The notes beneath the pieces were generated by a model. That model searched no databases. It worked only from the letters and a program-made list of their open reading frames with translations, and was not told the origin of the DNA. Below, piece by piece: positions 1 to 64,000 of a DNA stretch of 64,000 bases. Positions within the stretch are counted from its first letter, which is position 1; the number at the start of each line of letters is the position of its first letter. Location: positions 2,306 through 66,305 of the forward strand of contig JAUVFR010000005.1 in NCBI GenBank assembly GCA_030594205.1, given 5' to 3'. Made by a program: the position numbers and the translations under genes. This DNA is from Methanobacteriota archaeon (GTDB taxonomy: Archaea; Thermoplasmatota; Thermoplasmata; RBG-16-68-12; JAJISG01).

Positions 1-192
1 CACCGTCACGAAATCCTCGGACGCGATCTGGTAGCTGCGGTCCCACCAAAGCCGGGCCAACGCGCCCTGCCCCAGGCCGAGGCCATTCCGGTCGATGATG
101 GCCCCCATCACGTCCGGAACCGCCACGCCCTCCGCCTGGAACAGCGTGCCGAAGGCGTCGAACGTGATGAGGCGAGGGCGGCGCAGGGTCAC
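1..192 (-). CDS. HAD-superfamily hydrolase, N-terminal part (gene continues past window start)
   Basis: Reverse-strand translation from GTG at 192 gives VTLRRPRLITFDAFGTLF..., the HAD motif I (DxxGTLF-like). It sits directly downstream of the 194..1204 gene on the same strand. Truncated by the window edge. Confidence 0.5.
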   Translation of the reverse strand, partial: MTLRRPRLITFDAFGTLFQAEGVAVPDVMGAIIDRNGLGLGQGALARLWWDRSYQIASEDFVTV

Positions 193-193
193 C

Positions 194-1204
194 TCAGGTC
201 TCCTTGGCCATCTCCTGGATGCGGGGAATGACCTCTTGGGCAAAGAGCTCCAGCGGCTGGATCTCCCAAGCGTCCGGGAAGTAGATCACGAAGTATGTCA
301 CGCCTACCTCCAGGAACCGTCCGAGGGACGCGGCGATTCCCTCAGGATCCCCGACCAGGGTCCGGGCCTCATACTCCTCCACGCTCTGTCGCAGCCGTTT
401 CGCGAATCCCTCGGCCTTGCCCTGCGCCCCGGCGTGCTCCTCCGCCACCACGACGCTCCGGTTGTGGCTTCGCTCCACCTCGGCCGGATCGCGTCCGATG
501 GCACGACAGTGCTCGTCTAGGATCTGGGATTTCCGAGCGAAGGTGGCGGGATCCCCGAAGAAGTTGGAGCGGTCGGCCCACTTGGCCACCGAGCGCAGCG
601 TCAGCTGCTCCCCGCCGCCGCCAATGGTGATGGGTGGTCGAGGTTCCTGGACCGGCTTGGGGTCGCAGAACGCACCGGTAAGTTGGTAGTACTTCCCGTC
701 AAACTCGACTTGCTCCTCGCTCCAGCAACGACGGACAATCTGGACCGCCTCGTCCATCATCCCAATGCGGACTGCCGGGGTGGGGAACTCGTACCCGTAT
801 CCGCGGTATTCGTGCTCATACCAACCCGCGCCAAGCCCGAACTCCAGTCGGCCCTTGGAGAGCACATCGACACAGGCCGCCATCTTGGCCAGCAACGTCG
901 GATTCCGGTAGCTGTTGGCCGTGACCATCTGGCCAACGCGCAGTCGGTGGGTGACCGCCGCGATGGCCGTCGTCATGGTCCAACACTCGAAGACGGGAAC
1001 CGGGCCCGGGAAGGGAACGGGGTGGAAGTGGTCGTAGAACCAACCCGAGGTGTAGCCGAGGCGCTCGAGGGCCCGGGCGGTCTCGACGATGAGATCGTAC
1101 CGCTCCTCCGGCGCCGCCTCCTCGGGCAGGTCGTAGATCCACCCCTGGGGAATCATGGCCCCAAAGGTGATATCCGCCATGGCCGGACAACGGAGGCTCC
1201 GCAT
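194..1204 (-). CDS. LLM-class (luciferase-like) flavin/F420-dependent oxidoreductase
   Basis: 336-aa ORF with TIM-barrel LLM family features (…GRLEFGLGAGW…, …YFVIYFPDA…). The true start may be the internal MADITFG (~1180). Confidence 0.7.
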   Translation of the reverse strand: MRSLRCPAMADITFGAMIPQGWIYDLPEEAAPEERYDLIVETARALERLGYTSGWFYDHFHPVPFPGPVPVFECWTMTTAIAAVTHRLRVGQMVTANSYRNPTLLAKMAACVDVLSKGRLEFGLGAGWYEHEYRGYGYEFPTPAVRIGMMDEAVQIVRRCWSEEQVEFDGKYYQLTGAFCDPKPVQEPRPPITIGGGGEQLTLRSVAKWADRSNFFGDPATFARKSQILDEHCRAIGRDPAEVERSHNRSVVVAEEHAGAQGKAEGFAKRLRQSVEEYEARTLVGDPEGIAASLGRFLEVGVTYFVIYFPDAWEIQPLELFAQEVIPRIQEMAKET

Positions 1205-1240
1205 AAGCCACTTGGTCCCCAGGGCTTGGGGGTGTTGCCC

Positions 1241-2320
1241 CTACTCTCCCCGCCCCACGATCTCCGAAAGCTCCTCCCGCTGCTCCCGGAGGTTCCAGGG
1301 GTCCTCGGCGTACACGTCCTCAAGGAGGGTCTCCCAGCGGGGGGGCCCGGAGGCTTCCGCCTGCTTGATTGCGGCCGAGATTTCCTGGTCGGCCTTCATC
1401 TGGAGGTCGTCCTCGTGTACCTCGTCCAGGACCCCACGGTTCCGGAGGTAGATCCGGAGACGGTCGAGGGGGTCCTTGGCCCGCCACTTCTTCACCTCCT
1501 CCTCGTCACGGTACCGGCTCGGGTCGTCGGCGGTGGAGTGGGCCCCGATCCGGTAGGTAACCGCCTCAATGAAGGTGGGACCCTTCCCCGCGCGCGCAAG
1601 GTCCACCGCCCGCTTCGTGGCCGCATACACCGCGAACACGTCGTTGCCGTCGACCCGGATTCCCGGGAAGCCGTAGGCCTTGGCTTTGATGTGAAGGGTC
1701 TTGGAGGCGGTCTGAGCCGAGACGGGTACGGAGATGGCCCAGTGGTTGTTCTGGCATAGGAAGACCATGGGGGGCTGGAATACCCCCGCGAAGTTCATGG
1801 CGACATGGAAGTCGGAGGTGGAGGTCCCGCCGTCCCCCACGTAGCCCATCACCACCGCCTCGTCCCCCCGATACTTGGCGGCCATCGCGGTTCCCACGGC
1901 CTGAGGGAGCTGGTTCCCGACGCAGCTTGACCAGGACACGATGTTGGCCCCGCGGTAGGCATAGTGGCATGGCTGCATGTGACCCTTGAGGATGTCGTCG
2001 CTGCTCCCCATGAGCTGGGCGAGATACTTGGTGAGGGGGTACCCCCGGAGGAGGGCGGCGCCACCCTGCCGGAGGGCCGGATAGATCCAGTCCTGGTCCT
2101 GGAGGGCGAAGGCACTGCCGATCACGGACGCTTCCTCTCCGGTTGTCGTTCCGTAGAAGGCGATCCGCCCCTGGCGCTGTAACGCCATCATTCGGTCGTC
2201 CAGCAGCCGAAGCTGCAGCATGTGGCGGTAGAGGGTGCGAAGGTTCTCGTTGGTGAGGCTGGGGGTCCTCCCCTTGACGGCCCCCGAGGGGGTGAGAATT
2301 TGGAAGGGTTCCTTGGCCAA
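1241..2320 (-). CDS. 2-oxoacid (branched-chain/pyruvate) dehydrogenase E1 component alpha subunit, TPP-dependent
   Basis: 359 aa with typical E1-alpha motifs (YRHMLQLRLLDDRMMALQRQGRI.FY, GDGGTSTSDFH…). No E1-beta follows it. Confidence 0.85.
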   Translation of the reverse strand: MAKEPFQILTPSGAVKGRTPSLTNENLRTLYRHMLQLRLLDDRMMALQRQGRIAFYGTTTGEEASVIGSAFALQDQDWIYPALRQGGAALLRGYPLTKYLAQLMGSSDDILKGHMQPCHYAYRGANIVSWSSCVGNQLPQAVGTAMAAKYRGDEAVVMGYVGDGGTSTSDFHVAMNFAGVFQPPMVFLCQNNHWAISVPVSAQTASKTLHIKAKAYGFPGIRVDGNDVFAVYAATKRAVDLARAGKGPTFIEAVTYRIGAHSTADDPSRYRDEEEVKKWRAKDPLDRLRIYLRNRGVLDEVHEDDLQMKADQEISAAIKQAEASGPPRWETLLEDVYAEDPWNLREQREELSEIVGRGE

Positions 2321-2386
2321 GGGACTCTCGGGCGCGCTAGGTCCCCTCGGCGCTTAAAGGTTGCGCGGTCGGTCCTCCGCCAAGGA

Positions 2387-4036
2387 ATGGCGGAAAGTAG
2401 AATATGGCCGGAGCCGGATGGTGAATCGATGCCGGCCTGGAGCCGACCACACACGCCCCTGAAGGCCCTCGTCGAGGTGGCCAGGGCTCTCGCGGCGACG
2501 CGGAGCCGACTCAAGAAGCGGGAGATTTTGGTGGAGTTCCTCTCCGGCGTGAAGGACATCGAGGTGGCCCCGGCGGTTCTCCTCCTCACGGGACGCGTCC
2601 TCCCGGAGTCGCAGGATCGGACGCTGAACCTGGGCTGGGTGACGGTGAGTCGAGCCCTGGAGGCCTCTGGCCAGGCCACCCTGTTGGCCGAGGAGCTGAG
2701 CATCCTGCGGGTATACGGCGCTTTCCAAGAGATCGCTCGGGTGCAGGGCAAGGACTCTGTCAAGAAGAGGCAGGGGCTGTTGCAGGCCCTCCTCGCACAG
2801 GCCTCAGACGCAGAGAAGGACCTTCTTCTCCGGGCCATCAGCCGGGAGATGCGCATCGGGGTCAATGAGGGAATCCTGTTGCAGGCGCTGGCCGACGCAT
2901 CGGGCGCGGACCTGTCCGTCGTCCGACGGGCGAACATGTTCCTGGGCGATCTGGGGCAGACGGCCCACCTTGCCCTCACGGACGGCGCGGACGCCCTCGC
3001 GGCCCAAGAGCTACGCCTCTTCACCCCCGTCAAGCTCATGATGGCCGAGGTGGCCGAGGACCTCGAGGAGGTCCTGCGGGAGCATACGGACGGGACGGCG
3101 CTGGAGTTCAAGCTCGACGGCGCCCGCATCCAGATTCACCGAAAGGGGGCCGCGATTCGTGTGTTCTCCCGCCGCCTCACGGACGTGACGGAGAGCCTGC
3201 CGGAAGTGGTGTCCTGGACGCAGACCTTTCGGGGCGAGGACCTCCTTGTCGAGGGCGAGGTGGTGGCGCTGGGAGAGGGCGATCGCCCGCTCCCTTTCCA
3301 GGACCTCATGCGACGGTTCCGGCGGGTTCACGACGTGGAAGACCTGGTGAAGCGGATCCCCCTCCGGCTGTACGTGTTCGATGCCTTGGTGTTGAGCGGA
3401 ACCCTCCTCATCGACGACCCGTACGAACGGCGCTGGGAACGGCTTGCCGAGGCCGTTCCTAAGGCGTTCCTCGTCCCGCGTCTCGTCCGTCCAACTCTCG
3501 ACGACGGGCAGGCCTTCTTCGAGGAGGCCCTGGATGCGGGCCACGAGGGGTTGGTGGCCAAGGATCTCCAGAGCCCCTACACCCCCGGGAAGCGGGGCAA
3601 GCGGTGGCTCAAGGTCAAGCCCTCGGACACCCTCGACGTCGCGATCCTCGCTGCAGAGTGGGGCCACGGCCGCCGCCAGGGGTGGCTAAGCAACTACCAT
3701 CTCGGTGTGCGAGAGGAGACAGGTGGCTTCGCGATGATTGGAAAGACCTTCAAGGGGCTGACGGACCAGGAATTCCAGGAGATGACCGACCGACTTCTCG
3801 AGCTCAAGGTACAGGAGAATCGCTACGTGGTGACCGTGAAGCCACGCATCGTGGTGGAGGTCGCGTACAACGAGATTCAGCGGAGCTCACACTATAAGGC
3901 GGGGTACGCCCTTCGTTTCGCTCGCATCACTCGCGTCCGAGACGACAAATCCTGGGAGGACGTCGACACCCTCCCCGGCCTCGAGGCGCGGTACCAGAAG
4001 CAGTTCGAGCGCAAGGGCAAGTTGCGGGACACGTAA
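2387..4036 (+). CDS. lig: ATP-dependent DNA ligase
   Basis: KxDG adenylation motif (EFKLDGARIQIH), and motif V/VI plus OB-fold (EGLVAKDLQSPYTPGKRGKRWLKVKP). The ORF-track start 2222 overlaps the divergent E1-alpha gene; the internal ATG at 2387 (MAESRIW…) restores a divergent intergenic region. Confidence 0.9.
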   Translation: MAESRIWPEPDGESMPAWSRPHTPLKALVEVARALAATRSRLKKREILVEFLSGVKDIEVAPAVLLLTGRVLPESQDRTLNLGWVTVSRALEASGQATLLAEELSILRVYGAFQEIARVQGKDSVKKRQGLLQALLAQASDAEKDLLLRAISREMRIGVNEGILLQALADASGADLSVVRRANMFLGDLGQTAHLALTDGADALAAQELRLFTPVKLMMAEVAEDLEEVLREHTDGTALEFKLDGARIQIHRKGAAIRVFSRRLTDVTESLPEVVSWTQTFRGEDLLVEGEVVALGEGDRPLPFQDLMRRFRRVHDVEDLVKRIPLRLYVFDALVLSGTLLIDDPYERRWERLAEAVPKAFLVPRLVRPTLDDGQAFFEEALDAGHEGLVAKDLQSPYTPGKRGKRWLKVKPSDTLDVAILAAEWGHGRRQGWLSNYHLGVREETGGFAMIGKTFKGLTDQEFQEMTDRLLELKVQENRYVVTVKPRIVVEVAYNEIQRSSHYKAGYALRFARITRVRDDKSWEDVDTLPGLEARYQKQFERKGKLRDT

Positions 4037-4070
4037 TTGGAACGCCCCGCGGGACGAGAAGGAGGACTGG

Positions 4071-5501
4071 ATGGACGAGACGCCAGGGCCTCCCGCACGT
4101 GGCCCACCGGGGATGCCCCAAGGAGTCCAGACCCTCCTGGGTGACCCGAAGCGCGCCATCATCCGCCTTGCTCTCCCCATGATCGCGGCCTTCTCGCTGC
4201 AGACGATCTACAACTTCGTCGACGCGATCTGGGTCGCGGGCCTGGGGCCCGGCGCCCTGGCCGCGGTCGGGTTCTTCTTCCCCTTCTACTTCATCGCGTT
4301 GGCTATCGGTCTCGGCATTGGCACAGGCGGCGGGGCCGCGATCTCGAGACGAATCGGGGCCCGAGACCGCGAGGGCGCGGGTCGGGTGGGATCGCACACC
4401 TTCATTCTCATGCTTCTTTCCTCCACCGCCCTGGCCATCCCCTTCTTCATCCTCGCGGAGCCCCTCTTCCAGGCAATCGGCGCAGGCGGGACTACCGGAC
4501 TCGTGGTCGCATACGGGCAGATCCTCTTCGCGGCCACGCCCATTATCTTCCTTACCAGCGTCGGGAATGCGATCCTCCGGGCGGAGGGGGACGCTCGGCG
4601 AGCCATGTACGCCATGGCGTTCGGCGCGGTGTTGAACATCGTCTTGGATCCGATTTTCATCTATACCCTCGGTCTCGGTGTCGCGGGGGCGGCGTGGGCA
4701 ACGGTCGTGAGCCTCGCTGCCACGTCCATCCTCATGGTTAACTGGCTCTTCCGCCGCAGGGACACCTACGTTCGCTTTGCCTTCCGAGGCTTTCGATTCG
4801 AGGGGGCCATCCTTCGGGACATCCTCCGTGTCGGGCTCCCCGCATCGGTCATGTTCCTGACCATGTCCTTTGCCATCCTCACGCTGAATCTCATTGTGGT
4901 GTCCGTCGATGGCACGGACGGGGTGGCCGTCATGACCGCCGGCTGGCGCGTTCTCACCCTCGCCCACCTTCCCGTCTTCGGGTTGAGCACGGCCGTCGTG
5001 TCGGTGATCGGTGCGAGCTACGGCGCCCGCGCCTATGGGAAGCTGAAGACCGCCTACCTCTACGGGATCCGCTTAGGGCTGTACATGGAGATCCCGGCGG
5101 CAGTCGCCATCTTCTTCCTCGCAGGACCCCTCGCGGGGCTCTTCACCTGGTCGGCAGCCTCGGCCGGCATCACCACGGACATCATCGGCTTTCTCCTGAT
5201 CACCGCCCCCTCGATCCCCTTTATGGCGATCGCCGTCCCCACCTCCACCATGTTCCAGGGGACCGGCCGGGGCAGCAGCGCGCTTATCGTGACCCTCTTT
5301 CGGACCGTGATCCTGATGCCGCCCCTCGCCTACCTATTCGCGGCGTCCCTTGGCCTCGGGCTGACGGGAGTCTGGTGGGGCATCCTGGCCGCCACCACGC
5401 TGGGAGCGGCGGTCGCCTTCATCTGGGGTCGGGCGTACGTCAACACCCTCATCGCCGCAGAGGTTACCCGGACCGAGGAGGGCCCCGCGAAGGCCTCGTA
5501 A
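4071..5501 (+). CDS. MATE-family multidrug/oligosaccharide efflux transporter
   Basis: 476 aa with 12 predicted TM helices and the MATE N-terminus (RLALPMIAAFSLQTIYNFVDAIWVAGLG). Confidence 0.85.
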   Translation: MDETPGPPARGPPGMPQGVQTLLGDPKRAIIRLALPMIAAFSLQTIYNFVDAIWVAGLGPGALAAVGFFFPFYFIALAIGLGIGTGGGAAISRRIGARDREGAGRVGSHTFILMLLSSTALAIPFFILAEPLFQAIGAGGTTGLVVAYGQILFAATPIIFLTSVGNAILRAEGDARRAMYAMAFGAVLNIVLDPIFIYTLGLGVAGAAWATVVSLAATSILMVNWLFRRRDTYVRFAFRGFRFEGAILRDILRVGLPASVMFLTMSFAILTLNLIVVSVDGTDGVAVMTAGWRVLTLAHLPVFGLSTAVVSVIGASYGARAYGKLKTAYLYGIRLGLYMEIPAAVAIFFLAGPLAGLFTWSAASAGITTDIIGFLLITAPSIPFMAIAVPTSTMFQGTGRGSSALIVTLFRTVILMPPLAYLFAASLGLGLTGVWWGILAATTLGAAVAFIWGRAYVNTLIAAEVTRTEEGPAKAS

Positions 5502-5602
5502 CGCCCGAGGGAAAATCCTTTTACTGCGGCCCGCGTGAAATCACGCGATTCCCATGGAGCCGAGAGCCATATGGTCTGGGGCCATCTAGTTCGGCCTCGT
5601 GA

Positions 5603-6166
5603 ACATTCCCATCAGGCCTTACGTGGCCACCATGCGGAAGAGCGTGTCCTTCCGCAGCCTCCATCCGGAGCACCGGCGTCGCCCTCTTCGAGGTGGCCAA
5701 GGAGCGGGGTCTCGAGGGCATCATGGCGAAGAAGTTGGGGACCCCCTACGGGCCGGGTAAGCGCGTGGACCATTGGCTGAAGATCAAAACCTGCGTGCCT
5801 CAGAACGACGTCGTCGCCGGCCTCACCCTGGGCACCGGATGGCGGGAACCGTACTTCGGCGCCCTCATCCTCGGCGCGCACTGGGGAAACGAGCTCCGGT
5901 TCATCGGCCGTGTAGGGACGGGATTCGACCAGGCGAAGTTGGAGGAGATCGAGGCCCTGGCCCGCGCCTGCAAGGGGCCCAATCCCTTCCCGGACGAGCC
6001 GAAGGGCGAATCGGTGAAGTACTGGATGCAACCGGCGATGGTGGCCGAGGTCAAGTACCTGGAGTTCACCTCGGAGGGGAAGCCGCGGGCCCCCGTGTTC
6101 CTTCGCCTGCGTCCCGATCTGAAGCCGGCCGACTGCGTACTCCCAGACGACTACACGGGGAATTAG
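5603..6166 (+). pseudogene. Remnant of a LigD-like ATP-dependent DNA ligase (motif V/VI plus OB domain only)
   Basis: In-frame translation after the stop at 5600 gives …STGVALFEVAKERGLEGIMAKKLGTPYGPGKRVDHWLKIK…RAPVFLRLRPDLKPADC. That is the C-terminal third of a bacterial-type ligase domain. No adenylation domain or start codon lies upstream, because the MATE gene ends at 5501. Confidence 0.5.
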
Positions 6167-6204
6167 TTAATAGCGGCGCCGGATTGGTTCGCCCGAGGGA
6201 GGCG

Positions 6205-7074
6205 ATGCAGGTCGAGGACGTGCAACGGGTCTGTGTCTTGGGTGCGGGGACCATGGGCGCGGGAATCGCCCAGACGTGCAGCGTAGCGGGGTTCTCCGTC
6301 GCCATGCGGGACCTCACCGAGGAGTTTGTGGAGGGGGGCTTTCAACGGATGCGGGACCCCCTCGAGAAGCGGGTGGCCCGAGGAAAGATGACCCAAGAGG
6401 AGGTGGAGGCCATCCTCGGAAGGATCGAGGGGTTCACGTCCCTCGAGGAGGCCCTCAAGGGGGCCGACGTTGTCATCGAGGCCGTGTTTGAAGAGATGGG
6501 AATCAAGAAGGAATTGTACGGGGAGTTGGACCGCCTGACCCCCGATGAGGTGATCTTCGCCTCAAACACCTCCTCCCTGAGCATCACCGAAATGGCCGCC
6601 GTGACGGGTCGCTCGGACCGGTTCGTGGGGATGCACTTCTTCAACCCTGCCCCGGTGATGAAGCTCGTCGAGGTGATTCGGGGGTCGGAGACCTCCGACG
6701 AGACCGTCCAACTCGCCATGGAGCTGTCTCGAAAGCTCGGGAAGGAGCCCGTGGAGGTGAAGGAGTCCGCCGGATTCGTGGTCAACCGCCTCTTGGTCCC
6801 GATGCTGAATGAAGCGTTCAATCTCCTCTTGGAGAACGTGGCCTCGCCGGAGGACATCGACAAGGCTATGAAGCTGGGCACGAACATGCCCATGGGCCCC
6901 TTCGAACTCGCGGATTTCACCGGACTGGACGTGGGCCTCGCCGTCATGGAGGTCCTTCATCGGGAATCGGGGGACCCGAAGTTCCGTCCCAGCCCCCTCC
7001 TCCGCCAATTGGTGCGGGCGGGGCGGTTGGGCCGCAAGACGGGACGGGGTGTGTACGACTACGGGGGCGGGTAG
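6205..7074 (+). CDS. hbd: 3-hydroxyacyl-CoA / 3-hydroxybutyryl-CoA dehydrogenase
   Basis: Begins MQVEDVQRVCVLGAGTMGAGIAQ (Rossmann NAD-binding), then FFNPAPVMKLVEV and a C-terminal dimerisation domain. The ORF-track N-terminal extension (5773) overlaps the ligase remnant and is discarded. Confidence 0.85.
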   Translation: MQVEDVQRVCVLGAGTMGAGIAQTCSVAGFSVAMRDLTEEFVEGGFQRMRDPLEKRVARGKMTQEEVEAILGRIEGFTSLEEALKGADVVIEAVFEEMGIKKELYGELDRLTPDEVIFASNTSSLSITEMAAVTGRSDRFVGMHFFNPAPVMKLVEVIRGSETSDETVQLAMELSRKLGKEPVEVKESAGFVVNRLLVPMLNEAFNLLLENVASPEDIDKAMKLGTNMPMGPFELADFTGLDVGLAVMEVLHRESGDPKFRPSPLLRQLVRAGRLGRKTGRGVYDYGGG

Positions 7075-7855
7075 GACGCCCTCCCACATCCGCCTGAATG
7101 AGGACGAGGGCATCGCCATCGTGACCTTGGATCGCCCCGAGGCGCTGAACGCCCTCAGCTCCGAGATGCTTCATGAGCTACGGGAGGTCCTCCAGGAGGT
7201 CGCACGGCGCGAGGACCTGCAGGTAGTGATTCTGACGGGGGCGGGAGATCGAGCCTTCGCGGCGGGCGCCGACATCCAGGAGATGGGGAAACTGGGGCCC
7301 TTGGAAACCGAGAGGTACGCCACCCTCGGCCACGAAGTCGCTCGTCTCCTGGAACGCATGGGCAAACCGGTCATCGCCGCCCTGAACGGCTACACCCTGG
7401 GGGGCGGGACGGAACTGGCCCTGGCGTGTGACATCCGGCTGGCCTCCGAGACGGCGCAGATCGGGCAGCCGGAGGTCAAGTTGGGCATCCCGCCGGGGTT
7501 CGGCGGCAGCCAACGCCTCACCCGCCTCGTGGGACGCGGACGGGCCTCCGAGCTCATCTTCCTCGGCGAACCCATCGGCGCCGCGGACGCCGAACGCATG
7601 GGCCTCGTGAACCGGGTGGTCGCCCCCGAACGGCTCCTCGACGAGGCGAAGGCGTGGGCCCGCCAGATGCAGGAGCGAGGTCCACTGGCCCTCAAGCTGG
7701 CTAAGGCCGCGATTCACCAGACCCAGGAGACCGGGCTCTCCGCGGGGCTGGACTACGAGATAAAGCTCTTCAGCCTGGCCTTCGCCACCGACGACCGGGA
7801 GGAGGGCCTTCGGGCCTTCCTGGAAAAGCGGAAGCCCGAGTTCAAGGGGGGCTGA
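7049..7855 (+). CDS. Enoyl-CoA hydratase (crotonase family)
   Basis: Crotonase fold motifs (IAIVTLDRPEALNAL, AALNGYTLGGGTELALACDIRLA). The GTG start overlaps the hbd stop, so the exact start is uncertain. Confidence 0.85.
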   Translation: MCTTTGAGRTPSHIRLNEDEGIAIVTLDRPEALNALSSEMLHELREVLQEVARREDLQVVILTGAGDRAFAAGADIQEMGKLGPLETERYATLGHEVARLLERMGKPVIAALNGYTLGGGTELALACDIRLASETAQIGQPEVKLGIPPGFGGSQRLTRLVGRGRASELIFLGEPIGAADAERMGLVNRVVAPERLLDEAKAWARQMQERGPLALKLAKAAIHQTQETGLSAGLDYEIKLFSLAFATDDREEGLRAFLEKRKPEFKGG

Positions 7856-8026
7856 CTAGGCGCTGGATTCGAATTCCTCTTGGAGGTCGATGATGATCTG
7901 TTCGAGGACCTCCTCGAAGGTCGAACTCCGATACTCCCGGACCCCTCCGAGTTCGCTCTGCACCCGGGCGATGTAGGTGCTGGAACTCTTCAGAAACTCC
8001 ACATGGCAGAGGGATTCTTCGACCAT
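7856..8026 (-). CDS. Small acidic hypothetical protein (56 aa)
   Basis: ATG…TAG ORF on the minus strand (MVEESLCHVEFLKSSSTYIARVQSELGGVREYRSSTFEEVLEQIIIDLQEEFESSA) with strongly GC-biased third codon positions. A TATA-like element lies just upstream. Not in the ORF track because it is under 60 aa. Confidence 0.35.
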   Translation of the reverse strand: MVEESLCHVEFLKSSSTYIARVQSELGGVREYRSSTFEEVLEQIIIDLQEEFESSA

Positions 8027-8041
8027 CAGTCCGACGCCCCT

Positions 8042-8091
8042 TTAAATAGGGCTGACCTCCGCCCCACCTGTCAAATGGGAACCCTATTTAA
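8042..8091. repeat. Perfect 10-nt inverted repeat TTAAATAGGG…CCCTATTTAA (30-nt spacer), with a TATA-like box in each arm
   Basis: Read directly from the sequence. It lies between the small minus-strand ORF and the S17e gene. Confidence 0.6.
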
Positions 8092-8240
8092 GCGTTGTTC
8101 TGTGGTTGCCAAAACTCGTACCATTCGGCCCGAAGGTGTCGGATTCTCCGACCGGAACCTCTGCGCCCCCGACCCAGCCAGTAAGCTTTATCTATGGACG
8201 GGAGGTCATCACGACTTGGCTTCCCCCGGAGTGGGCAATA

Positions 8241-8432
8241 TTGGGGAACATCCGACCCACCTACATCAAACGAGTCGCCCTCGAGCTGATTCGGCTCCAT
8301 CCGGATCGATTCAGCGAGGACTTTGAGGCCAACAAACGCACCGTTGACGAGCTGACAGACGTCACCACCTCGACTATGCGGAACCGAATCGCTGGATATG
8401 TCACACGCCTAAAGCGGGTCCAGGGGACGTGA
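8241..8432 (+). CDS. rps17e: 30S ribosomal protein S17e
   Basis: TTG-start product [63 protein letters not shown] matches archaeal S17e (MGNIRQTFIKR…NRIAGY.TRL). The longer ORF-track version (8106) adds a non-homologous N-terminus. Confidence 0.8.
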
Positions 8433-8463
8433 GCGCTGCGAACCGACGTTTCGGGGCGGTCCC

Positions 8464-9459
8464 GTGAAGGACGCGATCCGGACCAAGGAACTGACGCGGG
8501 TTTTCGGCGGCAAGAAGCGCCGTCTTCGGCCGCGAGACGCGCCCGAGAAGCGGGTGATTGCCCTTGACCGCGTGGACACCCAAGTGGCCGAGGGCGAGCT
8601 CTTCGGGCTCCTGGGGCCCAACGGGGCCGGAAAGACCACCCTGATTAAGATCCTCGCGACCCTCCTCCTGCCCACCTCCGGCTCGGCCACCGTCGCGGGC
8701 TACGACGTCGCGAAGGACCCATACCCCATCCGCCAGCGTATCAACATGGTCTCCGGGGGCGAGACCAGCGGATACGGCCTCCTCACCACGCGGGAAAACA
8801 TCTGGATGTTCTCCCAGTTCTATGGCATCCCCTCCAAGGTGGCGAAGGCGGAAATCGACCGGCTCCTGAAGGAGTTCGAACTCTGGGAGCGCCGCGATGC
8901 CAAGGTGCGGACCCTCTCCACAGGCGAGCGGCAGAAGATGAACATGGTCAGAGGCTTCGTCACGGATCCCGACATCATCTTCCTCGACGAGCCTACCCTC
9001 GGCCTGGACGTGTCGGCCGCTCGGGCTATCCGCCAGTTTATCCGGGGGTGGATTCAGGAGAACCATGCCAAGACCGTCCTTCTCACGACCCACTACATGA
9101 TGGAGGCGGACGAGCTCTGCGACCGCATCGCCATCATCGACAACGGCAGGATCCTGGCCTGCGACACGCCGGAACGCCTCAAGGGAATGGTGAAGCGGGA
9201 AGTCACGGTGAAACTGGAGACGGATCGTCTGAAGGATCCCAAGGCTTTCGACGTCATCGAAGGGGTCCAAAACTACGTGGTCAAGGAGGAGGCGCAGACC
9301 AACCGCACGTCCCTGACCTTCATCCTGGAGGACGATGCGCCCATCGGAGACATCATGTCAGAGGTCCTGAATCAGGGGAGCAAGGTCCAGTCCATGGAGA
9401 AGATCGACCCGACCCTCGAGGAGGTTTTCATCAGCCTGGTCGGGAAGGGGCTGGATTGA
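8464..9459 (+). CDS. ABC transporter ATP-binding protein (ABC-2 type)
   Basis: Walker A GPNGAGKTT, signature LSTGERQKM, Walker B IIFLDEPTLGLD. Confidence 0.85.
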   Translation: MKDAIRTKELTRVFGGKKRRLRPRDAPEKRVIALDRVDTQVAEGELFGLLGPNGAGKTTLIKILATLLLPTSGSATVAGYDVAKDPYPIRQRINMVSGGETSGYGLLTTRENIWMFSQFYGIPSKVAKAEIDRLLKEFELWERRDAKVRTLSTGERQKMNMVRGFVTDPDIIFLDEPTLGLDVSAARAIRQFIRGWIQENHAKTVLLTTHYMMEADELCDRIAIIDNGRILACDTPERLKGMVKREVTVKLETDRLKDPKAFDVIEGVQNYVVKEEAQTNRTSLTFILEDDAPIGDIMSEVLNQGSKVQSMEKIDPTLEEVFISLVGKGLD

Positions 9460-10316
9460 ACCGGGAGGACGCGCGGGTAAGCAACCCCCTCGTCCTTAAC
9501 TTCCGCGCCTTCATCGGACGGGCCTACCCCCGGGTCATCGGGGCGCACAGGGAGCTGAGCTGGATCTTCTTCAACACACTCCTGCCGCTCCTGAGCGTCG
9601 CGGCCTACGTCTTCGTCTACGCGGCCCTCGGGGCCCCCGCTGCGTTTGCAGGCTTCGTCATCCTGGGCGGCACGATGGTTGCCTTCTGGATGAACGTCCT
9701 GTGGAGTATGGCGGCCCAACTGTACTGGGAGAAGGAGATTGGGAATCTTCAGCTCTACATGATGGCACCCATGTCTCGGATGGCCCTCCTAGGGGGCATG
9801 GCCGTCGGGGGGATGGTCATGACCTCCACCCGGGCCGCCGCCACCCTCATCCTCGGCGTGCTCATCTTCCAAATCGTCCTCGTCGTCGTCAATCCCCTGC
9901 TCCTCGCAGGAATCTTCTTGGTGACCCTGGTCGCCCTGTACGGCATGGGCATGCTCTTCGCATCCGTCTACCTCCTCTATGGACGGGAGGCATGGAACAT
10001 CTCCAACCTGCTCCAGGAACCCGTCTTCCTGGGCGCGGGTTTCTACTTCCCCGTCCAGTCATTCCAGCGAATCCTAGGAGGCCCGGGGCGTTGGATTGCC
10101 ATCGGGGTCAGCCTCATCCCCATGACCCTCGGTCTGGACGCGATGCGGCAACTCCTCTTCCCGGAACTCCTCGAGTGGGCTTTCCTTCCGGCCGACATTG
10201 AACTCTACATCCTCATCGTGCTCGCCGTCGTCTTCGTCTTCCTGGCGCGCCGGGCCCTGGCCTACATCGAGCGTCTCGCCAAGCAAGAGGGGAGGTTGAC
10301 CCAACGCCATCTCTGA
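9456..10316 (+). CDS. ABC-2 family transporter permease
   Basis: The TTG at 9456 overlaps the ATPase stop. Six TM helices. The ORF-track 5' extension (9048) runs through the ATPase in another frame and is discarded. Confidence 0.75.
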   Translation: MNREDARVSNPLVLNFRAFIGRAYPRVIGAHRELSWIFFNTLLPLLSVAAYVFVYAALGAPAAFAGFVILGGTMVAFWMNVLWSMAAQLYWEKEIGNLQLYMMAPMSRMALLGGMAVGGMVMTSTRAAATLILGVLIFQIVLVVVNPLLLAGIFLVTLVALYGMGMLFASVYLLYGREAWNISNLLQEPVFLGAGFYFPVQSFQRILGGPGRWIAIGVSLIPMTLGLDAMRQLLFPELLEWAFLPADIELYILIVLAVVFVFLARRALAYIERLAKQEGRLTQRHL

Positions 10317-10420
10317 GCACCCACCTCCGGACCCTGCGGACGGCCGCTTGGCTCGGATGGCAATACAGCTCCAATTGGACCGACCCTTGGCTGTTCGCCA
10401 TCTACTCCATCATCAAGCCC

Positions 10421-11170
10421 GTGGCGGGCACCCTCATCTTGGTCTTCATCTACTATGTCGCCGCGGCCGCGGGCGGGGCCGCGCCTCCGGAGATGCTCGC
10501 CTACATCTTCGTCGGGAGCGCCTTCTACATGTTCGTGTTCCAGGCGTTCTTCGGGATGTTCGAGGTGATCCAGGGGGATCGGGAGTGGTTCCAGACCATC
10601 CGGTACATCTACATCTCCCCCATCAGCTACTACGCTTACATCATCGGACGCGGGTTCACCCAGATGGTCGTGGCGGGAATCGGCGTCCTTGTCGTCCTCG
10701 CGATCGGGCGGGGGCTCCTCGGCATCCCGATCGGCTTCAACCTCGCCCTGTTGCCTTTCTTCCTCGCCGTCCTGGTCCTCGGCCTCTTCATCACCATCGC
10801 CATCGGCGTGGCCATCGGAGGCATCACCTTCCTGACCGCCCGGCATGGCGGCGGGATGAGCGAAGGCATCGCGGGGGTCTTCTACGTCTTCACCGGCGTG
10901 ATCTTTCCGCTCTCCGTCTTGCCCGTGTGGGGGCAGGTCTTCGGCCAGTGGATCCCCCTCACCTACTGGTTCGAAGCCCTCCGGCGCGTCCTCCTCGAGC
11001 GGTCCCCACCCCAGGCCGACGCCTTCTTGATGGCAATCCCGGAGTCCACGCTCCTTCTCATCTTGGCCCTCTCCCTCATCGTGGTGAGCCTCCTCTCGCT
11101 GGCGGTGTTCCGGTACGTGGAGCACTTGGCCCGCAAGAAGGGCAAGATCGACATGACCACGGCCTACTAG
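10421..11170 (+). CDS. ABC-2 family transporter permease (second subunit); N-terminus probably extends upstream
   Basis: TM-rich 249 aa. The in-frame upstream sequence to ~10313 (…LRTAAWLGWQYSSNWTDPWLFAIYSIIKP) looks like genuine permease N-terminus, but no ATG/GTG/TTG is available there. Confidence 0.7.
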   Translation: MAGTLILVFIYYVAAAAGGAAPPEMLAYIFVGSAFYMFVFQAFFGMFEVIQGDREWFQTIRYIYISPISYYAYIIGRGFTQMVVAGIGVLVVLAIGRGLLGIPIGFNLALLPFFLAVLVLGLFITIAIGVAIGGITFLTARHGGGMSEGIAGVFYVFTGVIFPLSVLPVWGQVFGQWIPLTYWFEALRRVLLERSPPQADAFLMAIPESTLLLILALSLIVVSLLSLAVFRYVEHLARKKGKIDMTTAY

Positions 11171-11502
11171 CGACGCCGGCGGGCACGGGCCTCCCGAAGA
11201 AAGGGGTATCGGGAGACCCGACCGCATGCCTTGCAGGTCACGACGATCCGAGAGCGACGGAGGCGGACTGTGGCGGCGGCGCCCGGTGCCAGGAAGGCCC
11301 CGCATCCGCGGCAGTAGCGGCGCCGATACGACGAGGGGAAGGGAACGTTGTACCGCATCCCAAGCCGCCTGGCGAGGTCGACGTAGCGGTTGGCCCGGGG
11401 CAGGTTACCCCGCCGGGCTTCCTCGTCCGCCAGCTCGAAGAGGATGTCCATCCGTTCCCGAGCGATGCGACGCTCCAGGCCCTTCCTCCGCCGGCGGACC
11501 AC
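11167..11502 (-). CDS. rnp4: RNase P protein component 4 (Rpp21/Rpr2 zinc-ribbon subunit)
   Basis: IARERMDILFELADEE…RYVDLARRLGMRYNV…CRGCGAFLAPG……CKACG matches the Rpr2 family architecture. Confidence 0.8.
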   Translation of the reverse strand: MVRRRRKGLERRIARERMDILFELADEEARRGNLPRANRYVDLARRLGMRYNVPFPSSYRRRYCRGCGAFLAPGAAATVRLRRSRIVVTCKACGRVSRYPFLREARARRRR

Positions 11503-11570
11503 GGACTCCCCGAGGCCTCTTTCGCCCTCCCGCCTGATAAGCTTTATTCCCGCCCGTCCTAGGTCCTTCC

Positions 11571-12659
11571 ATGGAGACCCGAGTTCGGCGCATATTCGAT
11601 GAACTGGAGAATCCTCTGGACGCGGTGGTCCTCCTCAACGGGACGGAGCCGCAGGTGGACAAGACCTTCTTCTACGCTACTGGCATGCACGGGGGCATCT
11701 TCGAGGGGTGCGCCGCCGTCCTTCGTCCCGACGGTACCTTGTCAGTCCTGTCCTCCCAGCTGGAGGCCGACATCGCTCGTTCCCAAGACGTCCCCGTCGA
11801 GGTCTTCACGGGGAAGGAGGAGAAGGCAAAGGCCCTCGAACGCCTGCTGAAAGGCGTCCGCACCCTGGGCATCAACGGGAATGAACTGACATACGCCGGA
11901 TATCGTCAGGTGGTCGAGGCCAATCCCGACGCGGAAGTCCACGATGTCTCCCAGGCGATCGTGAAGGCGCGCCAGGTGAAGGATGCCGCCGAGGTCGAAA
12001 TGATCCGCGAGGCCTGCCGAATCGCGGTGGAGGCCTTCGAGGAGCTCCTGCCCTCCTTGGAGGTGGGTCGCACGGAGTCGGAGGTCGCGGCGGAGCTGAA
12101 CTATCTCATGCAGACCAAGGGAGCCTCGGGTCCGGCCTTCTCCCCGATTGTTGCCTCCGGACCCAACGCGGCCTTGCCGCACCACGCCACCGCCGACCGG
12201 CGCCTCCGCGAGGGGGACCTTCTCCTGATCGACTTCGGCGCCCGGTACCGGGGCTACGCCTCCGACGTCACCCGGACCATGGTCTTCGGGAAGCCGGACG
12301 AGAAGCAGCGGCGCATGTACGACGTCGTCCTCGAGGCCCAGCAGGCGGCCATGGACGTGATGAAGCCGGGTGCCGACGGGAAGGCCATCTACGAACTCGC
12401 CCGCGACGTGATCGACGGCACGGAATTCAAGGGACGATTCATCCACGGTCTGGGTCACACCATCGGCCTCGCCGTCCACGACGGGGCGGGGATGGGGTCC
12501 CTGCCCGGAACCACCCTCGAGGAGGGGATGGCCATGACCGTCGAGCCGGGCATCTACCTGGTGGACTACGGTGGGGTCCGTATCGAGGACGACGTGCTGG
12601 TGACCGCCGATGGGATTGAAGTCCTAACCCCCGCGACCCGTGAGTTTCTGGAACTCTAG
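11571..12659 (+). CDS. M24-family Xaa-Pro aminopeptidase/dipeptidase
   Basis: Creatinase N-domain plus pita-bread domain with metal ligands (DFGARYRGYASDVTRT, HGLGHTIGLAVHD, EEGMAMTVEPGIY). Confidence 0.85.
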   Translation: METRVRRIFDELENPLDAVVLLNGTEPQVDKTFFYATGMHGGIFEGCAAVLRPDGTLSVLSSQLEADIARSQDVPVEVFTGKEEKAKALERLLKGVRTLGINGNELTYAGYRQVVEANPDAEVHDVSQAIVKARQVKDAAEVEMIREACRIAVEAFEELLPSLEVGRTESEVAAELNYLMQTKGASGPAFSPIVASGPNAALPHHATADRRLREGDLLLIDFGARYRGYASDVTRTMVFGKPDEKQRRMYDVVLEAQQAAMDVMKPGADGKAIYELARDVIDGTEFKGRFIHGLGHTIGLAVHDGAGMGSLPGTTLEEGMAMTVEPGIYLVDYGGVRIEDDVLVTADGIEVLTPATREFLEL

Positions 12660-12775
12660 TCGGCGTGGGTGTGGTCCTTTCGATCGTCGTTGCAGAGGGG
12701 CCCGCCACACGTCGGGCAGTAGTAGAACTCGTTTGGGTCTCCCACATTCGTGCCACACTCGATGCACTTGGGCAT
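12656..12775 (-). CDS. Small CPxCG-type zinc-ribbon protein (39 aa)
   Basis: Minus-strand ATG…TAG gives MPKCIECGTNVGDPNEFYYCPTCGGPLCNDDRKDHTHAD with CxxC…CPxCG. GC-biased codons. Convergent 4-nt overlap with the pepP stop. Confidence 0.45.
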   Translation of the reverse strand: MPKCIECGTNVGDPNEFYYCPTCGGPLCNDDRKDHTHAD

Positions 12776-12923
12776 TAGGTCGACCCTCGATAACGGATGA
12801 AATCTAGACGGTGTGGCCTCAAGAAGGTATCGGGGCGGACATCGCCCGCGAGGCCGATTATCAGCGCAGAAAATGGACTCACAGGGACTTTAAGCCCGCT
12901 CCGAGTAGAAACCCACCGACTTC

Positions 12924-13688
12924 ATGCCCCCGTTCTCCTCCTCCGCCCGGGCCTCGGGACTCGTCGTCCTGATGTGCCTCTCGGTCCTCCTCCTCTCCTC
13001 CATCCTCCCAGAGGGAGGGGCGCCGACGTTGGTCACCCTCGAAGTGACCGGTGCGGGCACCCTTCAGATTCCCGGCGGCAATGACACCCTTGACTCGGAG
13101 CGCATGGCGACGATGTCCCTCCTCCTCTTCGGAACCTCGCTCGTGGGCCTCTACGTCGCTGCACGGTACCTGAAGCGAAGGGGGAGCGGGTTCTCCCAGG
13201 AGACCATGGGTCGAACCAAGCCGAAGTCAGAGCGCGTCATCGAACTGGAGCCGGGGGAGGCTTACCTCGTTACCCAGGGGCAGAATCGGGCCATGAAGGT
13301 CTTCACCCAGGCCCTCTCCAAGGGCCATCCGGGGCTTTGCATTACGCGCACCTACCCCGACAAGCTGAAGGAGAGCTGGGACCTGGATGGTGCCCGCGTC
13401 TTCTGGCTCACCGATGACGGGACGAGGGCCAAGGGGGCCATTCAGTCCCTCGAGGACATGGAGGCGCGGGTCCACAAGTTCCTCGAGGGCGTGGAGAAGG
13501 GGGTGATCCTCTTGGACGGCCTGGAATACCTCTTCGTCCAGTACAGCTTCACGGAGGTCATGAAGCTCCTTCAAGGGATGCGAGACGCCATGCCCACCAG
13601 CGGCGCGAGGCTCATCATTCCCGTCGACCTCCTCGCCCTGGTACGGAGGCAGAGGGCACTCCTGACCCGCGAATTCCGGCAGCTCTAG
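12924..13688 (+). CDS. DUF835-domain protein with N-terminal signal peptide/TM region
   Basis: Hydrophobic N-terminus, then a cytoplasmic domain (ELEPGEAYLV…GLCITRTYPDKL…VFWLTD…GVILLDGLEYL) typical of archaeal DUF835, which has a KaiC/RecA-like fold without a P-loop. Confidence 0.65.
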   Translation: MPPFSSSARASGLVVLMCLSVLLLSSILPEGGAPTLVTLEVTGAGTLQIPGGNDTLDSERMATMSLLLFGTSLVGLYVAARYLKRRGSGFSQETMGRTKPKSERVIELEPGEAYLVTQGQNRAMKVFTQALSKGHPGLCITRTYPDKLKESWDLDGARVFWLTDDGTRAKGAIQSLEDMEARVHKFLEGVEKGVILLDGLEYLFVQYSFTEVMKLLQGMRDAMPTSGARLIIPVDLLALVRRQRALLTREFRQL

Positions 13689-13697
13689 TCTGCGGAC

Positions 13698-14852
13698 TCA
13701 GGGCCCTTCCTTCTTCCCTTTCCGGAGAGCCATGTTCCGGTCCTTCGTCCGCTTGATGCGTCGCTCCAGATGCCCCATCACTTTGCGCATGGCCTGCGCG
13801 GCGTCCCAGTCGTAGTCGCCGGCGATGAGCAGGCCGTGTTCCGTCCCAAGGCGGGTCCGAATGGAGTACTTGGAACGGTCCCCCTGGATGCGGTGGGTGA
13901 CCACGTGGACGTTGAAGACGGTGGGCCGGGCGATGTCGCTGATTCTTCGCAGCCCCCGGCCGATGACGGCGTAGAGGGTCTCATACGTCCACCAGTCATC
14001 TTCGTCAAGGCCGGAGATCTGGACCAGGACTTCGTCCCGCCGTCGCAAAGCGGCGACCTGCTCCAGGAGGTCGGCCTGCGTGACGATCCCCGCCGGTCGC
14101 CCGTCCTCCACGACCACAACGCTCGAAATGTCCCGGTCCCGCATGAGGGCCGCCGCCTCCGCTCCGCTCCCCTCCGGGCCGATGACGATGGCCGGGGCGC
14201 TCATCACACTCCGGACCTCCACCCGCAGGGCGGTTTTCTGGCCCGACCGTTCCCCCTGCGTTGCCCGACGGGGTTTGCCTTTCGTCAGGGCTTCCACCAT
14301 GTCCTTCACCCCGACGACCCCCGTCAATCGCCCCTCCCCGTCCACCACAGGGACCGATCGTTCGTCGAGGGATCGCATGAGGTCCCGCGCCTTCCCCAGG
14401 GATTCTCCCTCCTCCATCGTTTGAGGATCTGGGGTCATGATGTCTTGGATACGGAGCTCCGCGAACTCCTCGGTGTCCGCCAGGATCCCGACGACGTCGC
14501 TGCGGGAGATGAGCCCCACGAGGCGCCCGTTCTCCACAACAGGGATGCCCCGGTAGCCGGAAGCGATGAGGTACTCCGCCATGTGGGTCAGGGGATCCGA
14601 AGGCTCCACCCGGGGAGGGCGGACGAGGATGCTGTCCACCCGGGTCGTGAGGGGCAGGTTCCTCCGCCGAAGGACGGTGTCGTAGGAGATCATTCCCAGA
14701 ACCTCTTCCCCTCGGGTCACTGGCATCTCGTGGAAGTCGTGGCGGCGCATCACCGCCAGCGCGTCAGAAAGCGTCTCCTCTGGCGCGGCCGTACGAGGGT
14801 CCGTGGACATCACATCCCGGACGCGGTATTCGTAGATGCTTCGCCGTTCCAT
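13698..14852 (-). CDS. Four-CBS-domain protein with C-terminal HPF/RaiA-like (ribosome hibernation factor) domain
   Basis: Four CBS repeats (…VRDVMSTDP…, …[10 protein letters not shown]…, etc.). The last ~100 aa ([11 protein letters not shown]…[25 protein letters not shown]…[44 protein letters not shown]) align motif-for-motif with bacterial HPF/YfiA (ITGHN…YVEEKL.KLERY…VVL…ITLHVNGG.L.AEAESDDMYAAID.A.DKLERQLRKHK). Confidence 0.65.
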
Positions 14853-14933
14853 CCCAAGCCCTCAGTGACGGGCGCGGCGACCGAGTCGGTCGGAGTCGAC
14901 ATCATCATATGGTCCTTTCCCATCAACTTTGTG

Positions 14934-15209
14934 ATGGAGGTCCGGGCCCACGTACTCTTCTACGGCCAGGTCCAGGGTGTCTACTTTCGCGACAACACCC
15001 GCCGTAAGGCGGAGGACCTCGGCGTCGTGGGATGGGTCCGGAACCTGCGGGATGGCTCCGTGGAGGCGGTCCTGGAGGGCCCTCAAGAGCCGGTGGAAGC
15101 CCTCATCGAGTGGTGCCGGACGAGCCAGCCGTACGCCCGGGTCGCGGAGGCCAAAGTCTCGTGGGACGAGTACCAAGGCTCCTTCGACACGTTTTCCGTG
15201 CGGCGCTAG
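14934..15209 (+). CDS. acyP: Acylphosphatase
   Basis: [49 protein letters not shown]… carries the acylphosphatase signatures. It is the 3' end of a long antisense ORF in the track; only this part is coding. Confidence 0.8.
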
Positions 15210-16066
15210 GGCCGGTCGCCGTAGAGTCGGACGACGTTCTCCTCGTGGATGCGATGGATGTCTTCGCGGGTCGCGAGTCCTTCGCGGAGGAGGGCGGCGG
15301 TGCGTTTCGGGATGGTGCTCGGTCCAAGGACCGCTCCGGGACGTCGGGGGTCGTCCAGGTAATCCGTCTCCAGGAGGAATCGGAGTCCCTTGGAGGCCGC
15401 TTCCCGCACATGGTCTGCCTTGGCGATGACCGAGGGGAAGATCCCGAGGTTCTCCTCCGGGAGGATGGAGGCGTCGGCATAATGCTTCACGACCCGCCCT
15501 CGGGGGATCTCTACGCGATCCGCCATCGAGGCGAGATCATCGAACAGCCCGGGAGAGGGCGTCTCCGTATGGAGGATGACCGGACACCCGGCCTCACGGG
15601 CCAATTCCACCCCGTAGGCCATGATCTCGTTGGAATGGGTCCAAAGGTCCTCCTCGACGGTCCAATGGGGCCGCCCGATCTCGCCGATCGCATCGGCCTC
15701 CCCCTCCATGACGTGGGCCTGGGCGATCTCGAGGGCCGTCCGCATGGTCTCTGTTCCCCGCGCGAGGCCCCATCGCTCGCTCAGAGGAACCAACTCGGCC
15801 GGATGGGGCCCCAAGGCCACCAGCACGTCCACGACCTCGAGGGCCCGTACCTGCTGGGCCATCCGGAGGGTCCGCCTGTACGCGGCCTCAAAATCCTCGG
15901 GCCGGCGGGTGGGTAGGTCCTCGTAGGGAACGTGGACGAGGAGGATTCGCGTCCCTCCGGAGCGCGCGAACTCCTGGACGGCTTCCACACCATGCCCCGA
16001 AGGACGGAGGTGGACGTGGTGGTCCGTGATGGGCAGGCCCTGTAGCTCCTCCTTCCAGGCCGACAT
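15206..16066 (-). CDS. TatD-family metal-dependent hydrolase
   Basis: HVHLRPSG…ILHTETP…ETDYLDD pattern of TatD/amidohydrolase-fold nucleases. Confidence 0.7.
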
Positions 16067-16090
16067 AGGCCCTCCTGGAGGGCGCCGCCT

Positions 16091-16639
16091 TCAGCGAAGG
16101 AGGCCCGCTGCCTGAAGCTCCACGGTGATTTTCTGGACGGCTCGTGATACGTCCGAGGGCTGTCGGGCCCCCGTGCACACGAGCTTCCCGCTTCCGAAGA
16201 GGAGAACGACTACCTTCGGTTCGTCTAGGCGGTACACGAGCCCCGGAAATTGCTCCGGTTCGTACTCCACGCGCTCCAACCCCAGGCTGATGGCAATGGC
16301 GTTGAGGTTGATCTCCTGCTCCAGGTCGGAAGAGGCCACGATATTCTGGACCTCAATGTCAGGGTCGGTGTTGATATCAATGCCCGAATCTTTGATTTGC
16401 TTCGCGACCGTCCGAATGGCCGTGCCCACGTCCGCCAAGCTCTTGGCGCCCGTGCAGACCACCTTGCCGCTGCGAAAGAGGAGAGTGGCCGTCTTGGGCT
16501 CCTTCAAGCGGTAGATCAGGCCGGGAAACTGCTCCGGCTCGTACTCGGCCCCGCCCAAGGCTAGGGCGATGGCTTGCAGGTCCAATTCCCCGCCCAGCGA
16601 GGTGGATGCCACGACGTTCTCAATCTTGATCTTAGCCAA
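16091..16639 (-). CDS. tbp: TATA-box binding protein
   Basis: Two direct TBP repeats (IENVVASTSLGGELDLQAIA…EYEPEQFPGLIYRL / IVASSDLEQEINLNAIA…EYEPEQFPGLVYRL). TTG start. Confidence 0.95.
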   Translation of the reverse strand: MAKIKIENVVASTSLGGELDLQAIALALGGAEYEPEQFPGLIYRLKEPKTATLLFRSGKVVCTGAKSLADVGTAIRTVAKQIKDSGIDINTDPDIEVQNIVASSDLEQEINLNAIAISLGLERVEYEPEQFPGLVYRLDEPKVVVLLFGSGKLVCTGARQPSDVSRAVQKITVELQAAGLLR

Positions 16640-16670
16640 TTGTTAGTCCTCCCAAGAAGCGCGCCTGCCC

Positions 16671-16702
16671 CCTTTATAAACTATTTAAACGACCTTTATA
16701 AA
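16671..16702. promoter_or_regulatory. Divergent promoter region with tandem palindromic TATA elements CCTTTATAAA (x2) flanking CTATTTAAAC
   Basis: Read from the sequence between the divergent tbp (-) and M24 peptidase (+) genes. TTTATAAA is self-complementary, so it can serve both directions. Confidence 0.5.
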
Positions 16703-16776
16703 GCTTGGGGTCCCCCGGCCCTTTCCGGGCGAAGGGAGAAATACCGTCCTTCCCTCGGCGGGCCTGGGGAATCCTC

Positions 16777-17886
16777 GTGGAAAACGTGGACTATCCAGGT
16801 CGCTGGAAGCGATGCCGCGCGTTCATGGAGGCCCAAGACATCGACCTCCTGGCCCTGACCCCCGGGCCCAACATGACCTACATGACCGGATTTCTCGAGA
16901 CGCCCGGCGAACGCCTTCTGACCGCGCTCTTCCCTCGGGACGGAGAGCCCCGGATGGTGGTGCCGGCCCTGTACGAGGAACAGGTCCATCGGGAGGGGTG
17001 GATTGGTGACGTCCGTGCGTGGAAGGACGGGGACGACCAGGCGGCGTTCCTGCTGGAACAGATGTCCGACGCGGCCGGGCTGGTGAACGTGGCCCTGGAT
17101 ACCCGGATGTGGGCCCGCTTCGTTCTGATGTTCCACCGGGCCCTGCCTGGAGCCCTTCTCCAGGACGCTGAGGGCCTCATGCAGGAGCTGCGGATTGTCA
17201 AGGGCCCGGAGGAAATCTCGATCCTGCGTCGGGCCCACGAGGCCACGGACCGAGCCATGGCGGCCGTGGTGGAATCCTTGGAGGAGGGGCAAGTGGAGCG
17301 GGACGTGGCGAACACCATTCGCAACGCCCTCATGGCCGCCGGGGCCGACGCCGCTTCATTCCGCCCCATCGCCGCCTCCGGCCCCAACGGCTCGCAGCCC
17401 CACTACCGGTTCGGGGATCGTGTGCTCCGAAGAGGAGACGCCGTCGTCTTGGACTTCGGGGGCATGTTCGCCGGATACTATACCGACGTCACCCGCACCG
17501 TCTTCCTCGGCAAGGCGGACGACACGCAGCGAAAGGTGTACGAGCTCGTGAAGGAGGCCAACGAAAGGGCCGTGGACGCCGCGCGGGCGGGCACCCCCGC
17601 GGAGGAGGTGGATCGGGAGGCCCGAAGGGTCATCACCGACGGCGGCTACGGCGATCACTTCATCCATCGGACAGGCCACGGAATCGGCCTGGAGGTGCAC
17701 GAGGAGCCGTACATCGTCGAGGGCAGCAAACGACCGCTCGAGGAGGGTATGGCCTTCAGCGTCGAACCCGGTATCTATCTGCCGGACCGGTTCGGGGTGC
17801 GGATTGAGAACATCGTCCTCGTGGAGGACGGGCGGGCCCGACGCCTCGACCGATATCCCCGGGACCTGCAGGTCATCTCGTCGTAG
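16777..17886 (+). CDS. M24-family Xaa-Pro dipeptidase (second paralog)
   Basis: The same pita-bread motifs as 11571 (DFGGMFAGYYTDVTRT, HRTGHGIGLEVHE, EEGMAFSVEPGIY). GTG 16777 was chosen because the homology starts there (…RWKRCRAFMEAQDIDLLAL); the TTG at 16705 is possible. Confidence 0.8.
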   Translation: MENVDYPGRWKRCRAFMEAQDIDLLALTPGPNMTYMTGFLETPGERLLTALFPRDGEPRMVVPALYEEQVHREGWIGDVRAWKDGDDQAAFLLEQMSDAAGLVNVALDTRMWARFVLMFHRALPGALLQDAEGLMQELRIVKGPEEISILRRAHEATDRAMAAVVESLEEGQVERDVANTIRNALMAAGADAASFRPIAASGPNGSQPHYRFGDRVLRRGDAVVLDFGGMFAGYYTDVTRTVFLGKADDTQRKVYELVKEANERAVDAARAGTPAEEVDREARRVITDGGYGDHFIHRTGHGIGLEVHEEPYIVEGSKRPLEEGMAFSVEPGIYLPDRFGVRIENIVLVEDGRARRLDRYPRDLQVISS

Positions 17887-18790
17887 GCGCTGTCTCGGCT
17901 GCCGCAATGAGTCCGGCCAACAGGGCGTTTGTGGGTACGGGTTGACCCTGCTTCCGACCGAGACGGGCAATGGCGCCGTTGATGGCGTCGATTTCCGTTC
18001 GCCGCCCGCGTTCCAGATCCTGGAGCATGCTCGACCGGTTCTCCGCCGTCGCTTGGACGACCGAAGCGACGCGCTCGAAGACGTCGGTTGCGATCAAGTC
18101 GACGCCGTATCGAGCCGCGACCCGCACGCCTTCCTGGATCACGTCATGCACGATTCGCTCGGTCGCGCTCGTCCTGAGAACATACCCGTTTGGGGCTCGG
18201 AGAAGGGCCGTGAGGGGGTTGATGCAGGCATTTACGATGGCCTTCAGCCAGAGTTCTGCCCGGATGTCCCCGACCAGGTGGCTCGACAGGCCGCTCTCAT
18301 TGAAGGCCTCCACGACACGGACCGCGTCCTCCCGCTCCGCCCTCTCGAAGGGCCCGATGTAGGTATCCCCCGTCCCGGCGTGGTGCACCTCGCCGGGTCC
18401 TACGAACGTAATGCCCTGGTTGGTCACACCGCCCAAGACGCGGGCCCCGGAGGCCGCGAGCGTCTCCTCGTTCCCGAGGCCATTTTGGAGGGACAGGAAG
18501 AGGGCCGTTCCGACGAGGGACTTCAAGGCCCGCGCGGCGTTTGCCGTGTCGTAGGCCTTCACCGCCACGATGACGAGGTCGGGATCTGGCTCACGAGGCA
18601 GGACCTCGACGGCTTCCGGTCGTACGACGAGATTGGTCTTCCCGGTGATGCGCAGCCCTTGTTGGCGGATCGCCGCCACATGTGACTTTCTGCCTACGAG
18701 GACGGTCTCGTGTTTTCGCGAGAGGAGGCCTCCCACGAGACTTCCCATGGCCCCGGCGCCGAACACGAGGACGCGCACGCGCTGTTCCAT
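17873..18790 (-). CDS. panE: 2-dehydropantoate 2-reductase (ketopantoate reductase)
   Basis: N-terminal Rossmann VLVFGAGAMGSLVGGLL, ApbA/PanE C-terminal domain. Confidence 0.8.
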   Translation of the reverse strand: MEQRVRVLVFGAGAMGSLVGGLLSRKHETVLVGRKSHVAAIRQQGLRITGKTNLVVRPEAVEVLPREPDPDLVIVAVKAYDTANAARALKSLVGTALFLSLQNGLGNEETLAASGARVLGGVTNQGITFVGPGEVHHAGTGDTYIGPFERAEREDAVRVVEAFNESGLSSHLVGDIRAELWLKAIVNACINPLTALLRAPNGYVLRTSATERIVHDVIQEGVRVAARYGVDLIATDVFERVASVVQATAENRSSMLQDLERGRRTEIDAINGAIARLGRKQGQPVPTNALLAGLIAAAETAPTTR

Positions 18791-18811
18791 CCCCCCGCGT
18801 GATAAAAAGCC

Positions 18812-19735
18812 TCAACCTTCGTGGTATCGCCGGATCCGACGGGCCGCCCGATCCGCCAGGTGCAGAGGTTCGGGAATCCGGGTGCGGCAGAGGTGCTGGA
18901 CGAACCGGAGGGCCGTGAGATCGCTGATCCGATGGCCGGGAGAGACGTAGATGGGCTTGCCCGTCCCGGGTCGAAACGCATGTCCCACGACCTCCCCGTT
19001 CGCCCGTACCGGAGTGGCCTCCCCCGGCGCCAGGATTTCCCGATCCAGCCGACCCATCAGGAGGCTTTTCGCCACCCCGATGGTGGGTCGATCGAGCTTG
19101 AGGCCCACATGGCATGCCACGCCGAACCGGTTTGGATGGAGGGTCCCGTTTCCGTCCACCAAGAGCAAGGCGGGTGGACCCTCGAAGCGCGCGTAACAGC
19201 CGGCCACCGGGTCGAACTCACGATAGGCCAGGTAGGTCGAGATGTAGGGGAAGTCCACGGACGTCGTGAGGCCAATCTCTTCCCGGACCTCCAGGGTCTC
19301 CCAATCGAGGCCGACGGCGGCGGCGTACGCCACATCACCTCGATATGAGACGTCGAATCCCGCCACGTTGTCCGGTTCTTGGAAGCGGTCTTTCAACACG
19401 ACCTGGGAGGCGAGGACGCGTTGCTCTCGACGCAGGGCGTCCAAGGGCCGATCCGTGCGAAAGTCCTGGAAGAGAATTCGATGAAAGTCTCGGAGCGCGC
19501 CGCCGCGAACCTCGACCCCTTCCTCATGGAGGCGAGAGGCGGCCTCCCCAAAGGCCAGCGTACCGTCGGCCCGCACCACACGGTGCCATCCCGGAGGCCG
19601 ATTCCTGCGAAGGAGTCGGAAGACAGGCACGGCGGCGCGGGCGTCTCCCAGGGCCTCCGCCAAGCCGCCGAACGTGGTGACGCGTCCAGCTTCCACTTGG
19701 GCCAGCAACTTCTCAACTTCTTGGCGAAACCGCAC
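18812..19735 (-). CDS. nfi: Alkyltransferase-like (ATL) domain fused to endonuclease V
   Basis: N-terminal ~100 aa have the AGT C-domain fold with PGWHRVVRADG (Trp in place of the PCHR cysteine, as in ATL proteins). The C-terminal 200 aa carry EndoV motifs (DVSYRGD.AYAAAV, LLLVDGNGTLHPNRFGVACHVG.KLDRPTIGVAKSLL). Confidence 0.8.
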   Translation of the reverse strand: MRFRQEVEKLLAQVEAGRVTTFGGLAEALGDARAAVPVFRLLRRNRPPGWHRVVRADGTLAFGEAASRLHEEGVEVRGGALRDFHRILFQDFRTDRPLDALRREQRVLASQVVLKDRFQEPDNVAGFDVSYRGDVAYAAAVGLDWETLEVREEIGLTTSVDFPYISTYLAYREFDPVAGCYARFEGPPALLLVDGNGTLHPNRFGVACHVGLKLDRPTIGVAKSLLMGRLDREILAPGEATPVRANGEVVGHAFRPGTGKPIYVSPGHRISDLTALRFVQHLCRTRIPEPLHLADRAARRIRRYHEG

Positions 19736-19812
19736 GTCCAGGTCCTGCCTTGCGAGGTGCAGCCTCGTATCGCCCCCGCACCCATTAATACGCCTCGTCG
19801 ATTGGCGAGCCA

Positions 19813-21069
19813 GTGTCTCTTGCCGTCACCGACGGGACCCTGGTGACTCAGGATAAGGAACGGCGTGTGATCCGCGGGAACCTCACCATCGAAGAGAACA
19901 AGATCCGCGAGGTCGGAGGGACGGGGGACTCGGCGGATCGGCGCCTCGACGCCACAGGTTGTCTGGTCATCCCAGGGCTCATCGACGGCTACACCCGCTC
20001 TGCCTACGTGCTCTTGGGACCGCCTCGCGACGTGCCTTGGTCCGAGATGCACGTGGCGATGGTGGAATTGCGGGCAAGCTTGACGAAGCGGGACCTGGAG
20101 GTGGCGGCCGCACTCGCCACGGCGAACATGCTGGCGAGCGGGACCACCTGTTTTCTTGATCTCTTCACGTGGGAGGAAGAGGTGGGCCGAGCCGCCACCC
20201 AGGCGGGCATCCGGGCCCTGCTAGCTTGGACCGTCGAGACGGAGGAGGACCTCCCTCACGCGCGCCGTTTCCTCCGCAAGATGCGGGACCGTGATCGCAT
20301 CCTACCACTGGTCGGATTGACCGGACTCATCGATCCCGACCTGACGAAGGCCGTGGCCGAGCTCGCACATGCTGGAGGAACCCGGTGGTGTCTGCCTCTA
20401 GCCGAACGGCGAGCGGATGTATATCGCTTCCAGCGGGACGCGGGGACCCGACCGGTGGAATGGCTGGAGAGAGAGGGGCTCCTCTCGCCGGAGCTGCTTG
20501 CGGTTCATTGCGTCTGGCTGACCCTGAACGAGATACGGGCCCTCGCACGGGGCCAGGTCCCCGTCGTCCACTGCCCGAGCTCCAACCAGGTGACCGGGGC
20601 GGGGGGTCCCATGCCGCTCCCCGAGATGCTCCGCGAAGGGGTCGTCGTCGGACTCGGAACGGATTCGACCTTCCTCAGCGGGGGTTTCAGCCTCCGGTCT
20701 GTCATGCGGGCCTGTGGGTTCGTGCACCGGGGCCACCGGTGGGATCCTACCATCGTCTCCGTGCAGGCCTTGGTGGACCTGGGTACGATCAGCGGTGCCC
20801 GAGCCTTGGGATTGGGGAGTGGAAGCCTCGAGCCGGGCGAGACTGCGGATTTCGTGATCCTTCAACCCACGACGGGCCTGCCTGTCGAGCCTGGGGAAAG
20901 CTTATCCCTCCTCGCGTATGGAGGTCGGACCCTGCGGGTTCGGGACGTGGTCGTGGATGGAAAGCTGGTCGTGGAGGGCGGGGCGGTCCTCGGGTTTGAC
21001 CGGGTCGACCTCCAGGAACGCGTGGCCGACCTGAGGAGGGAACTGGGACTTGCGCATCTTGGGGATTGA
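19813..21069 (+). CDS. Amidohydrolase-family protein (MtaD/chlorohydrolase-like)
   Basis: Amidohydrolase fold, but the usual N-terminal HxH metal motif reads PGLIDGYTRS. Confidence 0.65.
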   Translation: MSLAVTDGTLVTQDKERRVIRGNLTIEENKIREVGGTGDSADRRLDATGCLVIPGLIDGYTRSAYVLLGPPRDVPWSEMHVAMVELRASLTKRDLEVAAALATANMLASGTTCFLDLFTWEEEVGRAATQAGIRALLAWTVETEEDLPHARRFLRKMRDRDRILPLVGLTGLIDPDLTKAVAELAHAGGTRWCLPLAERRADVYRFQRDAGTRPVEWLEREGLLSPELLAVHCVWLTLNEIRALARGQVPVVHCPSSNQVTGAGGPMPLPEMLREGVVVGLGTDSTFLSGGFSLRSVMRACGFVHRGHRWDPTIVSVQALVDLGTISGARALGLGSGSLEPGETADFVILQPTTGLPVEPGESLSLLAYGGRTLRVRDVVVDGKLVVEGGAVLGFDRVDLQERVADLRRELGLAHLGD

Positions 21070-21697
21070 CGAGGCGGGCCGAGGTCCAGTGTTGGGCCCC
21101 CTCGTGGTCGCAGGGGTCCTGTGCGAAGACCAAGAGGACCTACGTGGGCTCGGGGTGCGGGATTCCAAGCAGTTGACCCCCAGCCGGCGGGAGGCCCTCG
21201 CGGTGGAGATTGCGCGGGTGGCGACCTCCCGTGTTCTCCGCATCACCGCGGCCGAGTTGGACGTATCGATGGAGGAGGTATCCCTGAATCGCGTGGAGGC
21301 CCGCGCCTTCGCCGAGGTCATCCGCGATCTGGCTCCAGATGAGGTCATCGTGGACTGCTGCGACACGGACGAGGCTCGCTTTGGGGCACGTGTCCTTCGA
21401 GACCTCGGATACGACCTCCCGCTGCGGGCGGAGCACAAGGCGGACCAGAACCATCCTGTCGTTTCCGCCGCTTCCATCGTGGCTAAGGTGGCGCGAGATG
21501 AAGAGGTGCGCCGGATCGGGTTCGAGTTGGGACAGCCCGTGGGGAGCGGTTATGCGCACGACCCCAACACCCGGGCCTTCCTGAAGCAGTGGCTCACGGT
21601 CCACGGAGAGATGCCGCCCTACACCCGTTTGGCCTGGAAGACCAGCCAAGGTCTGCTGTCCGAGGCCAAATTGGGGAAACTGGAGGCCTGGGAGTAG
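21050..21697 (+). CDS. rnhB: Ribonuclease HII
   Basis: MRILGIDEAGRGPVLGPLVVAGV…DSKQL.. is the canonical RNase HII N-terminus (DEAGRG). TTG start. Confidence 0.9.
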   Translation: MRILGIDEAGRGPVLGPLVVAGVLCEDQEDLRGLGVRDSKQLTPSRREALAVEIARVATSRVLRITAAELDVSMEEVSLNRVEARAFAEVIRDLAPDEVIVDCCDTDEARFGARVLRDLGYDLPLRAEHKADQNHPVVSAASIVAKVARDEEVRRIGFELGQPVGSGYAHDPNTRAFLKQWLTVHGEMPPYTRLAWKTSQGLLSEAKLGKLEAWE

Positions 21698-21698
21698 G

Positions 21699-22037
21699 AT
21701 GCGCGAGGCTCTCGAAGATCTAGTCGCCACCTTCAACCGTCGTGCCGAAACGGACGCCCAGCTTCAGGAGGAGATCGCGGGGATGGAGCGGACGATCCAG
21801 CTCGTGACCGACAAGGGCGCGTATCACATGGCCCTGCGGGACGGTCGGATCGGGGGGCTGGAGGAGGGGCCGCTGGAAGGGGCCGACGTGACCATCACGT
21901 GCGACGAGGAGACGTTCCGTGGGCTGGTCGAGGGCCACATCCCGACCTTCAAGGCGATGGCCCTCGGGAAGCTGAAGCTGAAGGCCTCCTTGGAGGACGC
22001 CCTTCGGCTAAGGAAGCTCCTCTCGACCCGCACGTGA
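21699..22037 (+). CDS. SCP2 (sterol-carrier-like) domain protein
   Basis: 112 aa; …DVTITCDEETFRGLVEGHIPTFKAMALGKLKLKASLEDALRL matches the SCP2 C-terminal consensus. Confidence 0.65.
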   Translation: MREALEDLVATFNRRAETDAQLQEEIAGMERTIQLVTDKGAYHMALRDGRIGGLEEGPLEGADVTITCDEETFRGLVEGHIPTFKAMALGKLKLKASLEDALRLRKLLSTRT

Positions 22038-22079
22038 GACGATATCCTTAATATCGGCCGCGGCGGTGGCATCGACGAT

Positions 22080-22232
22080 AGCGGGGTGGGGTAGCTAGGA
22101 AACCCCGGGTCACCGCTTCAGCGGAGGCCGGAGCCTAAAATCCCGTCGGGCTCATAACCCGGAGATCCCTGGTTCAAAGGACCGGGGGCGGTGCCAACCG
22201 TGGTCCCCGGACTGGATTTCCAGGCCCCGCTA
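22080..22232 (+). tRNA. Initiator tRNA-Met (anticodon CAT), apparently interrupted by two non-canonical introns (~39 nt after position 26; ~40 nt in the T-loop at 59/60)
   Basis: Acceptor 5'-AGCGGGG / CCCCGCT-3' (A1:U72, the archaeal initiator hallmark). D arm GGGT/ACCC. Anticodon arm TCGGG-CTCATAA-CCCGG at 22146-22162. T arm CCTGG-TTCAAA[intron]T-CCAGG. Discriminator A. Folded by eye only. Confidence 0.55.
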
Positions 22233-22410
22233 TCCTCCTTTTACGCATCCCGGGCCCCATCACAGAACGATTAAGTACTCCCCTTTTCGTGCGAGGGGCA
22301 CGACATCGGAGAGCAGCCTCACCGTCACGAATCTGTCGAAGGCCTTCGACGGCCTCCAGGCGGTCGATTCCCTATCGTTAGACGTCAAGCGGGGAGAGAT
22401 TTACGGCTTC

Positions 22411-23232
22411 TTGGGGCCGAACGGGGCCGGGAAGACAACCACCATCAAGATGATTCTCGGCTTGACGTACCCCGATGAGGGCAACGTCCTCATCGACGGC
22501 CTCGACCTCTCTCAGCGGCCCCACGAGATTAAGCGCCGGATTGGCTTCCTGCCGGAGCGCCTTGCCTTCTACGACAATCTCACGGCCCTCCAGACCCTGG
22601 AGTTTTATGCCAGCCTGAAGGGACACAACCGAGAGGGACTCGCGGAACTCCTGGACTCGGTCGGGCTCCGGCAGTTCGCCGACAAGAAGGTCGGCACGTT
22701 CTCCAAGGGGATGATTCAACTCCTTGGCGTGGCGCAGGCCCTGATGGGCCGCCCAAGTCTGCTTCTCCTGGACGAGCCCACAACGGGCCTCGATCCCAAC
22801 TGGACCCGGGTAGTGAAGGACAGGGTGCTTGCGGCCAACCGCGAGGGAGCAACGGTGTTCTTCTCCTCTCACATCCTCACCGAGGTCCAGGAACTCGCGG
22901 GTCGCGTGGGCATCCTCAACCGAGGAAAGCTCATGGTGGAAGACACCGTCAGCAACTTGGGAAGCCGCCTCGAGATGAAACCGCGTCTCCACGTCACGGT
23001 CGCCGGCGATCTCGAGGTTGCCGCCGGAGTCGTCCGTGAAATGGACGGAGTCGATGAGGTCAAGGTATCCGGTGAGGAGCTTCTCGTGACCCTCGACACG
23101 AAGGCGAAGGCCAGGGTCTTGGCTCGGCTGGAGGAGAGGGGAATCGTCGTTCAGGACTTCCGGACCGAGGAACCGTCCTTGGAGGAGGTCTTCCTGAAGT
23201 TCACTGAGGATGTCCGGAGGGAGATCCGGTGA
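22411..23232 (+). CDS. ABC transporter ATP-binding protein; conserved N-terminus extends upstream without a canonical start
   Basis: Walker A GPNGAGKTT sits right at the TTG start of the track ORF. The in-frame upstream translation (…TTSESSLTVTNLSKAFDGLQAVDSLSLDVKRGEIYGF, from ~22300) is the normal ABC N-terminal beta-strand region. The GTG at 22290 is in the -1 frame. Confidence 0.7.
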   Translation: MGPNGAGKTTTIKMILGLTYPDEGNVLIDGLDLSQRPHEIKRRIGFLPERLAFYDNLTALQTLEFYASLKGHNREGLAELLDSVGLRQFADKKVGTFSKGMIQLLGVAQALMGRPSLLLLDEPTTGLDPNWTRVVKDRVLAANREGATVFFSSHILTEVQELAGRVGILNRGKLMVEDTVSNLGSRLEMKPRLHVTVAGDLEVAAGVVREMDGVDEVKVSGEELLVTLDTKAKARVLARLEERGIVVQDFRTEEPSLEEVFLKFTEDVRREIR

Positions 23233-24140
23233 GGCCCTCCGATTCCCCGCGGCGCGATTCCTTCGGCGTCCAGTTTGCCCGGCGCCGTCCCGTCGACCTT
23301 CGGGTCGTTTGGGCCCTGTTGAAGAAGGAATTCCTCGATAGCGTGAGGAACCGGTGGATCATTGCCCTCTCCGCCATCTTCATCGTGCTCACTTTGGTGG
23401 TCTCCTACTTCGGGGCTGCGCAGGCTGGCGGAGGGACGGGCTTTCAGGGCCTGCTTGAGACCGTGGTCGGCATGACCGCCATCGCGCAGATTCTCATCCC
23501 CATCCTGGGTCTCATGATCAGCTATGCCGCAGTGGTGGGGGAGAAGGAACGGGGCTCGATTCTTCTCCTCCTATCCATGCCCATCACCCGCCTCGAGACC
23601 ATCCTTGGGAAGTTCCTCGGTCTGGGCGCCGTCATGCTCGCCGCGGTCCTGTCCGGGCTCGGGATCGGCGGCATCGTCATCATGGCCTTCACGGGCACCG
23701 AGGGGTGGGAGAACTTCATCGTCTTTCTCTTGGGTGCCGTCGTCTTCGCCCTTGCCTTCCTGAGCATCGGCCTTCTCCTGTCCTCCCTCACGAAGCGTCG
23801 TGGCATTGCCATGGGCCTTGCCGTCTTCGTCTGGTTCTTCCTTGCCCTTCTCTTCAACCTTGTCCTCGGGGGGGTGTTGGTCGCTTCGGGGGGAAGCTTC
23901 CTCCCCGTCCCCGGTGAGCCGTTCACGCTTCCGGACTGGTTTTACGCGGCTGGATTGTTCAATCCTGTGGAAGCCTTCAGCTACTTCGCCGTACGGGCCT
24001 TCGGTCTTGGCGGCGCGTTCGGGTTCCCCATAGAGCTCCCTGAATTCGTCTCGATCGGGACGACCGGCCTCTCCATGGCGCTCTGGGCACTCGTTCCCGT
24101 CACCTTGGCCTTCTGGCGGTTCCGACGCCAGGACTTGTAG
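23229..24140 (+). CDS. ABC-2 family transporter permease
   Basis: 303 aa, six TM helices, overlaps the ATPase stop (GTG start). Confidence 0.8.
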   Translation: MRPSDSPRRDSFGVQFARRRPVDLRVVWALLKKEFLDSVRNRWIIALSAIFIVLTLVVSYFGAAQAGGGTGFQGLLETVVGMTAIAQILIPILGLMISYAAVVGEKERGSILLLLSMPITRLETILGKFLGLGAVMLAAVLSGLGIGGIVIMAFTGTEGWENFIVFLLGAVVFALAFLSIGLLLSSLTKRRGIAMGLAVFVWFFLALLFNLVLGGVLVASGGSFLPVPGEPFTLPDWFYAAGLFNPVEAFSYFAVRAFGLGGAFGFPIELPEFVSIGTTGLSMALWALVPVTLAFWRFRRQDL

Positions 24141-24189
24141 CCGACCCGTGGGAAACGCTCCCCATCGAGGCGACCTGACCGGCCTTATC

Positions 24190-24209
24190 ATCGGAAAGAA
24201 TCGGAAAGA
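24190..24209 (+). promoter_or_regulatory. Perfect tandem direct repeat ATCGGAAAGA x2 abutting the TATA-like GTTTATCA upstream of the KaiC-like operon
   Basis: Read from the sequence. It occupies the BRE/upstream-of-TATA position about 40 nt before the first KaiC start. Confidence 0.45.
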
Positions 24210-24245
24210 TACGTTTATCAGCCTTGGACCGAAGGAACCCGCGTC

Positions 24246-25298
24246 TTGATGCAGCGTGTTTCCACCGGGATTGAAGGCCTAGACGCCATGCTCCACGGCG
24301 GCTTGGTTCCCGGTCGGGCCTATGTGCTCACCGGTCCGTCCGGCTCCGGGAAGAGCATCTTGGGCATGCACTTCCTCCTTGAGGGCATCCGGAACGGCGA
24401 GAGCGTCATCCTGGTGTCGGTCGACGAGCCCCCGAACGAGATCAAGGCGAACATGGCCGACTTCGGGTGGAGCCTCGACCGCCTCCGCATTCTGGACGCG
24501 ACTCCCGACATCCGGGCCCATTCCAAGTCCAAGTCCATCATCGACGTCGGGACCACCCTCGACGTCCGCGACATGGAGCAGATCTCCAAAATGCGAAAGA
24601 GCCAGGCACGCATCATGGAGGTCTCCGTCCACTCGATCCAAAAGATGCTCAAGCAGGAGTTCACGGAGCACTTCACGCTCACGGGCAAGCGGTACACGCG
24701 TGTGGTTATCGACTCCATGACCAGCCTGAAGCTCTTCGGCATGCGGGGGGAGGACAACAGCATCCTCATCCAATCCTTCATGCGCTTCCTCTCCGAGCTG
24801 GAGGCGACCATCGTCATCACGACGGACCTCCCCTCCCGCGAGATTCTGGAGACAGAATTCCACCTCGCGCGCGGCGAAGTCCGTCTGCACAAGTGGTACG
24901 AGTCCGGCATGGTGCGGCGTGCGGTCTCCGTGGAGAAGCTCCGGGGATCGTCCTTCGACGATTGCTATCGCCCCATGATCATCGGGGACCAGGGCCTCTT
25001 CGTCCAGGCGGACGCGCAGGTGGCCCTCCATGGACAGCGAACCGACGGCGTTGTCGAGGACTTCATCGAGGACATCCAGACCGAGGAACTCTTCGAGGCC
25101 CTTGAGGAAGTCCTCCGGCTTTGGGAACGGTGCGAGGCCGAGAAACTCAACATCAACAACCTGCGCCCCCGGATCTACCGGGCCTTCACCCATTGGCAGA
25201 TGGGTCTGCGCGAGGAGGCCCTCCAGCAGGCCCTGCTCCTCTTGGAACAGCTGCGGAGTAGGCGGCGGAACCCGTCTCCGCAGGTCGTCGCGAGGTAG
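24246..25298 (+). CDS. KaiC-like RecA-superfamily ATPase (single domain, ~100-aa C-terminal extension)
   Basis: TGIEGLDAMLHGGLVPGRAYVLTGPSGSGKS (Walker A), RVVIDSMTSL (Walker B), KaiC/RadA fold. Confidence 0.8.
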   Translation: MMQRVSTGIEGLDAMLHGGLVPGRAYVLTGPSGSGKSILGMHFLLEGIRNGESVILVSVDEPPNEIKANMADFGWSLDRLRILDATPDIRAHSKSKSIIDVGTTLDVRDMEQISKMRKSQARIMEVSVHSIQKMLKQEFTEHFTLTGKRYTRVVIDSMTSLKLFGMRGEDNSILIQSFMRFLSELEATIVITTDLPSREILETEFHLARGEVRLHKWYESGMVRRAVSVEKLRGSSFDDCYRPMIIGDQGLFVQADAQVALHGQRTDGVVEDFIEDIQTEELFEALEEVLRLWERCEAEKLNINNLRPRIYRAFTHWQMGLREEALQQALLLLEQLRSRRRNPSPQVVAR

Positions 25299-25301
25299 AC
25301 C

Positions 25302-26069
25302 ATGCCAGGGGAGCGCGTCCGGACGGGGATCGAGGGACTTGACCAGATGCTGAATGGCGGCCTCATCCCCCACCGACCCTACATCGTCTCCGGTCCACTC
25401 GGCAGCGGGAAGTCGACGCTCTGCATGCAGTTCCTCCTCCAAGGGCTGAAAGAAGGGCAGCACGGACTTTTCGTGGCGCTGGAGGAACCGCCCAACGAGA
25501 TCCGTTACAATATGGAGTCGTACGGCTGGAAGGTAGGGGACGTCGAGATCTTGGACGCCAACTCCGATATCCGGCGGTTCGAGCCCAACCCCACCCTAGA
25601 GATTTCCTCCGAGATCGCCCCCGTCGCGATGAAGAACCTCCCGGCCAAGATCCGCAAGACCCCCGACGGCACCTCGCGAGAGATCACCGTTCACTCCCTC
25701 CAACAGTCCCTCAAGAACCTGTTCGCCAACAAGCAGTACGACCGCGTGGTCATCGACAGCGTCACGGCCCTCCGGCAGTTCTGCATGCGCAACTTTGAGG
25801 AGAACGTCTCCACCCAGTCCTTCATGCGGTTCCTTTCGGAGTCCGAGAAGACCGCCCTCCTGACCGTGGAGACGCCCTCGAACGGGACCTCCTCCAAGCT
25901 GGAGACCTTCCTGGCCCGGGGCGAGATCCGCCTCTACAAGTTTCGCCAGGACATCGGGATCAAGCGCTTCATCTCCATCGAGAAGTTCAAGGGCTCGAGC
26001 CACATGGAGTCCATCCTCCCCATGGAACTCAACGAGAACGGCCTCGCCGTCCACGCCCGGGCATCCTAG
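25302..26069 (+). CDS. KaiC-like RecA-superfamily ATPase (tandem paralog)
   Basis: TGIEGLDQMLNGGLIPHRPYIVSGPLGSGKS, RVVIDSVTAL. Colinear similarity to the upstream gene, including the same internal insertion. Confidence 0.8.
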   Translation: MPGERVRTGIEGLDQMLNGGLIPHRPYIVSGPLGSGKSTLCMQFLLQGLKEGQHGLFVALEEPPNEIRYNMESYGWKVGDVEILDANSDIRRFEPNPTLEISSEIAPVAMKNLPAKIRKTPDGTSREITVHSLQQSLKNLFANKQYDRVVIDSVTALRQFCMRNFEENVSTQSFMRFLSESEKTALLTVETPSNGTSSKLETFLARGEIRLYKFRQDIGIKRFISIEKFKGSSHMESILPMELNENGLAVHARAS

Positions 26070-26102
26070 GGGCGCTGACCGGACACCTCTCCGAGCCCGC
26101 CC

Positions 26103-27158
26103 ATGGCCTTACCCGTACCACGTCCTCCCCCGCCTCGCCGGCGCAAGGTCCTGGCCCTGACCCTCGTCGCGATCCTGTTCCTGGGGTCCGCCTTCTTTCT
26201 GCTGGCCAACCTGGACGCCGTCCAGCGGTTCTTCCGGGGCGTCCCCGACAACACGTGGGCCCTTTCCTCCACCCAGGCCGACCAGCTCCACGCCATGGGT
26301 CTCACAGGCGCCGGGGTCATTGTCTGCATCGTGGACAGTGGCATCGACCTGGGCCATCCCGATCTCGCGGGATTCGAGCCGGCGGCATGGAGGGACTTCG
26401 TCGCCGACGAGTCGCAGCCCTACGACGATCACGGGCACGGGACCTTCATGGCGGGCCTCATGGTGGGTCGGGGCTTGGTCCGGGGCTTCGCCCCCCAGGT
26501 TTCCATTGTGGTCGCCAAGGCGGTCGACGGCCTGGGCGTGGGCCGGGTCATCGACATCCTCGATGCCCTTCGGTTCTGCATGGACCCCTTCGGAAACGGG
26601 ACCCGGTCCCACATCATCTCCCTCTCCCTGGGAGGAGGCAGCGTCCCCCCCGGCCCCGTATCGGCCCGCGTGAACGAGGTCATCGACCGAGGCGTTGTGG
26701 TGGTCGCGGCGGCAGGCAACGACGGACCGGATGCGCCGGACGTTCAGACCCCTGCCTCGGAGGATCTGGTCATCGCTGTCGGTTCCGTGGACAGCCGCCT
26801 GGAGGTCTCCGATTTCAGCCAGGGTGGACAAAACACCGGTCGGTCGGACCCTAATCGAAAGCCGGAACTCGTCGCCCCCGGCCAGGGACTCGCGACCACG
26901 GGGTTAGGAGGCAGCTACGCGAGCGTCACGGGCACCTCCGCGGCCTCGGCCATCGTGTGCGCGATTCTGGCGTTGGTGTTTGAGGGGGAACCGGCCCTCC
27001 AGAAGCTCGTTTCGGCCTTGGATGTCTCTGCGGTGAAGGTGGCCCTCATGGGGACGGCCTTCCCCTTGGCCGGACAGTCGGAGCCCCACGATCGACTCTA
27101 TGGCTACGGCCTCATTCAGGGGGCAGACCTACTCGACGTGTTGCGCCTTGCCGGTTAG
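26103..27158 (+). CDS. Subtilisin-like serine protease (S8 family) with N-terminal signal anchor
   Basis: Catalytic triad motifs VDSGID (Asp), HGHGTFMAG (His), GTSAASA (Ser). Hydrophobic N-terminus. 33 nt downstream of the KaiC pair on the same strand. Confidence 0.85.
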   Translation: MALPVPRPPPPRRRKVLALTLVAILFLGSAFFLLANLDAVQRFFRGVPDNTWALSSTQADQLHAMGLTGAGVIVCIVDSGIDLGHPDLAGFEPAAWRDFVADESQPYDDHGHGTFMAGLMVGRGLVRGFAPQVSIVVAKAVDGLGVGRVIDILDALRFCMDPFGNGTRSHIISLSLGGGSVPPGPVSARVNEVIDRGVVVVAAAGNDGPDAPDVQTPASEDLVIAVGSVDSRLEVSDFSQGGQNTGRSDPNRKPELVAPGQGLATTGLGGSYASVTGTSAASAIVCAILALVFEGEPALQKLVSALDVSAVKVALMGTAFPLAGQSEPHDRLYGYGLIQGADLLDVLRLAG

Positions 27159-27226
27159 TCGCCTCCTGCCGCCGGCCCCGATTATCTTAAATAGACGCGC
27201 CAATTTCCGCCATCCCCTACTACGGG

Positions 27227-28348
27227 ATGGGATGCAACATGCGTTCGATTGTAAATAGGGCCATCGCCCGTCTGGAGCAGGCTAGGCTCCTGGAGGACAC
27301 GAGCGACCCCCCGGTCGCCGAAGAGGATGAGGAACTCCGCCAACTCGTGGACTCTTTGAATGTCAGCATCAAGATCATGGGCTGTGGCGGCGGCGGGTGC
27401 AACACGATCAGCCGCCTCTCGGAATCCGGCATCGTGGGGGCTCAGCTCAGCGCCCTCAACACGGACGCCAACCACCTCCGTCACATCCGGGCGCCGAAGA
27501 AGGTCCTCCTCGGAAAGGAGATCACCCGAGGTCTGGGGGCCGGCGCCATTCCGGAGGTAGGCGAGCGGGCAGCCCGGGAGAGCATGCCGGAGATCCGGGC
27601 CCTCCTCCAAGGGGCCAACGTCGTCTTCGTCACGGCGGGCCTAGGGGGGGGCACCGGCACCGGTGCGGCCCACATCATCGCCCAGACCGCGAAGGACCTC
27701 GGCGCCCTCGTCATGGGGGTAGTCACGATGCCCTTCGCGGCGGAAGGCACCATGCGGCGGGAGAACGCCGAGCGGGGCCTGGAAAGTCTCCGACGCCACT
27801 GCGACACCACGGCTGTCGTGGAGAATGACCGTCTCCTGGAACTCGTCCCGGATCTCCCTCTGGAGGCGGCCTTCAAGGTCGCCGATGAGATCCTCACGCA
27901 GAGCATCAAGGGCATGACGGAGATCGTCACGAAGCCCGGGCTCGTCAATGTCGACTACAGCGACCTCCTCACCATCATCGAGGAGGGCGGTGTCGCCATG
28001 ATTGGCATCGGCGAGGCGCGAGGGGAGGTGAATCGCGTGGACCTCGCGGTGGAGGAAGCCCTTCAGTCTCCCCTGCTCGGGGAGGTGGACGCGAGCCAGG
28101 TAGGCGGGGTCCTCATCCGGGTCGTGGGAGGGCCGGATCTTACGGTGGAGGAGGCGGAACGGGCGGCTGAGCTCATCGGCGCCCAGACGAACCCCATGGC
28201 GCGCATCATCTGGGGGTGCTCTGTCGATCCGGAGCTAGAAAAGGAGGTCCGCGTCCTCGTCGTCCTCACGGGCGTCCAGGGGGAGAACCTCCTGGGAAAG
28301 GACACGAGCCACGTCCTGGAAGGAATCGGGATTGACGTGGTTACCTAA
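27227..28348 (+). CDS. ftsZ: Cell division GTPase FtsZ
   Basis: IKIMGCGGGGCNTISRL and the tubulin signature GGGTGTG. The second ATG at 27239 (MRSIV…) is the more likely start. Confidence 0.9.
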   Translation: MGCNMRSIVNRAIARLEQARLLEDTSDPPVAEEDEELRQLVDSLNVSIKIMGCGGGGCNTISRLSESGIVGAQLSALNTDANHLRHIRAPKKVLLGKEITRGLGAGAIPEVGERAARESMPEIRALLQGANVVFVTAGLGGGTGTGAAHIIAQTAKDLGALVMGVVTMPFAAEGTMRRENAERGLESLRRHCDTTAVVENDRLLELVPDLPLEAAFKVADEILTQSIKGMTEIVTKPGLVNVDYSDLLTIIEEGGVAMIGIGEARGEVNRVDLAVEEALQSPLLGEVDASQVGGVLIRVVGGPDLTVEEAERAAELIGAQTNPMARIIWGCSVDPELEKEVRVLVVLTGVQGENLLGKDTSHVLEGIGIDVVT

Positions 28349-28476
28349 CGTGAGAATCAGCGTTGCCTAAACGGGCATCCGTCATACTCCCTGGAAGGGG
28401 AAGTGGACCTGACCACCTAGGTCCCCGCCCCCGCAAAGCTCATTCCCGTTCGCTCCTTCCCCGGCGGGGGGACACC

Positions 28477-28797
28477 ATGGTTGTGAAGGATCGGGTCGGC
28501 CGAAACCGCTACATCGCCTTCCGAATTGAAGGGGGTAAGGATTTCCAGACCGGCGAGGTCATCCGGACTCTTCGCGAGGCTTCCCATCACCTCCCCAAGG
28601 AGGCCCGCCCCTGGCTGGTCCACCTTCGGAACGGGCTGGGGGTTGTACGGGTGTCCCACCTCCACAAGGACACCGCCATCCCCCTCCTTCAGTCGATAAA
28701 AACCGTTGGCGACCGAGATGTGAAGTTCCACACGTTGGGGACCAGTGGGACCATCCGGCAGGCGATTCGGAAGTACCTCGAACGACTCTCCCCTTGA
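28477..28797 (+). CDS. rnp2: RNase P protein component 2 (Pop5/Rpp14 family)
   Basis: 106 aa: RYIAFRIEGG……LVHLRNGLGVVRVSHLHKD……HTLGTSGTIRQAIRKYL matches the Pop5 pattern (RYI.F……LGVSGTI..…K.L). Conserved position immediately upstream of psmA. Confidence 0.7.
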   Translation: MVVKDRVGRNRYIAFRIEGGKDFQTGEVIRTLREASHHLPKEARPWLVHLRNGLGVVRVSHLHKDTAIPLLQSIKTVGDRDVKFHTLGTSGTIRQAIRKYLERLSP

Positions 28798-28856
28798 AGG
28801 GAGGCACGTCACGCGGACCCGCGGCGATGACTTTCCGGACCGAAAACTGAGTGGCG

Positions 28857-28872
28857 AAGGTTTATTATTTCC
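28857..28872 (+). promoter_or_regulatory. BRE/TATA promoter (AAGGTTTATTATTTCC) of the proteasome/exosome operon
   Basis: AT-rich box about 30 nt upstream of the psmA ATG in otherwise 65% GC DNA. Confidence 0.5.
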
Positions 28873-28901
28873 ATATCCTTAGTTCGTGAGAGGCTGATTT
28901 C

Positions 28902-29618
28902 ATGCAACCAGGCCAGATGGCGTACGATCGTGCCATTACCGTTTTCTCGCCCGATGGGCGACTCTTCCAAGTCGAGTACGCGCGGGTCGCCGTCACACGC
29001 GGCGCCACCACGGCCGGTGTCAAATTCAAGAACGGCGTGGTCTTGATGGCCGGGAAGGGCCTCAGTAGCCGCCTGATGGAGGTGGACGCCATCGAGAAGA
29101 TCTTTGAGATCGACCGGCACATCGGGTGCGCCACCTCGGGCCTCGTGGCCGACGCCCGGGTGCTGGTGGACTACGCTCGCATCGCGGCGCAGGTGAATAA
29201 GGTCACGTACAAAGAGCCCATCTCGGTGGACCTCTTGGTCAAGCGGGTGTCCGATTACAAGCAGAACTACACCCAGTACGGCGGAGTCCGCCCCTTCGGG
29301 ACCGCCCTCCTGATCGGAGGCGCGGACGACCAGGGCATTCACCTTTACGAGACGGACCCGAGCGGCGCCATGGTCTCCTACAAGGCGGGGAGCATCGGCT
29401 CCGGAAGCACCACGGTCCGCGAGATGTTCGAGGAGAAGTTCGCGGAGGACATGGACCAAGACGCCGCCGTCCTCCTGGGATTCGAGGCACTCCAGAAGGC
29501 CTCCGAGGAGGCGCTCCAAGCAGACACCCTCGAGGTCGGAATCGTCGAAGCGGGAGAGCGGTTCGTCCGCCTCACTGCCGAGGAGATCCAGGCGTACCTG
29601 GGCCAGCTGGAGACCTAA
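28902..29618 (+). CDS. psmA: Proteasome alpha subunit
   Basis: YDRAITVFSPDGRLFQVEYARVAV is the canonical alpha-subunit N-terminus. Confidence 0.95.
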   Translation: MQPGQMAYDRAITVFSPDGRLFQVEYARVAVTRGATTAGVKFKNGVVLMAGKGLSSRLMEVDAIEKIFEIDRHIGCATSGLVADARVLVDYARIAAQVNKVTYKEPISVDLLVKRVSDYKQNYTQYGGVRPFGTALLIGGADDQGIHLYETDPSGAMVSYKAGSIGSGSTTVREMFEEKFAEDMDQDAAVLLGFEALQKASEEALQADTLEVGIVEAGERFVRLTAEEIQAYLGQLET

Positions 29619-29628
29619 GGGGCGAAGC

Positions 29629-30354
29629 ATGCCCTGGGACCTCCGGACTTCTCGGAAGGACGAGATTACCAAGGACATGGTGATCGCCCGCCTCGACCGG
29701 GGCGGGGAGACCTTCGAAATTCTCGTGCGGCCCGACGCCGTCGAGACCCTTCGAGCGGGGGAAGAGATTAACCTTGTCGACGAGCTGGCCAGCGATGCGA
29801 TCTTCCGGGATGTGAAGAAAGGACTCCGGGCCTCGGAGGAGAGGATGGCTGAGATCTTCGGCACGGCCGATTCCCTCCAGGTAGCCACGGTCATCGTCCG
29901 CGAGGGCGACATCGCCCTCACGACAGAGCAGCGGCGGGCCCTGCTCGAGACCAAACGAAAGCAGATCGTCGCCTACATTGCGTCCAATGCCATCAATCCC
30001 CAGACGGGGACCCCCCACCCGCCTCAGCGCATCGAGAACGCCATGGAGGAGGCCGGGGTCCACGTGGACCCGTTCCGCCGCGTGGAGGAACAGGTGGATC
30101 CGACGCTGGACGCCCTCCGTCCCCTCCTTCCCCTCAGCGTGGAGAAAACGAAGTTCGCCATCAAGCTCCTTCCGGGCGACACGGGGAAGGCCTACGGGGA
30201 GGTCCGGTCCTACGGTACGATCCTCGAGGAGGAGTGGCAACCCGACGGCTCCTGGATCGGGGTCGTAGAGGTGGCCGCCGGGTTCCAGGGCGAATTCCTG
30301 GATCGCCTGAACGAGCGGACCCACGGAAACGTGGAGACGAAGATTCTTAAGTGA
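29629..30354 (+). CDS. sdo1: Ribosome maturation protein SBDS (Sdo1)
   Basis: MVIARLDRGGETFEILVRPD…FGTADSLQVATVIVREGDIALTTEQRR matches the SBDS FYSH domain. Conserved superoperon position. Confidence 0.85.
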   Translation: MPWDLRTSRKDEITKDMVIARLDRGGETFEILVRPDAVETLRAGEEINLVDELASDAIFRDVKKGLRASEERMAEIFGTADSLQVATVIVREGDIALTTEQRRALLETKRKQIVAYIASNAINPQTGTPHPPQRIENAMEEAGVHVDPFRRVEEQVDPTLDALRPLLPLSVEKTKFAIKLLPGDTGKAYGEVRSYGTILEEEWQPDGSWIGVVEVAAGFQGEFLDRLNERTHGNVETKILK

Positions 30355-30392
30355 CCTGAGCCCTACGAGCCTCGCAAGGCAAGTGAGGTGGA

Positions 30393-31070
30393 ATGAGTAG
30401 TCCCAAACGGGCAGTTGTCGTTCCGGGAGATGTTCTCGACGGCGAAGGCCTGAAGCCCGGTGTCGGCACGTTCAGCGAAGGTGGCCAGATTTACGCCTCC
30501 CTCCTAGGCATCAAGCGGGAGCGAGACGGCTACGTCGACGTCGTTCCTGTTGGCGGGCGTTACATCCCCCGCGAGGGGGACCTGGTCATCGGCAAGGTCA
30601 TCGACCTTGGGCCCTCCCATTGGTTGGTCGACCTCAACGGTCCGCACCCTTCCCCGCTCCGTGTGAACGAGGTTCCCTGGAAGGTGGACTTCGGCGACAC
30701 GGCCCGCTATCTGGACGTGGAAGACGCGGTCCTGGTGAAGATCATCAGCCTGGATGAGACGAAACGGGTAATCATCACCATGAAGGATCGGTCCACCCGG
30801 AAGCTCACGCAGGGACGTATCGTGGAGATCTCCCACGCCAGGGTCCCCCGGGTGATCGGCAATCAGGGGAGCATGATCAGCCTGATTGAGGACTTTACCG
30901 ACACGCGGATGTTCGTGGGCCAGAACGGTCGAATCTGGATTGACGGAGAGATCGATGACGTCGTCCACGCCGTGACGGCCATCGAGATGATCGAGTCCGA
31001 CGCGCACGTGCACGGGCTCACCGACGCTGTCCGGGACTTTCTCGAAACCACCTATGGCAAGGCCGAATAA
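30393..31070 (+). CDS. rrp4: Exosome complex RNA-binding protein Rrp4 (S1 + KH)
   Basis: VVPGDVL…GDLVIGKVIDLGPSHWLVDL (S1), KH domain GNQGSMISLIE. Confidence 0.9.
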   Translation: MSSPKRAVVVPGDVLDGEGLKPGVGTFSEGGQIYASLLGIKRERDGYVDVVPVGGRYIPREGDLVIGKVIDLGPSHWLVDLNGPHPSPLRVNEVPWKVDFGDTARYLDVEDAVLVKIISLDETKRVIITMKDRSTRKLTQGRIVEISHARVPRVIGNQGSMISLIEDFTDTRMFVGQNGRIWIDGEIDDVVHAVTAIEMIESDAHVHGLTDAVRDFLETTYGKAE

Positions 31071-31076
31071 ACCTAG

Positions 31077-31871
31077 GTGAGCACAATGGCGGAAACGCCC
31101 AAGTTAATCGATTCCAAAGGAAAGCGGCTGGACGGCCGCAAGGCGAACGAACTGCGCCCGCTGACCATCGAGGCGGGCACCCTGAAGCGCGCGGACGGAA
31201 GCGCCTATCTCGAGTGGGGGAACAACAAGGTCATGGCCGCGGTCTACGGGCCACGGGAGTGTCACCCCCGCCACATGGCACACCCCGCCCGGGCCTTGGT
31301 CCGGGTGACCTACAACATGGCCTCGTTCTCCGTGGGCGATCGTAAGCGCCCCGGCCCCGATCGGCGCTCCACGGAGATCTCCAAGGTGACCAGCGAGGCG
31401 TTTGCCTCCGTGGTCTTCCTGGAGCAGTTCCCGCGCTCGAGCATCGATGTGTTCGTAGAGATCCTGCAGGCAGACGCCGGAACCCGGGTCGCCGCACTCA
31501 CGGCGGTGGCCGTTGCCCTGGCGGATGCCGGGATTCCCATGAAGAGCTTGTTGGCAGGGGTCGCCTTCGGGAAGATCGGCGGCACAGTCGTATTGGATCT
31601 CGGAAAGGACGAGGACAACTACGGCGAAGCGGACGTCCCCCTTGCCATCATCCCCCGGACGGAGGAGATTGTCCTCCTGCAAATGGATGGCGACCTCACG
31701 GCCAAGGAATTCCAGAAGGGGATGAAGATGGCGATCGCTGCGGCCAAGGAGATCTACGAGGTGCAGAAGGACGCCCTCAAGCGTCGGTACGCCGTGTCCG
31801 TGGAAGCATTGGAGGCGGAGGAAGGTGCCGAAGAAGAGCTCAAAGAAGAGACCGTCGAGGAGGAGGCGTAG
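31077..31871 (+). CDS. rrp41: Exosome complex exonuclease Rrp41 (RNase PH-like)
   Basis: [45 protein letters not shown]. Confidence 0.9.
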
Positions 31872-32651
31872 ATGGTCGAAGTCGTGCACGAGCTGACGCG
31901 AACCCACATCCAGCGGCTGGCCGAGATGGGCAAACGCATCGACGGGCGTGACCTCGAGGAGCATCGGCCTCTGACGGTGGAGAAGGGCTACATCGAGTCG
32001 GCCGAGGGGAGTGCCCGGGTGCACCTGGGCGCCACGGACCTTCTGGTGGGCGTTAAGATGGAGCTGGGCTCACCCTACGCTGACCGGCCCGAGTCCGGTG
32101 TCCTGATTGTTGTCGCGGAACTGCGTCCCGGCGCGAGCCCGACCTTCGAGCTTGGCCCCCCGAAGCCGCCGGCCATCGAGCTGGCACGGGTGGTGGATCG
32201 GGGCATCCGATCGACCGACACGGTGGACGTATCCAAGCTTGGGATCGAGCCCGGGGAGAAGGTCTGGCTCCTCTTCGTCGACATCCACATCCTGGACTAC
32301 GAGGGAAATCTCTTCGACGCCGGAAACTACGCGGCCTTGGCCGCCCTAATGAACACGACCATCCCGAACGCCACAAAACTGGGGGAGGGGAAAGACGCCC
32401 CCCTGGAGGTGAAGCATCAGCCCATCTCCGTCACTGCCGCCAAGATTGGGGAGACCATCTTCATCGATCCCTCCCTGGAAGAGGAGCGCATTGCCGATGC
32501 CCGCCTGACCGTCGTCACCGACGAGAAGGGCCACATCCGGGCCATGCAGAAAGGCTTAACTGGCAGCTTCACCGTGGATGAGGTTAACCAGGTCGTCGCC
32601 CTTTCCCAGAAGATTGGGAAGGAGATTCGGAAGACGATCGCGGAGGCCTAG
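31872..32651 (+). CDS. rrp42: Exosome complex subunit Rrp42 (RNase PH-like, inactive)
   Basis: RIDGRDLEEHRPLTVEKGYIESAEGSARVHLGATDLLVGVK. Confidence 0.9.
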   Translation: MVEVVHELTRTHIQRLAEMGKRIDGRDLEEHRPLTVEKGYIESAEGSARVHLGATDLLVGVKMELGSPYADRPESGVLIVVAELRPGASPTFELGPPKPPAIELARVVDRGIRSTDTVDVSKLGIEPGEKVWLLFVDIHILDYEGNLFDAGNYAALAALMNTTIPNATKLGEGKDAPLEVKHQPISVTAAKIGETIFIDPSLEEERIADARLTVVTDEKGHIRAMQKGLTGSFTVDEVNQVVALSQKIGKEIRKTIAEA

Positions 32652-32657
32652 TCGGGG

Positions 32658-32954
32658 ATGGCGCGGCGTACGAAGAAGGCGGGGCCCGCGGGCTCGCTCG
32701 GCCCACGTTACGGTGTCAAGATCCGCCGACGCATCCGTGAGGTCCTGCAGGAAAAGTCGCGGTGGCACGTATGTCCTCGATGCCGCCACCCGTCGGTGAA
32801 GCGGGTGAGCACGGGCATCTGGAGGTGTCGGCGTTGCGATTACACCTTCGCCGGGGGGGCCTACCGCCCCGTGGTCACGACCTCCATCTCTCGCCAGGTC
32901 TCCCGCCGGGCGGCCGAGGAGGATGTCGTGGTGCCCGAAGGGGTGGAGGAGTAA
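32658..32954 (+). CDS. rpl37ae: 50S ribosomal protein L37Ae
   Basis: RTKKAGPAGSLGPRYGVKIRRRIREV…CPRCRH…WRCRRCDYTFAGGAYRP zinc ribbon. Confidence 0.9.
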   Translation: MARRTKKAGPAGSLGPRYGVKIRRRIREVLQEKSRWHVCPRCRHPSVKRVSTGIWRCRRCDYTFAGGAYRPVVTTSISRQVSRRAAEEDVVVPEGVEE

Positions 32955-32955
32955 C

Positions 32956-33090
32956 ATGTACAAGTGCGCCGTGTGCAGAGAGCCCGTTCGCTCCAACATC
33001 AACACCGTGGGCATCCAGTGCGAACACTGCGGGTCCAAGATCTTTTACAAGGAGCGGCCCAACGTCAAGAAGGTCCTGAAGGTGCGATGA
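32956..33090 (+). CDS. rpoP: DNA-directed RNA polymerase subunit P (Rpo12/RpoP)
   Basis: MYKCAVCREPVRSNINTVGIQCEHCGSKIFYKERPNVKKVLKVR (44 aa, CxxC…CxxC). Canonical position after L37Ae. Missed by the ORF track (<60 aa). Confidence 0.75.
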   Translation: MYKCAVCREPVRSNINTVGIQCEHCGSKIFYKERPNVKKVLKVR

Positions 33091-33326
33091 GCGTGCGGCG
33101 GGCATGGGTGCGGGTGGAAACGGATGCGGCGGAGACCGTGGCCGCGGCCTTGGGGCCCGAAGCGACCCGACCGGTTCCCCGAAGTGCGGTCACCCTCACG
33201 ACCACCTCAAGCGCCCTGGTGATGGAGGTGGAGGCCCGAGACACAGGCGCTCTGCGGGCTGCCCTGAACTCCTACCTCCGCTGGGCATCGGGGGCCCTCC
33301 GGATGATTGAGGAGGCCGGCGCGTGA
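33087..33326 (+). CDS. pcc1: KEOPS complex subunit Pcc1-like
   Basis: 79 aa beginning MSVRRAWVRVETDAAETVAAALGPE…ALRAALNSYLRWASGALRMIEE. Its ATG overlaps the rpoP stop. Fits the Pcc1 pattern and its conserved neighbourhood. Confidence 0.55.
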   Translation: MSVRRAWVRVETDAAETVAAALGPEATRPVPRSAVTLTTTSSALVMEVEARDTGALRAALNSYLRWASGALRMIEEAGA

Positions 33327-33697
33327 AAGAACTCCCTCCCCAACTGCAGAATCAGATTAACCAGTTCCGCCAGCTCCAGCAGCAGCTCCAGGTGACCACA
33401 GCCCAGCGAGTCCAGATGGAGACCCGTCTCCGGGAGGTGGAGGTCACGCTGGAGGAGCTAGAGAAGGCGGAGGACGATGCGCCCATCTACAAGAGCATCG
33501 GGTCCCTCCTGGTCCGGGCCAAGGGTCGGGCGGAGGTCCTGAAGGAACTCCAGGACCAGAAGGAGACCCTCGCCATCCGCGTCAAGACGCTCCAGAAGCA
33601 GGAGAAGACCCTCGCGGACCGTTACGAGCGGATGCAGCAACAGATCACCCAGGCCCTCGGAGGAACGGGTCTGGAGACCGGCGTGGGCGCCGGCTAG
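33323..33697 (+). CDS. pfdB: Prefoldin beta subunit
   Basis: LPPQLQNQINQFRQLQQQLQ…coiled coil-hairpin-coiled coil. GTG start. Confidence 0.85.
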   Translation: MKELPPQLQNQINQFRQLQQQLQVTTAQRVQMETRLREVEVTLEELEKAEDDAPIYKSIGSLLVRAKGRAEVLKELQDQKETLAIRVKTLQKQEKTLADRYERMQQQITQALGGTGLETGVGAG

Positions 33698-33731
33698 AGA
33701 ACTAAATCGTTAAATCGCCGGCCCCCCTAGG

Positions 33732-34388
33732 GTGCCCATGGCCCAATCGGCACCTGCCGCACCCAGGCCGGGGTCCAACCAACTCTTGATGATGTTCATG
33801 TTCATCGCGATGATGTTCATCCTCTTCATCCCGGAGGCCCGCATGGGCCTCGGCTTTGTCATGGGGGTGGTCCTGCAACCCCTCATCGGCTTCGACGGCA
33901 GGTTCCTGGTCGTGACCATCTTCCTGGCCGGCGCCATCCCTCTCACCATCTCCACCCTTCTCCGCCACCGGATGACGAACTGGGTCACCCAGGGTCGCAT
34001 GGCGGCCACAAACAAGGCCCTCGGCAAGGAGATGCGAGAGGCCGTGGCCAAGCGGAATCAGGTCAAGATGAAAAAGCTCCAGGAGGTCCGGGCCGAGGTC
34101 ATGCGCGAATTTATGCCGGTGCAGATGGCCCAGTTCCGCACTCTCCCCATCACGATGATTCTGTTCATCGCCATCTTTGCCTGGCTCAGCTTCTTCATCG
34201 CATCCACGCCCTTCGCCGCGGTAAGCGTCCCCTGGGAGGCCAATGTCTCCCTTGGCGGGGGTGTCGGGTTCTTTGCGAGTTGGGTCCTCCTCTACATCGT
34301 TATCACGATGCCCATCAGCCTCGTGCTCTCCCGGGTCCTAAAGTTCATCTCGTTCCGTCGGAAGCTGGTGGCGCTGGGGGAGGGGTAG
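33732..34388 (+). CDS. DUF106-family membrane protein (archaeal Oxa1/YidC/EMC3-like insertase candidate)
   Basis: Three TM helices with an intervening coiled coil (…KEMREAVAKRNQVKMKKLQEVRAEV…). Conserved superoperon neighbour. Confidence 0.7.
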   Translation: MPMAQSAPAAPRPGSNQLLMMFMFIAMMFILFIPEARMGLGFVMGVVLQPLIGFDGRFLVVTIFLAGAIPLTISTLLRHRMTNWVTQGRMAATNKALGKEMREAVAKRNQVKMKKLQEVRAEVMREFMPVQMAQFRTLPITMILFIAIFAWLSFFIASTPFAAVSVPWEANVSLGGGVGFFASWVLLYIVITMPISLVLSRVLKFISFRRKLVALGEG

Positions 34389-34399
34389 AGGAACTCTCC

Positions 34400-34945
34400 A
34401 TGGCCCCCGTTCTGGTCATCGGGGGACTCCCCGGTTCCGGGAAGACCACTGTGGCCCAGGAGCTGGCCCGCCGACGGGACGGGGAGGTGGTCTCGGCCGG
34501 CGATCTCTTCCGCCAATGGGCGGAGGAGAAGGGCATGAGCCTCGGAGCCTTCGGACGGCTGGCGGAGGAGGACCACGCCATCGATCGGCGCCTGGATGAG
34601 GCAGTCGTGAAGCGGGTGGCCGACCTCGTCGCTCGAGATGTTCCCCTTGTTGTGGAGGGTCGCCTCCCCGCCCACCTCCTGCGAGAGGAGGGCCAGCCGG
34701 TGTTCGCCGTTTGGCTGGAAGCACCGCGTACCGTTCGCGCTGCCCGGATCGCGCGGCGTGACCAGGTTACCGGGAGCGTCGCCCTCCGCGAGATGAAGGC
34801 GCGGGAGGCCTCCGAGACCCGCCGCTACGCGACGATATACGGCATTGACCTCGGGAACCTGCGCGTCTTCGACCTCGTCCTGGACTCCTCGGAGCAGACG
34901 CCGGAAGAGCTGGTGGACGCCATCCTTGAAGAGGCCGGCGCGTGA
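34400..34945 (+). CDS. cmk: Cytidylate kinase (archaeal type)
   Basis: P-loop VIGGLPGSGKTTVAQELA; short NMP kinase. Confidence 0.8.
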   Translation: MAPVLVIGGLPGSGKTTVAQELARRRDGEVVSAGDLFRQWAEEKGMSLGAFGRLAEEDHAIDRRLDEAVVKRVADLVARDVPLVVEGRLPAHLLREEGQPVFAVWLEAPRTVRAARIARRDQVTGSVALREMKAREASETRRYATIYGIDLGNLRVFDLVLDSSEQTPEELVDAILEEAGA

Positions 34946-35895
34946 CGTCCACGGAGCCCACGGAAAGGACGGCTCCACCCTATGGGAAACCACCCCGAGC
35001 GCGGACGGTGGAGGAACTCCTGGACGCGGGGATGGTGGTTCTCGACAAACCTCAGGGCCCCACCTCGCACCAGGTCTCCGCCTGGGTCCGGGATCTCCTG
35101 GGGATCGCGAAGGCGGCACATGGCGGCACCCTCGATCCCCGGGTGACGGGCGTTCTGCCCATCGCCCTCGGGCGTGCCGTCCGGGTCCTCGACGCCCTCC
35201 ATGTGGGGGACAAGGAGTACGTGGGCGTTCTCCGCCTCCATCAGGATGTCCCCAGGGATCGTGTCTCCGAGGCCTTTGGCGAGTTCGTCGGGGAGGTATA
35301 TCAGACCCCTCCCGTCCGCGCGGCCGTGAAGCGGGTGCTGCGGGTACGTCGCATCCACGAGCTGGAGATCCTCGACCACCGGGCCCGGGACACCCTGTTT
35401 CGCGTGCGTTGTGAGGCGGGCACGTACATCCGGACCCTTTGCGTCGACCTCGGAGAGGCCCTCGGGGTCGGCGGACACCTCCAGGATCTGCGGCGGACCC
35501 GCGCAGCCGATCTTGGTGAGGAAGCGGCTGTTTCCCTGAGTGCCTTCCGAGACGCCTTCACCCACTGGAAGGAGGAGGGGGACCCGACGGAGCTCCGTGC
35601 CATCCTCCGCCCGATGGAGGAACTGCTGGGTCACCTTCGACGCGTGGTCGTAAAGGACACCGCCGTGGAAGCCCTCTGTCATGGGGCCCCGCTCATGATC
35701 CCGGGGATTCTGGAGGTCGACCCCGCGATTGCCTCGGGGGAACTCGTGGCGCTCTTCACGCGAAAGGGGGAAGCGGTAGCCCTGGGGCGGGCCCGCCAGC
35801 GAGGAGCGGAATGGTCGTCTGCCAAGACAGGAATCGCCTTGGACCTGGAGCGGGTCCTCATGGACCCGGGATCCTACCCACGACTCTGGCGTTGA
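34942..35895 (+). CDS. cbf5: tRNA/rRNA pseudouridine synthase Cbf5 (TruB family with PUA domain)
   Basis: VVLDKPQGPTSHQV, GHGGTLDPRVTGVLPIALGRA (catalytic Asp), C-terminal PUA. Confidence 0.85.
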   Translation: MTSTEPTERTAPPYGKPPRARTVEELLDAGMVVLDKPQGPTSHQVSAWVRDLLGIAKAAHGGTLDPRVTGVLPIALGRAVRVLDALHVGDKEYVGVLRLHQDVPRDRVSEAFGEFVGEVYQTPPVRAAVKRVLRVRRIHELEILDHRARDTLFRVRCEAGTYIRTLCVDLGEALGVGGHLQDLRRTRAADLGEEAAVSLSAFRDAFTHWKEEGDPTELRAILRPMEELLGHLRRVVVKDTAVEALCHGAPLMIPGILEVDPAIASGELVALFTRKGEAVALGRARQRGAEWSSAKTGIALDLERVLMDPGSYPRLWR

Positions 35896-35950
35896 GGCCC
35901 CGGCGCACCTTTTATTCGCCCCTGCCCTATGCGAACGTCCCTAGTCCGAC

Positions 35951-36049
35951 GCCGAGGTCGCCTAGTCCGGTAGGGCGCGAGCCTGGAGAGGACCCCTCGA
36001 TAGCTCGTGGCGGGCAACCGCCTCGGGAGTTCAAATCTCCCCCTCGGCG
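35951..36049 (+). tRNA. tRNA-Ser (anticodon GGA) with ~13-nt intron at the canonical 37/38 position and a long variable arm
   Basis: Acceptor GCCGAGG/CCTCGGC, discriminator G. Anticodon arm CGAGC-CTGGAG[intron AGGACCCCTCGAT]A-GCTCG. Variable arm GGCGGGCAACCGCC. T arm GGGAG-TTCAAAT-CTCCC. A TATA-like ACCTTTTATTCG lies about 30 nt upstream. Confidence 0.7.
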
Positions 36050-37050
36050 CTCGACCCTTCGCCCCCTCCCTCGCGGTTCGCGGCCTTCAATCGGTCAATG
36101 GATCCCACGGGACGGGGATCCACCCCCCGCAGGACCGCCAGGTACACGCTCACCAGGTCCCCAAGTAGGACGAGCTCCAACAGACCGGTCACGAAGTCCT
36201 CGCTGAGGAGCGGGACCGAGGTGACGGGCACCCGTTCCTCCAACAGCGCGAGGGTGTGCTGGAAGCGGGCGTGGATGGCGCTGTCGGAGGGTGGCATCAG
36301 CAAGACCGGGGCAAATCGTTCCGGATTCGATCCCTCAAGCCAGCCCACGATCTCGTTGTGGTTCGCCTCGGGGAGGATGCTGTGCCACGCGAGGGTCTTT
36401 GCGTTCTCGTTCAGCTGGGTCTGCCACCTTCGAGCCACCCCGGCATAGGGCGGGGGGCCGTAGATGATGGGTACCTTTCCCTCCAAGGCCGTGGCGATGG
36501 CCTTCGCCGGGTTCTCCTCCGTCGGGACGGCCGGAACCCATTCCTCTCGGATCCGGCCCAGGTCCGTAAGGGCACCCGGGAGCGCTTTTTCGAGTCGGGT
36601 GGAGGAGCGGGCCAGCAGGGTGAGCAGGGGTGCCAGAAGGTAGCCCAGAGCCGCCCGGGGCACGAAGCCGGGAGGGACGAAGACGTGGGGCACCCCCTGG
36701 GTCGAGGATGTCTCGGCAAGCTCTCCGCCCGATCCGACCGTCAGGCAGGAGAGGTCCCGCCCCAGCGCCTGTCGAAAGGCCGAGAGGGTCTCCCAGGTGT
36801 TCCCCGAATAGCTGATGGCAATCAGGAGATCCTCCTGGCCCACATAGGGGGGGATGCGGGGGGTCCGCGTGACTTGGACTTCCACCCCCCCGTACCACCT
36901 CCCCAGCGCGTGAGCAAGATCCCCTGCGATGGCCGACCCCCCCATGCCCACGACGAAAACGCGCCCCGAGGGCGGATGGGTCCAGGCAGCGTCCCTGACC
37001 CCTGCGAGTCCCTCCTCGATCTGCTCCGGGAGGGAGGAAAAGGTCCCCAT
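36031..37050 (-). CDS. Bifunctional phosphoglucose/phosphomannose isomerase (SIS domain, archaeal PGI/PMI)
   Basis: SIS motifs VFVVGMGGSAIAGDL…LLIAISYSGNTWETL. Start placed at MGTFSSLPEQIEE (37050) so that it does not overlap ribB. Its 3' end overlaps the 3' end of tRNA-Ser on the opposite strand. Confidence 0.7.
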   Translation of the reverse strand: MGTFSSLPEQIEEGLAGVRDAAWTHPPSGRVFVVGMGGSAIAGDLAHALGRWYGGVEVQVTRTPRIPPYVGQEDLLIAISYSGNTWETLSAFRQALGRDLSCLTVGSGGELAETSSTQGVPHVFVPPGFVPRAALGYLLAPLLTLLARSSTRLEKALPGALTDLGRIREEWVPAVPTEENPAKAIATALEGKVPIIYGPPPYAGVARRWQTQLNENAKTLAWHSILPEANHNEIVGWLEGSNPERFAPVLLMPPSDSAIHARFQHTLALLEERVPVTSVPLLSEDFVTGLLELVLLGDLVSVYLAVLRGVDPRPVGSIDRLKAANREGGGEGSSAEGEI

Positions 37051-37173
37051 CAGTTCGCTGGGGTCGATCCGGGACAGACGATCGGGGTCGTCCAGCACAC
37101 GGCGCGATGGGCCGAGGCGTTGAAAGGGTTGCGGGAGAGGAGGAACAGGTTTTTTGGTAATTACAAAAATCTT

Positions 37174-37935
37174 ATGAGAGGTCCGCGGGTTCCCTATACG
37201 ATGCGGGCCGCGGTGCGGGGGGCCCTGAGAGCGCTCCAAGGGGGAACCCCGATCTTACTCTACGATGCCGACGGTCGAGAGGAGGAGACGGACCTCGTTC
37301 TCCCCTCCCAGTTCGTTACCTCCGAATCAATCCGCCTCATGCGCCAAGAGGCCGGCGGCTTGATCTGCACGACCTTCCCGACCCCGGTGGCGAGACGACT
37401 GGGGCTGCCGCTCATGGAGGACGCCCTGACCATACTCAAGGAGGACTTCCCGGTGATCGAGGGGCTCCTCCGGCACCGGCCTCCCTACGATGTCCGGTCG
37501 GCTTTCAGCCTGACGGTGAACCACCAGGCGACCCGGACGGGGATTACGGACCGGGATCGGGCCCTGACGGTGGGCGCGTTGGCCGAGGTGTGTCGCAATA
37601 CCCTCGCCTCAGAGGACGGCCTGGCACGGGAAGCGTTCATGCAGGAGTTCCGTGCCCCCGGACACGTCCACCTTCTCATCGCGGCCGAGCCACTCCTGCG
37701 GGAGCGCCGTGGCCATACCGAGCTCTCCACAGCTCTTCTCCTGATGGCTGAGCTCCTCCCCACGGCCACTCTCTGTGAGATGCTGGCGGACGGCGGCGGA
37801 GCGCTCTCCAGGGCGGAGGCAAACAAATATGCGACAGCCCGACATCTTCCCTTTGTCGAGGGGAGCGACGTCCTCGAGGCTTGGGGAGCATGGTCCGGGT
37901 CATGGCGACGGGAGTTTTCGACATCCTCCACATAG
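37174..37935 (+). CDS. ribB: 3,4-dihydroxy-2-butanone 4-phosphate synthase
   Basis: LLYDADGREEETDLVLPSQFVTSESIRLMRQEAGGLICT is the DHBP synthase signature. An AT-rich near-palindrome (37151-37169) lies just upstream. Confidence 0.8.
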   Translation: MRGPRVPYTMRAAVRGALRALQGGTPILLYDADGREEETDLVLPSQFVTSESIRLMRQEAGGLICTTFPTPVARRLGLPLMEDALTILKEDFPVIEGLLRHRPPYDVRSAFSLTVNHQATRTGITDRDRALTVGALAEVCRNTLASEDGLAREAFMQEFRAPGHVHLLIAAEPLLRERRGHTELSTALLLMAELLPTATLCEMLADGGGALSRAEANKYATARHLPFVEGSDVLEAWGAWSGSWRREFSTSST

Positions 37936-38357
37936 GTCATCTGGACTACCTGAGGCAGGCCAAGGAACTGGGGGACGAGTTGGTGGTCGTCATCGCCCGC
38001 GACTCCCGTGTGCGTCGGATGAAACATGAGCCGGTGACCCCCGAAGCGTTGCGACGGGAGCTGGTGGACGCCCTCAAGCCCGTGGACCGGGCCCTCCTGG
38101 GCCACGAAGGGGACATCTACCAAACCGTGGAGGAGGTCCGCCCCGACGTCATCGCCTTGGGCTGGGACCAGGATTTCAACCTCGAGGAGGTGGAGGCAGA
38201 GGTTCGCCGGCGCGGGATACCGGCGAAGGTGGTCCGGCTGACGAAGATGGAGGGGGACTTGGACGGGACGACGAAGATCATCAACAAGGTGATCAGCCTC
38301 TGGTCCATCCAGAGGCAGGTGGAGCGGGTGGAAAAGACGCCCCCCGAGGGGGACTAG
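37890..38357 (+). CDS. ribL: FAD synthetase, archaeal CTP-dependent (cytidylyltransferase family)
   Basis: MVRVMATGVFDILHIGHLDYLRQAKELGDELVVVIARD (nucleotidyltransferase HxGH). Overlaps the ribB 3' end. Confidence 0.75.
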   Translation: MVRVMATGVFDILHIGHLDYLRQAKELGDELVVVIARDSRVRRMKHEPVTPEALRRELVDALKPVDRALLGHEGDIYQTVEEVRPDVIALGWDQDFNLEEVEAEVRRRGIPAKVVRLTKMEGDLDGTTKIINKVISLWSIQRQVERVEKTPPEGD

Positions 38358-38377
38358 GGCTGCGGACCATCGGCATC

Positions 38378-38845
38378 GTGGACACGACGTTCGCCCGGTA
38401 CGACATGGGAACGGCGGCGGAGGAGGAGCTGAAGGGCCTGGGGACGGGCTTCCAGGTCATTCGCCGTACCGTGCCCGGGGTCAAGGACCTCCCGGTGGCG
38501 TGTAAGCGCCTCATCGAGGAGGAGTCGTGCGACCTGGCGATGGCCCTCGGCATGCTCGGACCACACGCCGTGGATAAACAAACGGCCCTCGTCGCAGACT
38601 TGGGCCTTCAGGGGGTCCAACTCGCCACCAACACCCCGATTCTCGGCGTTTTCGTGTACGAGGAAGAGGCCAAGGACGAGGATGAACTGGCCTGGCTCGC
38701 GGCGCGCCGCACCCGGGAACACGCCCGGAACGCGTACAACATGCTCTTCCGGCCCGAGACCCTACGACAGAACGCCGGGACCGGTCAGCGGGAGGGGTTC
38801 GACGACGTGGGACCCCTCGAGACGACCTCGGGGAAGTTGAGCTAG
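38378..38845 (+). CDS. ribC: Riboflavin synthase, archaeal type
   Basis: …GIVDTTFARYDMGTAAEEELK… matches archaeal riboflavin synthase (IVDTTFARVDMG). The start is probably a few codons upstream of the GTG (no canonical codon there). Confidence 0.75.
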   Translation: MDTTFARYDMGTAAEEELKGLGTGFQVIRRTVPGVKDLPVACKRLIEEESCDLAMALGMLGPHAVDKQTALVADLGLQGVQLATNTPILGVFVYEEEAKDEDELAWLAARRTREHARNAYNMLFRPETLRQNAGTGQREGFDDVGPLETTSGKLS

Positions 38846-39256
38846 GTGCCCAACCTAGGCATTGTGGTCAGCGAGTTCCACGCCGACGTCACGGAGCGCA
38901 TGCTCGTTCGGGCCGAAGAGCACGCGGCCTTCCAGGGTCTGACGGTGACCCACGTCGTGAAGGTCCCGGGCGTGTTCGACATGCCCCTCGCCCTCAAGCG
39001 TCTCATCCGGCGGGACGACGTCGACGGAGTCGTTGCGTTGGGGGCCGTCGTTCAGGGAGAGACCGGCCACGATGCGGTGATTATGGCGCAGACCGCCCGG
39101 CAGATCGCCGATCTTGCGGTGGAGTACGAGAAACCCATCGGCCTGGGCATCTCCGGCCCCGGTCAGACGAAGGAACAGGCCCTCGATCGGGTGGAAAAGG
39201 CGCGGGAGGCGGTGGAGGCGGTCGTGAAGCTCCTGCAGACCCTGGAGGGAGTCTAG
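38846..39256 (+). CDS. ribH: 6,7-dimethyl-8-ribityllumazine synthase
   Basis: LGIVVSEFHADVTERMLVRAEEHA…VPGVFDMPLALKRLI. Confidence 0.85.
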   Translation: MPNLGIVVSEFHADVTERMLVRAEEHAAFQGLTVTHVVKVPGVFDMPLALKRLIRRDDVDGVVALGAVVQGETGHDAVIMAQTARQIADLAVEYEKPIGLGISGPGQTKEQALDRVEKAREAVEAVVKLLQTLEGV

Positions 39257-39284
39257 CCGCGAAGAAGGGTTATATCCCGACCTG

Positions 39285-39300
39285 TTAATCACGGAACTCG
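39285..39300 (+). promoter_or_regulatory. Conserved promoter-proximal motif TTAATCACGGAACTCG (copy 1), downstream of a BRE/TATA AAGGGTTATATCCCGACCTG (39266-39285)
   Basis: 14 of 16 nt identical to 42540-42555. Located 18 nt upstream of the roadblock-family gene start. Confidence 0.45.
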
Positions 39301-39317
39301 CGTCCCGAGGGCTGGCA

Positions 39318-39677
39318 ATGGCAGACATCCCCCAGATTGAGGAGATTCTAGAAGAGATCGAAGGCCACGAGGGCGTGCATGAGGTCTTCCTCGTAACCCG
39401 GTCGGGGATGTACGTTGCCGGGAAGCTCCCGAAGGGCGTCGAGCGGGAGACGTACGCAAGCATGTTCGCCGTCCTCCTGGGCTCCGCGGACACCGCCACG
39501 TCCCAGATGAAGGAGGCCATGCAGGGGGTCACCGTCCACTTGCGCGACTCCAAGCTCGTGGTGCTGGGGGACGGGCCCAAAGCCCTCTTCGTGCTCCGGG
39601 TAGGGGATGATGTGGGGGTACGACGCCTCCAGGAAATCCTGGGGCCCTACTCTGCGCGCCTCGAGGAGCACCTCTGA
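39318..39677 (+). CDS. Roadblock/LC7-domain protein (MglB-like)
   Basis: 119 aa with the roadblock fold pattern (…HEGVHEVFLVTRSGMYVAGKLPKG…ASMFAVLLGSAD…LVVLGDGPKALFVLRV). Confidence 0.65.
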   Translation: MADIPQIEEILEEIEGHEGVHEVFLVTRSGMYVAGKLPKGVERETYASMFAVLLGSADTATSQMKEAMQGVTVHLRDSKLVVLGDGPKALFVLRVGDDVGVRRLQEILGPYSARLEEHL

Positions 39678-39679
39678 GG

Positions 39680-40297
39680 CTACATCCGCCGGAAGCCTCG
39701 GAGCACCCATTCGCCGACGGCCTTCGTCACGTATCGCGCGGTCTGCCCTGCCCCCCGACTCAGACCGACGGGTCGTCCCCTCCCCTTGCGGATGGCCACC
39801 AACAGGTCCCCTTCGGTCTCGTACCCGTCTGCGAACACGAGGAGACCCCGTCCGATGTCTGCGAGCCGATGGGCGTCGCTGCCGGCTGTCATCGGCAGGC
39901 CGAGGTCCTGCGCCAGCCGCTCCGCCCGTCGGTTGTCCCGGCGGGTTGTGCGGGCATTCAGACCTTCCACTCCTTCGAACTGCACCTTCCGCACCACAGC
40001 TTCCCCGAGTCCGGACCAGAAGCGGTAGGGGTGGGCGGCTACGGCGAGGCCCCCCTGCTCGCGGATCTTCTCCAAGGCCTCGGCCGCGGGAAGTCGGGGA
40101 GGGACCGGCTCTTGCAAGCCATAGACGAGGATGTGCCCCTCCCGCGCCGAGAGTTCCATCGCCCGGATGCTGAGCAGCCCCGCCTCTCGGGCCAACCGCC
40201 GGGTTTTCTCGCTGCCGTCGGTTCGGTTGTGGTCGGTGATGGCCACCCCTTGGATGTCCCGACGCGCCGCCACCTTGAGAATCTCCCGCACCGGCAT
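39680..40297 (-). CDS. PHP-domain phosphoesterase; conserved N-terminus lies upstream of the first ATG
   Basis: PHP motifs (…GVAITDHNRTDG…, …AAHPYRF…, GSDAHRLADIG). The in-frame upstream sequence LFTVDLHLHSQYSPDSA (40298-40348) holds the first HxH motif but has only a CTG, placed 1 nt after the metG stop. Confidence 0.7.
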   Translation of the reverse strand: MPVREILKVAARRDIQGVAITDHNRTDGSEKTRRLAREAGLLSIRAMELSAREGHILVYGLQEPVPPRLPAAEALEKIREQGGLAVAAHPYRFWSGLGEAVVRKVQFEGVEGLNARTTRRDNRRAERLAQDLGLPMTAGSDAHRLADIGRGLLVFADGYETEGDLLVAIRKGRGRPVGLSRGAGQTARYVTKAVGEWVLRGFRRM

Positions 40298-40349
40298 GGC
40301 TGAGTCGGGGGAGTACTGACTGTGGAGGTGCAGGTCGACCGTGAACAGC

Positions 40350-42476
40350 TCACGTCACCTCGGACCCTGGACGGACCGGGCGGTCTAGGGTGACCTCGCG
40401 TTTGCCCGCCTTGAGGGGAAGACCCGGACCCCGAGAGCTCCCGTGGAAGTAGACGCGTCCGTCCTCCCCCACCTCTATGCGGAGTTTCTTGAACTCCTCG
40501 AAGGAGAGACGCGGGGCCCCCGGGGTGCCCAAGACCTGCGTGCCTGGTTCCGCATCCTCCGTGAGGAGGAGGGAGATTACGGGGCCGTCCACGGCGGCCA
40601 GGAGCATCGCATCGGACCGGACCCCTCGGAAGGTGCCCGGTTTGAGATTGACCAGGATCGCGACCCGTTTTCCCTCCAGCTCGCCGGGCTCATACTCCTC
40701 CCGCATCCCGGCGACCATGGTTCTTCGTTCCGATCCGAGGTCGGCCTCGACGACATACAGCTTGTCGGCATCGGGATGGTCCTCGACCTTGGTCACCTCC
40801 CCCACGCGCACGTCGAGCCTCTCGGCCTCCTCCACAGGCAACGCAGCCAGCTCGATCTTACGGAAGAGGGGCTTTGGGGCCTGGAGTCGTTGGCCCTCGG
40901 CGATCTCCTCTGGAACCGCCTCCCAGGGAGTCCCCTCGACGGGGCCATCGTAGCCCAGATATCCCCAAAGGCGTTGGGCAGAGAAGGGCAGGAAGGGGGC
41001 CGTGAGCAGGGCGAGACCCCGTACCACTCGCGTCGCGACGTGGAGGACGGTACCCACACGTCCCCGGTCCTGGGTGAGGAGGTCCCACGGAGCCTGGGCA
41101 TCGAAGTACTGGTTTCCCCGCTTGGCGAGGCGCATGATGCTCTGGAGCGCATCCCGGAAGTGGACGTACGCCAGATTCTGACCGACCTGCCGCCACGCCT
41201 CCTCCAGTTCGTGGAGGAAGGCCTCGTCTTCGGCCGTGAGGTCTCCCGCCGGAGGGACTTTGCCGAAGTTCTTGTGGGTGAACGTGAGGACGCGATGGAC
41301 GAAGTTGCCATAGATGGCGACGAGTTCGTTGTTTACGCGGCGGGCCAGCTCTTCGAACGTGAACTCGGAATCTTTGTTCTCTGGCATGTTGGCGCTCACG
41401 TAGTATCGCAGGGCGTCCGGATCGTATGCCCCAAGGAGGTCCTGTAGCCAGACACCCACTCCTCGGCCTGCGGACATCCTCTCCCCTTGGAAGGTCATGA
41501 ACTGGTTCGCGGGGACGTCGTATGGGAGGTCAAGGGTCTCGTCATACCCCATCAGAATGGCGGGCCAGATGAGCGTGTGAAACACGATGTTGTCCTTTCC
41601 AATGAAGTAGTAATGGCGCGCATCCGGGTCCTCCCACCAGGCCTTCCACTTCTCCGGATCACCCTGACGTCGGGCCCATTCCTGACTGGCCGAAAGGTAG
41701 CCCTGAACCGCCTCGAACCAGACGTAGATCCTCTTCTTCTCGTACCCGGGAAGGGGAACGTCGATGCCCCAGTCGATGTCCCGCGTGATGGGTCGGTCTT
41801 TCAGTCCCTCCCGTAGCCACGAGAGGGCGAAGTTCAGGACGTGGGGACGCCAGTGGCTCTTCGTCTGGAGCCAGGTTTTCAGCGCTGTTTGGAAGGCGCT
41901 GAGCCTCAAGAAGTAGTGCCGGGTCTCCCGCCGTTCCACCGCGGTCCCGCAGACCTGGCAGCGCGGCCCAATCAGGTCGAAGGGGTCGAGGATCCTCCCG
42001 CAATTCTCGCACTGGTCCCCGCGGGCCGCTTTGAAGTGGCAATGGGGGCACTCGCCCTCGATGTAGCGATCCGGCCGAAACCGCTCATCGTGAGGGCACC
42101 AGGCAGCGTCCATCGAGTCCTCGTACACGTGGCCTCGGTCCTTGAGGCGAAGGAAGACGTCCCTGACGAGGGCAGCGTGGGCGGGGTCCGATGTCTTCCA
42201 GTAGAGATCCCAGGAGATGCCGAGTGCCTCGAAACTCTCGGTGTGGATTGCGTGGAAGCGTTCGGCCACCTCCTCGGGCGAGACTCCCTCTTCCTCGGCA
42301 CGGACGGTCGTGGGGGTCCCGTGCATGTCGCTCCCGCTTACCATGAGCACCTCGTCGCCCGCCATCCGGTGGTACCGGGCGAAGATGTCCGCAGGGACGT
42401 AGGCCCCGGCCGCGTGTCCGATATGCCGGGGTCCGCTGGCATAGGGCCAGGCGACACCCAGGAAGAGCTTGGCCAT
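40350..42476 (-). CDS. metG: Methionyl-tRNA synthetase with C-terminal tRNA-binding (EMAP-like) domain
   Basis: HIGH motif (GPRHIGHAAG), zinc knuckle CPHCHF…CENCG, KMSKS-type region. Confidence 0.95.
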   Translation of the reverse strand: MAKLFLGVAWPYASGPRHIGHAAGAYVPADIFARYHRMAGDEVLMVSGSDMHGTPTTVRAEEEGVSPEEVAERFHAIHTESFEALGISWDLYWKTSDPAHAALVRDVFLRLKDRGHVYEDSMDAAWCPHDERFRPDRYIEGECPHCHFKAARGDQCENCGRILDPFDLIGPRCQVCGTAVERRETRHYFLRLSAFQTALKTWLQTKSHWRPHVLNFALSWLREGLKDRPITRDIDWGIDVPLPGYEKKRIYVWFEAVQGYLSASQEWARRQGDPEKWKAWWEDPDARHYYFIGKDNIVFHTLIWPAILMGYDETLDLPYDVPANQFMTFQGERMSAGRGVGVWLQDLLGAYDPDALRYYVSANMPENKDSEFTFEELARRVNNELVAIYGNFVHRVLTFTHKNFGKVPPAGDLTAEDEAFLHELEEAWRQVGQNLAYVHFRDALQSIMRLAKRGNQYFDAQAPWDLLTQDRGRVGTVLHVATRVVRGLALLTAPFLPFSAQRLWGYLGYDGPVEGTPWEAVPEEIAEGQRLQAPKPLFRKIELAALPVEEAERLDVRVGEVTKVEDHPDADKLYVVEADLGSERRTMVAGMREEYEPGELEGKRVAILVNLKPGTFRGVRSDAMLLAAVDGPVISLLLTEDAEPGTQVLGTPGAPRLSFEEFKKLRIEVGEDGRVYFHGSSRGPGLPLKAGKREVTLDRPVRPGSEVT

Positions 42477-42534
42477 TGGGGGCGAACTAAGGGTGCGGGC
42501 GATTTAAAGCATGAGCCCGGACTCCGTGGTTATC

Positions 42535-42555
42535 ACGGAACTCAGTCTCCCGCAA
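42535..42555 (+). promoter_or_regulatory. Conserved motif CCGTGGTTATCACGGAACTCA (copy 2; contains palindrome CCGTG-N5-CACGG), upstream of a BRE/TATA AAAGGGTTAAATACCGACCTGG (42564-42585)
   Basis: Shares ATCACGGAACTC with 39289-39300, and the BRE/TATA shares 18 of 20 nt with 39266-39285. The order of the two elements is swapped relative to copy 1. Confidence 0.45.
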
Positions 42556-42645
42556 AGGGTTAAATACCGACCTGGAAATCGCTCCCCAGCCTAAGGAGTT
42601 GATGTTCTGGATCAGGAACGTGGCCAGGGACCCTATGAAGCGCCC

Positions 42646-42825
42646 GTGGAAGAAGGAAAGGTTTACGAGGCCACCATCGAGGATTTGGGCCGGGAGGGGG
42701 ACGGCATCGCCCGCATCGACAGCTTTGTCGTGTTCGTGCCTGGCACAAAGATCGGGGACACTGTGAAGGTCCGGATTACCCGGGTCCTCCGCCGCATGGC
42801 CATTGGGGAAGTGGTCGAGGAATAG
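42646..42825 (+). CDS. TRAM-domain protein (59 aa)
   Basis: GTG-start MEEGKVYEATIEDLGREGDGIARIDSFVVFVPGTKIGDTVKVRITRVLRRMAIGEVVEE matches the stand-alone archaeal TRAM consensus (…EDIGRKGDGIAR.EGFVIFVP…G..VKVKIT). Missed by the ORF track (<60 aa). Confidence 0.7.
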   Translation: MEEGKVYEATIEDLGREGDGIARIDSFVVFVPGTKIGDTVKVRITRVLRRMAIGEVVEE

Positions 42826-42860
42826 CGCCTTTTCCGCCATCCCGTTTGCCATCGCCAGCG

Positions 42861-43511
42861 CTAGCTTCCCTCGCGGGGGTGGCCAATCAGGAGGAGGCGC
42901 CCCATCTCGGAGAGACGGATGAGGAGACGACCCTGGATTCCGCGGTCGATCTCCGCGAGCCCTAACTCCTCGAGCCCCTTGGCTTTCCGGCCTCCACGGA
43001 GGTGGTAGCTCAGGAGGGACTTCTCGATCCCCGAGGCGTTGCTCAGGTCGCTGAGGGAGCCAGCTTCTCCGCCCATGTCATCGAGGGCTTGGAGGACGCG
43101 GATCTTGCTCGGGGAGATGACCTCGCTGTAGCTGAATTTGAGGACGGGGAGCATCATCGGGACGTCGTCCTCCACATGGAAAGCCTTCACCCCGTTTACG
43201 AACGCGGCGCTGATGGCGGAGCAGGTCAAGAGCTTGCGTCCGCTAGAGACGTTGATGAAGATGTCGTCGTACTGGTCCCGCTGTTCCCGGATGATCTGCG
43301 CCACGACCTCGTACATCTCCCGGGCAGGGTTCCGGATCTCCTCCCGCTCGACGGGGATCTGGAGTTCCCCAAGCTTGCGGCCGATTTCGGCCGCGTGAAA
43401 GCGGGCCTCTGGTTCGTGGATGAGGACCAGCTTGCTGACGGGGTACTCCCGGATCCCCGCGAAGATTGGGGCTTCCTCGTCCCCTAGGGTCGCAATCTGG
43501 AGAATCTTCAT
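42861..43511 (-). CDS. Predicted transcriptional regulator: Csa3/CARF-like N-terminal domain + C-terminal winged helix
   Basis: The N-terminus MKILQIATLGDEEAPIFAGI…LVLIHEPE resembles CARF/Csa3 Rossmann-like domains. The C-terminus (IRVLQALDD…SLSDLSNASGIEKSLLSYHLRGG) is a wHTH. Family assignment is tentative. Confidence 0.45.
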   Translation of the reverse strand: MKILQIATLGDEEAPIFAGIREYPVSKLVLIHEPEARFHAAEIGRKLGELQIPVEREEIRNPAREMYEVVAQIIREQRDQYDDIFINVSSGRKLLTCSAISAAFVNGVKAFHVEDDVPMMLPVLKFSYSEVISPSKIRVLQALDDMGGEAGSLSDLSNASGIEKSLLSYHLRGGRKAKGLEELGLAEIDRGIQGRLLIRLSEMGRLLLIGHPREGS

Positions 43512-43627
43512 GTCGGATTATTCTAGCGGGATGCCGCTATAAAAACGGTTTGAAATCTTGAAGACGGGGTTGAACATTGCCCCGGGTCAGGGTCAAATAA
43601 GGGCGCGATCATTTCGTCACGATTCCC

Positions 43628-43909
43628 GTGCAGAGACTCCTTTGGCACCTCATCGTGGGGACCAGGGGAGGCATCAATCGAGCCCGGATCCTTCTCCTGT
43701 TGAAGGATCGACCGTACAACGCCAACAGCCTCGCGGAGGAGCTGGGCCTGGACTACAAGACGGCCCGGCATCACCTCCGGGTCCTCCGGAAGAACGACCT
43801 GGTGATGGTCTCGAAGGAAGAGCACAGCACCCTTTACTTCCTGACGCCCACCATGCTTCGGTTATGGGAGGACTTTGAGGGAATCTGGAAGAAGATTGGG
43901 AAAAAGTAG
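43628..43909 (+). CDS. ArsR/SmtB-family HTH transcriptional regulator
   Basis: ARILLLLKDRPYNANSLAEELGLDYKTARHHLRVLRKNDLV is a classic ArsR HTH. Confidence 0.75.
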   Translation: MQRLLWHLIVGTRGGINRARILLLLKDRPYNANSLAEELGLDYKTARHHLRVLRKNDLVMVSKEEHSTLYFLTPTMLRLWEDFEGIWKKIGKK

Positions 43910-43956
43910 ATGGAGTATGGAAGAATGAAGCAAGACTCGACCCGAGGTGAGAGCCC

Positions 43957-44247
43957 GTGGTAAGCCAGCTTTGGTCGCTGAACATGGTCTTTGGGAGTGC
44001 CAGTATCGGACTCCTCGTGGCGCTCCTTGTGGTCTACGCAAGGAACCTCCGGCAGATTCGGTCCGCCTTCGGCCTCGGCCTCGTCGTGTTCGCGGCTCTC
44101 CTGATTGCGCAGAACGGATGGGCCCTCTGGTCGATGTTCCAGTGGGCCACGGCGGGTTGGCCTGATACGCTCGCCACGACCTTCCTCTATCTCAACATCG
44201 TCCAGACCTCGGCTTTTGGAGTTCTGCTGGGGATCAGCTGGGGCTAA
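43957..44247 (+). CDS. Small membrane protein (3 TM), hypothetical
   Basis: 96-aa hydrophobic ORF downstream of the ArsR gene, with GC-biased codons. Confidence 0.45.
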   Translation: MVSQLWSLNMVFGSASIGLLVALLVVYARNLRQIRSAFGLGLVVFAALLIAQNGWALWSMFQWATAGWPDTLATTFLYLNIVQTSAFGVLLGISWG

Positions 44248-44340
44248 GCATTAGTTGAATTTTTTCTTTAACTGTCGAACCAGAGTTTTACATTCCGACG
44301 ACACGTCCCTCTTGCCAGCGACGAAAGAGGAGAGAACGGC

Positions 44341-45324
44341 ATGGAAGCCGACGTGTTATTGCCCACGCAGGACGAGGATTCGTGCCCCGAGTGTCGGAGC
44401 TCCCACGTCATTCGTGATTACGTCCACGGCGAGCTGGTCTGTGAGAGCTGCGGCCTGGTGGTCAGCGAGTCACTCATCGATCCTGGGCCGGAGTGGTCCG
44501 GAACGGGCCAGGATGCGGCCAACAAGATTCGAACGGGGGCCCCCGTGAACGTCGCCTCCCACGACAAGGGGCTGACGACCGAGATTGCGCCCGGATTGCG
44601 GGACTCGCAGGGAAAACCCTTCCGGGAAGAGAACCGGCCTCAGATTTACCGCATGCGGAAGCTGCAGAAGCGAATGCGCTACGCCCAGGCCGGGGAGCGC
44701 AGCCTGGCGGAGGCCCTCATGGAGTTGGAGCGGATGACGTCCGTGCTGGGGCTACCCCGGCCGTTCCGGAACGAGGCCGCCCTCTTGTACCGAAAGGCCG
44801 CAGGGAAGGGACTGGTGCGCGGGCGAACCATCCTGGGGATGGCATCCGCCGCGATCTACGCCGCCTGTCGGTTGAACGGGGCGCCCCGCACCCTGGAGGA
44901 GATCTCTTCTACCCTCGGCATACGGAGACGCGAACTCACGTTATCCTACAAGGCCATGGGCCGAGGCCTCGGGCTCCGGCTTCCCCCACCCAGGGCGGAG
45001 GACTTCCTTCGGCGCTTTGCCAACCAATTGGGGTTGCCCCCCGCAGTTGAGGCCAAATCGCTGGAACTCGTGCGCGCCACAGAACGGGCCGAGCAATTCC
45101 ACTCAAAGGGTCCTTCGGGCACGGTGGCCGCCTGCATCTACCTGGCCTCCATCCTCCGGGGCCAGAAGGTGCCTCAGGAGAAAATCAGCCGCGTGGCAGG
45201 CGTTTCCGAGGTCACCATCCGGATTCGGTACACGAGCATTGCCGAACGCTTGGGACTCGAGCTCTCTCATCGCCACCGGTCGCAATCCTCGCCCTCGGAC
45301 CCGTTGCCCCCCGTTTCCGCCTAG
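44341..45324 (+). CDS. tfb: Transcription initiation factor IIB
   Basis: N-terminal zinc ribbon CPECRSSHVIRDYVHGELVCESCG, B-finger, two cyclin repeats. Confidence 0.95.
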   Translation: MEADVLLPTQDEDSCPECRSSHVIRDYVHGELVCESCGLVVSESLIDPGPEWSGTGQDAANKIRTGAPVNVASHDKGLTTEIAPGLRDSQGKPFREENRPQIYRMRKLQKRMRYAQAGERSLAEALMELERMTSVLGLPRPFRNEAALLYRKAAGKGLVRGRTILGMASAAIYAACRLNGAPRTLEEISSTLGIRRRELTLSYKAMGRGLGLRLPPPRAEDFLRRFANQLGLPPAVEAKSLELVRATERAEQFHSKGPSGTVAACIYLASILRGQKVPQEKISRVAGVSEVTIRIRYTSIAERLGLELSHRHRSQSSPSDPLPPVSA

Positions 45325-45953
45325 GCTCCCGTCGACGACGGAGACGCGAGGCCCTCTTCGTCCAGGAGGACGTTGCGTCCGTTCACCCGCACCCGGCCCT
45401 CGGCGAACAGCTTCACGACGTAGGGGAGGACCCGGTGCTCCACTTCCAGGATCCGGGCAGCCAGGGTCTCCTCCGTATCCCCGGGACGAACGGGAACCGT
45501 CTCCTGGTAGATGATGGGTCCTCCGTCCAGCGAGGCGTCCACGAGGTGGACCGTGCACCCGCTCACCTTCACCCCCCATTCCACCGCGTCCCTCTGGGCG
45601 TGGGTTCCGGGGAACGAAGGCAGCAGGGAGGGATGGATGTTGAGGATGCGGTTGGGGAACTGGTCGATGAAGTATGGGGTCACGAGGCGCATGAACCCCG
45701 CGAAGACCACGAGTTCCACATCGCGCTGACGGAGTTCCTGGACGATCTCCCTCTCAAAGGCCTCCCGACTGCGTCCCCGATGATCGACAAAAACCCAGGG
45801 AATCCCATATCGATCGGCCCGGCCGAGGACCGGAGCGTCTTCCTTGTTGGAGACCAGGATGGCCAAAGACACGTCGAGGTCCCGTCGCTCGACGGCATCG
45901 ATGAGGGACTGAAAGTCCGTGCCCCGTCCCGAGGCGAGTACCCCGACCTTCAT
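45321..45953 (-). CDS. purN: Phosphoribosylglycinamide formyltransferase
   Basis: MKVGVLASGRGTDFQSLIDA…NIHPSLLPSFPG (formyltransferase SLLP motif). The ORF-track 5' extension is discarded because it overlaps purH. Confidence 0.8.
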   Translation of the reverse strand: MKVGVLASGRGTDFQSLIDAVERRDLDVSLAILVSNKEDAPVLGRADRYGIPWVFVDHRGRSREAFEREIVQELRQRDVELVVFAGFMRLVTPYFIDQFPNRILNIHPSLLPSFPGTHAQRDAVEWGVKVSGCTVHLVDASLDGGPIIYQETVPVRPGDTEETLAARILEVEHRVLPYVVKLFAEGRVRVNGRNVLLDEEGLASPSSTGA

Positions 45954-45972
45954 GCGATTCATGCTGACCCAG

Positions 45973-47520
45973 TCAGTGTTTGAAGACGCGGACCCCGGTA
46001 AAGGCCATTGCCATGCCGTGCTCGTCGGTGGCCTCAATCACCTCGGCGTCTCGAATGGATCCGCCGGCCTGCAGGATGGCTGCGACGCCGCCCTTCGCCG
46101 CCTCGTCGACCCCGTCCCGGAACGGGAAGAAGGCGTCGCTGGCCAAGACGCTCCCCTGAGCTTCCTTCCCTGCCTTCCGAACCGCGAGGATGACCGCATC
46201 CACCCGACTGGCCTGCCCCCCGCCGAGCCCCACGGTCCGGTCTCCTTTCGCGAGGACGATGGCGTTGGACTTGAGGCTGCCGAGGACGCGATGGGCGAAG
46301 AGCATCCCGCGAATTTGGTCCTGGGTGGGAGGGACGCGGCTGACGACCTTCAGGTCCGCGGGCTCCAACGGGACGTGTGCGCGGGCCTGCACCAGCATGC
46401 CTCCCCGGATGCCCCAGGTTTGAATGGCGGGTTCCCAGGTGAGGGGCCGTCCCGTCCGCAGGGCGCGAAGCTTTCGCTTCTCCCGGAGTACCTTGAGCGC
46501 GTCGGCCGTGTAATCCGGCGCGATCACTCCTTCCACGAAGTGCGGCCTCAAGGCCTCGGCCGTCCTCTGGTCGATCGGGCGGTTGAAGCCGATCACGCAG
46601 CCGTAGGCCGATTTAGGATCCGTCTCCCGCGCCAGGCGGTACGCCTCGGGCAACGTGTCGGCGGTCGCCACCCCGCAGGCGTCCGTATGCTTGATGATGG
46701 CGGCGGTGGGCCCCTCGAACTTCATGGCGAGTTCGAGCGCGGCGTTGAGGTCGAGGATGTTGTTGAACGAGAGGTCACGACCGAAGAGCTCCTCCGAGGT
46801 GGCCACGGAGGTCCCGGTGAAGTTCGGGTCGCGGTAGAAGGCGGCCTGTTGGTAGGGGTTCTCCCCATAGCGGAGTTCCCAGGCGTGCTCGAACGCGATT
46901 CGTAGGTCCTTGGGGAAGGCGTTCGGGTTGTCCCCGACGAGACGGTTGTACAGGGAGGCCTCGTACCGGCTCGTGAGGGCCAATGCCTCCTCGGCCAGGG
47001 TCCGCCGGGTGTCCTCCGGGACGGATCCCTTCCCCGTCTCGAGCGCTTCGATGAAGCCGGCATACTGGGCGGGGTTGGTGAGGACGCTGACGTAGCGGAA
47101 GTTCTTCGCGGCCGCTCGGATGAGGGTCACGCCGCCGATGTCCATGGAGGCCAGGAGATCCGCCTCCCCAGACGCCTCGGGCGGGTCCAGGGGATAGAGG
47201 TTCACGGCCACGACGTCGATGGGAGCGAGTCCGCGTGCTTCCAGATCCTCACGATCGTCGGCCTCATCGCGTCGGGCCAGGATGCCCGCCAGGAGGGCGG
47301 GATGGAGGGTCTTGACCCGGCCTCCCAACATCTCCTCCCACCCGGTGACGTCGGCGGCTCGCCGGACCGGGATGCCCCGTTCGGCCAGGTGCAAGGCAGT
47401 CCCCCCGGAGGCGACGAGCGAATGGTCCCACGCGAGAAGTGCCTGGGCTAGCTCCTGCAATCCTTCTTTGTTGGAGGCGCTCAGGAGGGCTGTTCGGGAC
47501 CGTACCATCCCTATTACCAA
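45973..47520 (-). CDS. purH: Bifunctional AICAR transformylase / IMP cyclohydrolase
   Basis: MGS-like N-domain (ALLSASNKEGL…ASGGTA), AICARFT domain. Confidence 0.9.
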   Translation of the reverse strand: MVIGMVRSRTALLSASNKEGLQELAQALLAWDHSLVASGGTALHLAERGIPVRRAADVTGWEEMLGGRVKTLHPALLAGILARRDEADDREDLEARGLAPIDVVAVNLYPLDPPEASGEADLLASMDIGGVTLIRAAAKNFRYVSVLTNPAQYAGFIEALETGKGSVPEDTRRTLAEEALALTSRYEASLYNRLVGDNPNAFPKDLRIAFEHAWELRYGENPYQQAAFYRDPNFTGTSVATSEELFGRDLSFNNILDLNAALELAMKFEGPTAAIIKHTDACGVATADTLPEAYRLARETDPKSAYGCVIGFNRPIDQRTAEALRPHFVEGVIAPDYTADALKVLREKRKLRALRTGRPLTWEPAIQTWGIRGGMLVQARAHVPLEPADLKVVSRVPPTQDQIRGMLFAHRVLGSLKSNAIVLAKGDRTVGLGGGQASRVDAVILAVRKAGKEAQGSVLASDAFFPFRDGVDEAAKGGVAAILQAGGSIRDAEVIEATDEHGMAMAFTGVRVFKH

Positions 47521-47785
47521 CAGCCTATGGGGAGGGTCTAAATAACCTTTTCAGGCCCCCTCGAAGGCAGCCGTCTCGTGCCCGTCGAGGGTGGAAAGTG
47601 TGCCTGAACCATTCTGGTAAAGACTTATATGTCGTGCCCTGATAGATTTTGAATGGGTGTCGAATGGGCAACCTCCCCCCTCCTTGAAATCCCACCCATC
47701 CGGCACCTCATTTTTTCGTTTGGGCGCCCCCTCACGCGTTCCCCTGCGAAGCCTTAATCCACCCGCCGTGATGCGGTCGCCAGCG

Positions 47786-48670
47786 ATGGCCGAGATCCTT
47801 GATGGTCGCGTCTTGGCGCACGAGATCCAAGGCGATGTGGCAACCGAGGTCGCCCGCCTGGCGGACGAGGGAACGGTCCTCACCCTCGTCGCCCTCCAGG
47901 TCGGAGAAGACCCTGGGACCCGCGCATACGGACGTGTCCTTGCCCGGGCCTCCCGCGAAGTGGGGATACGGTTCGAGGCCCAGGAGCTTCCTGAGGAGAC
48001 GCCGCAAGCCGTTCTGCTCCGCGAGCTCGAGGCTCGCAACCGGGACCCTGAGATCCACGGGGTCCTCGTGCATCGGCCTCTGCCCTCCCACCTCGATCCG
48101 TATGCCGTCTCCGAAGCCGTCGCCCCCATCAAAGACGTGGACGGTCTTCATCCTCTCAACCTGGGGAAACTTCTCACGGGACAGCCGGGGATCATCCCGG
48201 CGACCCCTCTCGCGGTCCGTGACCTCCTCGTGCACTTCGGCCACGCTCCCCTCGGAAAGCACGTGGTGGTCGTGGGAAGGAGCGACATCGTGGGAAGGCC
48301 CCTCGCAGCGCTTTTGATGCAGAAGAACCCCGAGTCGAACGCGACCGTGACCGTCGCCCACAGCCGGACCAAGAGCCTGGATCGCCATACCCGCGCGGCC
48401 GACATTGTCGTCGTGGCCGTTGGTCGGCCAGGCTTCCTCCGAAAGGACATGGTTCGTCCCGGGGCCGTGGTCGTGGATGTGGGGATCAACAGCGTCCCCG
48501 ATCCCGAGCGACCGGGCAAGCGTCGGCTCGTGGGCGACGTGGCCTTTGCCGAGGTAGAGGCCGTGGCAGGCGCAGTGAGCCCGGTGCCCGGGGGGGTCGG
48601 TCCGGTTACCGTGGCCGCATTGCTTCGCAACACCGTCGAGGCGTTCGACCTGTCCATCCCCGGTTCTTGA
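47786..48670 (+). CDS. folD: Bifunctional methylenetetrahydrofolate dehydrogenase / methenyl-THF cyclohydrolase
   Basis: MAEILDGRVLAHEIQGDV…VVVVGRSDIVGRPLAALL…PVPGGVGPVTVA. Confidence 0.85.
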   Translation: MAEILDGRVLAHEIQGDVATEVARLADEGTVLTLVALQVGEDPGTRAYGRVLARASREVGIRFEAQELPEETPQAVLLRELEARNRDPEIHGVLVHRPLPSHLDPYAVSEAVAPIKDVDGLHPLNLGKLLTGQPGIIPATPLAVRDLLVHFGHAPLGKHVVVVGRSDIVGRPLAALLMQKNPESNATVTVAHSRTKSLDRHTRAADIVVVAVGRPGFLRKDMVRPGAVVVDVGINSVPDPERPGKRRLVGDVAFAEVEAVAGAVSPVPGGVGPVTVAALLRNTVEAFDLSIPGS

Positions 48671-48733
48671 AGGTCCGTGTTCGTCCCCCGGGAAACGTTT
48701 TAACGAGGCCTAAGCTAGAGGACCGGGGACCCT

Positions 48734-50056
48734 GTGAACGTCCTGACCGTCGGCGGGGGCGGCCGAGAACACGCCATTGTGGAGGCCGTTCGTGAGAGCG
48801 GAGGCACGGTCTTCTCGGTGATGAGGAACCGAAATCCGGGCATTGCTCGCGCCTCGAAGGACGTCCTCCTCGCCGACGAAACCAACGTAGAGCGCGTGGT
48901 CGCTTGGGCCCAAGAGGTGGGGGCGGCCCTGGCTGTGGTCGGACCCGAGGCTCCTCTTGGCCACGGACTCGTCGACCAGTTGGAGTCCGCCGGCGTGCCG
49001 ACCGTCGGACCGTCGCGGCGGGCCGCCCAGATCGAGCTATCCAAGGAGTTCGCTCGGGACCTGATGCGGCGACACGAGATTCCTGGGTTGGTGGAGTATC
49101 ACCCCTTCGACGACCTCGACGAGGCCCGGGGCTTTCTCCGGAACCACGTGGGTCCCTTCGTGGTGAAACCGATCGGCCTCACCGGGGGGAAGGGGGTCAG
49201 GGTGATGGGGGACCACTTCCAGACCCGAGAGGGGGGGCTTCGCTACGTGGAAGAGGTCCTGGAGAAGCGCATCGGGAGCCAGGCCCGGGTCCTCGTCGAG
49301 CGCAAGGAGGAGGGGGAGGAGTTCTCCCTCCAGGCCTTTACCGACGGGGAGCACCTCGCACCCATGCCCGCGGTTCAGGACTACAAGCGCGCGCAGGAGG
49401 GGGATCGGGGACCCAATACGGGCGGCATGGGTTCCGTGTCGGTGGCGGACGGCTTGCTGCCGTTCCTGCCCCGGGATGACTACGAGGCGGCGGTCGAGAT
49501 CCTGCGTCGCACGGTTCGCGCACTCCGGTCCGACGGCACCCCGTTCAGGGGGGTCCTCTACGGGGGCTTCATCCTCACCGCGGAGGGTCCTAAGGTCTTG
49601 GAATTCAACGCCCGCTTTGGCGATCCTGAGGCCATGAACGTGCTCCCGGTCCTCCGGGAGGACTTTCTGGAAGTTTGCGAGAGCATTGTGGAGGGGACGC
49701 TGTCCGAGCGGCTCCTCTTCGCCCCGAAGGCCACGGTGTGTAAGTACGTGGTGCCCCGGGGATACGGCCGCAAATCCGAGGCGGGTCGCCCCCTCACCGT
49801 GGATGAGGACGCGATCCGGCGTGCGGGCGCCGTGCTGTATTACGCTTCAGTGGACGAGAAGGACGGAGCCATCCTGACCACTTCCTCCCGGTCCTTGGCG
49901 GTCGTCGGTGTGGCCGATAGCCTGCCGGAAGCCGAGCGCCAGGCGGAGACGGCGTTAGGACACATCGGAGGGGAGCACGTGGCGCGGCACGACATCGGGA
50001 AGGCTGAAACGATCGAGGCGAAGGTGCGGAAAATGAAGCAGATGCGGGTGGTCTAA
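48734..50056 (+). CDS. purD: Phosphoribosylamine--glycine ligase
   Basis: MNVLTVGGGGREHAIVEA, ATP-grasp domain. GTG start. Confidence 0.9.
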   Translation: MNVLTVGGGGREHAIVEAVRESGGTVFSVMRNRNPGIARASKDVLLADETNVERVVAWAQEVGAALAVVGPEAPLGHGLVDQLESAGVPTVGPSRRAAQIELSKEFARDLMRRHEIPGLVEYHPFDDLDEARGFLRNHVGPFVVKPIGLTGGKGVRVMGDHFQTREGGLRYVEEVLEKRIGSQARVLVERKEEGEEFSLQAFTDGEHLAPMPAVQDYKRAQEGDRGPNTGGMGSVSVADGLLPFLPRDDYEAAVEILRRTVRALRSDGTPFRGVLYGGFILTAEGPKVLEFNARFGDPEAMNVLPVLREDFLEVCESIVEGTLSERLLFAPKATVCKYVVPRGYGRKSEAGRPLTVDEDAIRRAGAVLYYASVDEKDGAILTTSSRSLAVVGVADSLPEAERQAETALGHIGGEHVARHDIGKAETIEAKVRKMKQMRVV

Positions 50057-50057
50057 C

Positions 50058-50699
50058 ATGGGCATGTTGGGCCCGACTCGACGCCGGGAACTGGAAGCCA
50101 TCCTGACCGGCATGGAGCAGGACTTGGAGGAGAAAGATGCGGTCCGAGAGCTGGCCCTCAAGTCCAGTCGCGCGGTGGCACGGCTCTCCGTGAGTGCCGT
50201 CGGGTCCCTCCACCGGGGCAAAGAGGTCGCCGGCCTCCTGGAGGAGGCCCGGGAGGAGGCAAGCCGGCTGGGAAGCCTTCTCAAGGAACATCCCGACCTT
50301 TACCACTCCGGGTTCGTGGAAAACGCCCATCAGGACATGACCGAGGCCGCGATCGCCTACAGCCTTCTCCGGGATACGCCCTTGCCCAGTCCGGACGAGC
50401 TTGGCGTGACGAGCCGGGCGTACGTCTTGGGCCTGGGGGACGTGGTGGGGGAACTGCGCCGATACGCCCTAGAGCGCCTCGGCAAGGGGGACGTCGAGGC
50501 GGCCCGCGAGTCCCTGGAGGCCATGGAGATCCTATACGAGGGTCTCATGCGTTTCGATTTCCCACGGGCGGTGGCCGCCGTCAAGCGCAAGCAAGACATC
50601 GCCCGAAGCCTCGTGGAGAAGACCCGGGGGGAGGTCGCCGTCGCGGTCCGGACTCAGGCGCTGGAGCGGAAGTTGGATGAACGGTTTGGGGAGGCCTAA
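50058..50699 (+). CDS. Translin-family protein
   Basis: All-helical 213 aa with …RAYVLGLGDVVGELRRYALE… as in archaeal translin/TRAX. Confidence 0.6.
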   Translation: MGMLGPTRRRELEAILTGMEQDLEEKDAVRELALKSSRAVARLSVSAVGSLHRGKEVAGLLEEAREEASRLGSLLKEHPDLYHSGFVENAHQDMTEAAIAYSLLRDTPLPSPDELGVTSRAYVLGLGDVVGELRRYALERLGKGDVEAARESLEAMEILYEGLMRFDFPRAVAAVKRKQDIARSLVEKTRGEVAVAVRTQALERKLDERFGEA

Positions 50700-51467
50700 T
50701 CAGCCCCCTCGACGCCGCCTTCGCAGGTAGGCGCCCACGAAGAGCGCCACGACGAAGACCGCGATGGCGCCGAGGATGATAAAGAGGGGGTTGATGGGCT
50801 CGGCTTCGATCGTGAACACAGCCCGGAGGACGACGTCGCCAGTGGCCGGGTCGATGATGCCGTCATCGCGGAGGTCCACCCGGACTTCCAGGGTATGGGT
50901 CCCGACACCCAGATCCACGGGCAGGTAGGAGAAGCTCACCGACTTCGTCTCGCCAGGCATCAGGCTGTCGATCTCCGTCTCCGCCACCTGCTGCTCGTTG
51001 ATGAAGAGGGCGACTGGGACGTTCCGGACCTCGATGGAGCCCGTATTTCGCACCTGGGCGGTGATCTCCAAGGGGACCAGAACCCGGATCTGTTTCGTGC
51101 CGGTGCCGAGGGCAAAGTCGCCCCCCTTGGTCGAATTGCCCTCCACCACCAATGTGACGAACTGGTCGGCGAAGGGCATCGTGACGTTGAACGCGAACGT
51201 GGAGTTCACGGACGAGAGGAAGAGGGGGTCGTCCTCCAAGGGGGCAGCGCCTGCCAGGTCCGGTCCCCTGAGGAAGGCCTGGATGGACCAGGTTCCGTTG
51301 TTCTCCCCCGGTCCGCCGGCCACCGTGGCCGTCATCTCCACGGTGGCGCCCGTCGCCAGGTCGTCAGGCCCCGCAACGAACACAGCCACGGATTCCTGGG
51401 CCTGCGTGGGGAGAACCGGAAGAAGCAGGAGCGCGAGGGCCAGCAGGGGGAGGAGTCTCGCGCTCAT
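50700..51467 (-). CDS. Secreted surface protein with CARDB-like beta-sandwich domains and C-terminal TM anchor plus poly-Arg tail
   Basis: N-terminal signal peptide MSARLLPLLALALLLLPVLPTQAQ. NxS/T sequons. C-terminal …LFIILGAIAVFVVALFVGAYLRRRRRGG. Its start overlaps the aglB stop by 4 nt, so it is co-transcribed. Confidence 0.6.
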   Translation of the reverse strand: MSARLLPLLALALLLLPVLPTQAQESVAVFVAGPDDLATGATVEMTATVAGGPGENNGTWSIQAFLRGPDLAGAAPLEDDPLFLSSVNSTFAFNVTMPFADQFVTLVVEGNSTKGGDFALGTGTKQIRVLVPLEITAQVRNTGSIEVRNVPVALFINEQQVAETEIDSLMPGETKSVSFSYLPVDLGVGTHTLEVRVDLRDDGIIDPATGDVVLRAVFTIEAEPINPLFIILGAIAVFVVALFVGAYLRRRRRGG

Positions 51468-54400
51468 CGGCGCCGCCTCCGACCACGGTAGGTGAGGAAA
51501 AGCACGGTGAGACCAATCGCGGCCGCGGCCAAGGCCCCGTATAGCAAGACCGGGAACTCCGGGGGTCCGAGTCGCACGCGCTTCCCCTCAACCTGGAGTT
51601 GGTCCGCGGGGATCTGGAGGGAAGGGAAGCCTACCGCGACGTCGAGTCTGGATTCCACTTCATCATCCTGCTCGGAGAACGCGAGGAAGGTGGCCGTGCT
51701 CGCACTGACGCGACCCTCGGCCTGCAGTCGGAGGGTGACGGGCCGGGACTCGCCGGCCGGGACCACGATGCCCGTGATGTTGTCAGGGGAGATCTGCCCC
51801 TCAAAGACGAGTTCCGCCCTCCACCCCTGGGCCGCCAAGACCTCGGAGTTGGTCAGGACGAGCTCGAAGGTGTCCCCCCCGTTCCCATCGTTCGTCACAT
51901 CGATCTGGTACGCGAGCTCCTCCGCCTCCAAGATCGGCGGATCCTCGCTCAAGTCGATGGTCAGGCCACGGAACTGGAGGACCTCGACGAACATCGTCTC
52001 CAGCGAGACCACGGACGGATCCGTCGTGGATCGGGCGACCACCGTGAGGGTCCCCTCCGGGGCCTTCGCGTTCTCCGGGGTGGCGATCTGGACCGTCACC
52101 TCGGCCGAGGTCCCTGTGCCAAAGGGCAGACTCACCCTCGAGGGCCGGAAGCTGAAGACCCAACCCGCGGGGCGTCCCTCGAAACTGAATGTGTCCGCCA
52201 GGTTCCCCGTGTTAGTGACCGTGATTCTGTACACGAAGGTCTCGCCTGGGGCGACGAGGGCTCGCTGGTCGGAGTCCCACGTGACCTCCAAGGTCCTCAC
52301 GTCCACCCGCGTGAGGAGAGGATTCAGGAGGGTGCTGTCCGCCAGGTGCACCCCCCTTTCGAATCGGTACTCCACGGGGACGCCCCCCTCATCCCGCCTC
52401 GCGAGGGCCAGGAGATCGTAGGCTCCTGCGGGCAGGTAGACCTCGTACCCACCTTGAGCATCCGTGGTGAAGCTGGCGCTGCCAACCAACGATCGGAACC
52501 CGAGCTGGGCCGTGCGGCGACTGCCATCGGAGAGGATGGCGACCCCGAAGATCCGATACCCTTGTTCCAACGGGAGGGCCAAGGTCGTGGGGCGGTCAGG
52601 GAGCACGTCCAGCTCGGCCAAGGCGGCGGAATTCCCGATATCACGGAAGGCGTAGACGTGGTACGTTCCCGGGGCCAGGTCGACCAAGAAGGGGGCGCCC
52701 GCGGGCACATCGACGGTGACGTTGAGGGCCGTCTCGTTGGCGGCCTGGAAGGCGACTCGGGCCGAGGTCAACTGTTCGCCCAGGAGAACCCGAAGCTCGA
52801 CCGCTCGTGTGTCCAACGTCCGCGCAAAGAGGAGATCGGCGGTGCCGTTCTCGGTAAGGACGATGGTCTGGTCCAACGTGTAGCGTACGAAACGGCTCAC
52901 CTCGTCGAGGCGATCCACGCCAACCCACTCCGCCGTGGCTCGGTATGTCGCCGGGACCAGGATGGTGCTGTATCCGTCCGATCCGGCGCCGGGCACGACC
53001 ACCTGGGCGCCGTCGGCTAACCGGGTGAAGGCGATGGAAACGTCGGGGGTCACCGTCTCGCCATTGACTTTCAGTTGACCCCTCAAGGTGGCCGCCGGCT
53101 GGAAGGTGGTATTGAATTCGGCGGGATTCGTCAGGTCGAGCACGGTGAGCAGGGCCAAGGGCGACGGGAGGTCGGTCGCGCCGGAGACGGTGTACTCTCC
53201 GGGCTCCAGATACACGAGGTACTCCTCATCGGACTTCACGAAGACGCGATTGGGACCGTCGAAGAGGACGGCCACTCCGAGGGGGCTCCCCGAGCTGATG
53301 GTTCCTCGAACGCGGACCCGCTCCAGCACGGGGAGACTGAAGGCCTCGACCCCACCGCCGACGGGCACGCGAAGCTCCGCCGCCTCCCCCTGAACGCGTC
53401 GACTTCCGTCCCCGGGCGGCGCCTCCGCGTCCACGACGAGGCGATAGATGCCCGGTTGGACGGAGGCGAGCACGCTTCCGAGGGCCCCCGTCGCCAAGGT
53501 GGCGGAGGCGGCACCGTTGCTGACGGCCTCGAAGGAGACATTCAAGCCCGAGAGATCCAGGGGCCCGAGGGCGGTGAGCTGACCCGCCACGGTCACGTTC
53601 CGGGCCAAGAGTTCGATGGGGGCCCGAGCCCCGAGGTCCCGGGGGGGCAGCGGGCCGACCGAAACGGGCTCGAAGGCCTCCTCGTCGATAGACCAGACGT
53701 AATCTGTGTTCTCAAGGAGGGTCGTTTCGAATGCGCCTTCGGTCTCGGTCAAGACGGTAAACGTGGGCGTCGTTGGCGTCGAGATGCGAACATGGATTCC
53801 CGACAGGCCCTCGCCGGGGTCGTAGCTCATGTTCCCGTTGAGATCGCGGAAGACGCGACCCGGCGCGACCACGCCGGGAGATAACGTGAGGTTTAGGTCC
53901 GTAGGCCCGCCCACCGTGACTGTGGATACCTGCTGTCCCGTGACGTTCAGGGCCACGACCTGGTACTGCGCCGTCGGCAGGAACGCGACGAAGGACCCGT
54001 CGAGGTCGGAGGTGACGGCGTGTCGGGCTCCTCCCCCCTCGAAGGTCACGGTGGCCTGGGCGGCGACGCCCCCCTGGCCCGTGACGCTGCCTCCGACCCG
54101 GTAGGCGGTCCGGAGGTTGAATTCGATGGTCTGGCTCCCGGGCCCGATCTCCACCAACCCGAGGAATCCGAAGGTCCGTCCCCCTGCGAAGTGGAGGGCG
54201 TAGGCGTCGTAGGTTCCCAGGGGCAACGCGGTGGCGAATCGACTGGCGGCGTCGCTGGTCACCAGCAGCTGATTGGCCTCACCCCGGCGTTGCAAGGCCA
54301 CGGTCACGTGAGGCGTCGGGGCGAAGGAGAGCAGGGTGCGGCCCGTCACCATTGCCTGTGGCTCGACCCGGAGGTCCAATGTCGCCTCCGACCCTCCGAC

Positions 54401-57400
54401 GAGGGCGATCTCCCGCGGAAAGGCCCCGCGCTCACCCCCCTCCGCCTTCACGGTGTAGATTCCCTCGAAGAGACCGTCCAGGCGGTAGGTCCCGTTCTCC
54501 CCCGTCACGACGCTCGTTACCTCGCTCGTGGCCTGTTCGACGATCTGAACCGTCGCGGCGACGGGAGGCAAGCCGAATTCGTCCGTGAGCAAGCCGGATA
54601 GCGAGGCCCCAGGTACCGCCAGGTCCTGGTTTCGGTCCTCTCCCTGGCTCATTGTGAGGTTAACCGAAGCGACCTCCGTGCCGTTCCGGTCGAGAAAGAG
54701 GTGGTAGCGGGTCGGGACGAGATCTACCAACTCGTAGGCCCCGTCGGGCCCGGTGACGGTCGCCGCTTCGAGGGCATCTCCGGCGATGTCAAGAACGCCA
54801 ACCTGCAGCCCCGGAAGCCCTGGTTCTTCGGGGTCTCGCACGCTGTTCCCGTTCACGTCCATGAAGGCCGTCCCCCGGAAGGTCCCGGCCTCGACGATGA
54901 AGTCACGCTCAATGACGAAGCTAGGGAGGCCGGTCCCCGTCTCGTCCAGGGGGACCCGAAGGGCCTGAGCCTGGCTGATGTTGAATTTCTCCTCGATGAG
55001 CATGGCTCCGACTCCGGTGGCGCTATTCGCCGGACCGGTGGAGATGGCCAGCGTGGTCTCTCCGAAGAGGAGGGTCGCTTCGAAGAACCCGTCGCTGTCC
55101 GCGAACGTGATCGAGTGGGGGGTAAGGAGCTCGTCCAGGACCGTGACCCGTACCCCGGCGAGCGGCGTCCCCGCCTCGGTGGCCACGCGACCGCGCAGCA
55201 GGGCGCCGTCGAAGAACTTGAGAAACACGATGCCGCTCTGGAGGGCCGTGCGAGCGGCAACGTCGACGGTCCCCTCCCGTTCCCCCGCGGTGATCTGCCT
55301 CTGGAGTTCCAAGGCATCAAAGATGTTGAGGGCCGTGAACTCCTCGGTGAAGCTGGCGACCTCGTCGGGCGGATGGGGGTTGAAATAGGCCGTCCGGTAG
55401 ACCATCTTGAAGTGCTCCAGCATCCACCCGTGTCGGGGTTCGACGCTCGCCAGAGCCCCCGAGAAGGCCGGGAGGCCCTCGTTGGCTAGGCCCAAGGCCT
55501 CCCCGTCGGGTCCGAAGAAGATGCGGTAGAGCATGGAGCGGTACCAGGGGTCCAGATACTCGATGCGAATGTCCGAGATTTGGCCCCCTGGGGGGATCTG
55601 GTCTAGGTCGAACTCGCCCTGGGGCGTCACCGCGATGAGACGATAGAAGTCCACGGGGATGCTTCGGCCGTCCGCGAGTTCCGTCTTCCGGTGGTCCGTG
55701 AGCTTGGCTACGGCGTAGAAGATGCCGGTGCTGGTCCCGGTGAAGGGGATCAGCCGGGAGTCGACGGCGAAGTAGCCGATGGAGGCGCCGACCGTGCTCC
55801 GGAGGTCCCGGTAAAAGTCGGTCTGGGCATCGATCCCCAGGGCCTCGACGAAGATGGTGCGGAGGTAGATGATGCGCGCGTTCTGCTGCGAGAGACGCGC
55901 GTCCCACTCCCGGAACCGTTCGGGCTCCGCCCGGATCAGGGGGATGAAGAGGGCAGGCTGCCTCATCGCGTCGAGGACGTGGTCGGGGTCGAACCCGTAG
56001 GCGACCAGGACTGCCTTGGTGGCCGCGCTGAACTGGCCTCGGTTGGTCGCGAAGTCGCCATGGAGGAGCCGAACGTTCAAGACCGCGATGCCCTCGTTCT
56101 CGGATTGGGAGGTCAGGAAGTGACCCGCGTACTCCAGGCCGTTCTGGAAATTGTCGGCCACGGCGGGGTGCCGCCCGTCCTGGATGGCCTCGAAACCGTA
56201 GTCCCACCAGCTAAGGAACGCCGGTCGTTCCCACGTAGGAATGACTTCGGTGTCCTGGTCCCGTAACCAGGACCACGCCTGGGGGAAGTAGCGGTTGGGG
56301 AGGGGGAGCGTGTACCCGAAGGCCCCGAAATAGAAGAGGCCCTGGTCCGCCTGAGGGGGTCGCAGAAAGTCGGGGATCACCCGGAGGACTTCCTCCTGCA
56401 GGGCATCCTTGACCTCGAAGGGACTCCCCGCGTCCACCGCGAGCCAGGCATTGGGGAGGAACACGAGGATGGCCACGAGGAAGACACCCGCCACGTGGCG
56501 GATCTTGACCCCCCGGCGGAGGGCCCCGAGGCGGCTGCCTCCCGTGGTGGCGATGGCCTTCTCCACCTGCTCCAGCCCGAGGCGCTCGACGATCAGGATG
56601 ACGACCCAGGCCGCGGTGATGGCGAAGGCGGGCGAGGCGTTGAAGAGGAACCGCACTGCGGAGAGGGCCATGAAGATGGCCGCCACGATCCACACGAGCA
56701 CGAACAGGAAATCGGGCCGAGGACGTCGGATGAATTGGAGGGCCAACAGGACGATGCCCGCCAGGGAGAAGTAGAAGGTGACCGCGCCGAAGGAGAGGAT
56801 GACCTGACTGAGGTTCGGGGGCTGCGCCTCGGCGATGGTCTCGAAGACCTTGTTCGGGACGAAGTAGCCGAGTCCGGAGCTCAGGGCCGCCGCTACCGAA
56901 GGACTGTACACGGCCATGATGGCGGTCCCGGCTAGGAAGCCGAGGATGATGGGAGGGATCACCAGCATCCAGGGCAGACGGTGGAAGATGGCAAACACGA
57001 GCCCGAGACCGAGGGAGGCCAGGAAGAGATACAACGGGACGTCGAACCAGGTCCGTACCTGGCCCGTTAGCACGTAGTACGGTGCCGCCAAGAGGTGGGC
57101 GACGCCGAGCGTGATGGCGAAGACCAGGAGGATGCCCAAGGGGTCCTGGTTGCGAATCTTGTGGACCACAAGCTGCGCCAGGAAATAGACGACGATGATG
57201 ACGACGGCGTAGGCCCACCCTTTCCACGTCAGCGCGATGACCGCCAGGGCCGTGCCCGCCATGACGGCGAGGAGGACGGTCCTCCGGTTCTCTGTGAACA
57301 GCGCCCCGAGTCCCCGGACGACGGCACGAGGACGCCACCAAGCCTCGACCCAGGGGCGTTCCTTGAGCCCCGCCAAGGCCTTGAGGAGGAAGTAGAAGGC

Positions 57401-57919
57401 CGTGACGACGAAGAAGAGGACGAGGGCGTCGTGGTCTCCGTTGCTGAAGGGCGTCCGCTGGATGTGGGCGGGAAGGAGGGCCAGGAAGAAGGCGGCGATG
57501 TACGCCGTCCGCCGACCGAACATCTCCTTCGCCAGAAAGTACGTCGGGAAGATCGTCAGCGCGCCCCAGACGGCCGTCGAGAACAGGAAGGTCTGGCCGA
57601 CGCCGACCGATACGGAACCCTGGAGGGTGCCTACCACCTGGCCGACCAGAGCGACACTCCAGGCGTAGATGGGCGGCCGGGGATTCAGCATCCCCACCGG
57701 GAAGTTCAACATCGGATCCTGCAGGAGGTGCCGGCCGGTCGCGACGATGTTGTCCAGGATCCACCCGAAGTAGAAGGCGTCCGAGCCGCCGGAGACCAGG
57801 AAGTCCCGGATGGCCAGCTCGTAGGCGAAGAAGGCCCGGATGAAGAGGGCCACGGCGAAGATGCCGCCTAGGACAAGGAACGGGCTCACCCTTCTCCGTA
57901 GGGTTCCCTCGGTTTCCAT
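51464..57919 (-). CDS. aglB: Oligosaccharyltransferase AglB/STT3 fused to a ~1250-aa array of CarboxypepD_reg-like and CARDB beta-sandwich repeats, ending in a second C-terminal TM anchor (2151 aa)
   Basis: N-terminal ~13 TM helices and the catalytic WWDYG motif (…FLSWWDYGFEAIQDGRH…) identify STT3/AglB. Residues ~900-2100 contain at least 10 repeats of the pattern G.V……G.P..GV.V…TD..G.Y.…P.G.Y, two CARDB-like units (NTGNLADTFSFEG, NDGNGGDTFELV) and many N-glycosylation sequons. The C-terminus is …LLYGALAAAAIGLTVLFLTYRGRRRRR. Confidence 0.8.
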   Translation of the reverse strand: METEGTLRRRVSPFLVLGGIFAVALFIRAFFAYELAIRDFLVSGGSDAFYFGWILDNIVATGRHLLQDPMLNFPVGMLNPRPPIYAWSVALVGQVVGTLQGSVSVGVGQTFLFSTAVWGALTIFPTYFLAKEMFGRRTAYIAAFFLALLPAHIQRTPFSNGDHDALVLFFVVTAFYFLLKALAGLKERPWVEAWWRPRAVVRGLGALFTENRRTVLLAVMAGTALAVIALTWKGWAYAVVIIVVYFLAQLVVHKIRNQDPLGILLVFAITLGVAHLLAAPYYVLTGQVRTWFDVPLYLFLASLGLGLVFAIFHRLPWMLVIPPIILGFLAGTAIMAVYSPSVAAALSSGLGYFVPNKVFETIAEAQPPNLSQVILSFGAVTFYFSLAGIVLLALQFIRRPRPDFLFVLVWIVAAIFMALSAVRFLFNASPAFAITAAWVVILIVERLGLEQVEKAIATTGGSRLGALRRGVKIRHVAGVFLVAILVFLPNAWLAVDAGSPFEVKDALQEEVLRVIPDFLRPPQADQGLFYFGAFGYTLPLPNRYFPQAWSWLRDQDTEVIPTWERPAFLSWWDYGFEAIQDGRHPAVADNFQNGLEYAGHFLTSQSENEGIAVLNVRLLHGDFATNRGQFSAATKAVLVAYGFDPDHVLDAMRQPALFIPLIRAEPERFREWDARLSQQNARIIYLRTIFVEALGIDAQTDFYRDLRSTVGASIGYFAVDSRLIPFTGTSTGIFYAVAKLTDHRKTELADGRSIPVDFYRLIAVTPQGEFDLDQIPPGGQISDIRIEYLDPWYRSMLYRIFFGPDGEALGLANEGLPAFSGALASVEPRHGWMLEHFKMVYRTAYFNPHPPDEVASFTEEFTALNIFDALELQRQITAGEREGTVDVAARTALQSGIVFLKFFDGALLRGRVATEAGTPLAGVRVTVLDELLTPHSITFADSDGFFEATLLFGETTLAISTGPANSATGVGAMLIEEKFNISQAQALRVPLDETGTGLPSFVIERDFIVEAGTFRGTAFMDVNGNSVRDPEEPGLPGLQVGVLDIAGDALEAATVTGPDGAYELVDLVPTRYHLFLDRNGTEVASVNLTMSQGEDRNQDLAVPGASLSGLLTDEFGLPPVAATVQIVEQATSEVTSVVTGENGTYRLDGLFEGIYTVKAEGGERGAFPREIALVGGSEATLDLRVEPQAMVTGRTLLSFAPTPHVTVALQRRGEANQLLVTSDAASRFATALPLGTYDAYALHFAGGRTFGFLGLVEIGPGSQTIEFNLRTAYRVGGSVTGQGGVAAQATVTFEGGGARHAVTSDLDGSFVAFLPTAQYQVVALNVTGQQVSTVTVGGPTDLNLTLSPGVVAPGRVFRDLNGNMSYDPGEGLSGIHVRISTPTTPTFTVLTETEGAFETTLLENTDYVWSIDEEAFEPVSVGPLPPRDLGARAPIELLARNVTVAGQLTALGPLDLSGLNVSFEAVSNGAASATLATGALGSVLASVQPGIYRLVVDAEAPPGDGSRRVQGEAAELRVPVGGGVEAFSLPVLERVRVRGTISSGSPLGVAVLFDGPNRVFVKSDEEYLVYLEPGEYTVSGATDLPSPLALLTVLDLTNPAEFNTTFQPAATLRGQLKVNGETVTPDVSIAFTRLADGAQVVVPGAGSDGYSTILVPATYRATAEWVGVDRLDEVSRFVRYTLDQTIVLTENGTADLLFARTLDTRAVELRVLLGEQLTSARVAFQAANETALNVTVDVPAGAPFLVDLAPGTYHVYAFRDIGNSAALAELDVLPDRPTTLALPLEQGYRIFGVAILSDGSRRTAQLGFRSLVGSASFTTDAQGGYEVYLPAGAYDLLALARRDEGGVPVEYRFERGVHLADSTLLNPLLTRVDVRTLEVTWDSDQRALVAPGETFVYRITVTNTGNLADTFSFEGRPAGWVFSFRPSRVSLPFGTGTSAEVTVQIATPENAKAPEGTLTVVARSTTDPSVVSLETMFVEVLQFRGLTIDLSEDPPILEAEELAYQIDVTNDGNGGDTFELVLTNSEVLAAQGWRAELVFEGQISPDNITGIVVPAGESRPVTLRLQAEGRVSASTATFLAFSEQDDEVESRLDVAVGFPSLQIPADQLQVEGKRVRLGPPEFPVLLYGALAAAAIGLTVLFLTYRGRRRRR

Positions 57920-57949
57920 GACCCAACCCGTTCGGTTCCAGACTGGAGT

Positions 57950-58010
57950 CCCTTATATATCCGTTTTCCAGACAGTTCCCATTCGGCCTCGGTGCCCAAA
58001 GGGTTAAATC
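57950..58010. promoter_or_regulatory. Divergent promoter region: ATATATAA TATA box for aglB (minus strand) and AAAGGGTTAAAT BRE/TATA for the Trm112-like gene (plus strand)
   Basis: AT-rich boxes at the expected ~-30 distance from the two divergent start codons. Confidence 0.45.
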
Positions 58011-58034
58011 GGCCTCGAGGGTCCAAAAAGCGGG

Positions 58035-58211
58035 ATGAAGCGGGAGCTCATGGACATCCTCTGTTGCCCCGTCTGCAAGGGGAATCTCGAGCTCGTGGTC
58101 GCGCGGGAGGAGGACGAGATTCTCGAGGGCGGCCTCATCTGCCATCACTGCGACTTCACCTACGAGATCGAGGACGGCATCCCGAACCTGCTGCCGCCGG
58201 AACTCAGGTGA
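58035..58211 (+). CDS. Trm112-like zinc-ribbon protein (58 aa)
   Basis: MKRELMDILCCPVCKGNLELVVAREEDEILEGGLICHHCDFTYEIEDGIPNLLPPELR matches the Trm112/DUF343 signature (LL.CP.CKG.L……L.C..C…Y.I.DGIP.LL). Confidence 0.65.
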   Translation: MKRELMDILCCPVCKGNLELVVAREEDEILEGGLICHHCDFTYEIEDGIPNLLPPELR

Positions 58212-58701
58212 AGCGTGCCTGCGCCTCGACGACTTCCTTGGAATCGCGGGCCGCCGCGTACCGGGCAAGGGGCTCCTCGTTGAGGGCCAGGAACGTGGGC
58301 CCCCACTTGAATTTCGAGACCAGGGTCTCCGCCTGGGCCGCCTCTCCTAGAATGGTGAGGGCCGCCGCGAGCGCCTCCACGCTCGAGAGACGGGTGGGCT
58401 TCCCGTAGTTGACGGGGTTGGCCGCGACTAGGTAGGGAAGCAGACGCGAACGCGCTTGCGGCACGTCCGGGAACGGGCCGACCTTCCATGAGGTATCAAT
58501 CACCCCCAGCCCCCTACGGCGGGCGGTCGGCGCGTCGGCCTGCGAGAGGGCGACCTCCGATCGGGGGGTGAGCAGCACGGTCCTGCGTGGAATCTCCCTC
58601 CGCCGTTTCACCATCCGCAGCATATCCAGGCGCGCCAGCTTCTTGGCCGTGCAGCGCTTCGGGTCGCACCGTTCCAGGTCGAGGGCAAACAGGCGCATCA
58701 T
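58204..58701 (-). CDS. tsr3: rRNA aminocarboxypropyltransferase Tsr3 (DUF367)
   Basis: MRLFALDLERCDPKRCTAKKLARLDML…LPYLVAANPVNYGKP. The ORF-track N-terminal extension (to 58836) is non-homologous and is discarded. Confidence 0.7.
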   Translation of the reverse strand: MMRLFALDLERCDPKRCTAKKLARLDMLRMVKRRREIPRRTVLLTPRSEVALSQADAPTARRRGLGVIDTSWKVGPFPDVPQARSRLLPYLVAANPVNYGKPTRLSSVEALAAALTILGEAAQAETLVSKFKWGPTFLALNEEPLARYAAARDSKEVVEAQARFT

Positions 58702-58926
58702 GGGTCGCTCGGATACACGGCGCAAGGCATAAGGCGTTCTCCTCGATAGGCAGGAGGCCACCGTGATGACACGTATTGTTGCTGATCGGGATGTGTGATG
58801 GGCGGACTGAGTGGCCTCCTCCTCCGACGCCGCCACGGCGCCCGGATACCGTGATCCACCGAACTTGAGCCTGTAGGCTCGCGAAATCGAAAAAGGGAAA
58901 AGGGGGAGTCAGAGAACCCTGCAGGG

Positions 58927-59385
58927 TTACTGCAGCGTTCCCGATGCCAGGACGCCATTTGCGTCAATCAGCTGGTAGGTCGAGCCCGCCGGGTAGGCTA
59001 ACACGTCGAGCAGGATCCTGTCTCCAGCCGCGAGGGCGCTTCCGGTCGTGATCGGCGAGTATGTTTCGCCGACCCCGTCGAGAGTGGCTAGCGTGGTAGC
59101 GGGGAACATAGCCGCCCCGCCCGCGTCAGCGATCGCCAACGAGACCGTGAGGTTGGCCTTCCCTGCGGGAACGTCCGCAAAGATAAGCACCCAGTTCAGC
59201 CCGTTGGAGCTCTGGCTTACGGAGACACCAATGGCGTCAGGCGTCGCTCCAGGACCGGAGACCAGCCCGGATACCATCACATACAAGACGGCAGCCAGGA
59301 CGACGGTGATCGCCACCATGAGGATGGTTGCGATGACCGGCGATACGGCCTTCCGATCCTTTCGGATCGCCCCAATTGTTCTCAA
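58927..59385 (-). CDS. Archaeal type IV pilin-like protein (class III signal peptide)
   Basis: MRTIGAIRKDRKAVSPVIATILMVAITVVLAAVLYV has a prepilin-peptidase (PibD) processing-site context plus the hydrophobic pilin N-domain. TTG start. Confidence 0.7.
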   Translation of the reverse strand: MRTIGAIRKDRKAVSPVIATILMVAITVVLAAVLYVMVSGLVSGPGATPDAIGVSVSQSSNGLNWVLIFADVPAGKANLTVSLAIADAGGAAMFPATTLATLDGVGETYSPITTGSALAAGDRILLDVLAYPAGSTYQLIDANGVLASGTLQ

Positions 59386-59395
59386 GTTTTGTCCT

Positions 59396-59415
59396 CCTGT
59401 AGGTTTCCCTACAGG
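59396..59415. repeat. Perfect inverted repeat CCTGTAGG-TTTC-CCTACAGG between the pilin TATA box and start codon
   Basis: Read from the sequence. It lies in the 5' leader or at the TSS of the pilin gene. Confidence 0.55.
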
Positions 59416-59473
59416 CGTGGAAGGTCCGGAAGTTAGGGTATAAAGGCTTCCTCGCGATTCTCATCCGTGGTTA

Positions 59474-60043
59474 TCAAGGCCCTTCGAAACGGACCACGTC
59501 GTCGGTCACGAGATTGAGGATGTTGGCGATCTCCTCGGAGGCGTACTCCTCCATGGAGAAGATGAATGTGTAGGCACCCCGCGCCCGCAGATGGTTCGTG
59601 AGCATGAGGAGGAACTCCGAGAGGACCCGGGGGCTGTTGTGGATTGCGAGGGAGTTGATGGAGTCGAGAACGACGACGGCTTCCGCGCCCCCCAGCTTCC
59701 GCAGGAGGAATTCCACCTTCAGGAGGACCGTTTCCAGCATGGTGGGGCTCTCGACGTACACCGCACGGTCGTCCCGCTCGCTTGCGCCCATGGTCATCCG
59801 GGAGACGCAATCCACGAAACGGGTGCGCGTGAGGTCCACCTCGAGGGTGGTGAGGGCCCCGATGATGGATTTGGAAGGGATCGTGGCCGTGACATAAACG
59901 GCATCGAGCTTCTTTTGCGGGGCGAAGACGTCCAAGATCCCCTGCACGGCATCGAAGTAGTGCTCCGCCGTCATCTCCAGGGCGATGGCCGAGGCGGGAG
60001 GGATCTCCAGGAGCTTTTGCACGCCGGTGGCCGTCGCCTCCAT
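59474..60043 (-). CDS. KaiC/RecA-fold protein lacking Walker A (degenerate, non-ATPase paralog)
   Basis: …AVVVLDSINSLAIHN…FLLMLTNHLRARGAYTFIFSMEE… reproduces the RecA/KaiC core after Walker B, but the N-terminus has no GxxxxGK[ST]. Its start codon abuts the stop of the upstream KaiC gene. Confidence 0.55.
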   Translation of the reverse strand: MEATATGVQKLLEIPPASAIALEMTAEHYFDAVQGILDVFAPQKKLDAVYVTATIPSKSIIGALTTLEVDLTRTRFVDCVSRMTMGASERDDRAVYVESPTMLETVLLKVEFLLRKLGGAEAVVVLDSINSLAIHNSPRVLSEFLLMLTNHLRARGAYTFIFSMEEYASEEIANILNLVTDDVVRFEGP

Positions 60044-60793
60044 CTAACCGCCTCCCTTGAGCAGGGGCGCCAGAAGGACGCCCACCGACGTCAGGTCTAG
60101 GATGTACTTGGCCCGGGAGTGCGTCGTGCCGCGCATCTTCACCACCTGCAGCGTGCGCAGCAGGTCCCCCTGCCGCTCCAGGTTGCCCAGCAGGATGACG
60201 CCGTCCACCACCGCTTCCTCCACCCCGTAGGGTGAGTAACGGTGTTCCCCCGCGGGGACCTCGGCAATGAGCAGGGCCGTGCACCCCTCTTGGGCGAGGG
60301 CGTGACTCAGGCCCCGGATGAATTCCCGGATGAGGTCGGCCGTGAGCAGGCGCGCGCAGATCGAGGTAATGGAGTCGATGACGAGACGTTTCGCGCCGTG
60401 GGATCTCACCGCCCCCACGATGGCCTTTATCAGGGCCTCGGACCCCTTTTGATCGATCTCCGGCGCCTCGGTCTTGGCTTTCTTGTAGAGCTCATGGAGG
60501 TCGATGAAGAGAATCTGCTTCTTCTCCAGCATCTGGGGGTCGTAGAAGTCGTACGGCATCATGTTCTCCTTGAGCTTCTCCGGAGGCTCCGTAGCCGCGA
60601 CGAAGATTCCCATCTCGCCCTCTTCCGCCCCGTGAAGAAGGAACTCGAGGCTCATGGAGGTCTTCCCCGTCCCGCAGCTGCCGGTCACCAGGATGGCGTT
60701 GTTTCGTGGCAGCCCCCCGTATAGGATGTTGTCTAGGCCATCGATGCCTGTCAGACACCTGTTTCGCCCGGCCGCGCTTTCCGAGCTGCCCAC
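60044..60793 (-). CDS. KaiC-like RecA-superfamily ATPase
   Basis: LTGIDGLDNILYGGLPRNNAILVTGSCGTGKTS (Walker A), KRLVIDSITSI (Walker B). Confidence 0.85.
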   Translation of the reverse strand: MGSSESAAGRNRCLTGIDGLDNILYGGLPRNNAILVTGSCGTGKTSMSLEFLLHGAEEGEMGIFVAATEPPEKLKENMMPYDFYDPQMLEKKQILFIDLHELYKKAKTEAPEIDQKGSEALIKAIVGAVRSHGAKRLVIDSITSICARLLTADLIREFIRGLSHALAQEGCTALLIAEVPAGEHRYSPYGVEEAVVDGVILLGNLERQGDLLRTLQVVKMRGTTHSRAKYILDLTSVGVLLAPLLKGGG

Positions 60794-60912
60794 GGACCGT
60801 CTTGGGGAACGGTTGTTTATCAGCCTTTTCGCCTCACTATCAACTCCGATTCTAAGGCAGGGAGGGCGGTTGGCGAAGCAAGCCTTTAACCTCGCCCTGA
60901 GTATGGAAAGGC

Positions 60913-62211
60913 ATGCTCACCGAGCCTGTCCTTCAGGTGGCCTTGGACTTCATGCACCTGAATCGGGCCCTTCAGGCCGCCAAGGAAGCGGTGGAGGGCG
61001 GGGCCGACTGGATCGAGGCCGGTACCCCTCTCATCAAAAGCGAGGGCGTGGAGGCCGTGCGGGCCCTCAAGCGAGCCTTCCCGGACCGGGTCATCGTGGC
61101 GGACCTGAAGATTATGGACACGGGCGCCTACGAGGTCGAGATCGCCGCCAAGGCCGGAGCCGAGGTCATTTCGGTCATGGTCGTCACTGACGACGCCACC
61201 GTCCTGGAGGCGGTGAAGGCGGCTCGCCGGTACGGATCCAAGGTCATGGGCGACCTCATGGCGGTGGAGGAGAAGGTGAAACGGGCCCGGGAGGTCGAGG
61301 CACTCGGCGTCGACTACCTTTGCCACCACGTGAGCATCGACGAGCAGATGATCGCCCGGACCCCGCTGGAAGAGCTGAAGGCCCTCTCGGAGGCCGTCCG
61401 CATTCCCATCGCCGTGGCCGGTGGGCTGAACACTGAGACGGTCCCACAGGTCCTCGAAGCCGGCGCCTCCATCGTGATCGTGGGGGGCGCCATCATCAAG
61501 GAGCCCAAGATCGCCCAGGCGACGGCGGACATCAAGCAGGCAATCCGGGAACGGAAGGCCCTCCGGACGGAATTATACAAGAGGTACGGGCAGGAGGAAC
61601 TCTACGCGGCGTTTGCCCAGGTGTCCACCTCCAACATCGCCGACGCCATGCAGAAGCGGGGCCCCATGGCGGACATCCTGCCTCGCATTAATCGAGGCAC
61701 CCACATGGTCGGGCGTGCGTTGACCGTCAAGACGGCCGATGGCGATTGGGCCAAGCCTGTGGAGGCCATCGATAAGGCCACCCGGGGGACGGCCATCGTG
61801 GTGGACGTCGGCGGAGGCAAGACCGCGGTGTGGGGCGAACTCGCTTCTTGGAGCTGCAAGGTGAAGGGCGTCGCCGGCGTGGTCATCGACGGGGCTTCCC
61901 GGGACATGGAGGCCATCTTGGACGCCGACTTCCCGGTCTTTTCGCGTTGGGTCGTTCCCCACGCGGGAGAGCCCAAGGGGCACGGCGAAATCGGCCCCGA
62001 GATTGTGTGCGGGGGCCAGCGGGTCCGGACCGGCGATTGGATCGTCGGCGACGAGTCCGGCGTGGTCGTCATTCCCCAGGAGATGGGCGTGGAGATCGCG
62101 AATCGGTCCCTGGACGTGCTCGAGCGCGAAAACCGCATCCGTGAGGAGATCAAGCGCGGGGGCACTCTATCCAGCGTGCTCGAGCTCGAGAAATGGGAAA
62201 AGGTCGGTTAG
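60913..62211 (+). CDS. Bifunctional 3-hexulose-6-phosphate synthase (OMPDC-fold) / RraA-like domain protein
   Basis: The N-terminal 210 aa are the HPS/KGPDC TIM barrel (VALDFMHLNRALQAAKEAVEGGADWIEAGTPLI). The C-terminal 210 aa are RraA/MenG-like (…GRALTVKTADGDW……AIVVDVGGGKTAVWGELAS…GVVIDGASRD). Confidence 0.7.
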   Translation: MLTEPVLQVALDFMHLNRALQAAKEAVEGGADWIEAGTPLIKSEGVEAVRALKRAFPDRVIVADLKIMDTGAYEVEIAAKAGAEVISVMVVTDDATVLEAVKAARRYGSKVMGDLMAVEEKVKRAREVEALGVDYLCHHVSIDEQMIARTPLEELKALSEAVRIPIAVAGGLNTETVPQVLEAGASIVIVGGAIIKEPKIAQATADIKQAIRERKALRTELYKRYGQEELYAAFAQVSTSNIADAMQKRGPMADILPRINRGTHMVGRALTVKTADGDWAKPVEAIDKATRGTAIVVDVGGGKTAVWGELASWSCKVKGVAGVVIDGASRDMEAILDADFPVFSRWVVPHAGEPKGHGEIGPEIVCGGQRVRTGDWIVGDESGVVVIPQEMGVEIANRSLDVLERENRIREEIKRGGTLSSVLELEKWEKVG

Positions 62212-62215
62212 GTCC

Positions 62216-62965
62216 ATGGACCGGGAGAAGCTCCGGGTCCTCCTCGAGGCGCTCCAGGACGGGGAGATGACCGTGGGCGAAGCCATGGAATCCTTTCGGC
62301 GCCTCCCTTTCGAGGACCTGGGGTTCGCCAAGTTGGACACCCATCGGTCCATCCGCCGCGGCTTCCCTGAGGTGGTGTACTGCCCCGGCAAGACGCCTGG
62401 CCAGGTTGCTCTGATCCTCCAAAGCCTCTCCCGGGACGCGGACCGGGTCCTCGCGACAAGGGCGGAGTCCGAGGTCTTCGACGCGGTGAAGGAGCAAATC
62501 TCGGAGGCCGAGCTCGCGTATTTCCCGGAGGCTCGATTGATCCTCGTGGGGTCCCCGGCCCCCCCTGAGCGCGGCCAGGTCGTGGTCGCCACTGCCGGTA
62601 CGTCCGATCGACCGGTGGCCGAGGAGGCGGCGGTCACCTGTGAGGTCCTAGGCAATCGGACCACGCGCTTGTACGACGTGGGGGTGGCGGGGTTGCACCG
62701 GTTGCTGGATCAGCGGGAACTGTTGGAGGAGGCCGAGGTGGTCATCGTCGTGGCCGGGATGGAGGGGGCGCTTCCGAGTGCCGTCGCGGGCTTGATCGAG
62801 GCGCCCGTCATTGCCGTGCCGACGAGCGTCGGATACGGTGCCAGTTTCGATGGGTTGGCCGCGCTCCTCGCGATGATGAACACGTGCGTGCCCGGGGTGG
62901 TGGTCGTGAACGTGGACAACGGCTTCGGGGCCGGCTTCTTCGCGAACCTCATCAACGCCGGCTAG
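62216..62965 (+). CDS. larB: LarB-like (PurE-related) nickel-pincer cofactor biosynthesis carboxylase/hydrolase
   Basis: The MDREKLRVLLEALQDGEMTVGEAME N-terminal helical domain plus PurE-like fold with …VVAGMEGALPSAVAGL… The ORF-track 5' extension is discarded. Confidence 0.7.
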   Translation: MDREKLRVLLEALQDGEMTVGEAMESFRRLPFEDLGFAKLDTHRSIRRGFPEVVYCPGKTPGQVALILQSLSRDADRVLATRAESEVFDAVKEQISEAELAYFPEARLILVGSPAPPERGQVVVATAGTSDRPVAEEAAVTCEVLGNRTTRLYDVGVAGLHRLLDQRELLEEAEVVIVVAGMEGALPSAVAGLIEAPVIAVPTSVGYGASFDGLAALLAMMNTCVPGVVVVNVDNGFGAGFFANLINAG

Positions 62966-63633
62966 AAGGGGCTGAAGAACAGGAAGCCGAGTACGGTCAG
63001 GGCCGCCAGGGGCACCAAAAGGAGGACGTACGCACCCACGTCCCACCGGACGATCTTGGAGCCGTCCAACGGGCCGAACGGGATCATGTTGAAGGTGCCC
63101 AGAAGGACGTTGATGAAGGCGACCCCGGCAACGAGGTCCGAGAGGGTGAGAGCCATGCCGATGGCGAAATTCATGCCGGTCAAGGTGAGAAGGAGCCACA
63201 CGAAGGCGAACGAGCCCCCGATGGCCAGGTTGACCCCCGGCCCGGCGGCGCTGATCCTTCCAATCTGGTGCTTCGACCCGAAGCCCTGAATGACCACGGC
63301 GCCAGGGGCGGCGAAGAGGAAGCCCACATAGGCCGTGAAGACCGCCAGGACCAGCCCCATGTACCACGCGCGAAACTCCGCAAGGAACCCGTATCGCTGG
63401 GCCACCACCTTGTGTCCCAGCTCGTGGAGGAGAAATCCCAGAGGGACCGCGGTGGCGGCGAGGATGAGAGCCCCGAGGAAACCGTATCGGAAGCGAAAGA
63501 GCAGGGCGAAGGCGACCGTGAGGACGGCGACGGCCAGGACGATCTGCCCTACCTCCCGTCGGCTGAAGCGGATTCGAGGCTTCACGGGCTGCCCGTAAGA
63601 GTACACGGCCATCGGACCTGCTAGTGACCCCAA
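62962..63633 (-). CDS. Site-2 protease family (M50) intramembrane metalloprotease
   Basis: HELGH zinc motif within TM helices; second ligand motif in …NMIPFGPLDG. Confidence 0.8.
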   Translation of the reverse strand: MGSLAGPMAVYSYGQPVKPRIRFSRREVGQIVLAVAVLTVAFALLFRFRYGFLGALILAATAVPLGFLLHELGHKVVAQRYGFLAEFRAWYMGLVLAVFTAYVGFLFAAPGAVVIQGFGSKHQIGRISAAGPGVNLAIGGSFAFVWLLLTLTGMNFAIGMALTLSDLVAGVAFINVLLGTFNMIPFGPLDGSKIVRWDVGAYVLLLVPLAALTVLGFLFFSPF

Positions 63634-63876
63634 GCGTATTTCTAGGTTGAGTGCCTTGGCGGGCGAGAATCACGGCGTTATGCCGGAGACTGGACAGTCC
63701 CCGTCCGGACGGGAAACATTAAGTTCGCACCTAACGATGAGGCGGAGAATCGCGTTCCTGCCCCGCTGCGTGCGGGCGGACCCGAGGGAGGTCGCTTGGG
63801 GATGAGTCAAACCAAGCCGGTGACGCGAGGCGGTGGACCCCGCCAGGAGTCTCGACGACGGGGGGGTGGATGAGAG

Positions 63877-64000
63877 ATGGCCCGGATCGTCCTATCGGCG
63901 GACTACAGCCTGATGACGAACTTTCGGGACCTGCCGCTGGCAACGTTCTTTAGCTGCATTCCGACAGACTTCTGGTACTCCCGGTTCGCCTTCCGGGCCT
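63877..64000 (+). CDS. Hypothetical protein, 5' fragment (continues past window end)
   Basis: ATG-start ORF MARIVLSADYSLMTNFRDLPLATFFSCIPTDFWYSRFAFRA… with GC-biased codons, truncated by the window edge. Confidence 0.3.
   Translation, partial: MARIVLSADYSLMTNFRDLPLATFFSCIPTDFWYSRFAFRA

Follow-up and report, generated by a model that had tools for sequence, protein, structure and literature searches.

Identification of the gene

The window, by which we mean the whole 64-kb stretch of DNA that was analyzed, has a GC content of ~65% and carries archaeal markers including TBP, TFB, and the exosome operon. On its minus strand lies a complete open reading frame of 384 codons (13698..14852) whose start is the first ATG downstream of an in-frame stop, as determined by an ORF scan of the window, with a Shine–Dalgarno-like GAGGG motif situated about 10 nt upstream of this ATG. 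The product combines four CBS domains with a C-terminal domain resembling HPF/RaiA. The gene is referred to here as hibA, in keeping with its probable relationship to the archaeal ribosome hibernation factor HibA. This factor came to light when stressed Pyrococcus abyssi ribosomes were imaged by cryo-EM (Madru et al., Nat Commun 2026, PMC13324472; preprint October 2025), and its Haloferax volcanii ortholog HVO_2384 was independently described under the name AHA (Souza et al., bioRxiv 2026, PMC12934967). The features of the coding sequence, in the order in which they occur in the protein, are as follows:

13698..14852, minus strand: complete coding sequence of the putative hibA/AHA ortholog, 384 aa plus stop codon at 13698-13700 (ORF list, codon GC, homology)
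14661..14825, minus strand: CBS1, residues about 10-64, boundaries approximate (Pfam, AF2 secondary structure, invariant G53)
14478..14639, minus strand: CBS2, residues about 72-125, boundaries approximate; motif G113-L-I-S-R-S-D119 (Pfam, AF2, alignment)
14286..14456, minus strand: CBS3, residues about 133-189; motif G178-V-V-G-V-K-D184 (Pfam, AF2, alignment)
14223..14285, minus strand: extended basic CBS3 loop, residues about 190-210, 21 aa; predicted equivalent of the HibA 'PTC loop' and the AHA 'loop 3'
14049..14222, minus strand: CBS4, residues about 211-268; motif G255-I-V-T-Q-A-D261 (Pfam, alignment)
13701..14030, minus strand: HPF/RaiA-like C-terminal domain of about 110 aa, residues ~270-384 (PF02482, AF2, Foldseek, hhalign)

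The GC content at the three codon positions of 13698..14852 (−) is 0.70/0.45/0.83 (GC1/2/3), and the same signature was found for the other genes of the window. A longer ORF of 479 aa overlaps hibA in antisense at 13770..15209 (+), and it was this frame that a simple gene caller relying on GC3 and length chose over hibA. Its codon GC is mirrored (0.83/0.45/0.70) and its composition is rich in Pro, Gly, and His, on which grounds it was ruled out as a true gene; it happens by chance to be in frame with the true acylphosphatase gene at 14934..15209, which is divergent from hibA. The frame at 13698..14852 (−) is a genuine gene on the coding strand.

The CBS module

Four CBS stretches were identified in the hibA product using Pfam (E = 2e-48), the best-scoring of which was that of CBS4 (residues 213-266). 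The AF2 model of the full-length protein (overall pLDDT 87.2) shows four beta-alpha-beta-beta-alpha units with a pLDDT of 87, so that the four CBS domains which the initial annotation had placed ahead of the C-terminal domain were recovered by both approaches. The Asp of the CBS nucleotide motif has a ribose-binding role. From the family alignment, this residue of the G-h-h-[ST/G]-x-x-D motif is retained in CBS2 (D119), CBS3 (D184), and CBS4 (D261), with CBS1 lacking it (the G53+6 position being occupied by T59). Both G255 and D261 of CBS4 are invariant across 28 aligned homologs.

When the full-length model was compared by Foldseek to a library dated 2026-04-08, which returned no HibA entry among its matches, the matches to CBS tetrads reached E = 1e-21. 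The top match of the tetrad was ribosome-bound SriA (9znf_4, E = 7.8e-21), with Dri in third place, and the other matches of the N-terminal half of the model included SSO3205, MJ1225, and many AMPK-gamma chains. Relationships of this kind have been published for AHA (PMC12934967).

In HibA, the adenylate site is the interface of CBS3 and CBS4, where either AMP or ATP can be bound, and the CBS module has Kd values of 12 uM for AMP, 65 uM for ADP, and 113 uM for ATP (PMC13324472). [quoted passage not shown] By analogy, the CBS3/CBS4 Bateman module of the window protein probably binds adenylates with a preference for AMP. Its ligand preference could nonetheless differ from that of HibA, judging from the replacement of Thr by Gly181 in the CBS3 nucleotide motif.

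CBS3 has an extended basic loop, which in the whole-protein alignment with HibA chain 9sr9_H is aligned to KPRFKAQYGELAGEK. This loop has seven Lys and Arg residues against one Asp or Glu, and a consensus of P..R....GE..GEK was found to be conserved through the Thermoplasmata family (alignment of 28 homologs). Residues 193-207 form the sole segment of the full-length AF2 model with a pLDDT below 50, the loop being disordered in this model. The corresponding residues 190-207 of HibA, termed the PTC loop, enter the peptidyl-transferase center (PTC) of the ribosome (PMC13324472), and the CBS3 extension of AHA ('loop 3') also inserts into the PTC (PMC12934967).

The C-terminal domain

Against PF02482 (Ribosomal_S30AE), the whole protein scored 17.6 bits and its last 115 residues alone 20.8 bits (E = 6.5e-4), with the gathering cut-off of this family being 23.7 bits. 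The score against TIGR00741 (yfiA) was 18.2 bits, with a cut-off of 40.9. The window protein therefore stands under the curated thresholds of both. In all, 45 full-length homologs were gathered, 28 of which were aligned, and the C-terminal domain was cut from 19 diverse members. PF02482 was matched by 18 of these 19 domains (best E = 3.1e-6) and no other family recurred among them. The initial annotation had pointed to PF02482 as the family to be expected for this domain, and the signal is present at the level of the family and sub-threshold in the window protein taken singly.

A profile of the 19 domains was searched against all PDB sequences. [quoted passage not shown] From a single-sequence phmmer search of the domain against the PDB, only E values near 1 were obtained. 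Matches to the MIT domain of VPS4B/SKD1 were also returned; they consist of a 22-residue local match (HVVKYEAQGDKAKQSIRAK) in which no domain is covered, and they were judged to be due to chance. In the HMMER alignment to HI0257 of H. influenzae (YfiA family), the paired segments include VHVVTH, ASIGTPLGNLLAS, and DDMYKAINEVEEKLERQL. The correspondence to the motifs of HPF/YfiA that had been read from the sequence at the outset is visible in the HMMER alignments, namely in the I-S-G start, the central strands, the D-x-x-x-A start of a helix, and the basic last helix.

The sequence evidence for an HPF domain is weak by itself, and it is the predicted structure that is decisive. The AF2 model of the set of 19 domains (mean pLDDT 90.1) has the HPF topology, with its elements in the order strand 7-11, helix 18-36, strands 41-52, 58-68, and 71-79, and helix 82-111 (domain numbering). 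On comparison of this model to the PDB using Foldseek, the matches at ranks 1-35 were all HPF/RaiA/pY (E 2.4e-6 to 2.4e-3, probability 1.00, TM-scores about 0.5-0.7), including protein Y, plastid pY, RafH, and MPY, with unrelated folds appearing only below rank 35. A family-level PF02482 signal is thus combined with an HPF-like fold, the reverse of the pairing (no such signal and a different fold) which the initial annotation had considered as counting against its proposal. Compared with bacterial HPF, the domain is longer, with 72 residues over 65 Pfam positions and a last helix that spans residues 82-111. Two insertions specific to Archaea have been published for the HPF domain of HibA/AHA. 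Residues 351-384, comprising the C-terminal helix and tail, have 12 Lys and Arg residues against three Asp and Glu. The C-terminal domain is homologous to HPF at the level of superfamily and fold and is not a canonical member of PF02482.

The known HPF, RaiA (YfiA), and pY proteins of bacteria and plastids share this fold with the window protein, as seen with the 35 chains above. The arrangement differs, with the domain of the window protein being C-terminal to a CBS tetrad of 269 aa and followed by nothing, whereas bacterial proteins are standalone (about 95-115 aa) or carry the long-HPF dimerization domain. They also differ in length and in that the window domain scores below the curated thresholds.

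Relationship to HibA/AHA and other hibernation factors

HibA consists of four CBS domains (residues 1-269) and an HPF/RaiA-like C-terminal domain (residues 270-392), with known members being PAB0961 of P. abyssi and TERMP_00697 of T. barophilus; according to the data statement, PDB entries 9SR9-9SRF and 9T7H are HibA–ribosome complexes (PMC13324472). Cryo-EM and gene deletion show that HibA and AHA are archaeal ribosome hibernation factors (PMC13324472, PMC12934967). In a search of the whole PDB, the best match of the window protein was P. abyssi HibA chain 9sr9_H (111 bits, E = 4.7e-31). The alignment is co-linear, pairing residues 24-377 with residues 19-379 of HibA through CBS1-4, the PTC loop, and the HPF domain. 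BLASTP against P. abyssi HibA gave 27% identity over 359 aa (E = 1e-32). HibA was also the best PDB match of the CBS module alone (residues 1-269; 95 bits, E = 4.6e-26), with lower scores for Dri (64 bits), 9l96_a (64 bits), PH1780 (60 bits), and SriA (60 bits). Dri, SriA, PH1780, and MJ1225 all score at most 64 bits against the window protein.

The window protein thus has a CBS tetrad, an HPF fold, an extended loop in CBS3, and full-length homology to a characterized member, all of which are features of HibA/AHA. We put the probability that the gene is the Thermoplasmata ortholog of HibA, alias AHA, at about 90%. From its characterized homologs, we infer that the product binds the ribosome, binds nucleotides, and has a role in hibernation. 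The co-linear homology to HibA and the HPF fold bear out the proposal, made in the initial annotation, of a CBS–HPF ribosome hibernation fusion in an archaeon. The accompanying premise, that HPF proteins belong to bacteria and plastids, is outdated, as HibA (PMC13324472) and AHA (PMC12934967) are widespread in Archaea. HibA has been reported from about 47% of archaeal genomes, in all major lineages, from a database in which Thermoplasmata genomes were included, and HibA and the standalone CBS-module factors were reported to be mutually exclusive (PMC13324472). Within the 64-kb window, no second CBS-module or HPF ORF was detected using phmmer and family HMMs, which fits the reported exclusion.

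The window protein and HibA have the same domain order and are of similar size (384 and 392 aa, respectively). The extended basic loop of CBS3 occurs at the equal position in both (HibA residues 190-207), and both retain the nucleotide-motif Asp in CBS3 and in CBS4. There are also differences. Identity is only 27%, and the host of the window protein is represented by a high-GC, mesophile-type Thermoplasmata MAG, whereas the host of HibA is a hyperthermophile. In CBS3, the window protein has G181 where HibA has Thr, and in CBS2 it possesses a ribose-binding Asp (D119) which is lacking in the P. abyssi protein. Compared by its published description, AHA has the same two-module architecture and a CBS3 'loop 3' that extends into the PTC. 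Its CBS tetrad resembles AMPK-gamma, and matches to AMPK-gamma are reproduced by the model of the window protein.

A further relative was met in the PDB sequence search, where the window protein matched 9l96_a, an acidic CBS–HPF chain of 406 aa, at E = 1.4e-20. This chain may be a haloarchaeal homolog; a literature search for PDB entries 9L96, 9L98, 9L9C, and 9L9V found no paper describing them.

The closest folds to the N-terminal half of the window protein are those of other hibernation factors built on CBS tetrads, namely Dri of Pyrobaculum calidifontis (PDB 9E6Q/9E7F) and SriA-D/ARC of Methanosarcina acetivorans and Methanolobus (PDB 9ZNF, 9ZNG, 9ZNI). Dri has a second CBS tetrad, located on the small subunit, and no HPF domain, in contrast to the single tetrad plus HPF of the window protein; the two match with 59-64 bits, over the CBS motifs only. 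SriA-D/ARC are standalone CBS tetrads of about 270-340 aa (51-60 bits against the window protein) and are without the additional HPF domain that is found in the window protein.

Proposed mode of action

Judging from the cryo-EM structures of its homologs HibA and AHA, the window protein would likely act as a plug of the small-subunit channel joined to a cover of the large subunit. Like bacterial HPF, its HPF domain would occupy the mRNA/tRNA channel of the 30S subunit at the decoding center (A and P sites). The disc formed by the four CBS domains would dock on the 50S subunit and cover all three tRNA sites (A, P, and E), with the basic CBS3 loop reaching into the peptidyl-transferase center. 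A single chain could in this way bridge both subunits, blocking translation and preserving idle 70S ribosomes when cells are starved or stressed. Binding of adenylates at CBS3/CBS4 may tune the engagement of the factor with the ribosome or its release from it.

Sensing of adenylates by the window protein is plausible by analogy with its homologs. A direct tie of energy sensing to ribosome silencing, as envisaged in the initial annotation, is still hypothetical even for the characterized members, because neither AMP nor ATP had a clear effect on the binding of HibA to ribosomes in vitro (PMC13324472).

Distribution and gene neighborhood

A fusion of the same length was found at 45 loci in a scan using one genome per species. 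All 45 loci are in Thermoplasmata, Methanomassiliicoccales-type, and related MAGs, and the closest ortholog (94% identical) is that of Thermoplasmata archaeon SCS3bin.52. The lineage of the window protein itself is known solely from uncultured MAGs.

The neighbors of hibA encode two M24 prolidase-like peptidases, a DUF835 protein, an acylphosphatase, TatD, TBP, PanE, and an MGMT–EndoV fusion. Of these, acyP, TatD, and TBP form a block with hibA (acyP-hibA-TatD-TBP) that persists in 20-23 of the 45 loci, at HibA identities as low as about 36-44%, and is lost at the loci of Methanomethylophilaceae and Methanomassiliicoccaceae. A functional operon was considered for these neighbors and rejected, as the genes are housekeeping genes and the synteny block exists within one clade only. 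As the block is kept in one clade and lost in others, we read it as inherited gene order rather than functional coupling. The region between hibA and the acylphosphatase gene contains the following:

14853..14933, no strand assigned: 81-bp spacer that separates the divergently transcribed hibA and acylphosphatase genes
14895-14912: AT-rich conserved element CCATATGATGATGTCGAC, the sole such element in the spacer (conservation across 10 loci)

The element CCATATGATGATGTCGAC is a candidate for a TATA region shared by the two genes, for which we infer a promoter function. Taken together with the pattern of CBS sites in this clade (Gly181 in CBS3 and the extra Asp in CBS2), co-regulation of hibA with the divergent acylphosphatase gene might mean that hibernation is wired to acyl-phosphate or energy-charge metabolism. 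We consider this to be a speculative and unlikely proposal; if true, it would be a form of control that has not been described for the HibA/AHA of Thermococcales or haloarchaea.

Alternative explanations

Given that the PF02482 score of the window protein is below the gathering threshold and that AMPK-gamma chains are among the strong fold matches of the CBS part, the protein might be viewed as a generic CBS-tetrad regulator, either an AMPK-gamma-like sensor or a transcription regulator of the HhpR (CM-3) type, with a superficial likeness to HPF and no binding to the ribosome. A match to the HhpR family (NF053603) was indeed returned from NCBIfam with E = 1.7e-15, but it reached 57 bits where the cut-off is 520. 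The C-terminal fold moreover matches HPF/RaiA exclusively through rank 35, HibA leads for the CBS module alone by more than 30 bits, and the PTC loop is conserved, all of which make such a regulator very unlikely. The structural comparison by itself could suggest another of the CBS-based hibernation systems, Dri or a standalone Sri/ARC factor, in place of HibA, with SriA as the top Foldseek match of the full-length model and Dri as the third. This is hardly credible in view of the domain content, since the window protein combines one tetrad with HPF, whereas HPF is absent from Sri and ARC and is replaced by a second tetrad in Dri. By sequence, too, HibA scores 95-111 bits in comparison with about 60 for SriA and Dri.

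It could also be argued that the protein is a true homolog of HibA which has been repurposed in this lineage, having taken on a partner other than the ribosome or a ligand other than AMP/ATP. An identity of 27%, the Thr-to-Gly change in the CBS3 nucleotide motif, the pairing with a divergent acylphosphatase gene in 23 of the 45 loci, and the recovery of DNA replication and recombination proteins in a HibA pull-down (PMC13324472) would all be compatible with such a change of role. The features that face the ribosome (HPF fold, basic C-terminal helix, and basic PTC loop) are, however, all conserved, and the acylphosphatase gene moves with TatD and TBP as a syntenic block that is lost in other clades. 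We hold repurposing to be even less probable than a generic regulator. An artefact, in which an error of assembly or frame joined a CBS gene to an adjacent small HPF-like gene or in which the antisense ORF is the real gene, has a practically negligible chance of being correct. The preference of the GC3/length heuristic for the longer frame at 13770..15209 (+) speaks for it, but the fusion is unbroken and of equal length in the 28 aligned relatives and in 45 loci from independent assemblies, and the antisense frame has the mirrored codon GC (GC1 0.83, GC3 0.70) and Pro/Gly/His-rich composition described above and is merely in frame with the acylphosphatase gene (14934-15209). An ortholog of HibA/AHA with a probable role in ribosome hibernation is the reading that we prefer.

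Significance

The fusion of a CBS tetrad to HPF is already known, having been published in 2025–2026 as HibA/AHA, and the window gene is a routine member of this family. It has also been published that the HPF hibernation module is common to Bacteria and Archaea, and that an adenylate-binding CBS module related to AMPK-gamma resides on the ribosome; structures, knock-outs, and censuses of genomes are available for this body of work (PMC13324472, PMC12934967). What the window adds is what appears to be a clean example of HibA from an uncultured high-GC lineage of Thermoplasmata. What remains unusual is limited to two clade-specific details, the pairing with acylphosphatase and the substitutions in the CBS sites, and to the under-annotation of the HPF domain. 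In public databases, members of the family are annotated just as 'CBS domain-containing protein'. Because PF02482 does not pick up the HPF domain at the curated cut-off, the under-annotation of the family is systematic. The CBS–HPF fusion had initially been proposed from sequence only and proved to be correct, making this locus a useful calibration point for predictions of that kind.

The window additionally contains the gene for aSBDS at 29629..30354, in the usual exosome superoperon; to our knowledge, aSBDS is universal in Archaea. It is the other factor that was observed on idle ribosomes of P. abyssi (PMC13324472).

Genomic Context of hibA

The gene hibA, which encodes the window protein with its four CBS domains and C-terminal HPF/RaiA-like domain, is flanked or overlapped by the following features:

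11571–12659, forward strand: M24 Xaa-Pro peptidase gene (Creatinase_N and Peptidase_M24)
13770–15209, forward strand: antisense shadow ORF, 479 aa
14934–15209, forward strand: acylphosphatase gene (acyP), divergent from hibA
16705–17886, forward strand: M24 Xaa-Pro peptidase gene (Creatinase_N and Peptidase_M24)

A block of acyP-hibA-TatD-TBP is retained in 20–23 of the 45 related fusion loci, down to approximately 36–44% HibA identity. The spacer separating hibA from acyP is 81 bp long (14853–14933) and holds a single conserved AT-rich element, CCATATGATGATGTCGAC (14895–14912). At its other end, hibA is convergent with the gene of a DUF835 protein (12924–13688), with a gap of 9 bp, and the two M24 peptidase genes are paralogs, one lying on either side of the locus. 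The shadow ORF overlaps nearly the whole of hibA and continues in frame into the genuine acylphosphatase gene; naive longest-ORF calling would choose it over hibA.

The arrangement of four CBS domains followed by an HPF-like domain was also identified in PDB chain 9l96_a (entries 9l96, 9l98, 9l9c, and 9l9v), an acidic protein of 406 aa labeled 'CBS domain-containing protein', which matches the window protein at E = 1.4e-20. A literature search for these entries found no citing paper. The chain may represent an independently solved haloarchaeal homolog of the hibernation factors HibA/AHA.

Other Genes Whose Products Are Discussed in the HibA Paper

29629–30354, forward strand: aSBDS gene, encoding the SBDS_N domain, domain II, and the C domain
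45973–47520, reverse strand: PurH (AICARFT/IMPCHase)

The aSBDS gene is located within an archaeal exosome superoperon (28902–32651) comprising proteasome alpha, SBDS, Rrp4, Rrp41, and Rrp42. This protein has been seen on idle ribosomes of P. abyssi, as a possible parallel hibernation route (Madru et al., PMC13324472), but given that it is universal in Archaea, its presence here is expected. PurH, together with aEF2, promotes 50S dimerization in Methanosarcina acetivorans (noted in PMC13324472). The PurH gene of the window adjoins those of a purN-like formyltransferase, FolD, and PurD, and nothing suggests a role for its product beyond purine biosynthesis.

Further Genes of the Window

18812–19735, reverse strand: MGMT-EndoV fusion gene
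24246–26069, forward strand: KaiC-like ATPase genes
36256–37935, forward strand: ORF with DHBP synthase (RibB) match, 559 aa
50700–51467, reverse strand: CARDB-domain protein gene, downstream of the giant ORF
51464–57919, reverse strand: giant ORF, 2151 aa
59474–60793, reverse strand: KaiC-like ATPase genes

At the N-terminus of the giant ORF lies an oligosaccharyltransferase domain of the STT3/AglB-like kind; SdrD_B, CarboxypepD_reg, and TTR-like repeats come after it. In the fusion gene, an O6-methylguanine-DNA methyltransferase DNA-binding domain (residues 3–63) is joined to endonuclease V (108–296); Ferroplasma is known to have an AGT-EndoV protein that is bifunctional. The DHBP synthase match of the 559-aa ORF is limited to residues 323–541, with no Pfam match in the N-terminal ~320 residues, and either its start codon may be over-called or an N-terminal domain may have gone unrecognized. 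The KaiC-like ATPase genes number four, in two tandem pairs, and an archaeal type IV pilin gene (58927–59385) adjoins one of them.

Follow-up and report, generated by a model that had tools for sequence, protein, structure and literature searches.

An interrupted initiator tRNA gene

Positions 22080-22232 on the forward strand of the window (the whole 64-kb stretch of DNA analysed here) hold an initiator tRNA-Met(CAU) gene of 153 nt that is interrupted by two bulge-helix-bulge (BHB) introns. In five consecutive segments it reads AGCGGGGTGGGGTAGCTAGGAA, ACCCCGGGTCACCGCTTCAGCGGAGGCCGGAGCCTAAA, ATCCCGTCGGGCTCATAACCCGGAGATCCCTGGTTCAAA, GGACCGGGGGCGGTGCCAACCGTGGTCCCCGGACTGGATT and TCCAGGCCCCGCTA. 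The exons, of 22, 39 and 14 nt, add up to a 75-nt tRNA, the introns measure 38 and 40 nt, and excision of both in silico restores a canonical tRNA. The gene and its flanking signals are laid out as follows.

22040-22047 (+): BRE-like element CGATATCC, read from the sequence
22048-22054 (+): TATA box TTAATAT, at -32 to -26 from tRNA position 1
22080-22101 (+): exon 1, tRNA positions 1-20a, with the acceptor 5' strand AGCGGGG, U8 and G9, the D-stem 5' strand GGGT and the D-loop stretch AGCTAGGAA
22102-22139 (+): intron 1 as placed here, 38 nt, in the D loop at 20a/21, with a relaxed HBh'-type BHB
22140-22178 (+): exon 2, tRNA positions 21-59, with A21, the D-stem 3' strand TCCC, G26 and the anticodon arm TCGGG-CTCATAA-CCCGG on its 5' side, and the variable loop AGATC, the T-stem 5' strand CCTGG and the T-loop stretch TTCAAA on its 3' side
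22153-22155 (+): anticodon CAT, in the 7-nt loop of the anticodon arm at 22146-22162
22179-22218 (+): intron 2, 40 nt, in the T loop at 59/60, with a strict hBHBh' motif
22219-22232 (+): exon 3, tRNA positions 60-73, with T60, the T-stem 3' strand CCAGG, the acceptor 3' strand CCCCGCT and the discriminator A73
22233-22243 (+): trailer TCCTCCTTTTA, pyrimidine- and T-rich, read from the sequence

The hallmarks of an initiator tRNA are an A1:U72 pair and three consecutive G:C pairs at 29-31:39-41, and both are present in the spliced product. The acceptor strand AGCGGGG (22080-22086) pairs with CCCCGCT (22225-22231), which sets A 22080 against T 22231 as A1:U72, and in the anticodon stem GGG (22148-22150) is matched by CCC (22158-22160). 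The discriminator A is followed by TCC, and CCA is not encoded. The landmarks named in the earlier note, namely A1:U72, the arm TCGGG-CTCATAA-CCCGG, a TTCAAA/T loop that is split and the lack of an encoded CCA, are all where it had placed them. When spliced in silico at 22101/22139 and 22178/22218, the gene gives a 75-mer that ARAGORN calls tRNA-Met(CAT), with the D arm GGGT-AGCTAGGAAA-TCCC and G26. Such a product would be a standard archaeal initiator tRNA, with A1:U72, R11:Y24, U13.U22, G26 and G29-31:C39-41. On comparative grounds, the locus is very probably functional, as a gene for initiator tRNA-Met(CAU) that belongs to an uncultured Thermoplasmata archaeon and consists of three collinear exons and two introns of the endonuclease type. 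We also considered and rejected self-splicing group I or II introns (the introns are 38 and 40 nt long, with no Rfam intron match) and a split or permuted tRNA, the exons being collinear within 153 nt.

The BRE-like element and the TATA box lie in a palindrome, CGATAT-CCTTA-ATATCG, at 22040-22056. In all eight orthologues with upstream sequence (8/8; see below), TTAATAT stands at the same distance from the tRNA and is preceded by cGATAnc, but the 3' half of the palindrome (ATATCG) is not conserved. The segment 22040-22054 is therefore best read, by archaeal consensus, as a putative BRE/TATA promoter, and the palindrome, to which the TATA sequence had earlier been assigned, as incidental: a putative promoter element about 30 nt upstream stands, and of the palindrome only the BRE/TATA half is conserved. 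Downstream, the trailer at 22233-22243 is likely to be an archaeal oligo-T termination signal, and the trailers of the orthologues are also pyrimidine-rich. CCA is encoded by none of the tRNAiMet genes of the clade; the intron-less genes of the Thermoplasmata-like genomes L006 and L061 do encode it. Elsewhere in the window are the gene for the cognate methionyl-tRNA synthetase (40350-42476, minus strand), 18 kb from the tRNA, and a 2151-aa ORF (51464-57919, minus strand). The synthetase is 100% identical to a protein of a 'Candidatus Thermoplasmatota archaeon', which assigns the host to that phylum.

Default annotation (ARAGORN in default mode, Rfam) misses the tRNAiMet gene of 22080-22232. 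ARAGORN called no tRNA on the unspliced DNA of the whole window, and around the locus Rfam gave no tRNA match at gathering thresholds or at E<=10. Because default tools miss the gene, genomes of this clade would seem to be without an initiator tRNA. A covariance model built from 18 intron-less archaeal tRNAiMet and run with filters off matches exon 2 at 38.1 bits (E 3.5e-10), a match that does not thread the introns and does not settle their boundaries. The proposed check with a tRNA predictor, made with ARAGORN, was thus borne out on spliced sequence and failed on the unspliced DNA: the 74-mer of the initial model, with both of its segments removed, was called tRNA-Met(CAT), so that the threading cannot be put down to chance.

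A second hidden tRNA lies at 35951-36050 (+) of the window. It is a tRNA-Ser(GGA) with a long variable arm, interrupted at the canonical position 37/38 by an intron of 13 nt whose BHB central helix has only 3/4 pairs; default ARAGORN and the Rfam gathering thresholds missed it, a scan for T-arm and acceptor found it, and ARAGORN -i confirmed it. At 21956-22011 (+), in an ORF of the SCP2 family, Rfam reports a Flavivirus DB element at 21.9 bits against a gathering threshold of 41.5, which is almost certainly a chance match.

Placement and structure of the two introns

Archaeal tRNA introns are defined by the BHB motif, a helix of 4 bp in which each strand is followed on its 3' side by a bulge of 3 nt; the cut falls after the second nucleotide of each bulge. 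This geometry, as used here, agrees with that in PMC5829648 and PMC6379350. An exhaustive scan for it, over all pairs of cut sites in this part of the window, ranks first the BHB formed by 22178/22179 and 22218/22219 (central helix H 4/4, outer helix 5 bp, inner helix 7/8). Here H pairs 22173-22176 (TTCA) with 22213-22216 (TGGA), four of four with one G.U, between the bulges AA/G (22177-22179) and TT/T (22217-22219). The T stem itself (22168-22172 with 22220-22224) serves as the outer helix, the inner helix joins 22180-22187 to 22205-22212 with one A.A mismatch, and a terminal hairpin pairs 22189-22192 with 22197-22200. The T-loop intron 22179-22218 is therefore a strict hBHBh' motif, and of the four junctions that the earlier note had put forward for a BHB check, these two pass, with the 59/60 position that it gave. 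The structure is kept in seven orthologues, with the exception of one H pair lost in L251; in L249 an A:U pair replaces G:C at the first position of the inner helix, and in L239 the H pairs U54:A and U55:G become U54:G and U55:A, with the partners swapped. The weak H helix of this intron is not recovered by local minimum free energy (MFE) folding.

For the D-loop intron, the scan gives 22101/22102 with 22139/22140, with H 4/4, bulges AA/A and AA/A and an inner helix of 6/8. H pairs 22096-22099 (TAGG) with 22134-22137 (CCTA), the 5' bulge is AA/A (22100-22102), and the inner helix joins 22103-22108 to 22128-22133 (CCCCGG with CCGGAG) with one C.A mismatch. The 3' site, AA/A at 22138-22140, stands opposite the unpaired A14, G15 and C16 in a small internal loop. 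Because this site faces unpaired nucleotides and no outer helix abuts H, the motif falls outside the strict hBHBh' class, and it matches the relaxed HBh' class as defined in PMC5829648. The A runs at both ends would allow the cuts to move in tandem by 1-2 nt with the product unchanged. RNAalifold and local MFE folds of all eight orthologues recover the H and inner helices of intron 1 independently. They likewise recover its distal hairpin, in which the sequence changes and the pairing is kept (CCGC/GCGG in the window, CUGU/ACGG in L050), and in L249, L255 and L169 a change of A53 to G turns the C.A mismatch into a C:G pair.

As a single sequence, the whole 153 nt fold at -79.2 kcal/mol (MFE), compared with -67.5 for the BHB fold, and this MFE structure uses the ACCCC of intron 1 as a pseudo D-stem strand. 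Because the whole-gene MFE differs from the BHB fold, we relied on the comparative and local folds. Across the orthologues, 95.7% of cells are paired in the proposed pre-tRNA structure, compared with 27-58% when the partners are slid. Covariation is thin: most BHB pairs are invariant, a double change occurs once, and 72 of 500 shuffles score at least as high as the real alignment, a weak statistic because most pairs never vary.

The earlier note had proposed two introns at non-canonical positions in an archaeal initiator tRNA-Met, of which the gene and the pair of introns stand and the position 26/27 of the first intron does not. From the sequence comparisons that follow, the first intron lies in the D loop (22102-22139, at 20a/21). 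With the first intron at 26/27 (22107-22145), the D arm would be GGGT/ACCC with C26 and the second intron would stay at 59/60. That arrangement has a D stem that is fully Watson-Crick and a 74-mer that is a tRNA-Met to ARAGORN, the covariance model gives it a weak D-arm match at 22089-22106 (7.6 bits), and the single-sequence MFE pairs GGGGU with ACCCC; its junctions (22106/22107 and 22145/22146) have no BHB, however, the would-be central helix AACC/ATCC forming 0/4 pairs. The 26/27 splice product reads ...GGAAACCCCTCGGG and carries C26, as against a G26 in 30/30 distinct intron-less archaeal initiators, of which 23/30 have U13.U22. A profile built from these 30 scores the D-loop 20a/21 product at 76.0 bits, the product of a 25/26 alternative at 69.9 bits and the 26/27 product lowest, at 66.7 bits. 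In line with this, the intron-less tRNAiMet of the Thermoplasmata-like genomes L006 and L061 begin AGCGGGGTGGGGTAGCTAGGAAATCCCGTCGGGCTC, and the first 50 nt of the D-loop splice product are identical to them. Furthermore, the sister group L253/L254, which is without the D-loop intron, reads ...GGATATCCCGTCGGG; it has TCCC-G-TCGGG and not ACCC-C-TCGGG, from which it follows that TCCC-G-TCGGG is the ancestral exon sequence. We consider placement at 26/27 very improbable; the threading worked there because the start of the intron, ACCCCG, mimics the true D-stem 3' strand, ATCCCG.

An intron at 25/26 (22106-22144), giving GGGT/ACCC, a retained G26 and a 74-nt tRNA, is likewise very improbable. Its product resembles the Bathyarchaeia-type initiators of L048 and L110 (GGGT...ACCC-G), but it scores below the D-loop product on the profile, at most one of four pairs can be read by eye in its central helix, it is absent from the BHB candidates that have a 4/4 central helix, and U13.U22 with TCCC is found throughout its closest relatives and in the syntenic sister group. 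With the D-loop placement, the start of intron 1 (22102-22110, ACCCCGGG) is seen to resemble the start of exon 2 (22140-22150, ATCCCGTCGGG). By pairing with the D-stem 5' strand it can give the precursor a pseudo D arm, the one that appears in the single-sequence MFE.

Orthologues, sister group and integrity of the gene

Relatives were gathered through homologues of RNase HII and through two DNA scans, one of genomes and one of metagenomes; the genome scan, with one genome per species and the exon-2 word GGGCTCATAACCCGGAGATC, gave 120 loci. The neighbourhood is conserved in the order endonuclease V / amidohydrolase / RNase HII / SCP2 / tRNA / (ABC transporter) / KaiC. Both introns occur at the same positions in seven distinct full-length genes (the window, L246, L050, L251, L239, L247 and L249), and the same introns are found, as far as the sequences reach, in six truncated copies (L001, L243, L244, L245, L248 and L255) and in the fragment L169. 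These copies come from independent assemblies of related uncultured Thermoplasmata. Their exons are identical except at position 27 (T or C, both of which pair with G43), exons 1 and 3 being invariant; the introns differ, the flanking DNA is only 65-77% identical and RNase HII 60-87% identical.

This pattern bears on two further readings of the locus. The gene might be a decaying or non-functional copy with unspliced insertions, the initiator tRNA being supplied by another gene, and the relaxed D-loop motif in a lineage that is expected to have a narrow-specificity EndA (PMC6379350) would fit such a copy. Yet the exons are kept identical, save for the pair-preserving U or C at 27, while flanks and RNase HII diverge, the introns diverge and keep their helices, and the promoter is conserved. 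Kept exons, helices and promoter are not what is expected of a pseudogene, which we regard as most unlikely here. An assembly artefact or chimera is more remote still, in the region of the negligible: a public contig of the same organism (L001, JAUVHN010000055.1) ends at 22180, 2 nt into intron 2, and six further contigs break off within the gene, but the complete two-intron gene is present in at least seven independent assemblies and samples, and the endonuclease V ORF (18812-19735) runs uninterrupted across the other end of L001. That the window is made of concatenated contigs was ruled out by the same continuous ORF and by the complete gene in other assemblies. We keep to the reading of a two-intron initiator gene that is conserved and very probably functional.

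Contigs of seven independent assemblies stop in the tRNA gene (the ends of L001, L243, L244, L245, L248 and L255, and the start of L169), several of them within a few nt of an exon-intron junction. The short contigs that bear RNase HII all end in the tRNA gene and none further downstream. The cause may be variation of introns between strains (L244 and L245 have identical RNase HII and different intron 1) or a loss of coverage over GC-rich hairpins.

In the sister group (L253:3556-3692 and L254:3557-3692), the same syntenic locus, with RNase HII 54-56% identical, holds a tRNAiMet gene with a 29-nt canonical 37/38 intron (central helix CTCA:TGAG) and a 59/60 intron, and without the D-loop intron; its TATA-like box lies about 30 nt further upstream. 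Position 59/60 is thus interrupted in both branches, by introns whose sequences are not obviously alike, and the other intron differs between them. This turnover between D loop and 37/38 within the clade suggests that introns may recently have been gained, lost or transposed in Euryarchaeota. The syntenic series (D loop with T loop; 37/38 with T loop), taken together with intron-less relatives, is a natural data set for the gain, loss and movement of tRNA introns. Searches of the window and the fetched loci for extra copies of either intron returned only the orthologous introns, and no C/D-box guide motifs were seen by eye in either intron. To see whether the intron might disrupt an integration site, exon 2 and the joined T arm and acceptor were matched against viral contigs; there were 0 hits, which speaks neither for nor against the idea.

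In 38 of the 104 distinct hits of the metagenome scan, an archaeal initiator tRNA has an insertion in its T loop, and the best BHB cut falls at 59/60. Another 45 of the 104 are false positives with an intact T arm and a chance CCCGCTA downstream, mostly in initiator tRNAs of bacterial type. Because 38 of 104 hits have their best BHB cut at 59/60, the position of the join in the permuted gene of Thermofilum pendens, this site is recurrent in archaeal initiator tRNAs and not peculiar to one genome. Among these metagenome loci (L123-L242), single introns of 25-36 nt at 59/60 are common in environmental archaea (38/104; examples are L142, L153, L156, L171, L176, L146 and L148), and in every one of them the exon side of the central helix is T54-A57 (TTCA).

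Splicing and comparison with known systems

By analogy with the established archaeal pathway, we infer that the transcript of 22080-22232 is cut by EndA, ligated by RtcB and completed by CCA addition. Transcription would start from the BRE/TATA promoter about 30 nt upstream, and the pre-tRNA would fold so that each intron presents a BHB motif. EndA would then cut after the second nucleotide of each bulge, the RtcB ligase would join the exons, and the CCA-adding enzyme would add the terminal CCA.

Cleavage of the T-loop intron should be within reach of any archaeal EndA, since its motif is strict. Relaxed motifs are reported to be cut only by (alpha-beta)2 and epsilon2 EndA with a specificity loop (PMC5829648), and alpha'2 is the only EndA type reported for Cluster II Euryarchaeota, Thermoplasma acidophilum included (PMC5829648, PMC6379350); the T. 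acidophilum enzyme is listed as narrow in specificity (PMC6379350). An unusual splicing-endonuclease repertoire in the host, as had been suggested, is plausible. We hold it possible, though rather doubtful, that this Thermoplasmata clade depends on the cutting of a relaxed D-loop HBh' motif in perhaps its only initiator tRNA gene, although it belongs to Cluster II, for which only alpha'2 has been reported. If this is true, either the EndA of the clade gained broad specificity independently, through a new loop or subunit architecture, or alpha'2 handles such motifs in a folded pre-tRNA; in both cases the association that is now accepted between the type of EndA and the disruption of tRNA genes would no longer hold. 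Queries with a Methanocaldococcus jannaschii EndA sequence, and with the L064 homologue that it detected, found no EndA homologue in the 64-kb window or in the fetched loci of the clade.

According to passages in PMC4090602 (citing Sugahara et al. 2007/2008) and PMC8450103, Thermoproteales and Thaumarchaeota have multiple-intron tRNA genes. The present gene resembles them in that its D loop and its T loop are each interrupted, at the non-canonical positions 20a/21 and 59/60, by an intron of the BHB type; with two introns, at least one of them non-canonical, it shows a trait of the multiple-intron class. The introns are also short (38-40 nt here), and the exons restore a canonical cloverleaf. 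The host is in contrast a member of the Thermoplasmata (Euryarchaeota 'Cluster II') and not of the TACK archaea, in which multi-intron cases co-occur with an (alpha-beta)2 EndA bearing a Crenarchaea-specific loop (PMC5829648). The two-intron initiator design is already known in archaea, and it is the Thermoplasmata lineage that is unexpected. The earlier note had tied multi-intron tRNAs with T-loop introns to a few lineages; this host, a Thermoplasmatota MAG, is outside them, and the literature search turned up no open-access paper describing non-canonical tRNA introns in Thermoplasmatota. Multi-intron non-canonical tRNA genes now reach a euryarchaeal class whose sole characterised EndA, that of T. 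acidophilum, is a narrow alpha'2.

The permuted tRNAiMet of T. pendens, which is joined at 59/60 (Chan et al. 2011, PMC3218864), shares with the present gene the tRNA species, the 59/60 break point and a BHB at the junction. That gene is circularly permuted and has a 37/38 intron, whereas here the exons keep their linear order and the other intron interrupts the D loop. Methanopyrus kandleri pre-tRNA-Glu offers a euryarchaeal case of a relaxed HBh' intron (PMC5829648). M. kandleri is, however, a Cluster I euryarchaeon with a single intron, as against two here, and its EndA is an (alpha-beta)2 without the specific loop, which cuts the relaxed motif inefficiently (PMC5829648). With canonical 37/38 euryarchaeal introns (for example in the tRNA-Ser(GGA) of the window and in L253/L254), the gene shares the splicing chemistry and the BHB logic, but neither of the introns of 22080-22232 is at 37/38.

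ARMAN/Micrarchaeota, in which disrupted tRNA genes occur together with an epsilon2 EndA (PMC3239211, PMC3488258), are likewise a lineage outside TACK with relaxed (HBh'/BHL) motifs outside the anticodon loop, and differ in lineage and in intron positions. Micrarchaeota-like tRNAiMet genes among our loci (L021, L076, L125, L131, L173, L196 and L232) have up to three introns each, which follow position 9 or interrupt the D arm or the T stem. Within the window and the fetched loci, the sole EndA of an epsilon2-like, three-unit kind comes from the Micrarchaeaceae locus L064, where a 346-aa ORF (L064:6962-7999), about 7 kb from the tRNAiMet of that locus, has two EndA-like regions, as expected of a three-unit enzyme.

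Follow-up and report, generated by a model that had tools for sequence, protein, structure and literature searches.

A conserved split pair of KaiC-type ATPases in Thermoplasmata, with a subtilase gene as an optional occupant of the gap before ftsZ

The locus analyzed here lies in a stretch of 64,000 nucleotides (the window) and contains two adjacent KaiC-like ATPase genes, kaiC1 and kaiC2, followed by an S8 protease gene and ftsZ. The features used in the analysis are as follows.

About 22300 to 23232, + strand: ABC transporter ATPase (Pfam)
23229-24140, + strand: ABC-2 permease (Pfam)
24183-24223, + strand: conserved core of the kaiC1 promoter (sequence and 12-species alignment)
24183-24189, + strand: CCTTATC
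24190-24209, + strand: two tandem copies of ATCGGAAAGA, followed by TACG
24214-24220, + strand: TATA-like TTTATCA
24249-25298, + strand: kaiC1, KaiC-like RecA-superfamily ATPase of 349 aa (PF06745, E = 3e-36)
24333-24356, + strand: Walker A of KaiC1
24414-24434, + strand: segment with the acidic pair D59-E60 of KaiC1
About 24498-24623, + strand: inserted segment of KaiC1, residues 84-125
24699-24716, + strand: Walker B of KaiC1
About 25044-25268, + strand: C-terminal helical, weakly TPR-like tail of KaiC1, residues 266-340
25302-26069, + strand: kaiC2, KaiC-like ATPase of 255 aa (PF06745, E = 4e-42)
25392-25415, + strand: Walker A of KaiC2
25473-25493, + strand: segment with the acidic pair E61-E62 of KaiC2
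About 25557-25685, + strand: inserted segment of KaiC2, residues 86-128
25743-25760, + strand: Walker B of KaiC2
26103-27158, + strand: membrane-anchored S8 subtilase of 351 aa (PF00082, E = 2e-42)
26148-26207, + strand: N-terminal signal-anchor helix of the protease, residues 16-35 (KD19 = 2.7), after a basic N terminus
26331-26348, 26430-26444, 26712-26726, and 26931-26948, + strand: catalytic Asp, His, Asn, and Ser motifs of the protease, respectively
27187-27193, + strand: ftsZ TATA box TTAAATA, 40 nt before the ftsZ ATG, at the end of the kaiC unit
27227-28348, + strand: ftsZ (TIGR00065, 386 bits versus 295; Pfam Tubulin and FtsZ_C)

KaiC1 and KaiC2 belong to the KaiC family, as their PF06745 scores (125 and 145 bits, respectively) far exceed the gathering cut-off of 26.6, and they are 43% identical over 258 aa. 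These results bear out the first-pass annotation, which had described two related KaiC-like ATPases with a shared insertion. The Walker A motif reads GPSGSGKS in KaiC1 and GPLGSGKS in KaiC2, the acidic pair lies in VDEPP and LEEPP, respectively, and RVVIDS is present in both proteins; when 30 homologues of each protein were aligned, Walker A, the acidic pair, Walker B, RGE.R, and K.(K/R)GS were invariant or nearly so. Neither protein contains a hydrophobic segment, and each is predicted from its motifs to be catalytically intact. The structure model of KaiC2 (pLDDT 79.6, pTM 0.84) has a KaiC-like fold, as its best Foldseek matches were PH0284, PH0186, and the KaiC CI domain (E ∼1e-17 to 1e-18, TM 0.75-0.86 when normalized by target length). 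The model of KaiC1 was poor (pLDDT 60 overall) and was for this reason left out of the fold search. The three helices of its tail, unlike the rest of this model, reached a pLDDT of ∼90. When 15 such tails were scanned with Pfam and a profile was searched against PDB sequences, only sub-threshold TPR-like matches emerged, and C-terminal extensions vary across the wider family (a TPR-like tail, Pro-rich regions, or a Zn ribbon).

The segment common to the two proteins follows ILDA(T/N)(P/S)D and spans ∼40 aa, as first described. In phmmer alignments it is 23-29 aa longer than its counterpart in cyanobacterial-type KaiC, so the net insertion is only about 25-30 aa and not 40. Judged by the invariant columns of the homologue alignments, it is among the best-conserved parts of both KaiC1 and KaiC2. 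It aligns opposite KaiC residues 98-126, the region that holds the B-loop (116-123), which is the KaiB binding site (PMC12084410). The segment was modeled at low confidence in both structures, so any structural role assigned to it is a guess.

The window pair shares its Pfam family and fold with cyanobacterial KaiC and keeps the Walker A and B motifs, the acidic pair, and the arginine-rich strand. As tandem paralogues, KaiC1 and KaiC2 resemble the CI and CII domains of that protein, and the insertion occupies the B-loop position of CI. Unlike cyanobacterial KaiC, the window pair is split in two genes, its loop is longer, and KaiC1 carries an extra helical tail. Neither protein reached the cut-offs of the circadian KaiC models TIGR02655 (97-105 bits versus 408) and NF006799 (61-68 versus 546); the two ATPase domains that circadian KaiC carries in one polypeptide are encoded separately in the window, and neither kaiA nor kaiB was found among the annotated neighbors in the window or related loci. 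The KaiC2 position that matches the CII phospho-acceptors, before the RGEIRL strand, holds T, S, A, G, or N and so appears not to be a conserved Ser/Thr (an equivalence drawn from sequence alignment only). On these sequence grounds, KaiC1 and KaiC2 both look CI-like.

Assignment to other described families also failed. Scores against the curated archaeal KaiC families TIGR03877, TIGR03880, and TIGR03881 (68-98 bits versus 248-307) and the archaellum ATPase ArlH/FlaH (27-32 bits versus 215) were below the cut-offs, and no arl genes lie nearby. The KaiC of Rhodobacter sphaeroides has two domains, and a coiled-coil extension after its CII domain links a pair of hexamers. That protein (8dba/8fwi), which is among the sequence matches, resembles KaiC1 in having a helical C-terminal extension past the ATPase core, but the KaiC1 tail has three helices, is weakly TPR-like, and is attached to the first member of a split pair. 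In structure KaiC2 is matched best by PH0284 (2dr3) and PH0186 (2zts) of Pyrococcus horikoshii (TM 0.77-0.83, E ∼1e-18), which are like it in architecture, being single-domain proteins of ∼230-250 aa and of unknown function. They are 25-26% identical to it and lack most of the inserted segment (232 aa versus 248 aa in the query); unlike kaiC1-kaiC2, they have no known conserved, translationally coupled paralogue pair.

Archaeal KaiC-superfamily ATPases of the sort proposed to be signaling hubs are reportedly abundant, with unknown output and variable neighborhoods, and the subfamily in the window is like them in this respect. It differs from the proposed hubs in being unusually conserved and in lying within a housekeeping block, not beside sensor or effector domains. 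The hub proposal for archaeal signal transduction comes from the 2017 mBio survey of Makarova, Galperin, and Koonin, as that work is cited in PMC5847659 and PMC6393860, and the kaiC1-kaiC2 subfamily may already be catalogued in that survey of archaeal KaiC-like ATPases.

The two ATPase genes behave as a unit. They are separated by 3 nt in the window and overlap by 4 nt in distant relatives, and kaiC1 adjoins kaiC2 in every locus with enough sequence. Seven protein clusters in other lineages contain fused, two-domain forms of 529-537 aa, in which the N-terminal half is closest to KaiC1 (53-59%), the C-terminal half is closest to KaiC2 (52-55%), a short basic linker lies between, and the helical tail of KaiC1 has been lost. 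In a more distant branch, a long KaiC1-like gene overlaps a gene for a KaiC protein of 257 aa. The tail-less pairs have no recurring partner; their neighbors are unrelated and include UbiA, proteins with Lrp/AsnC ligand-binding domains, a beta-propeller surface protein, and two unannotated membrane proteins. Gene order and the natural fusions thus point to kaiC1-kaiC2 as the conserved functional unit, a Thermoplasmata KaiC-type subfamily whose two domains are apparently encoded by two translationally coupled genes. A large uncultured group of Thermoplasmata archaea carries this pair, which is strongly conserved and uncharacterized.

Upstream of kaiC1, the two copies of ATCGGAAAGA form an exact tandem repeat that ends 4 nt before TTTATC (24214-24219), and two TTATC motifs lie exactly 30 bp apart. 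In the closest group, the TATA-like box precedes the kaiC1 ATG by 34-38 nt. The repeat is the sole perfect tandem of two copies with a period of at least 10 in the 64-kb window, but such a tandem arises in 11% of Markov-simulated 64-kb sequences, so the repeat alone is not significant. An ungapped alignment of 12 species gave the consensus CCTTATC-N7-AAGAATCG.AA.GATA.GcTTATCAgcC with unalignable flanks, and it is because this core is conserved across the 12 species that we count the repeat as real: the tandem ATCGGAAAGA is the local form of a conserved promoter core of ∼40 bp. The earlier description of a tandem repeat beside a TATA box therefore stands as to the sequence and its place in a promoter. 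The 10-mer, the CTTATC-N-TTATC architecture, and the AAGAATCG.AA.GATA core each occur once within the 64-kb window, with no further copies.

Neighborhoods were compared in 53 species-representative Thermoplasmata loci that carry kaiC2 and ftsZ on one contig. In this sample ftsZ is the conserved neighbor of the pair, downstream of kaiC2 and on the same strand; it follows kaiC2 directly in 38 loci, with a gap of ∼85-300 nt. The arrangement persists even between relatives whose KaiC2 proteins are only 56-64% identical; in the same comparisons identity is 61-65% for FtsZ and 47-54% for RNase HII, so that the conservation of KaiC2 equals that of FtsZ. These observations would fit a pair that regulates division, its ATPase state timing or licensing Z-ring assembly, which would explain its place upstream of ftsZ. 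We consider this unlikely, however. The entire block from amidohydrolase to SBDS (amidohydrolase-RNase HII-SCP2-(tRNA-Met)-kaiC1-kaiC2-ftsZ-Rpp14-PsmA-SBDS) is equally syntenic, so the adjacency of kaiC and ftsZ need not mean function. In addition, every locus, whether or not it has the protease gene, keeps a (s)TTTTAAATA/CTTAAATAG element ahead of ftsZ, which indicates that ftsZ has its own conserved promoter (BRE/TATA); the gap accepts unrelated insertions of 1-8.6 kb; outside the clade, the related pairs and fusions do not adjoin ftsZ; and no promoter motif common to kaiC1 and ftsZ was seen. A literature search for KaiC-like proteins with FtsZ and for KaiC with Thermoplasmata returned nothing relevant. 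A more specific form, in which the split pair is a clade-specific core switch of Thermoplasmata coupled to FtsZ division and the insertion and TPR-like tail dock the divisome, seems a little less probable still. Were coupling to FtsZ true, function and not inherited gene order would account for the place of the pair immediately before ftsZ in more than 50 species.

The annotation of several homologues by NCBI as "RAD55 family ATPase" raises another explanation, namely that KaiC1 and KaiC2 are RadA paralogues (Rad55-, aRadC-, or RadB-like) that act in recombinational DNA repair. The solved KaiC-like relative SSO2452, which has been described as a RadA paralogue, is among the sequence matches, and the genes for RNase HII and endonuclease V are a few genes away on the upstream side. 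The scores, however, favor KaiC: RadB (TIGR02237) gave 19 bits versus 172 and Sms/RadA (TIGR00416) 27-30 versus 403, as compared with 88-105 for KaiC models, and the match to SSO2452 (E = 6e-7) is much weaker than that to KaiC (1e-32). The proteins have no DNA-binding N-terminal domain, and the upstream repair genes belong to the general synteny, with SCP2, a tRNA, and a promoter in between. A repair function is thus rather improbable.

The gene that follows kaiC2 in the window encodes a peptidase of family S8 (PF00082, 146 bits versus a cut-off of 21.8) with its catalytic triad and oxyanion Asn intact (D79, H112, N206, and S279 in VDSGID, HGHGT, AGNDG, and GTSAAS, respectively). Together with the hydrophobic helix, this agrees with the membrane-anchored S8 protease first reported after a 33-nt spacer. 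It is like mycosin-type subtilases and generic S8 peptidases in fold, catalytic motifs, single membrane anchor, and lack of a long prodomain. Its best NCBIfam match is mycosin (TIGR03921), but at 118 bits versus a cut-off of 279 it is not a mycosin; unlike one, it has an N-terminal anchor and no type VII secretion context. Across the window and the six relatives nearest to it, the spacers between kaiC2 and the protease gene are 29-50 nt long, GC-rich, and unconserved, and lack a TATA-like box. The KaiC-KaiC-S8 operon of the first-pass annotation is accordingly supported for this lineage, where the protease gene very probably shares one transcription unit with kaiC1-kaiC2, read-through being deduced from the absence of a recognizable promoter.

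Co-transcription in one lineage might be taken to mean that KaiC1, KaiC2, and the protease form a dedicated module, as originally suggested, with the ATPases controlling an exported protease by gating or signaling, for surface processing or proteolytic signaling. The distribution of the protease makes this very unlikely. It occupies the kaiC2-ftsZ gap in 11 of the 53 loci (one of these a decayed fragment), about one fifth, and is missing from the other 42, and neither it nor ftsZ is near the fused, tail-less, and long-tail pairs of other lineages. The protease gene fills the slot in the window, in the six relatives nearest to it, and in L012; L013 keeps a remnant, and a distant subgroup (L029, L045, L048, and L049) has the gene there as well. 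This recurrence in two distant sub-lineages also speaks for a module and could reflect some selection rather than pure accident, but the slot genes split into two separate S8 clades. In two genomes with an empty slot, the closest relatives of the protease lie elsewhere, beside ATP-grasp/7TM-transglutaminase genes, and the gap also holds other, unrelated surface-protein genes. The ATPases are predicted to be soluble and the protease domain to lie outside the cell, so direct gating would need a membrane partner. The KaiC-S8 adjacency, which the first-pass annotation proposed to check by gene neighborhood, is therefore not conserved, a result close to what that annotation had named as grounds for abandoning the pairing. 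The kaiC2-ftsZ gap is a variable slot, and the protease is an optional accessory gene there. IetAS is an example of an ATPase and a subtilase that act as a system; an IetAS-type defense system (PADLOC) was considered and rejected, since the window protease is only a weak IetS match (24.6 bits) and the KaiC proteins match no IetA and only a weak P-loop model.

The ABC transporter genes are likewise outside the unit. An exporter had been placed at 22411-24140, directly upstream; it does lie upstream on the same strand, but its ATPase ORF starts near 22300 and has no canonical start codon. The ABC genes are confined to the closest relatives (L001/L011, L008, L009, and L010) and represent an insertion of this lineage that separates tRNA-Met from the kaiC1 promoter. 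Both ARAGORN and Rfam missed the tRNA upstream of these genes, and it took an alignment to intron-less orthologues to recover it.

The explanation that we favor, and hold to be reasonably probable, is that the locus encodes a split KaiC-type ATPase pair, with the S8 gene as an inserted, independent passenger. Its observed basis is the identity of the genes, their intact motifs, the counts of adjacency, the fused forms in nature, the conserved promoter, and the patchy occurrence of the protease. Transcription would start at the TATA-like TTTATC box, which is overlapped and preceded by the operator-like core of 40 bp; because the tandem repeat is the lineage version of a conserved core, a sequence-specific regulator probably binds there. 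KaiC1 and KaiC2 would be made in equal amounts and assemble as one two-tier (CI/CII-like) or mixed ring; most likely they work as a split double-ring ATPase of the KaiC type, in which slow ATP turnover would serve as a conformational switch. The enlarged loop at the B-loop position and the helical tail of KaiC1 may dock partner proteins, and the pair would be a cytoplasmic regulatory ATPase, not a regulator of the protease. In this lineage the S8 gene would have inserted into the kaiC2-ftsZ gap, where it is presumably read through from the kaiC promoter and would function in surface or extracellular proteolysis independently of the ATPases, with ftsZ following under its own promoter.

These results remove a false lead, in that neither the protease nor the ABC transporter is a partner; both are passengers. 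KaiC-like ATPases are among the most abundant uncharacterized archaeal ATPases, and one well-delimited subfamily of them is now defined. The pair, which matches FtsZ in its slow evolution, is part of a housekeeping block of soil and sediment Thermoplasmata. It offers a target for biochemistry, in the formation of a two-tier ring and the binders of the loop, and the 40-bp element provides a handle for finding its regulator.

The gene content of the window was taken from an ORF list and a Pfam scan, which gave the following order around the two adjacent KaiC-like ATPases, KaiC1 and KaiC2.

ending at 23232, + strand, ABC ATPase
23229-24140, + strand, ABC-2 permease
24249-25298, + strand, KaiC1, 349 aa
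25302-26069, + strand, KaiC2, 255 aa
26103-27158, + strand, S8 subtilase, 351 aa
27227-28348, + strand, FtsZ

The archaeal Rpp14-PsmA-SBDS-Rrp4 block comes 3' of FtsZ in the window, and the names in public annotation are generic only. The KaiC pair, S8 protease, ABC-2 exporter, and tandem repeat described in the first-pass annotation were all found in the sequence.

The first TTG of the ABC ATPase (22411) falls within the Walker A region, and the frame extends ∼37 codons 5' of it (about 22300-22410, + strand). This upstream stretch encodes a conserved N-terminal sequence yet contains no ATG, GTG, or TTG; the window and three related loci (L008, L009, and L011) share an in-frame ACG, at 22300 in the window, which may be a non-canonical start codon. 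An initiator-like tRNA-Met with a CAT anticodon (5' AGCGGGG ... CCCCGCTA 3') lies at 22079-22235 (+ strand). Compared with the intron-less orthologues found at this position in loci L029 and L049, it carries two interrupting insertions of about 38-40 nt, one within the D-arm region and the other within the T-loop. Neither ARAGORN nor Rfam detected this tRNA.

KaiC1 and KaiC2 are 43% identical, and both retain the Walker A motif, the acidic pair, Walker B, and the arginine-rich strand. For both proteins, the curated NCBIfam models for KaiC, RadB, Sms, and ArlH all stayed below their cut-offs. When 1.84 billion representatives were searched exhaustively, 134 clusters had E<=1e-30. Of the 150 best matches, roughly 85-90 aligned in a single stretch across the whole query and therefore share the enlarged segment considered below; in the same search, alignments to ordinary two-domain KaiCs split into several stretches. 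The NCBI name "RAD55 family" would make KaiC1 and KaiC2 recombination proteins, but this reading is weakly supported, as recombinase models score far below KaiC models. Clade-wide identities were 56-64% for KaiC2, 61-65% for FtsZ, 47-54% for RNase HII, and 36-43% for the amidohydrolase, so that the conservation of KaiC2 across the clade equals that of FtsZ.

In every locus with enough sequence, kaiC1 adjoins kaiC2, with a 3-nt spacer or a 4-nt overlap at the junction. The KaiC1 search also found seven protein clusters of 529-537 aa, in which an N-terminal half closest to KaiC1 (53-59%, tail absent) is connected by a ∼20-aa basic linker to a C-terminal half closest to KaiC2 (52-55%). Natural gene fusion is a classic sign of two proteins working as one, and these fused forms recreate the two-domain architecture of KaiC. 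Tail-less pairs (about 57% identity) and reversed-order pairs (41-45%) also exist, and in a further branch, a gene for a 733-aa KaiC1-like protein, with the helical tail followed by a long Pro/Ala-rich region, overlaps a 257-aa KaiC gene (L083, 1371-4342). Directly after one fused two-domain form lies a gene of the proteasome assembly chaperone family PAC2 (L078, 4732-5499), and in the window, the proteasome alpha subunit is three genes downstream of the pair; the PAC2 placement was seen only once and could be coincidental.

The unusual ∼40-aa insertion reported in the first-pass annotation is present in both proteins as a segment of that length after ILDA(T/N)(P/S)D, but because alignments to cyanobacterial-type KaiC placed query residues 81-132 opposite chain residues 98-126 and query residues 94-142 opposite 110-129, the net insertion is only about 23-29 aa. 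The KaiC2 model (pLDDT 79.6, pTM 0.84) matches PH0284, PH0186, and the KaiC CI domain, with the insertion modelled at low to moderate confidence (pLDDT 45-73). Many residues of the KaiC2 insertion are invariant (SD.RRFEP.P..E.S.E ... IRK ... E...HSLQ), and that of KaiC1 has a pattern unlike it, fixed to an equal degree. By alignment, the insertion sits at the position of the B-loop of KaiC CI (residues 116-123), the KaiB binding site (PMC12084410). We infer that the insertion serves to dock a partner.

For KaiC1, overall model quality was poor (pLDDT 60), with three confident C-terminal helices (269-340) that gave only weak, TPR-like matches. Because the fused two-domain forms lack this tail, we speculate that it may stand in for the covalent link between the domains. 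Many KaiC1-like proteins of the wider subfamily (among them search proteins P0396, P0398, and P0402) carry, past the TPR-like tail, Pro/Ala-rich C-terminal regions of 300-1000 aa that are apparently disordered and have basic patches; in one of the KaiC1-like proteins, P0392, the tail-like repeat is present twice and the C terminus bears a zinc ribbon.

Upstream of kaiC1, the perfect tandem at the TATA box noted in the first reading is exact, with two copies of ATCGGAAAGA at 24190-24209 and TTTATC starting after 4 nt. However, at least one such repeat occurred by chance in 11% of simulated windows, and the 10-bp tandem is not significant by itself. When the 120 nt upstream of kaiC1 were aligned from 12 species (KaiC1 66-91% identical), the repeat fell within one ungapped block shared by all 12, CCTTATC-N7-AAGAATCG.AA.GATA.GcTTATCAgcC, with unalignable flanks and the two TTATC motifs spaced exactly 30 bp apart in 12/12 species. 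The N7 region of the closest group has turned into a copy of the following unit, giving the perfect tandem (variant CAGTGGAAAGA in one species); the next group has GATAAGCTTATC, which forms a perfect palindrome across the TATA-like box, and more distant species have another conserved element, TGATTCTCAsGwCGsAACGTTTATC. The second TTATC is 34-44 nt 5' of the kaiC1 ATG, which fits a short leader, and the block as a whole occurs only once in the window. Judged by this alignment, it is a real cis-regulatory element, to which an activator or a repressor would bind. Because the kaiC2-S8 spacers in the closest relatives are 29-50 nt long, GC-rich, and unconserved, S8 is probably read through from the kaiC promoter. 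Many distant relatives (L025, L028, L030, L032, L034, L036, L040, L055, L057, and others) share a conserved inverted repeat, GTTAACCTTGTTTAAGGTTAAC, some 100 nt 5' of kaiC1, placed between the promoter of this gene and the tRNA-Met region; the window has no such repeat.

The S8 protein has a basic N terminus, a single hydrophobic helix (residues 16-35), and every catalytic motif, without a prodomain. The locus of an 87%-identical KaiC2 relative has the order ABC-ABC2-KaiC-KaiC-S8-FtsZ, as in the window, and the order in relatives of 75 and 61% identity is SCP2-KaiC-KaiC-FtsZ, without S8 or the ABC genes. Scanning a single genome from each species gave 70 loci, all from Thermoplasmata-type MAGs; these were tallied by tblastn, and arrangements were counted in the 53 with KaiC2 and ftsZ on one contig. 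The dedicated pairing of KaiC with an exported protease that had been proposed does not hold across these loci: ftsZ lies directly 3' of kaiC2 (gap under 320 nt) in 38/53, S8 separates them in 11/53, and the other 4/53 have another insert or a 0.5-0.6-kb gap without a clear ORF. The 11 S8 loci are the closest relatives, to which the ABC genes are confined, L012, L013 (a decayed fragment), and a distant subgroup (L029, L045, L048, and L049). The KaiC-S8 pairing is not a conserved module, and the interpretation offered in the first reading is supported only in part. The kaiC2-ftsZ gap is a variable slot, holding a DUF5654 membrane protein and S8 in the distant subgroup, secreted or anchored proteins of 218, 646-832, and about 390 aa flanking S8 in L012 and L013, and only a 387-aa C-terminally anchored protein in L051 and L053.

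Relatives of S8 also occur elsewhere. In the assembly of L003, where the slot is empty, the closest one adjoins an ATP-grasp gene; the L031 contig has one at a distance of about 25 kb from the pair, next to a 7TM-transglutaminase/ATP-grasp gene; and a marine relative has an unrelated context. When the slot S8 genes were placed in a neighbor-joining tree, they fell into two separate clades, and one of these is sister to an S8 sited elsewhere. Based on the neighborhood counts, the relatives elsewhere, and the two clades, we conclude that the S8 protease does not serve this KaiC subfamily as a dedicated partner. It is a lineage-specific surface protease inserted downstream of the pair, and the ABC exporter is a lineage-specific insertion upstream. 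Membrane-anchored relatives outside the slot (L080, 6001-7119, and L081, 6001-7077) lie beside ATPgrasp_ST or 7TM_transglut genes, an association that may tell more of the real function of S8 than the KaiC neighborhood does.

The adjacency of the pair and ftsZ is striking, but we consider a functional link between them unlikely. The genomes that show this adjacency are equally syntenic over the entire 10-gene block, unrelated genes spanning up to 8.6 kb are tolerated in the gap, both pairs and fusions are located away from ftsZ outside the clade, and the helical tail is also found in a pair without an adjoining ftsZ. In addition, ftsZ has a strongly conserved promoter element of its own (window 27180-27226, and upstream of ftsZ in L004-L076); its sequence is (GTATGACTAs)TTTTAAATA or CTTAAATAG, it precedes the ATG by about 40-45 nt, and it occurs in every locus, with S8 present or absent. 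In more distant relatives, a near-palindromic TGTCwGACA ... GTATGACTA is conserved 5' of this promoter and may be an operator for ftsZ regulation. A defence system of ATPase plus subtilase, as in IetAS, was considered for the locus and rejected.

Nothing measured here differs in kind from known archaeal KaiC-like ATPases. From these results, we conclude that the locus encodes a new and well-delimited member of the KaiC-like ATPase superfamily of archaea, arranged as a two-domain pair split over kaiC1 and kaiC2 and preceded by a conserved promoter.
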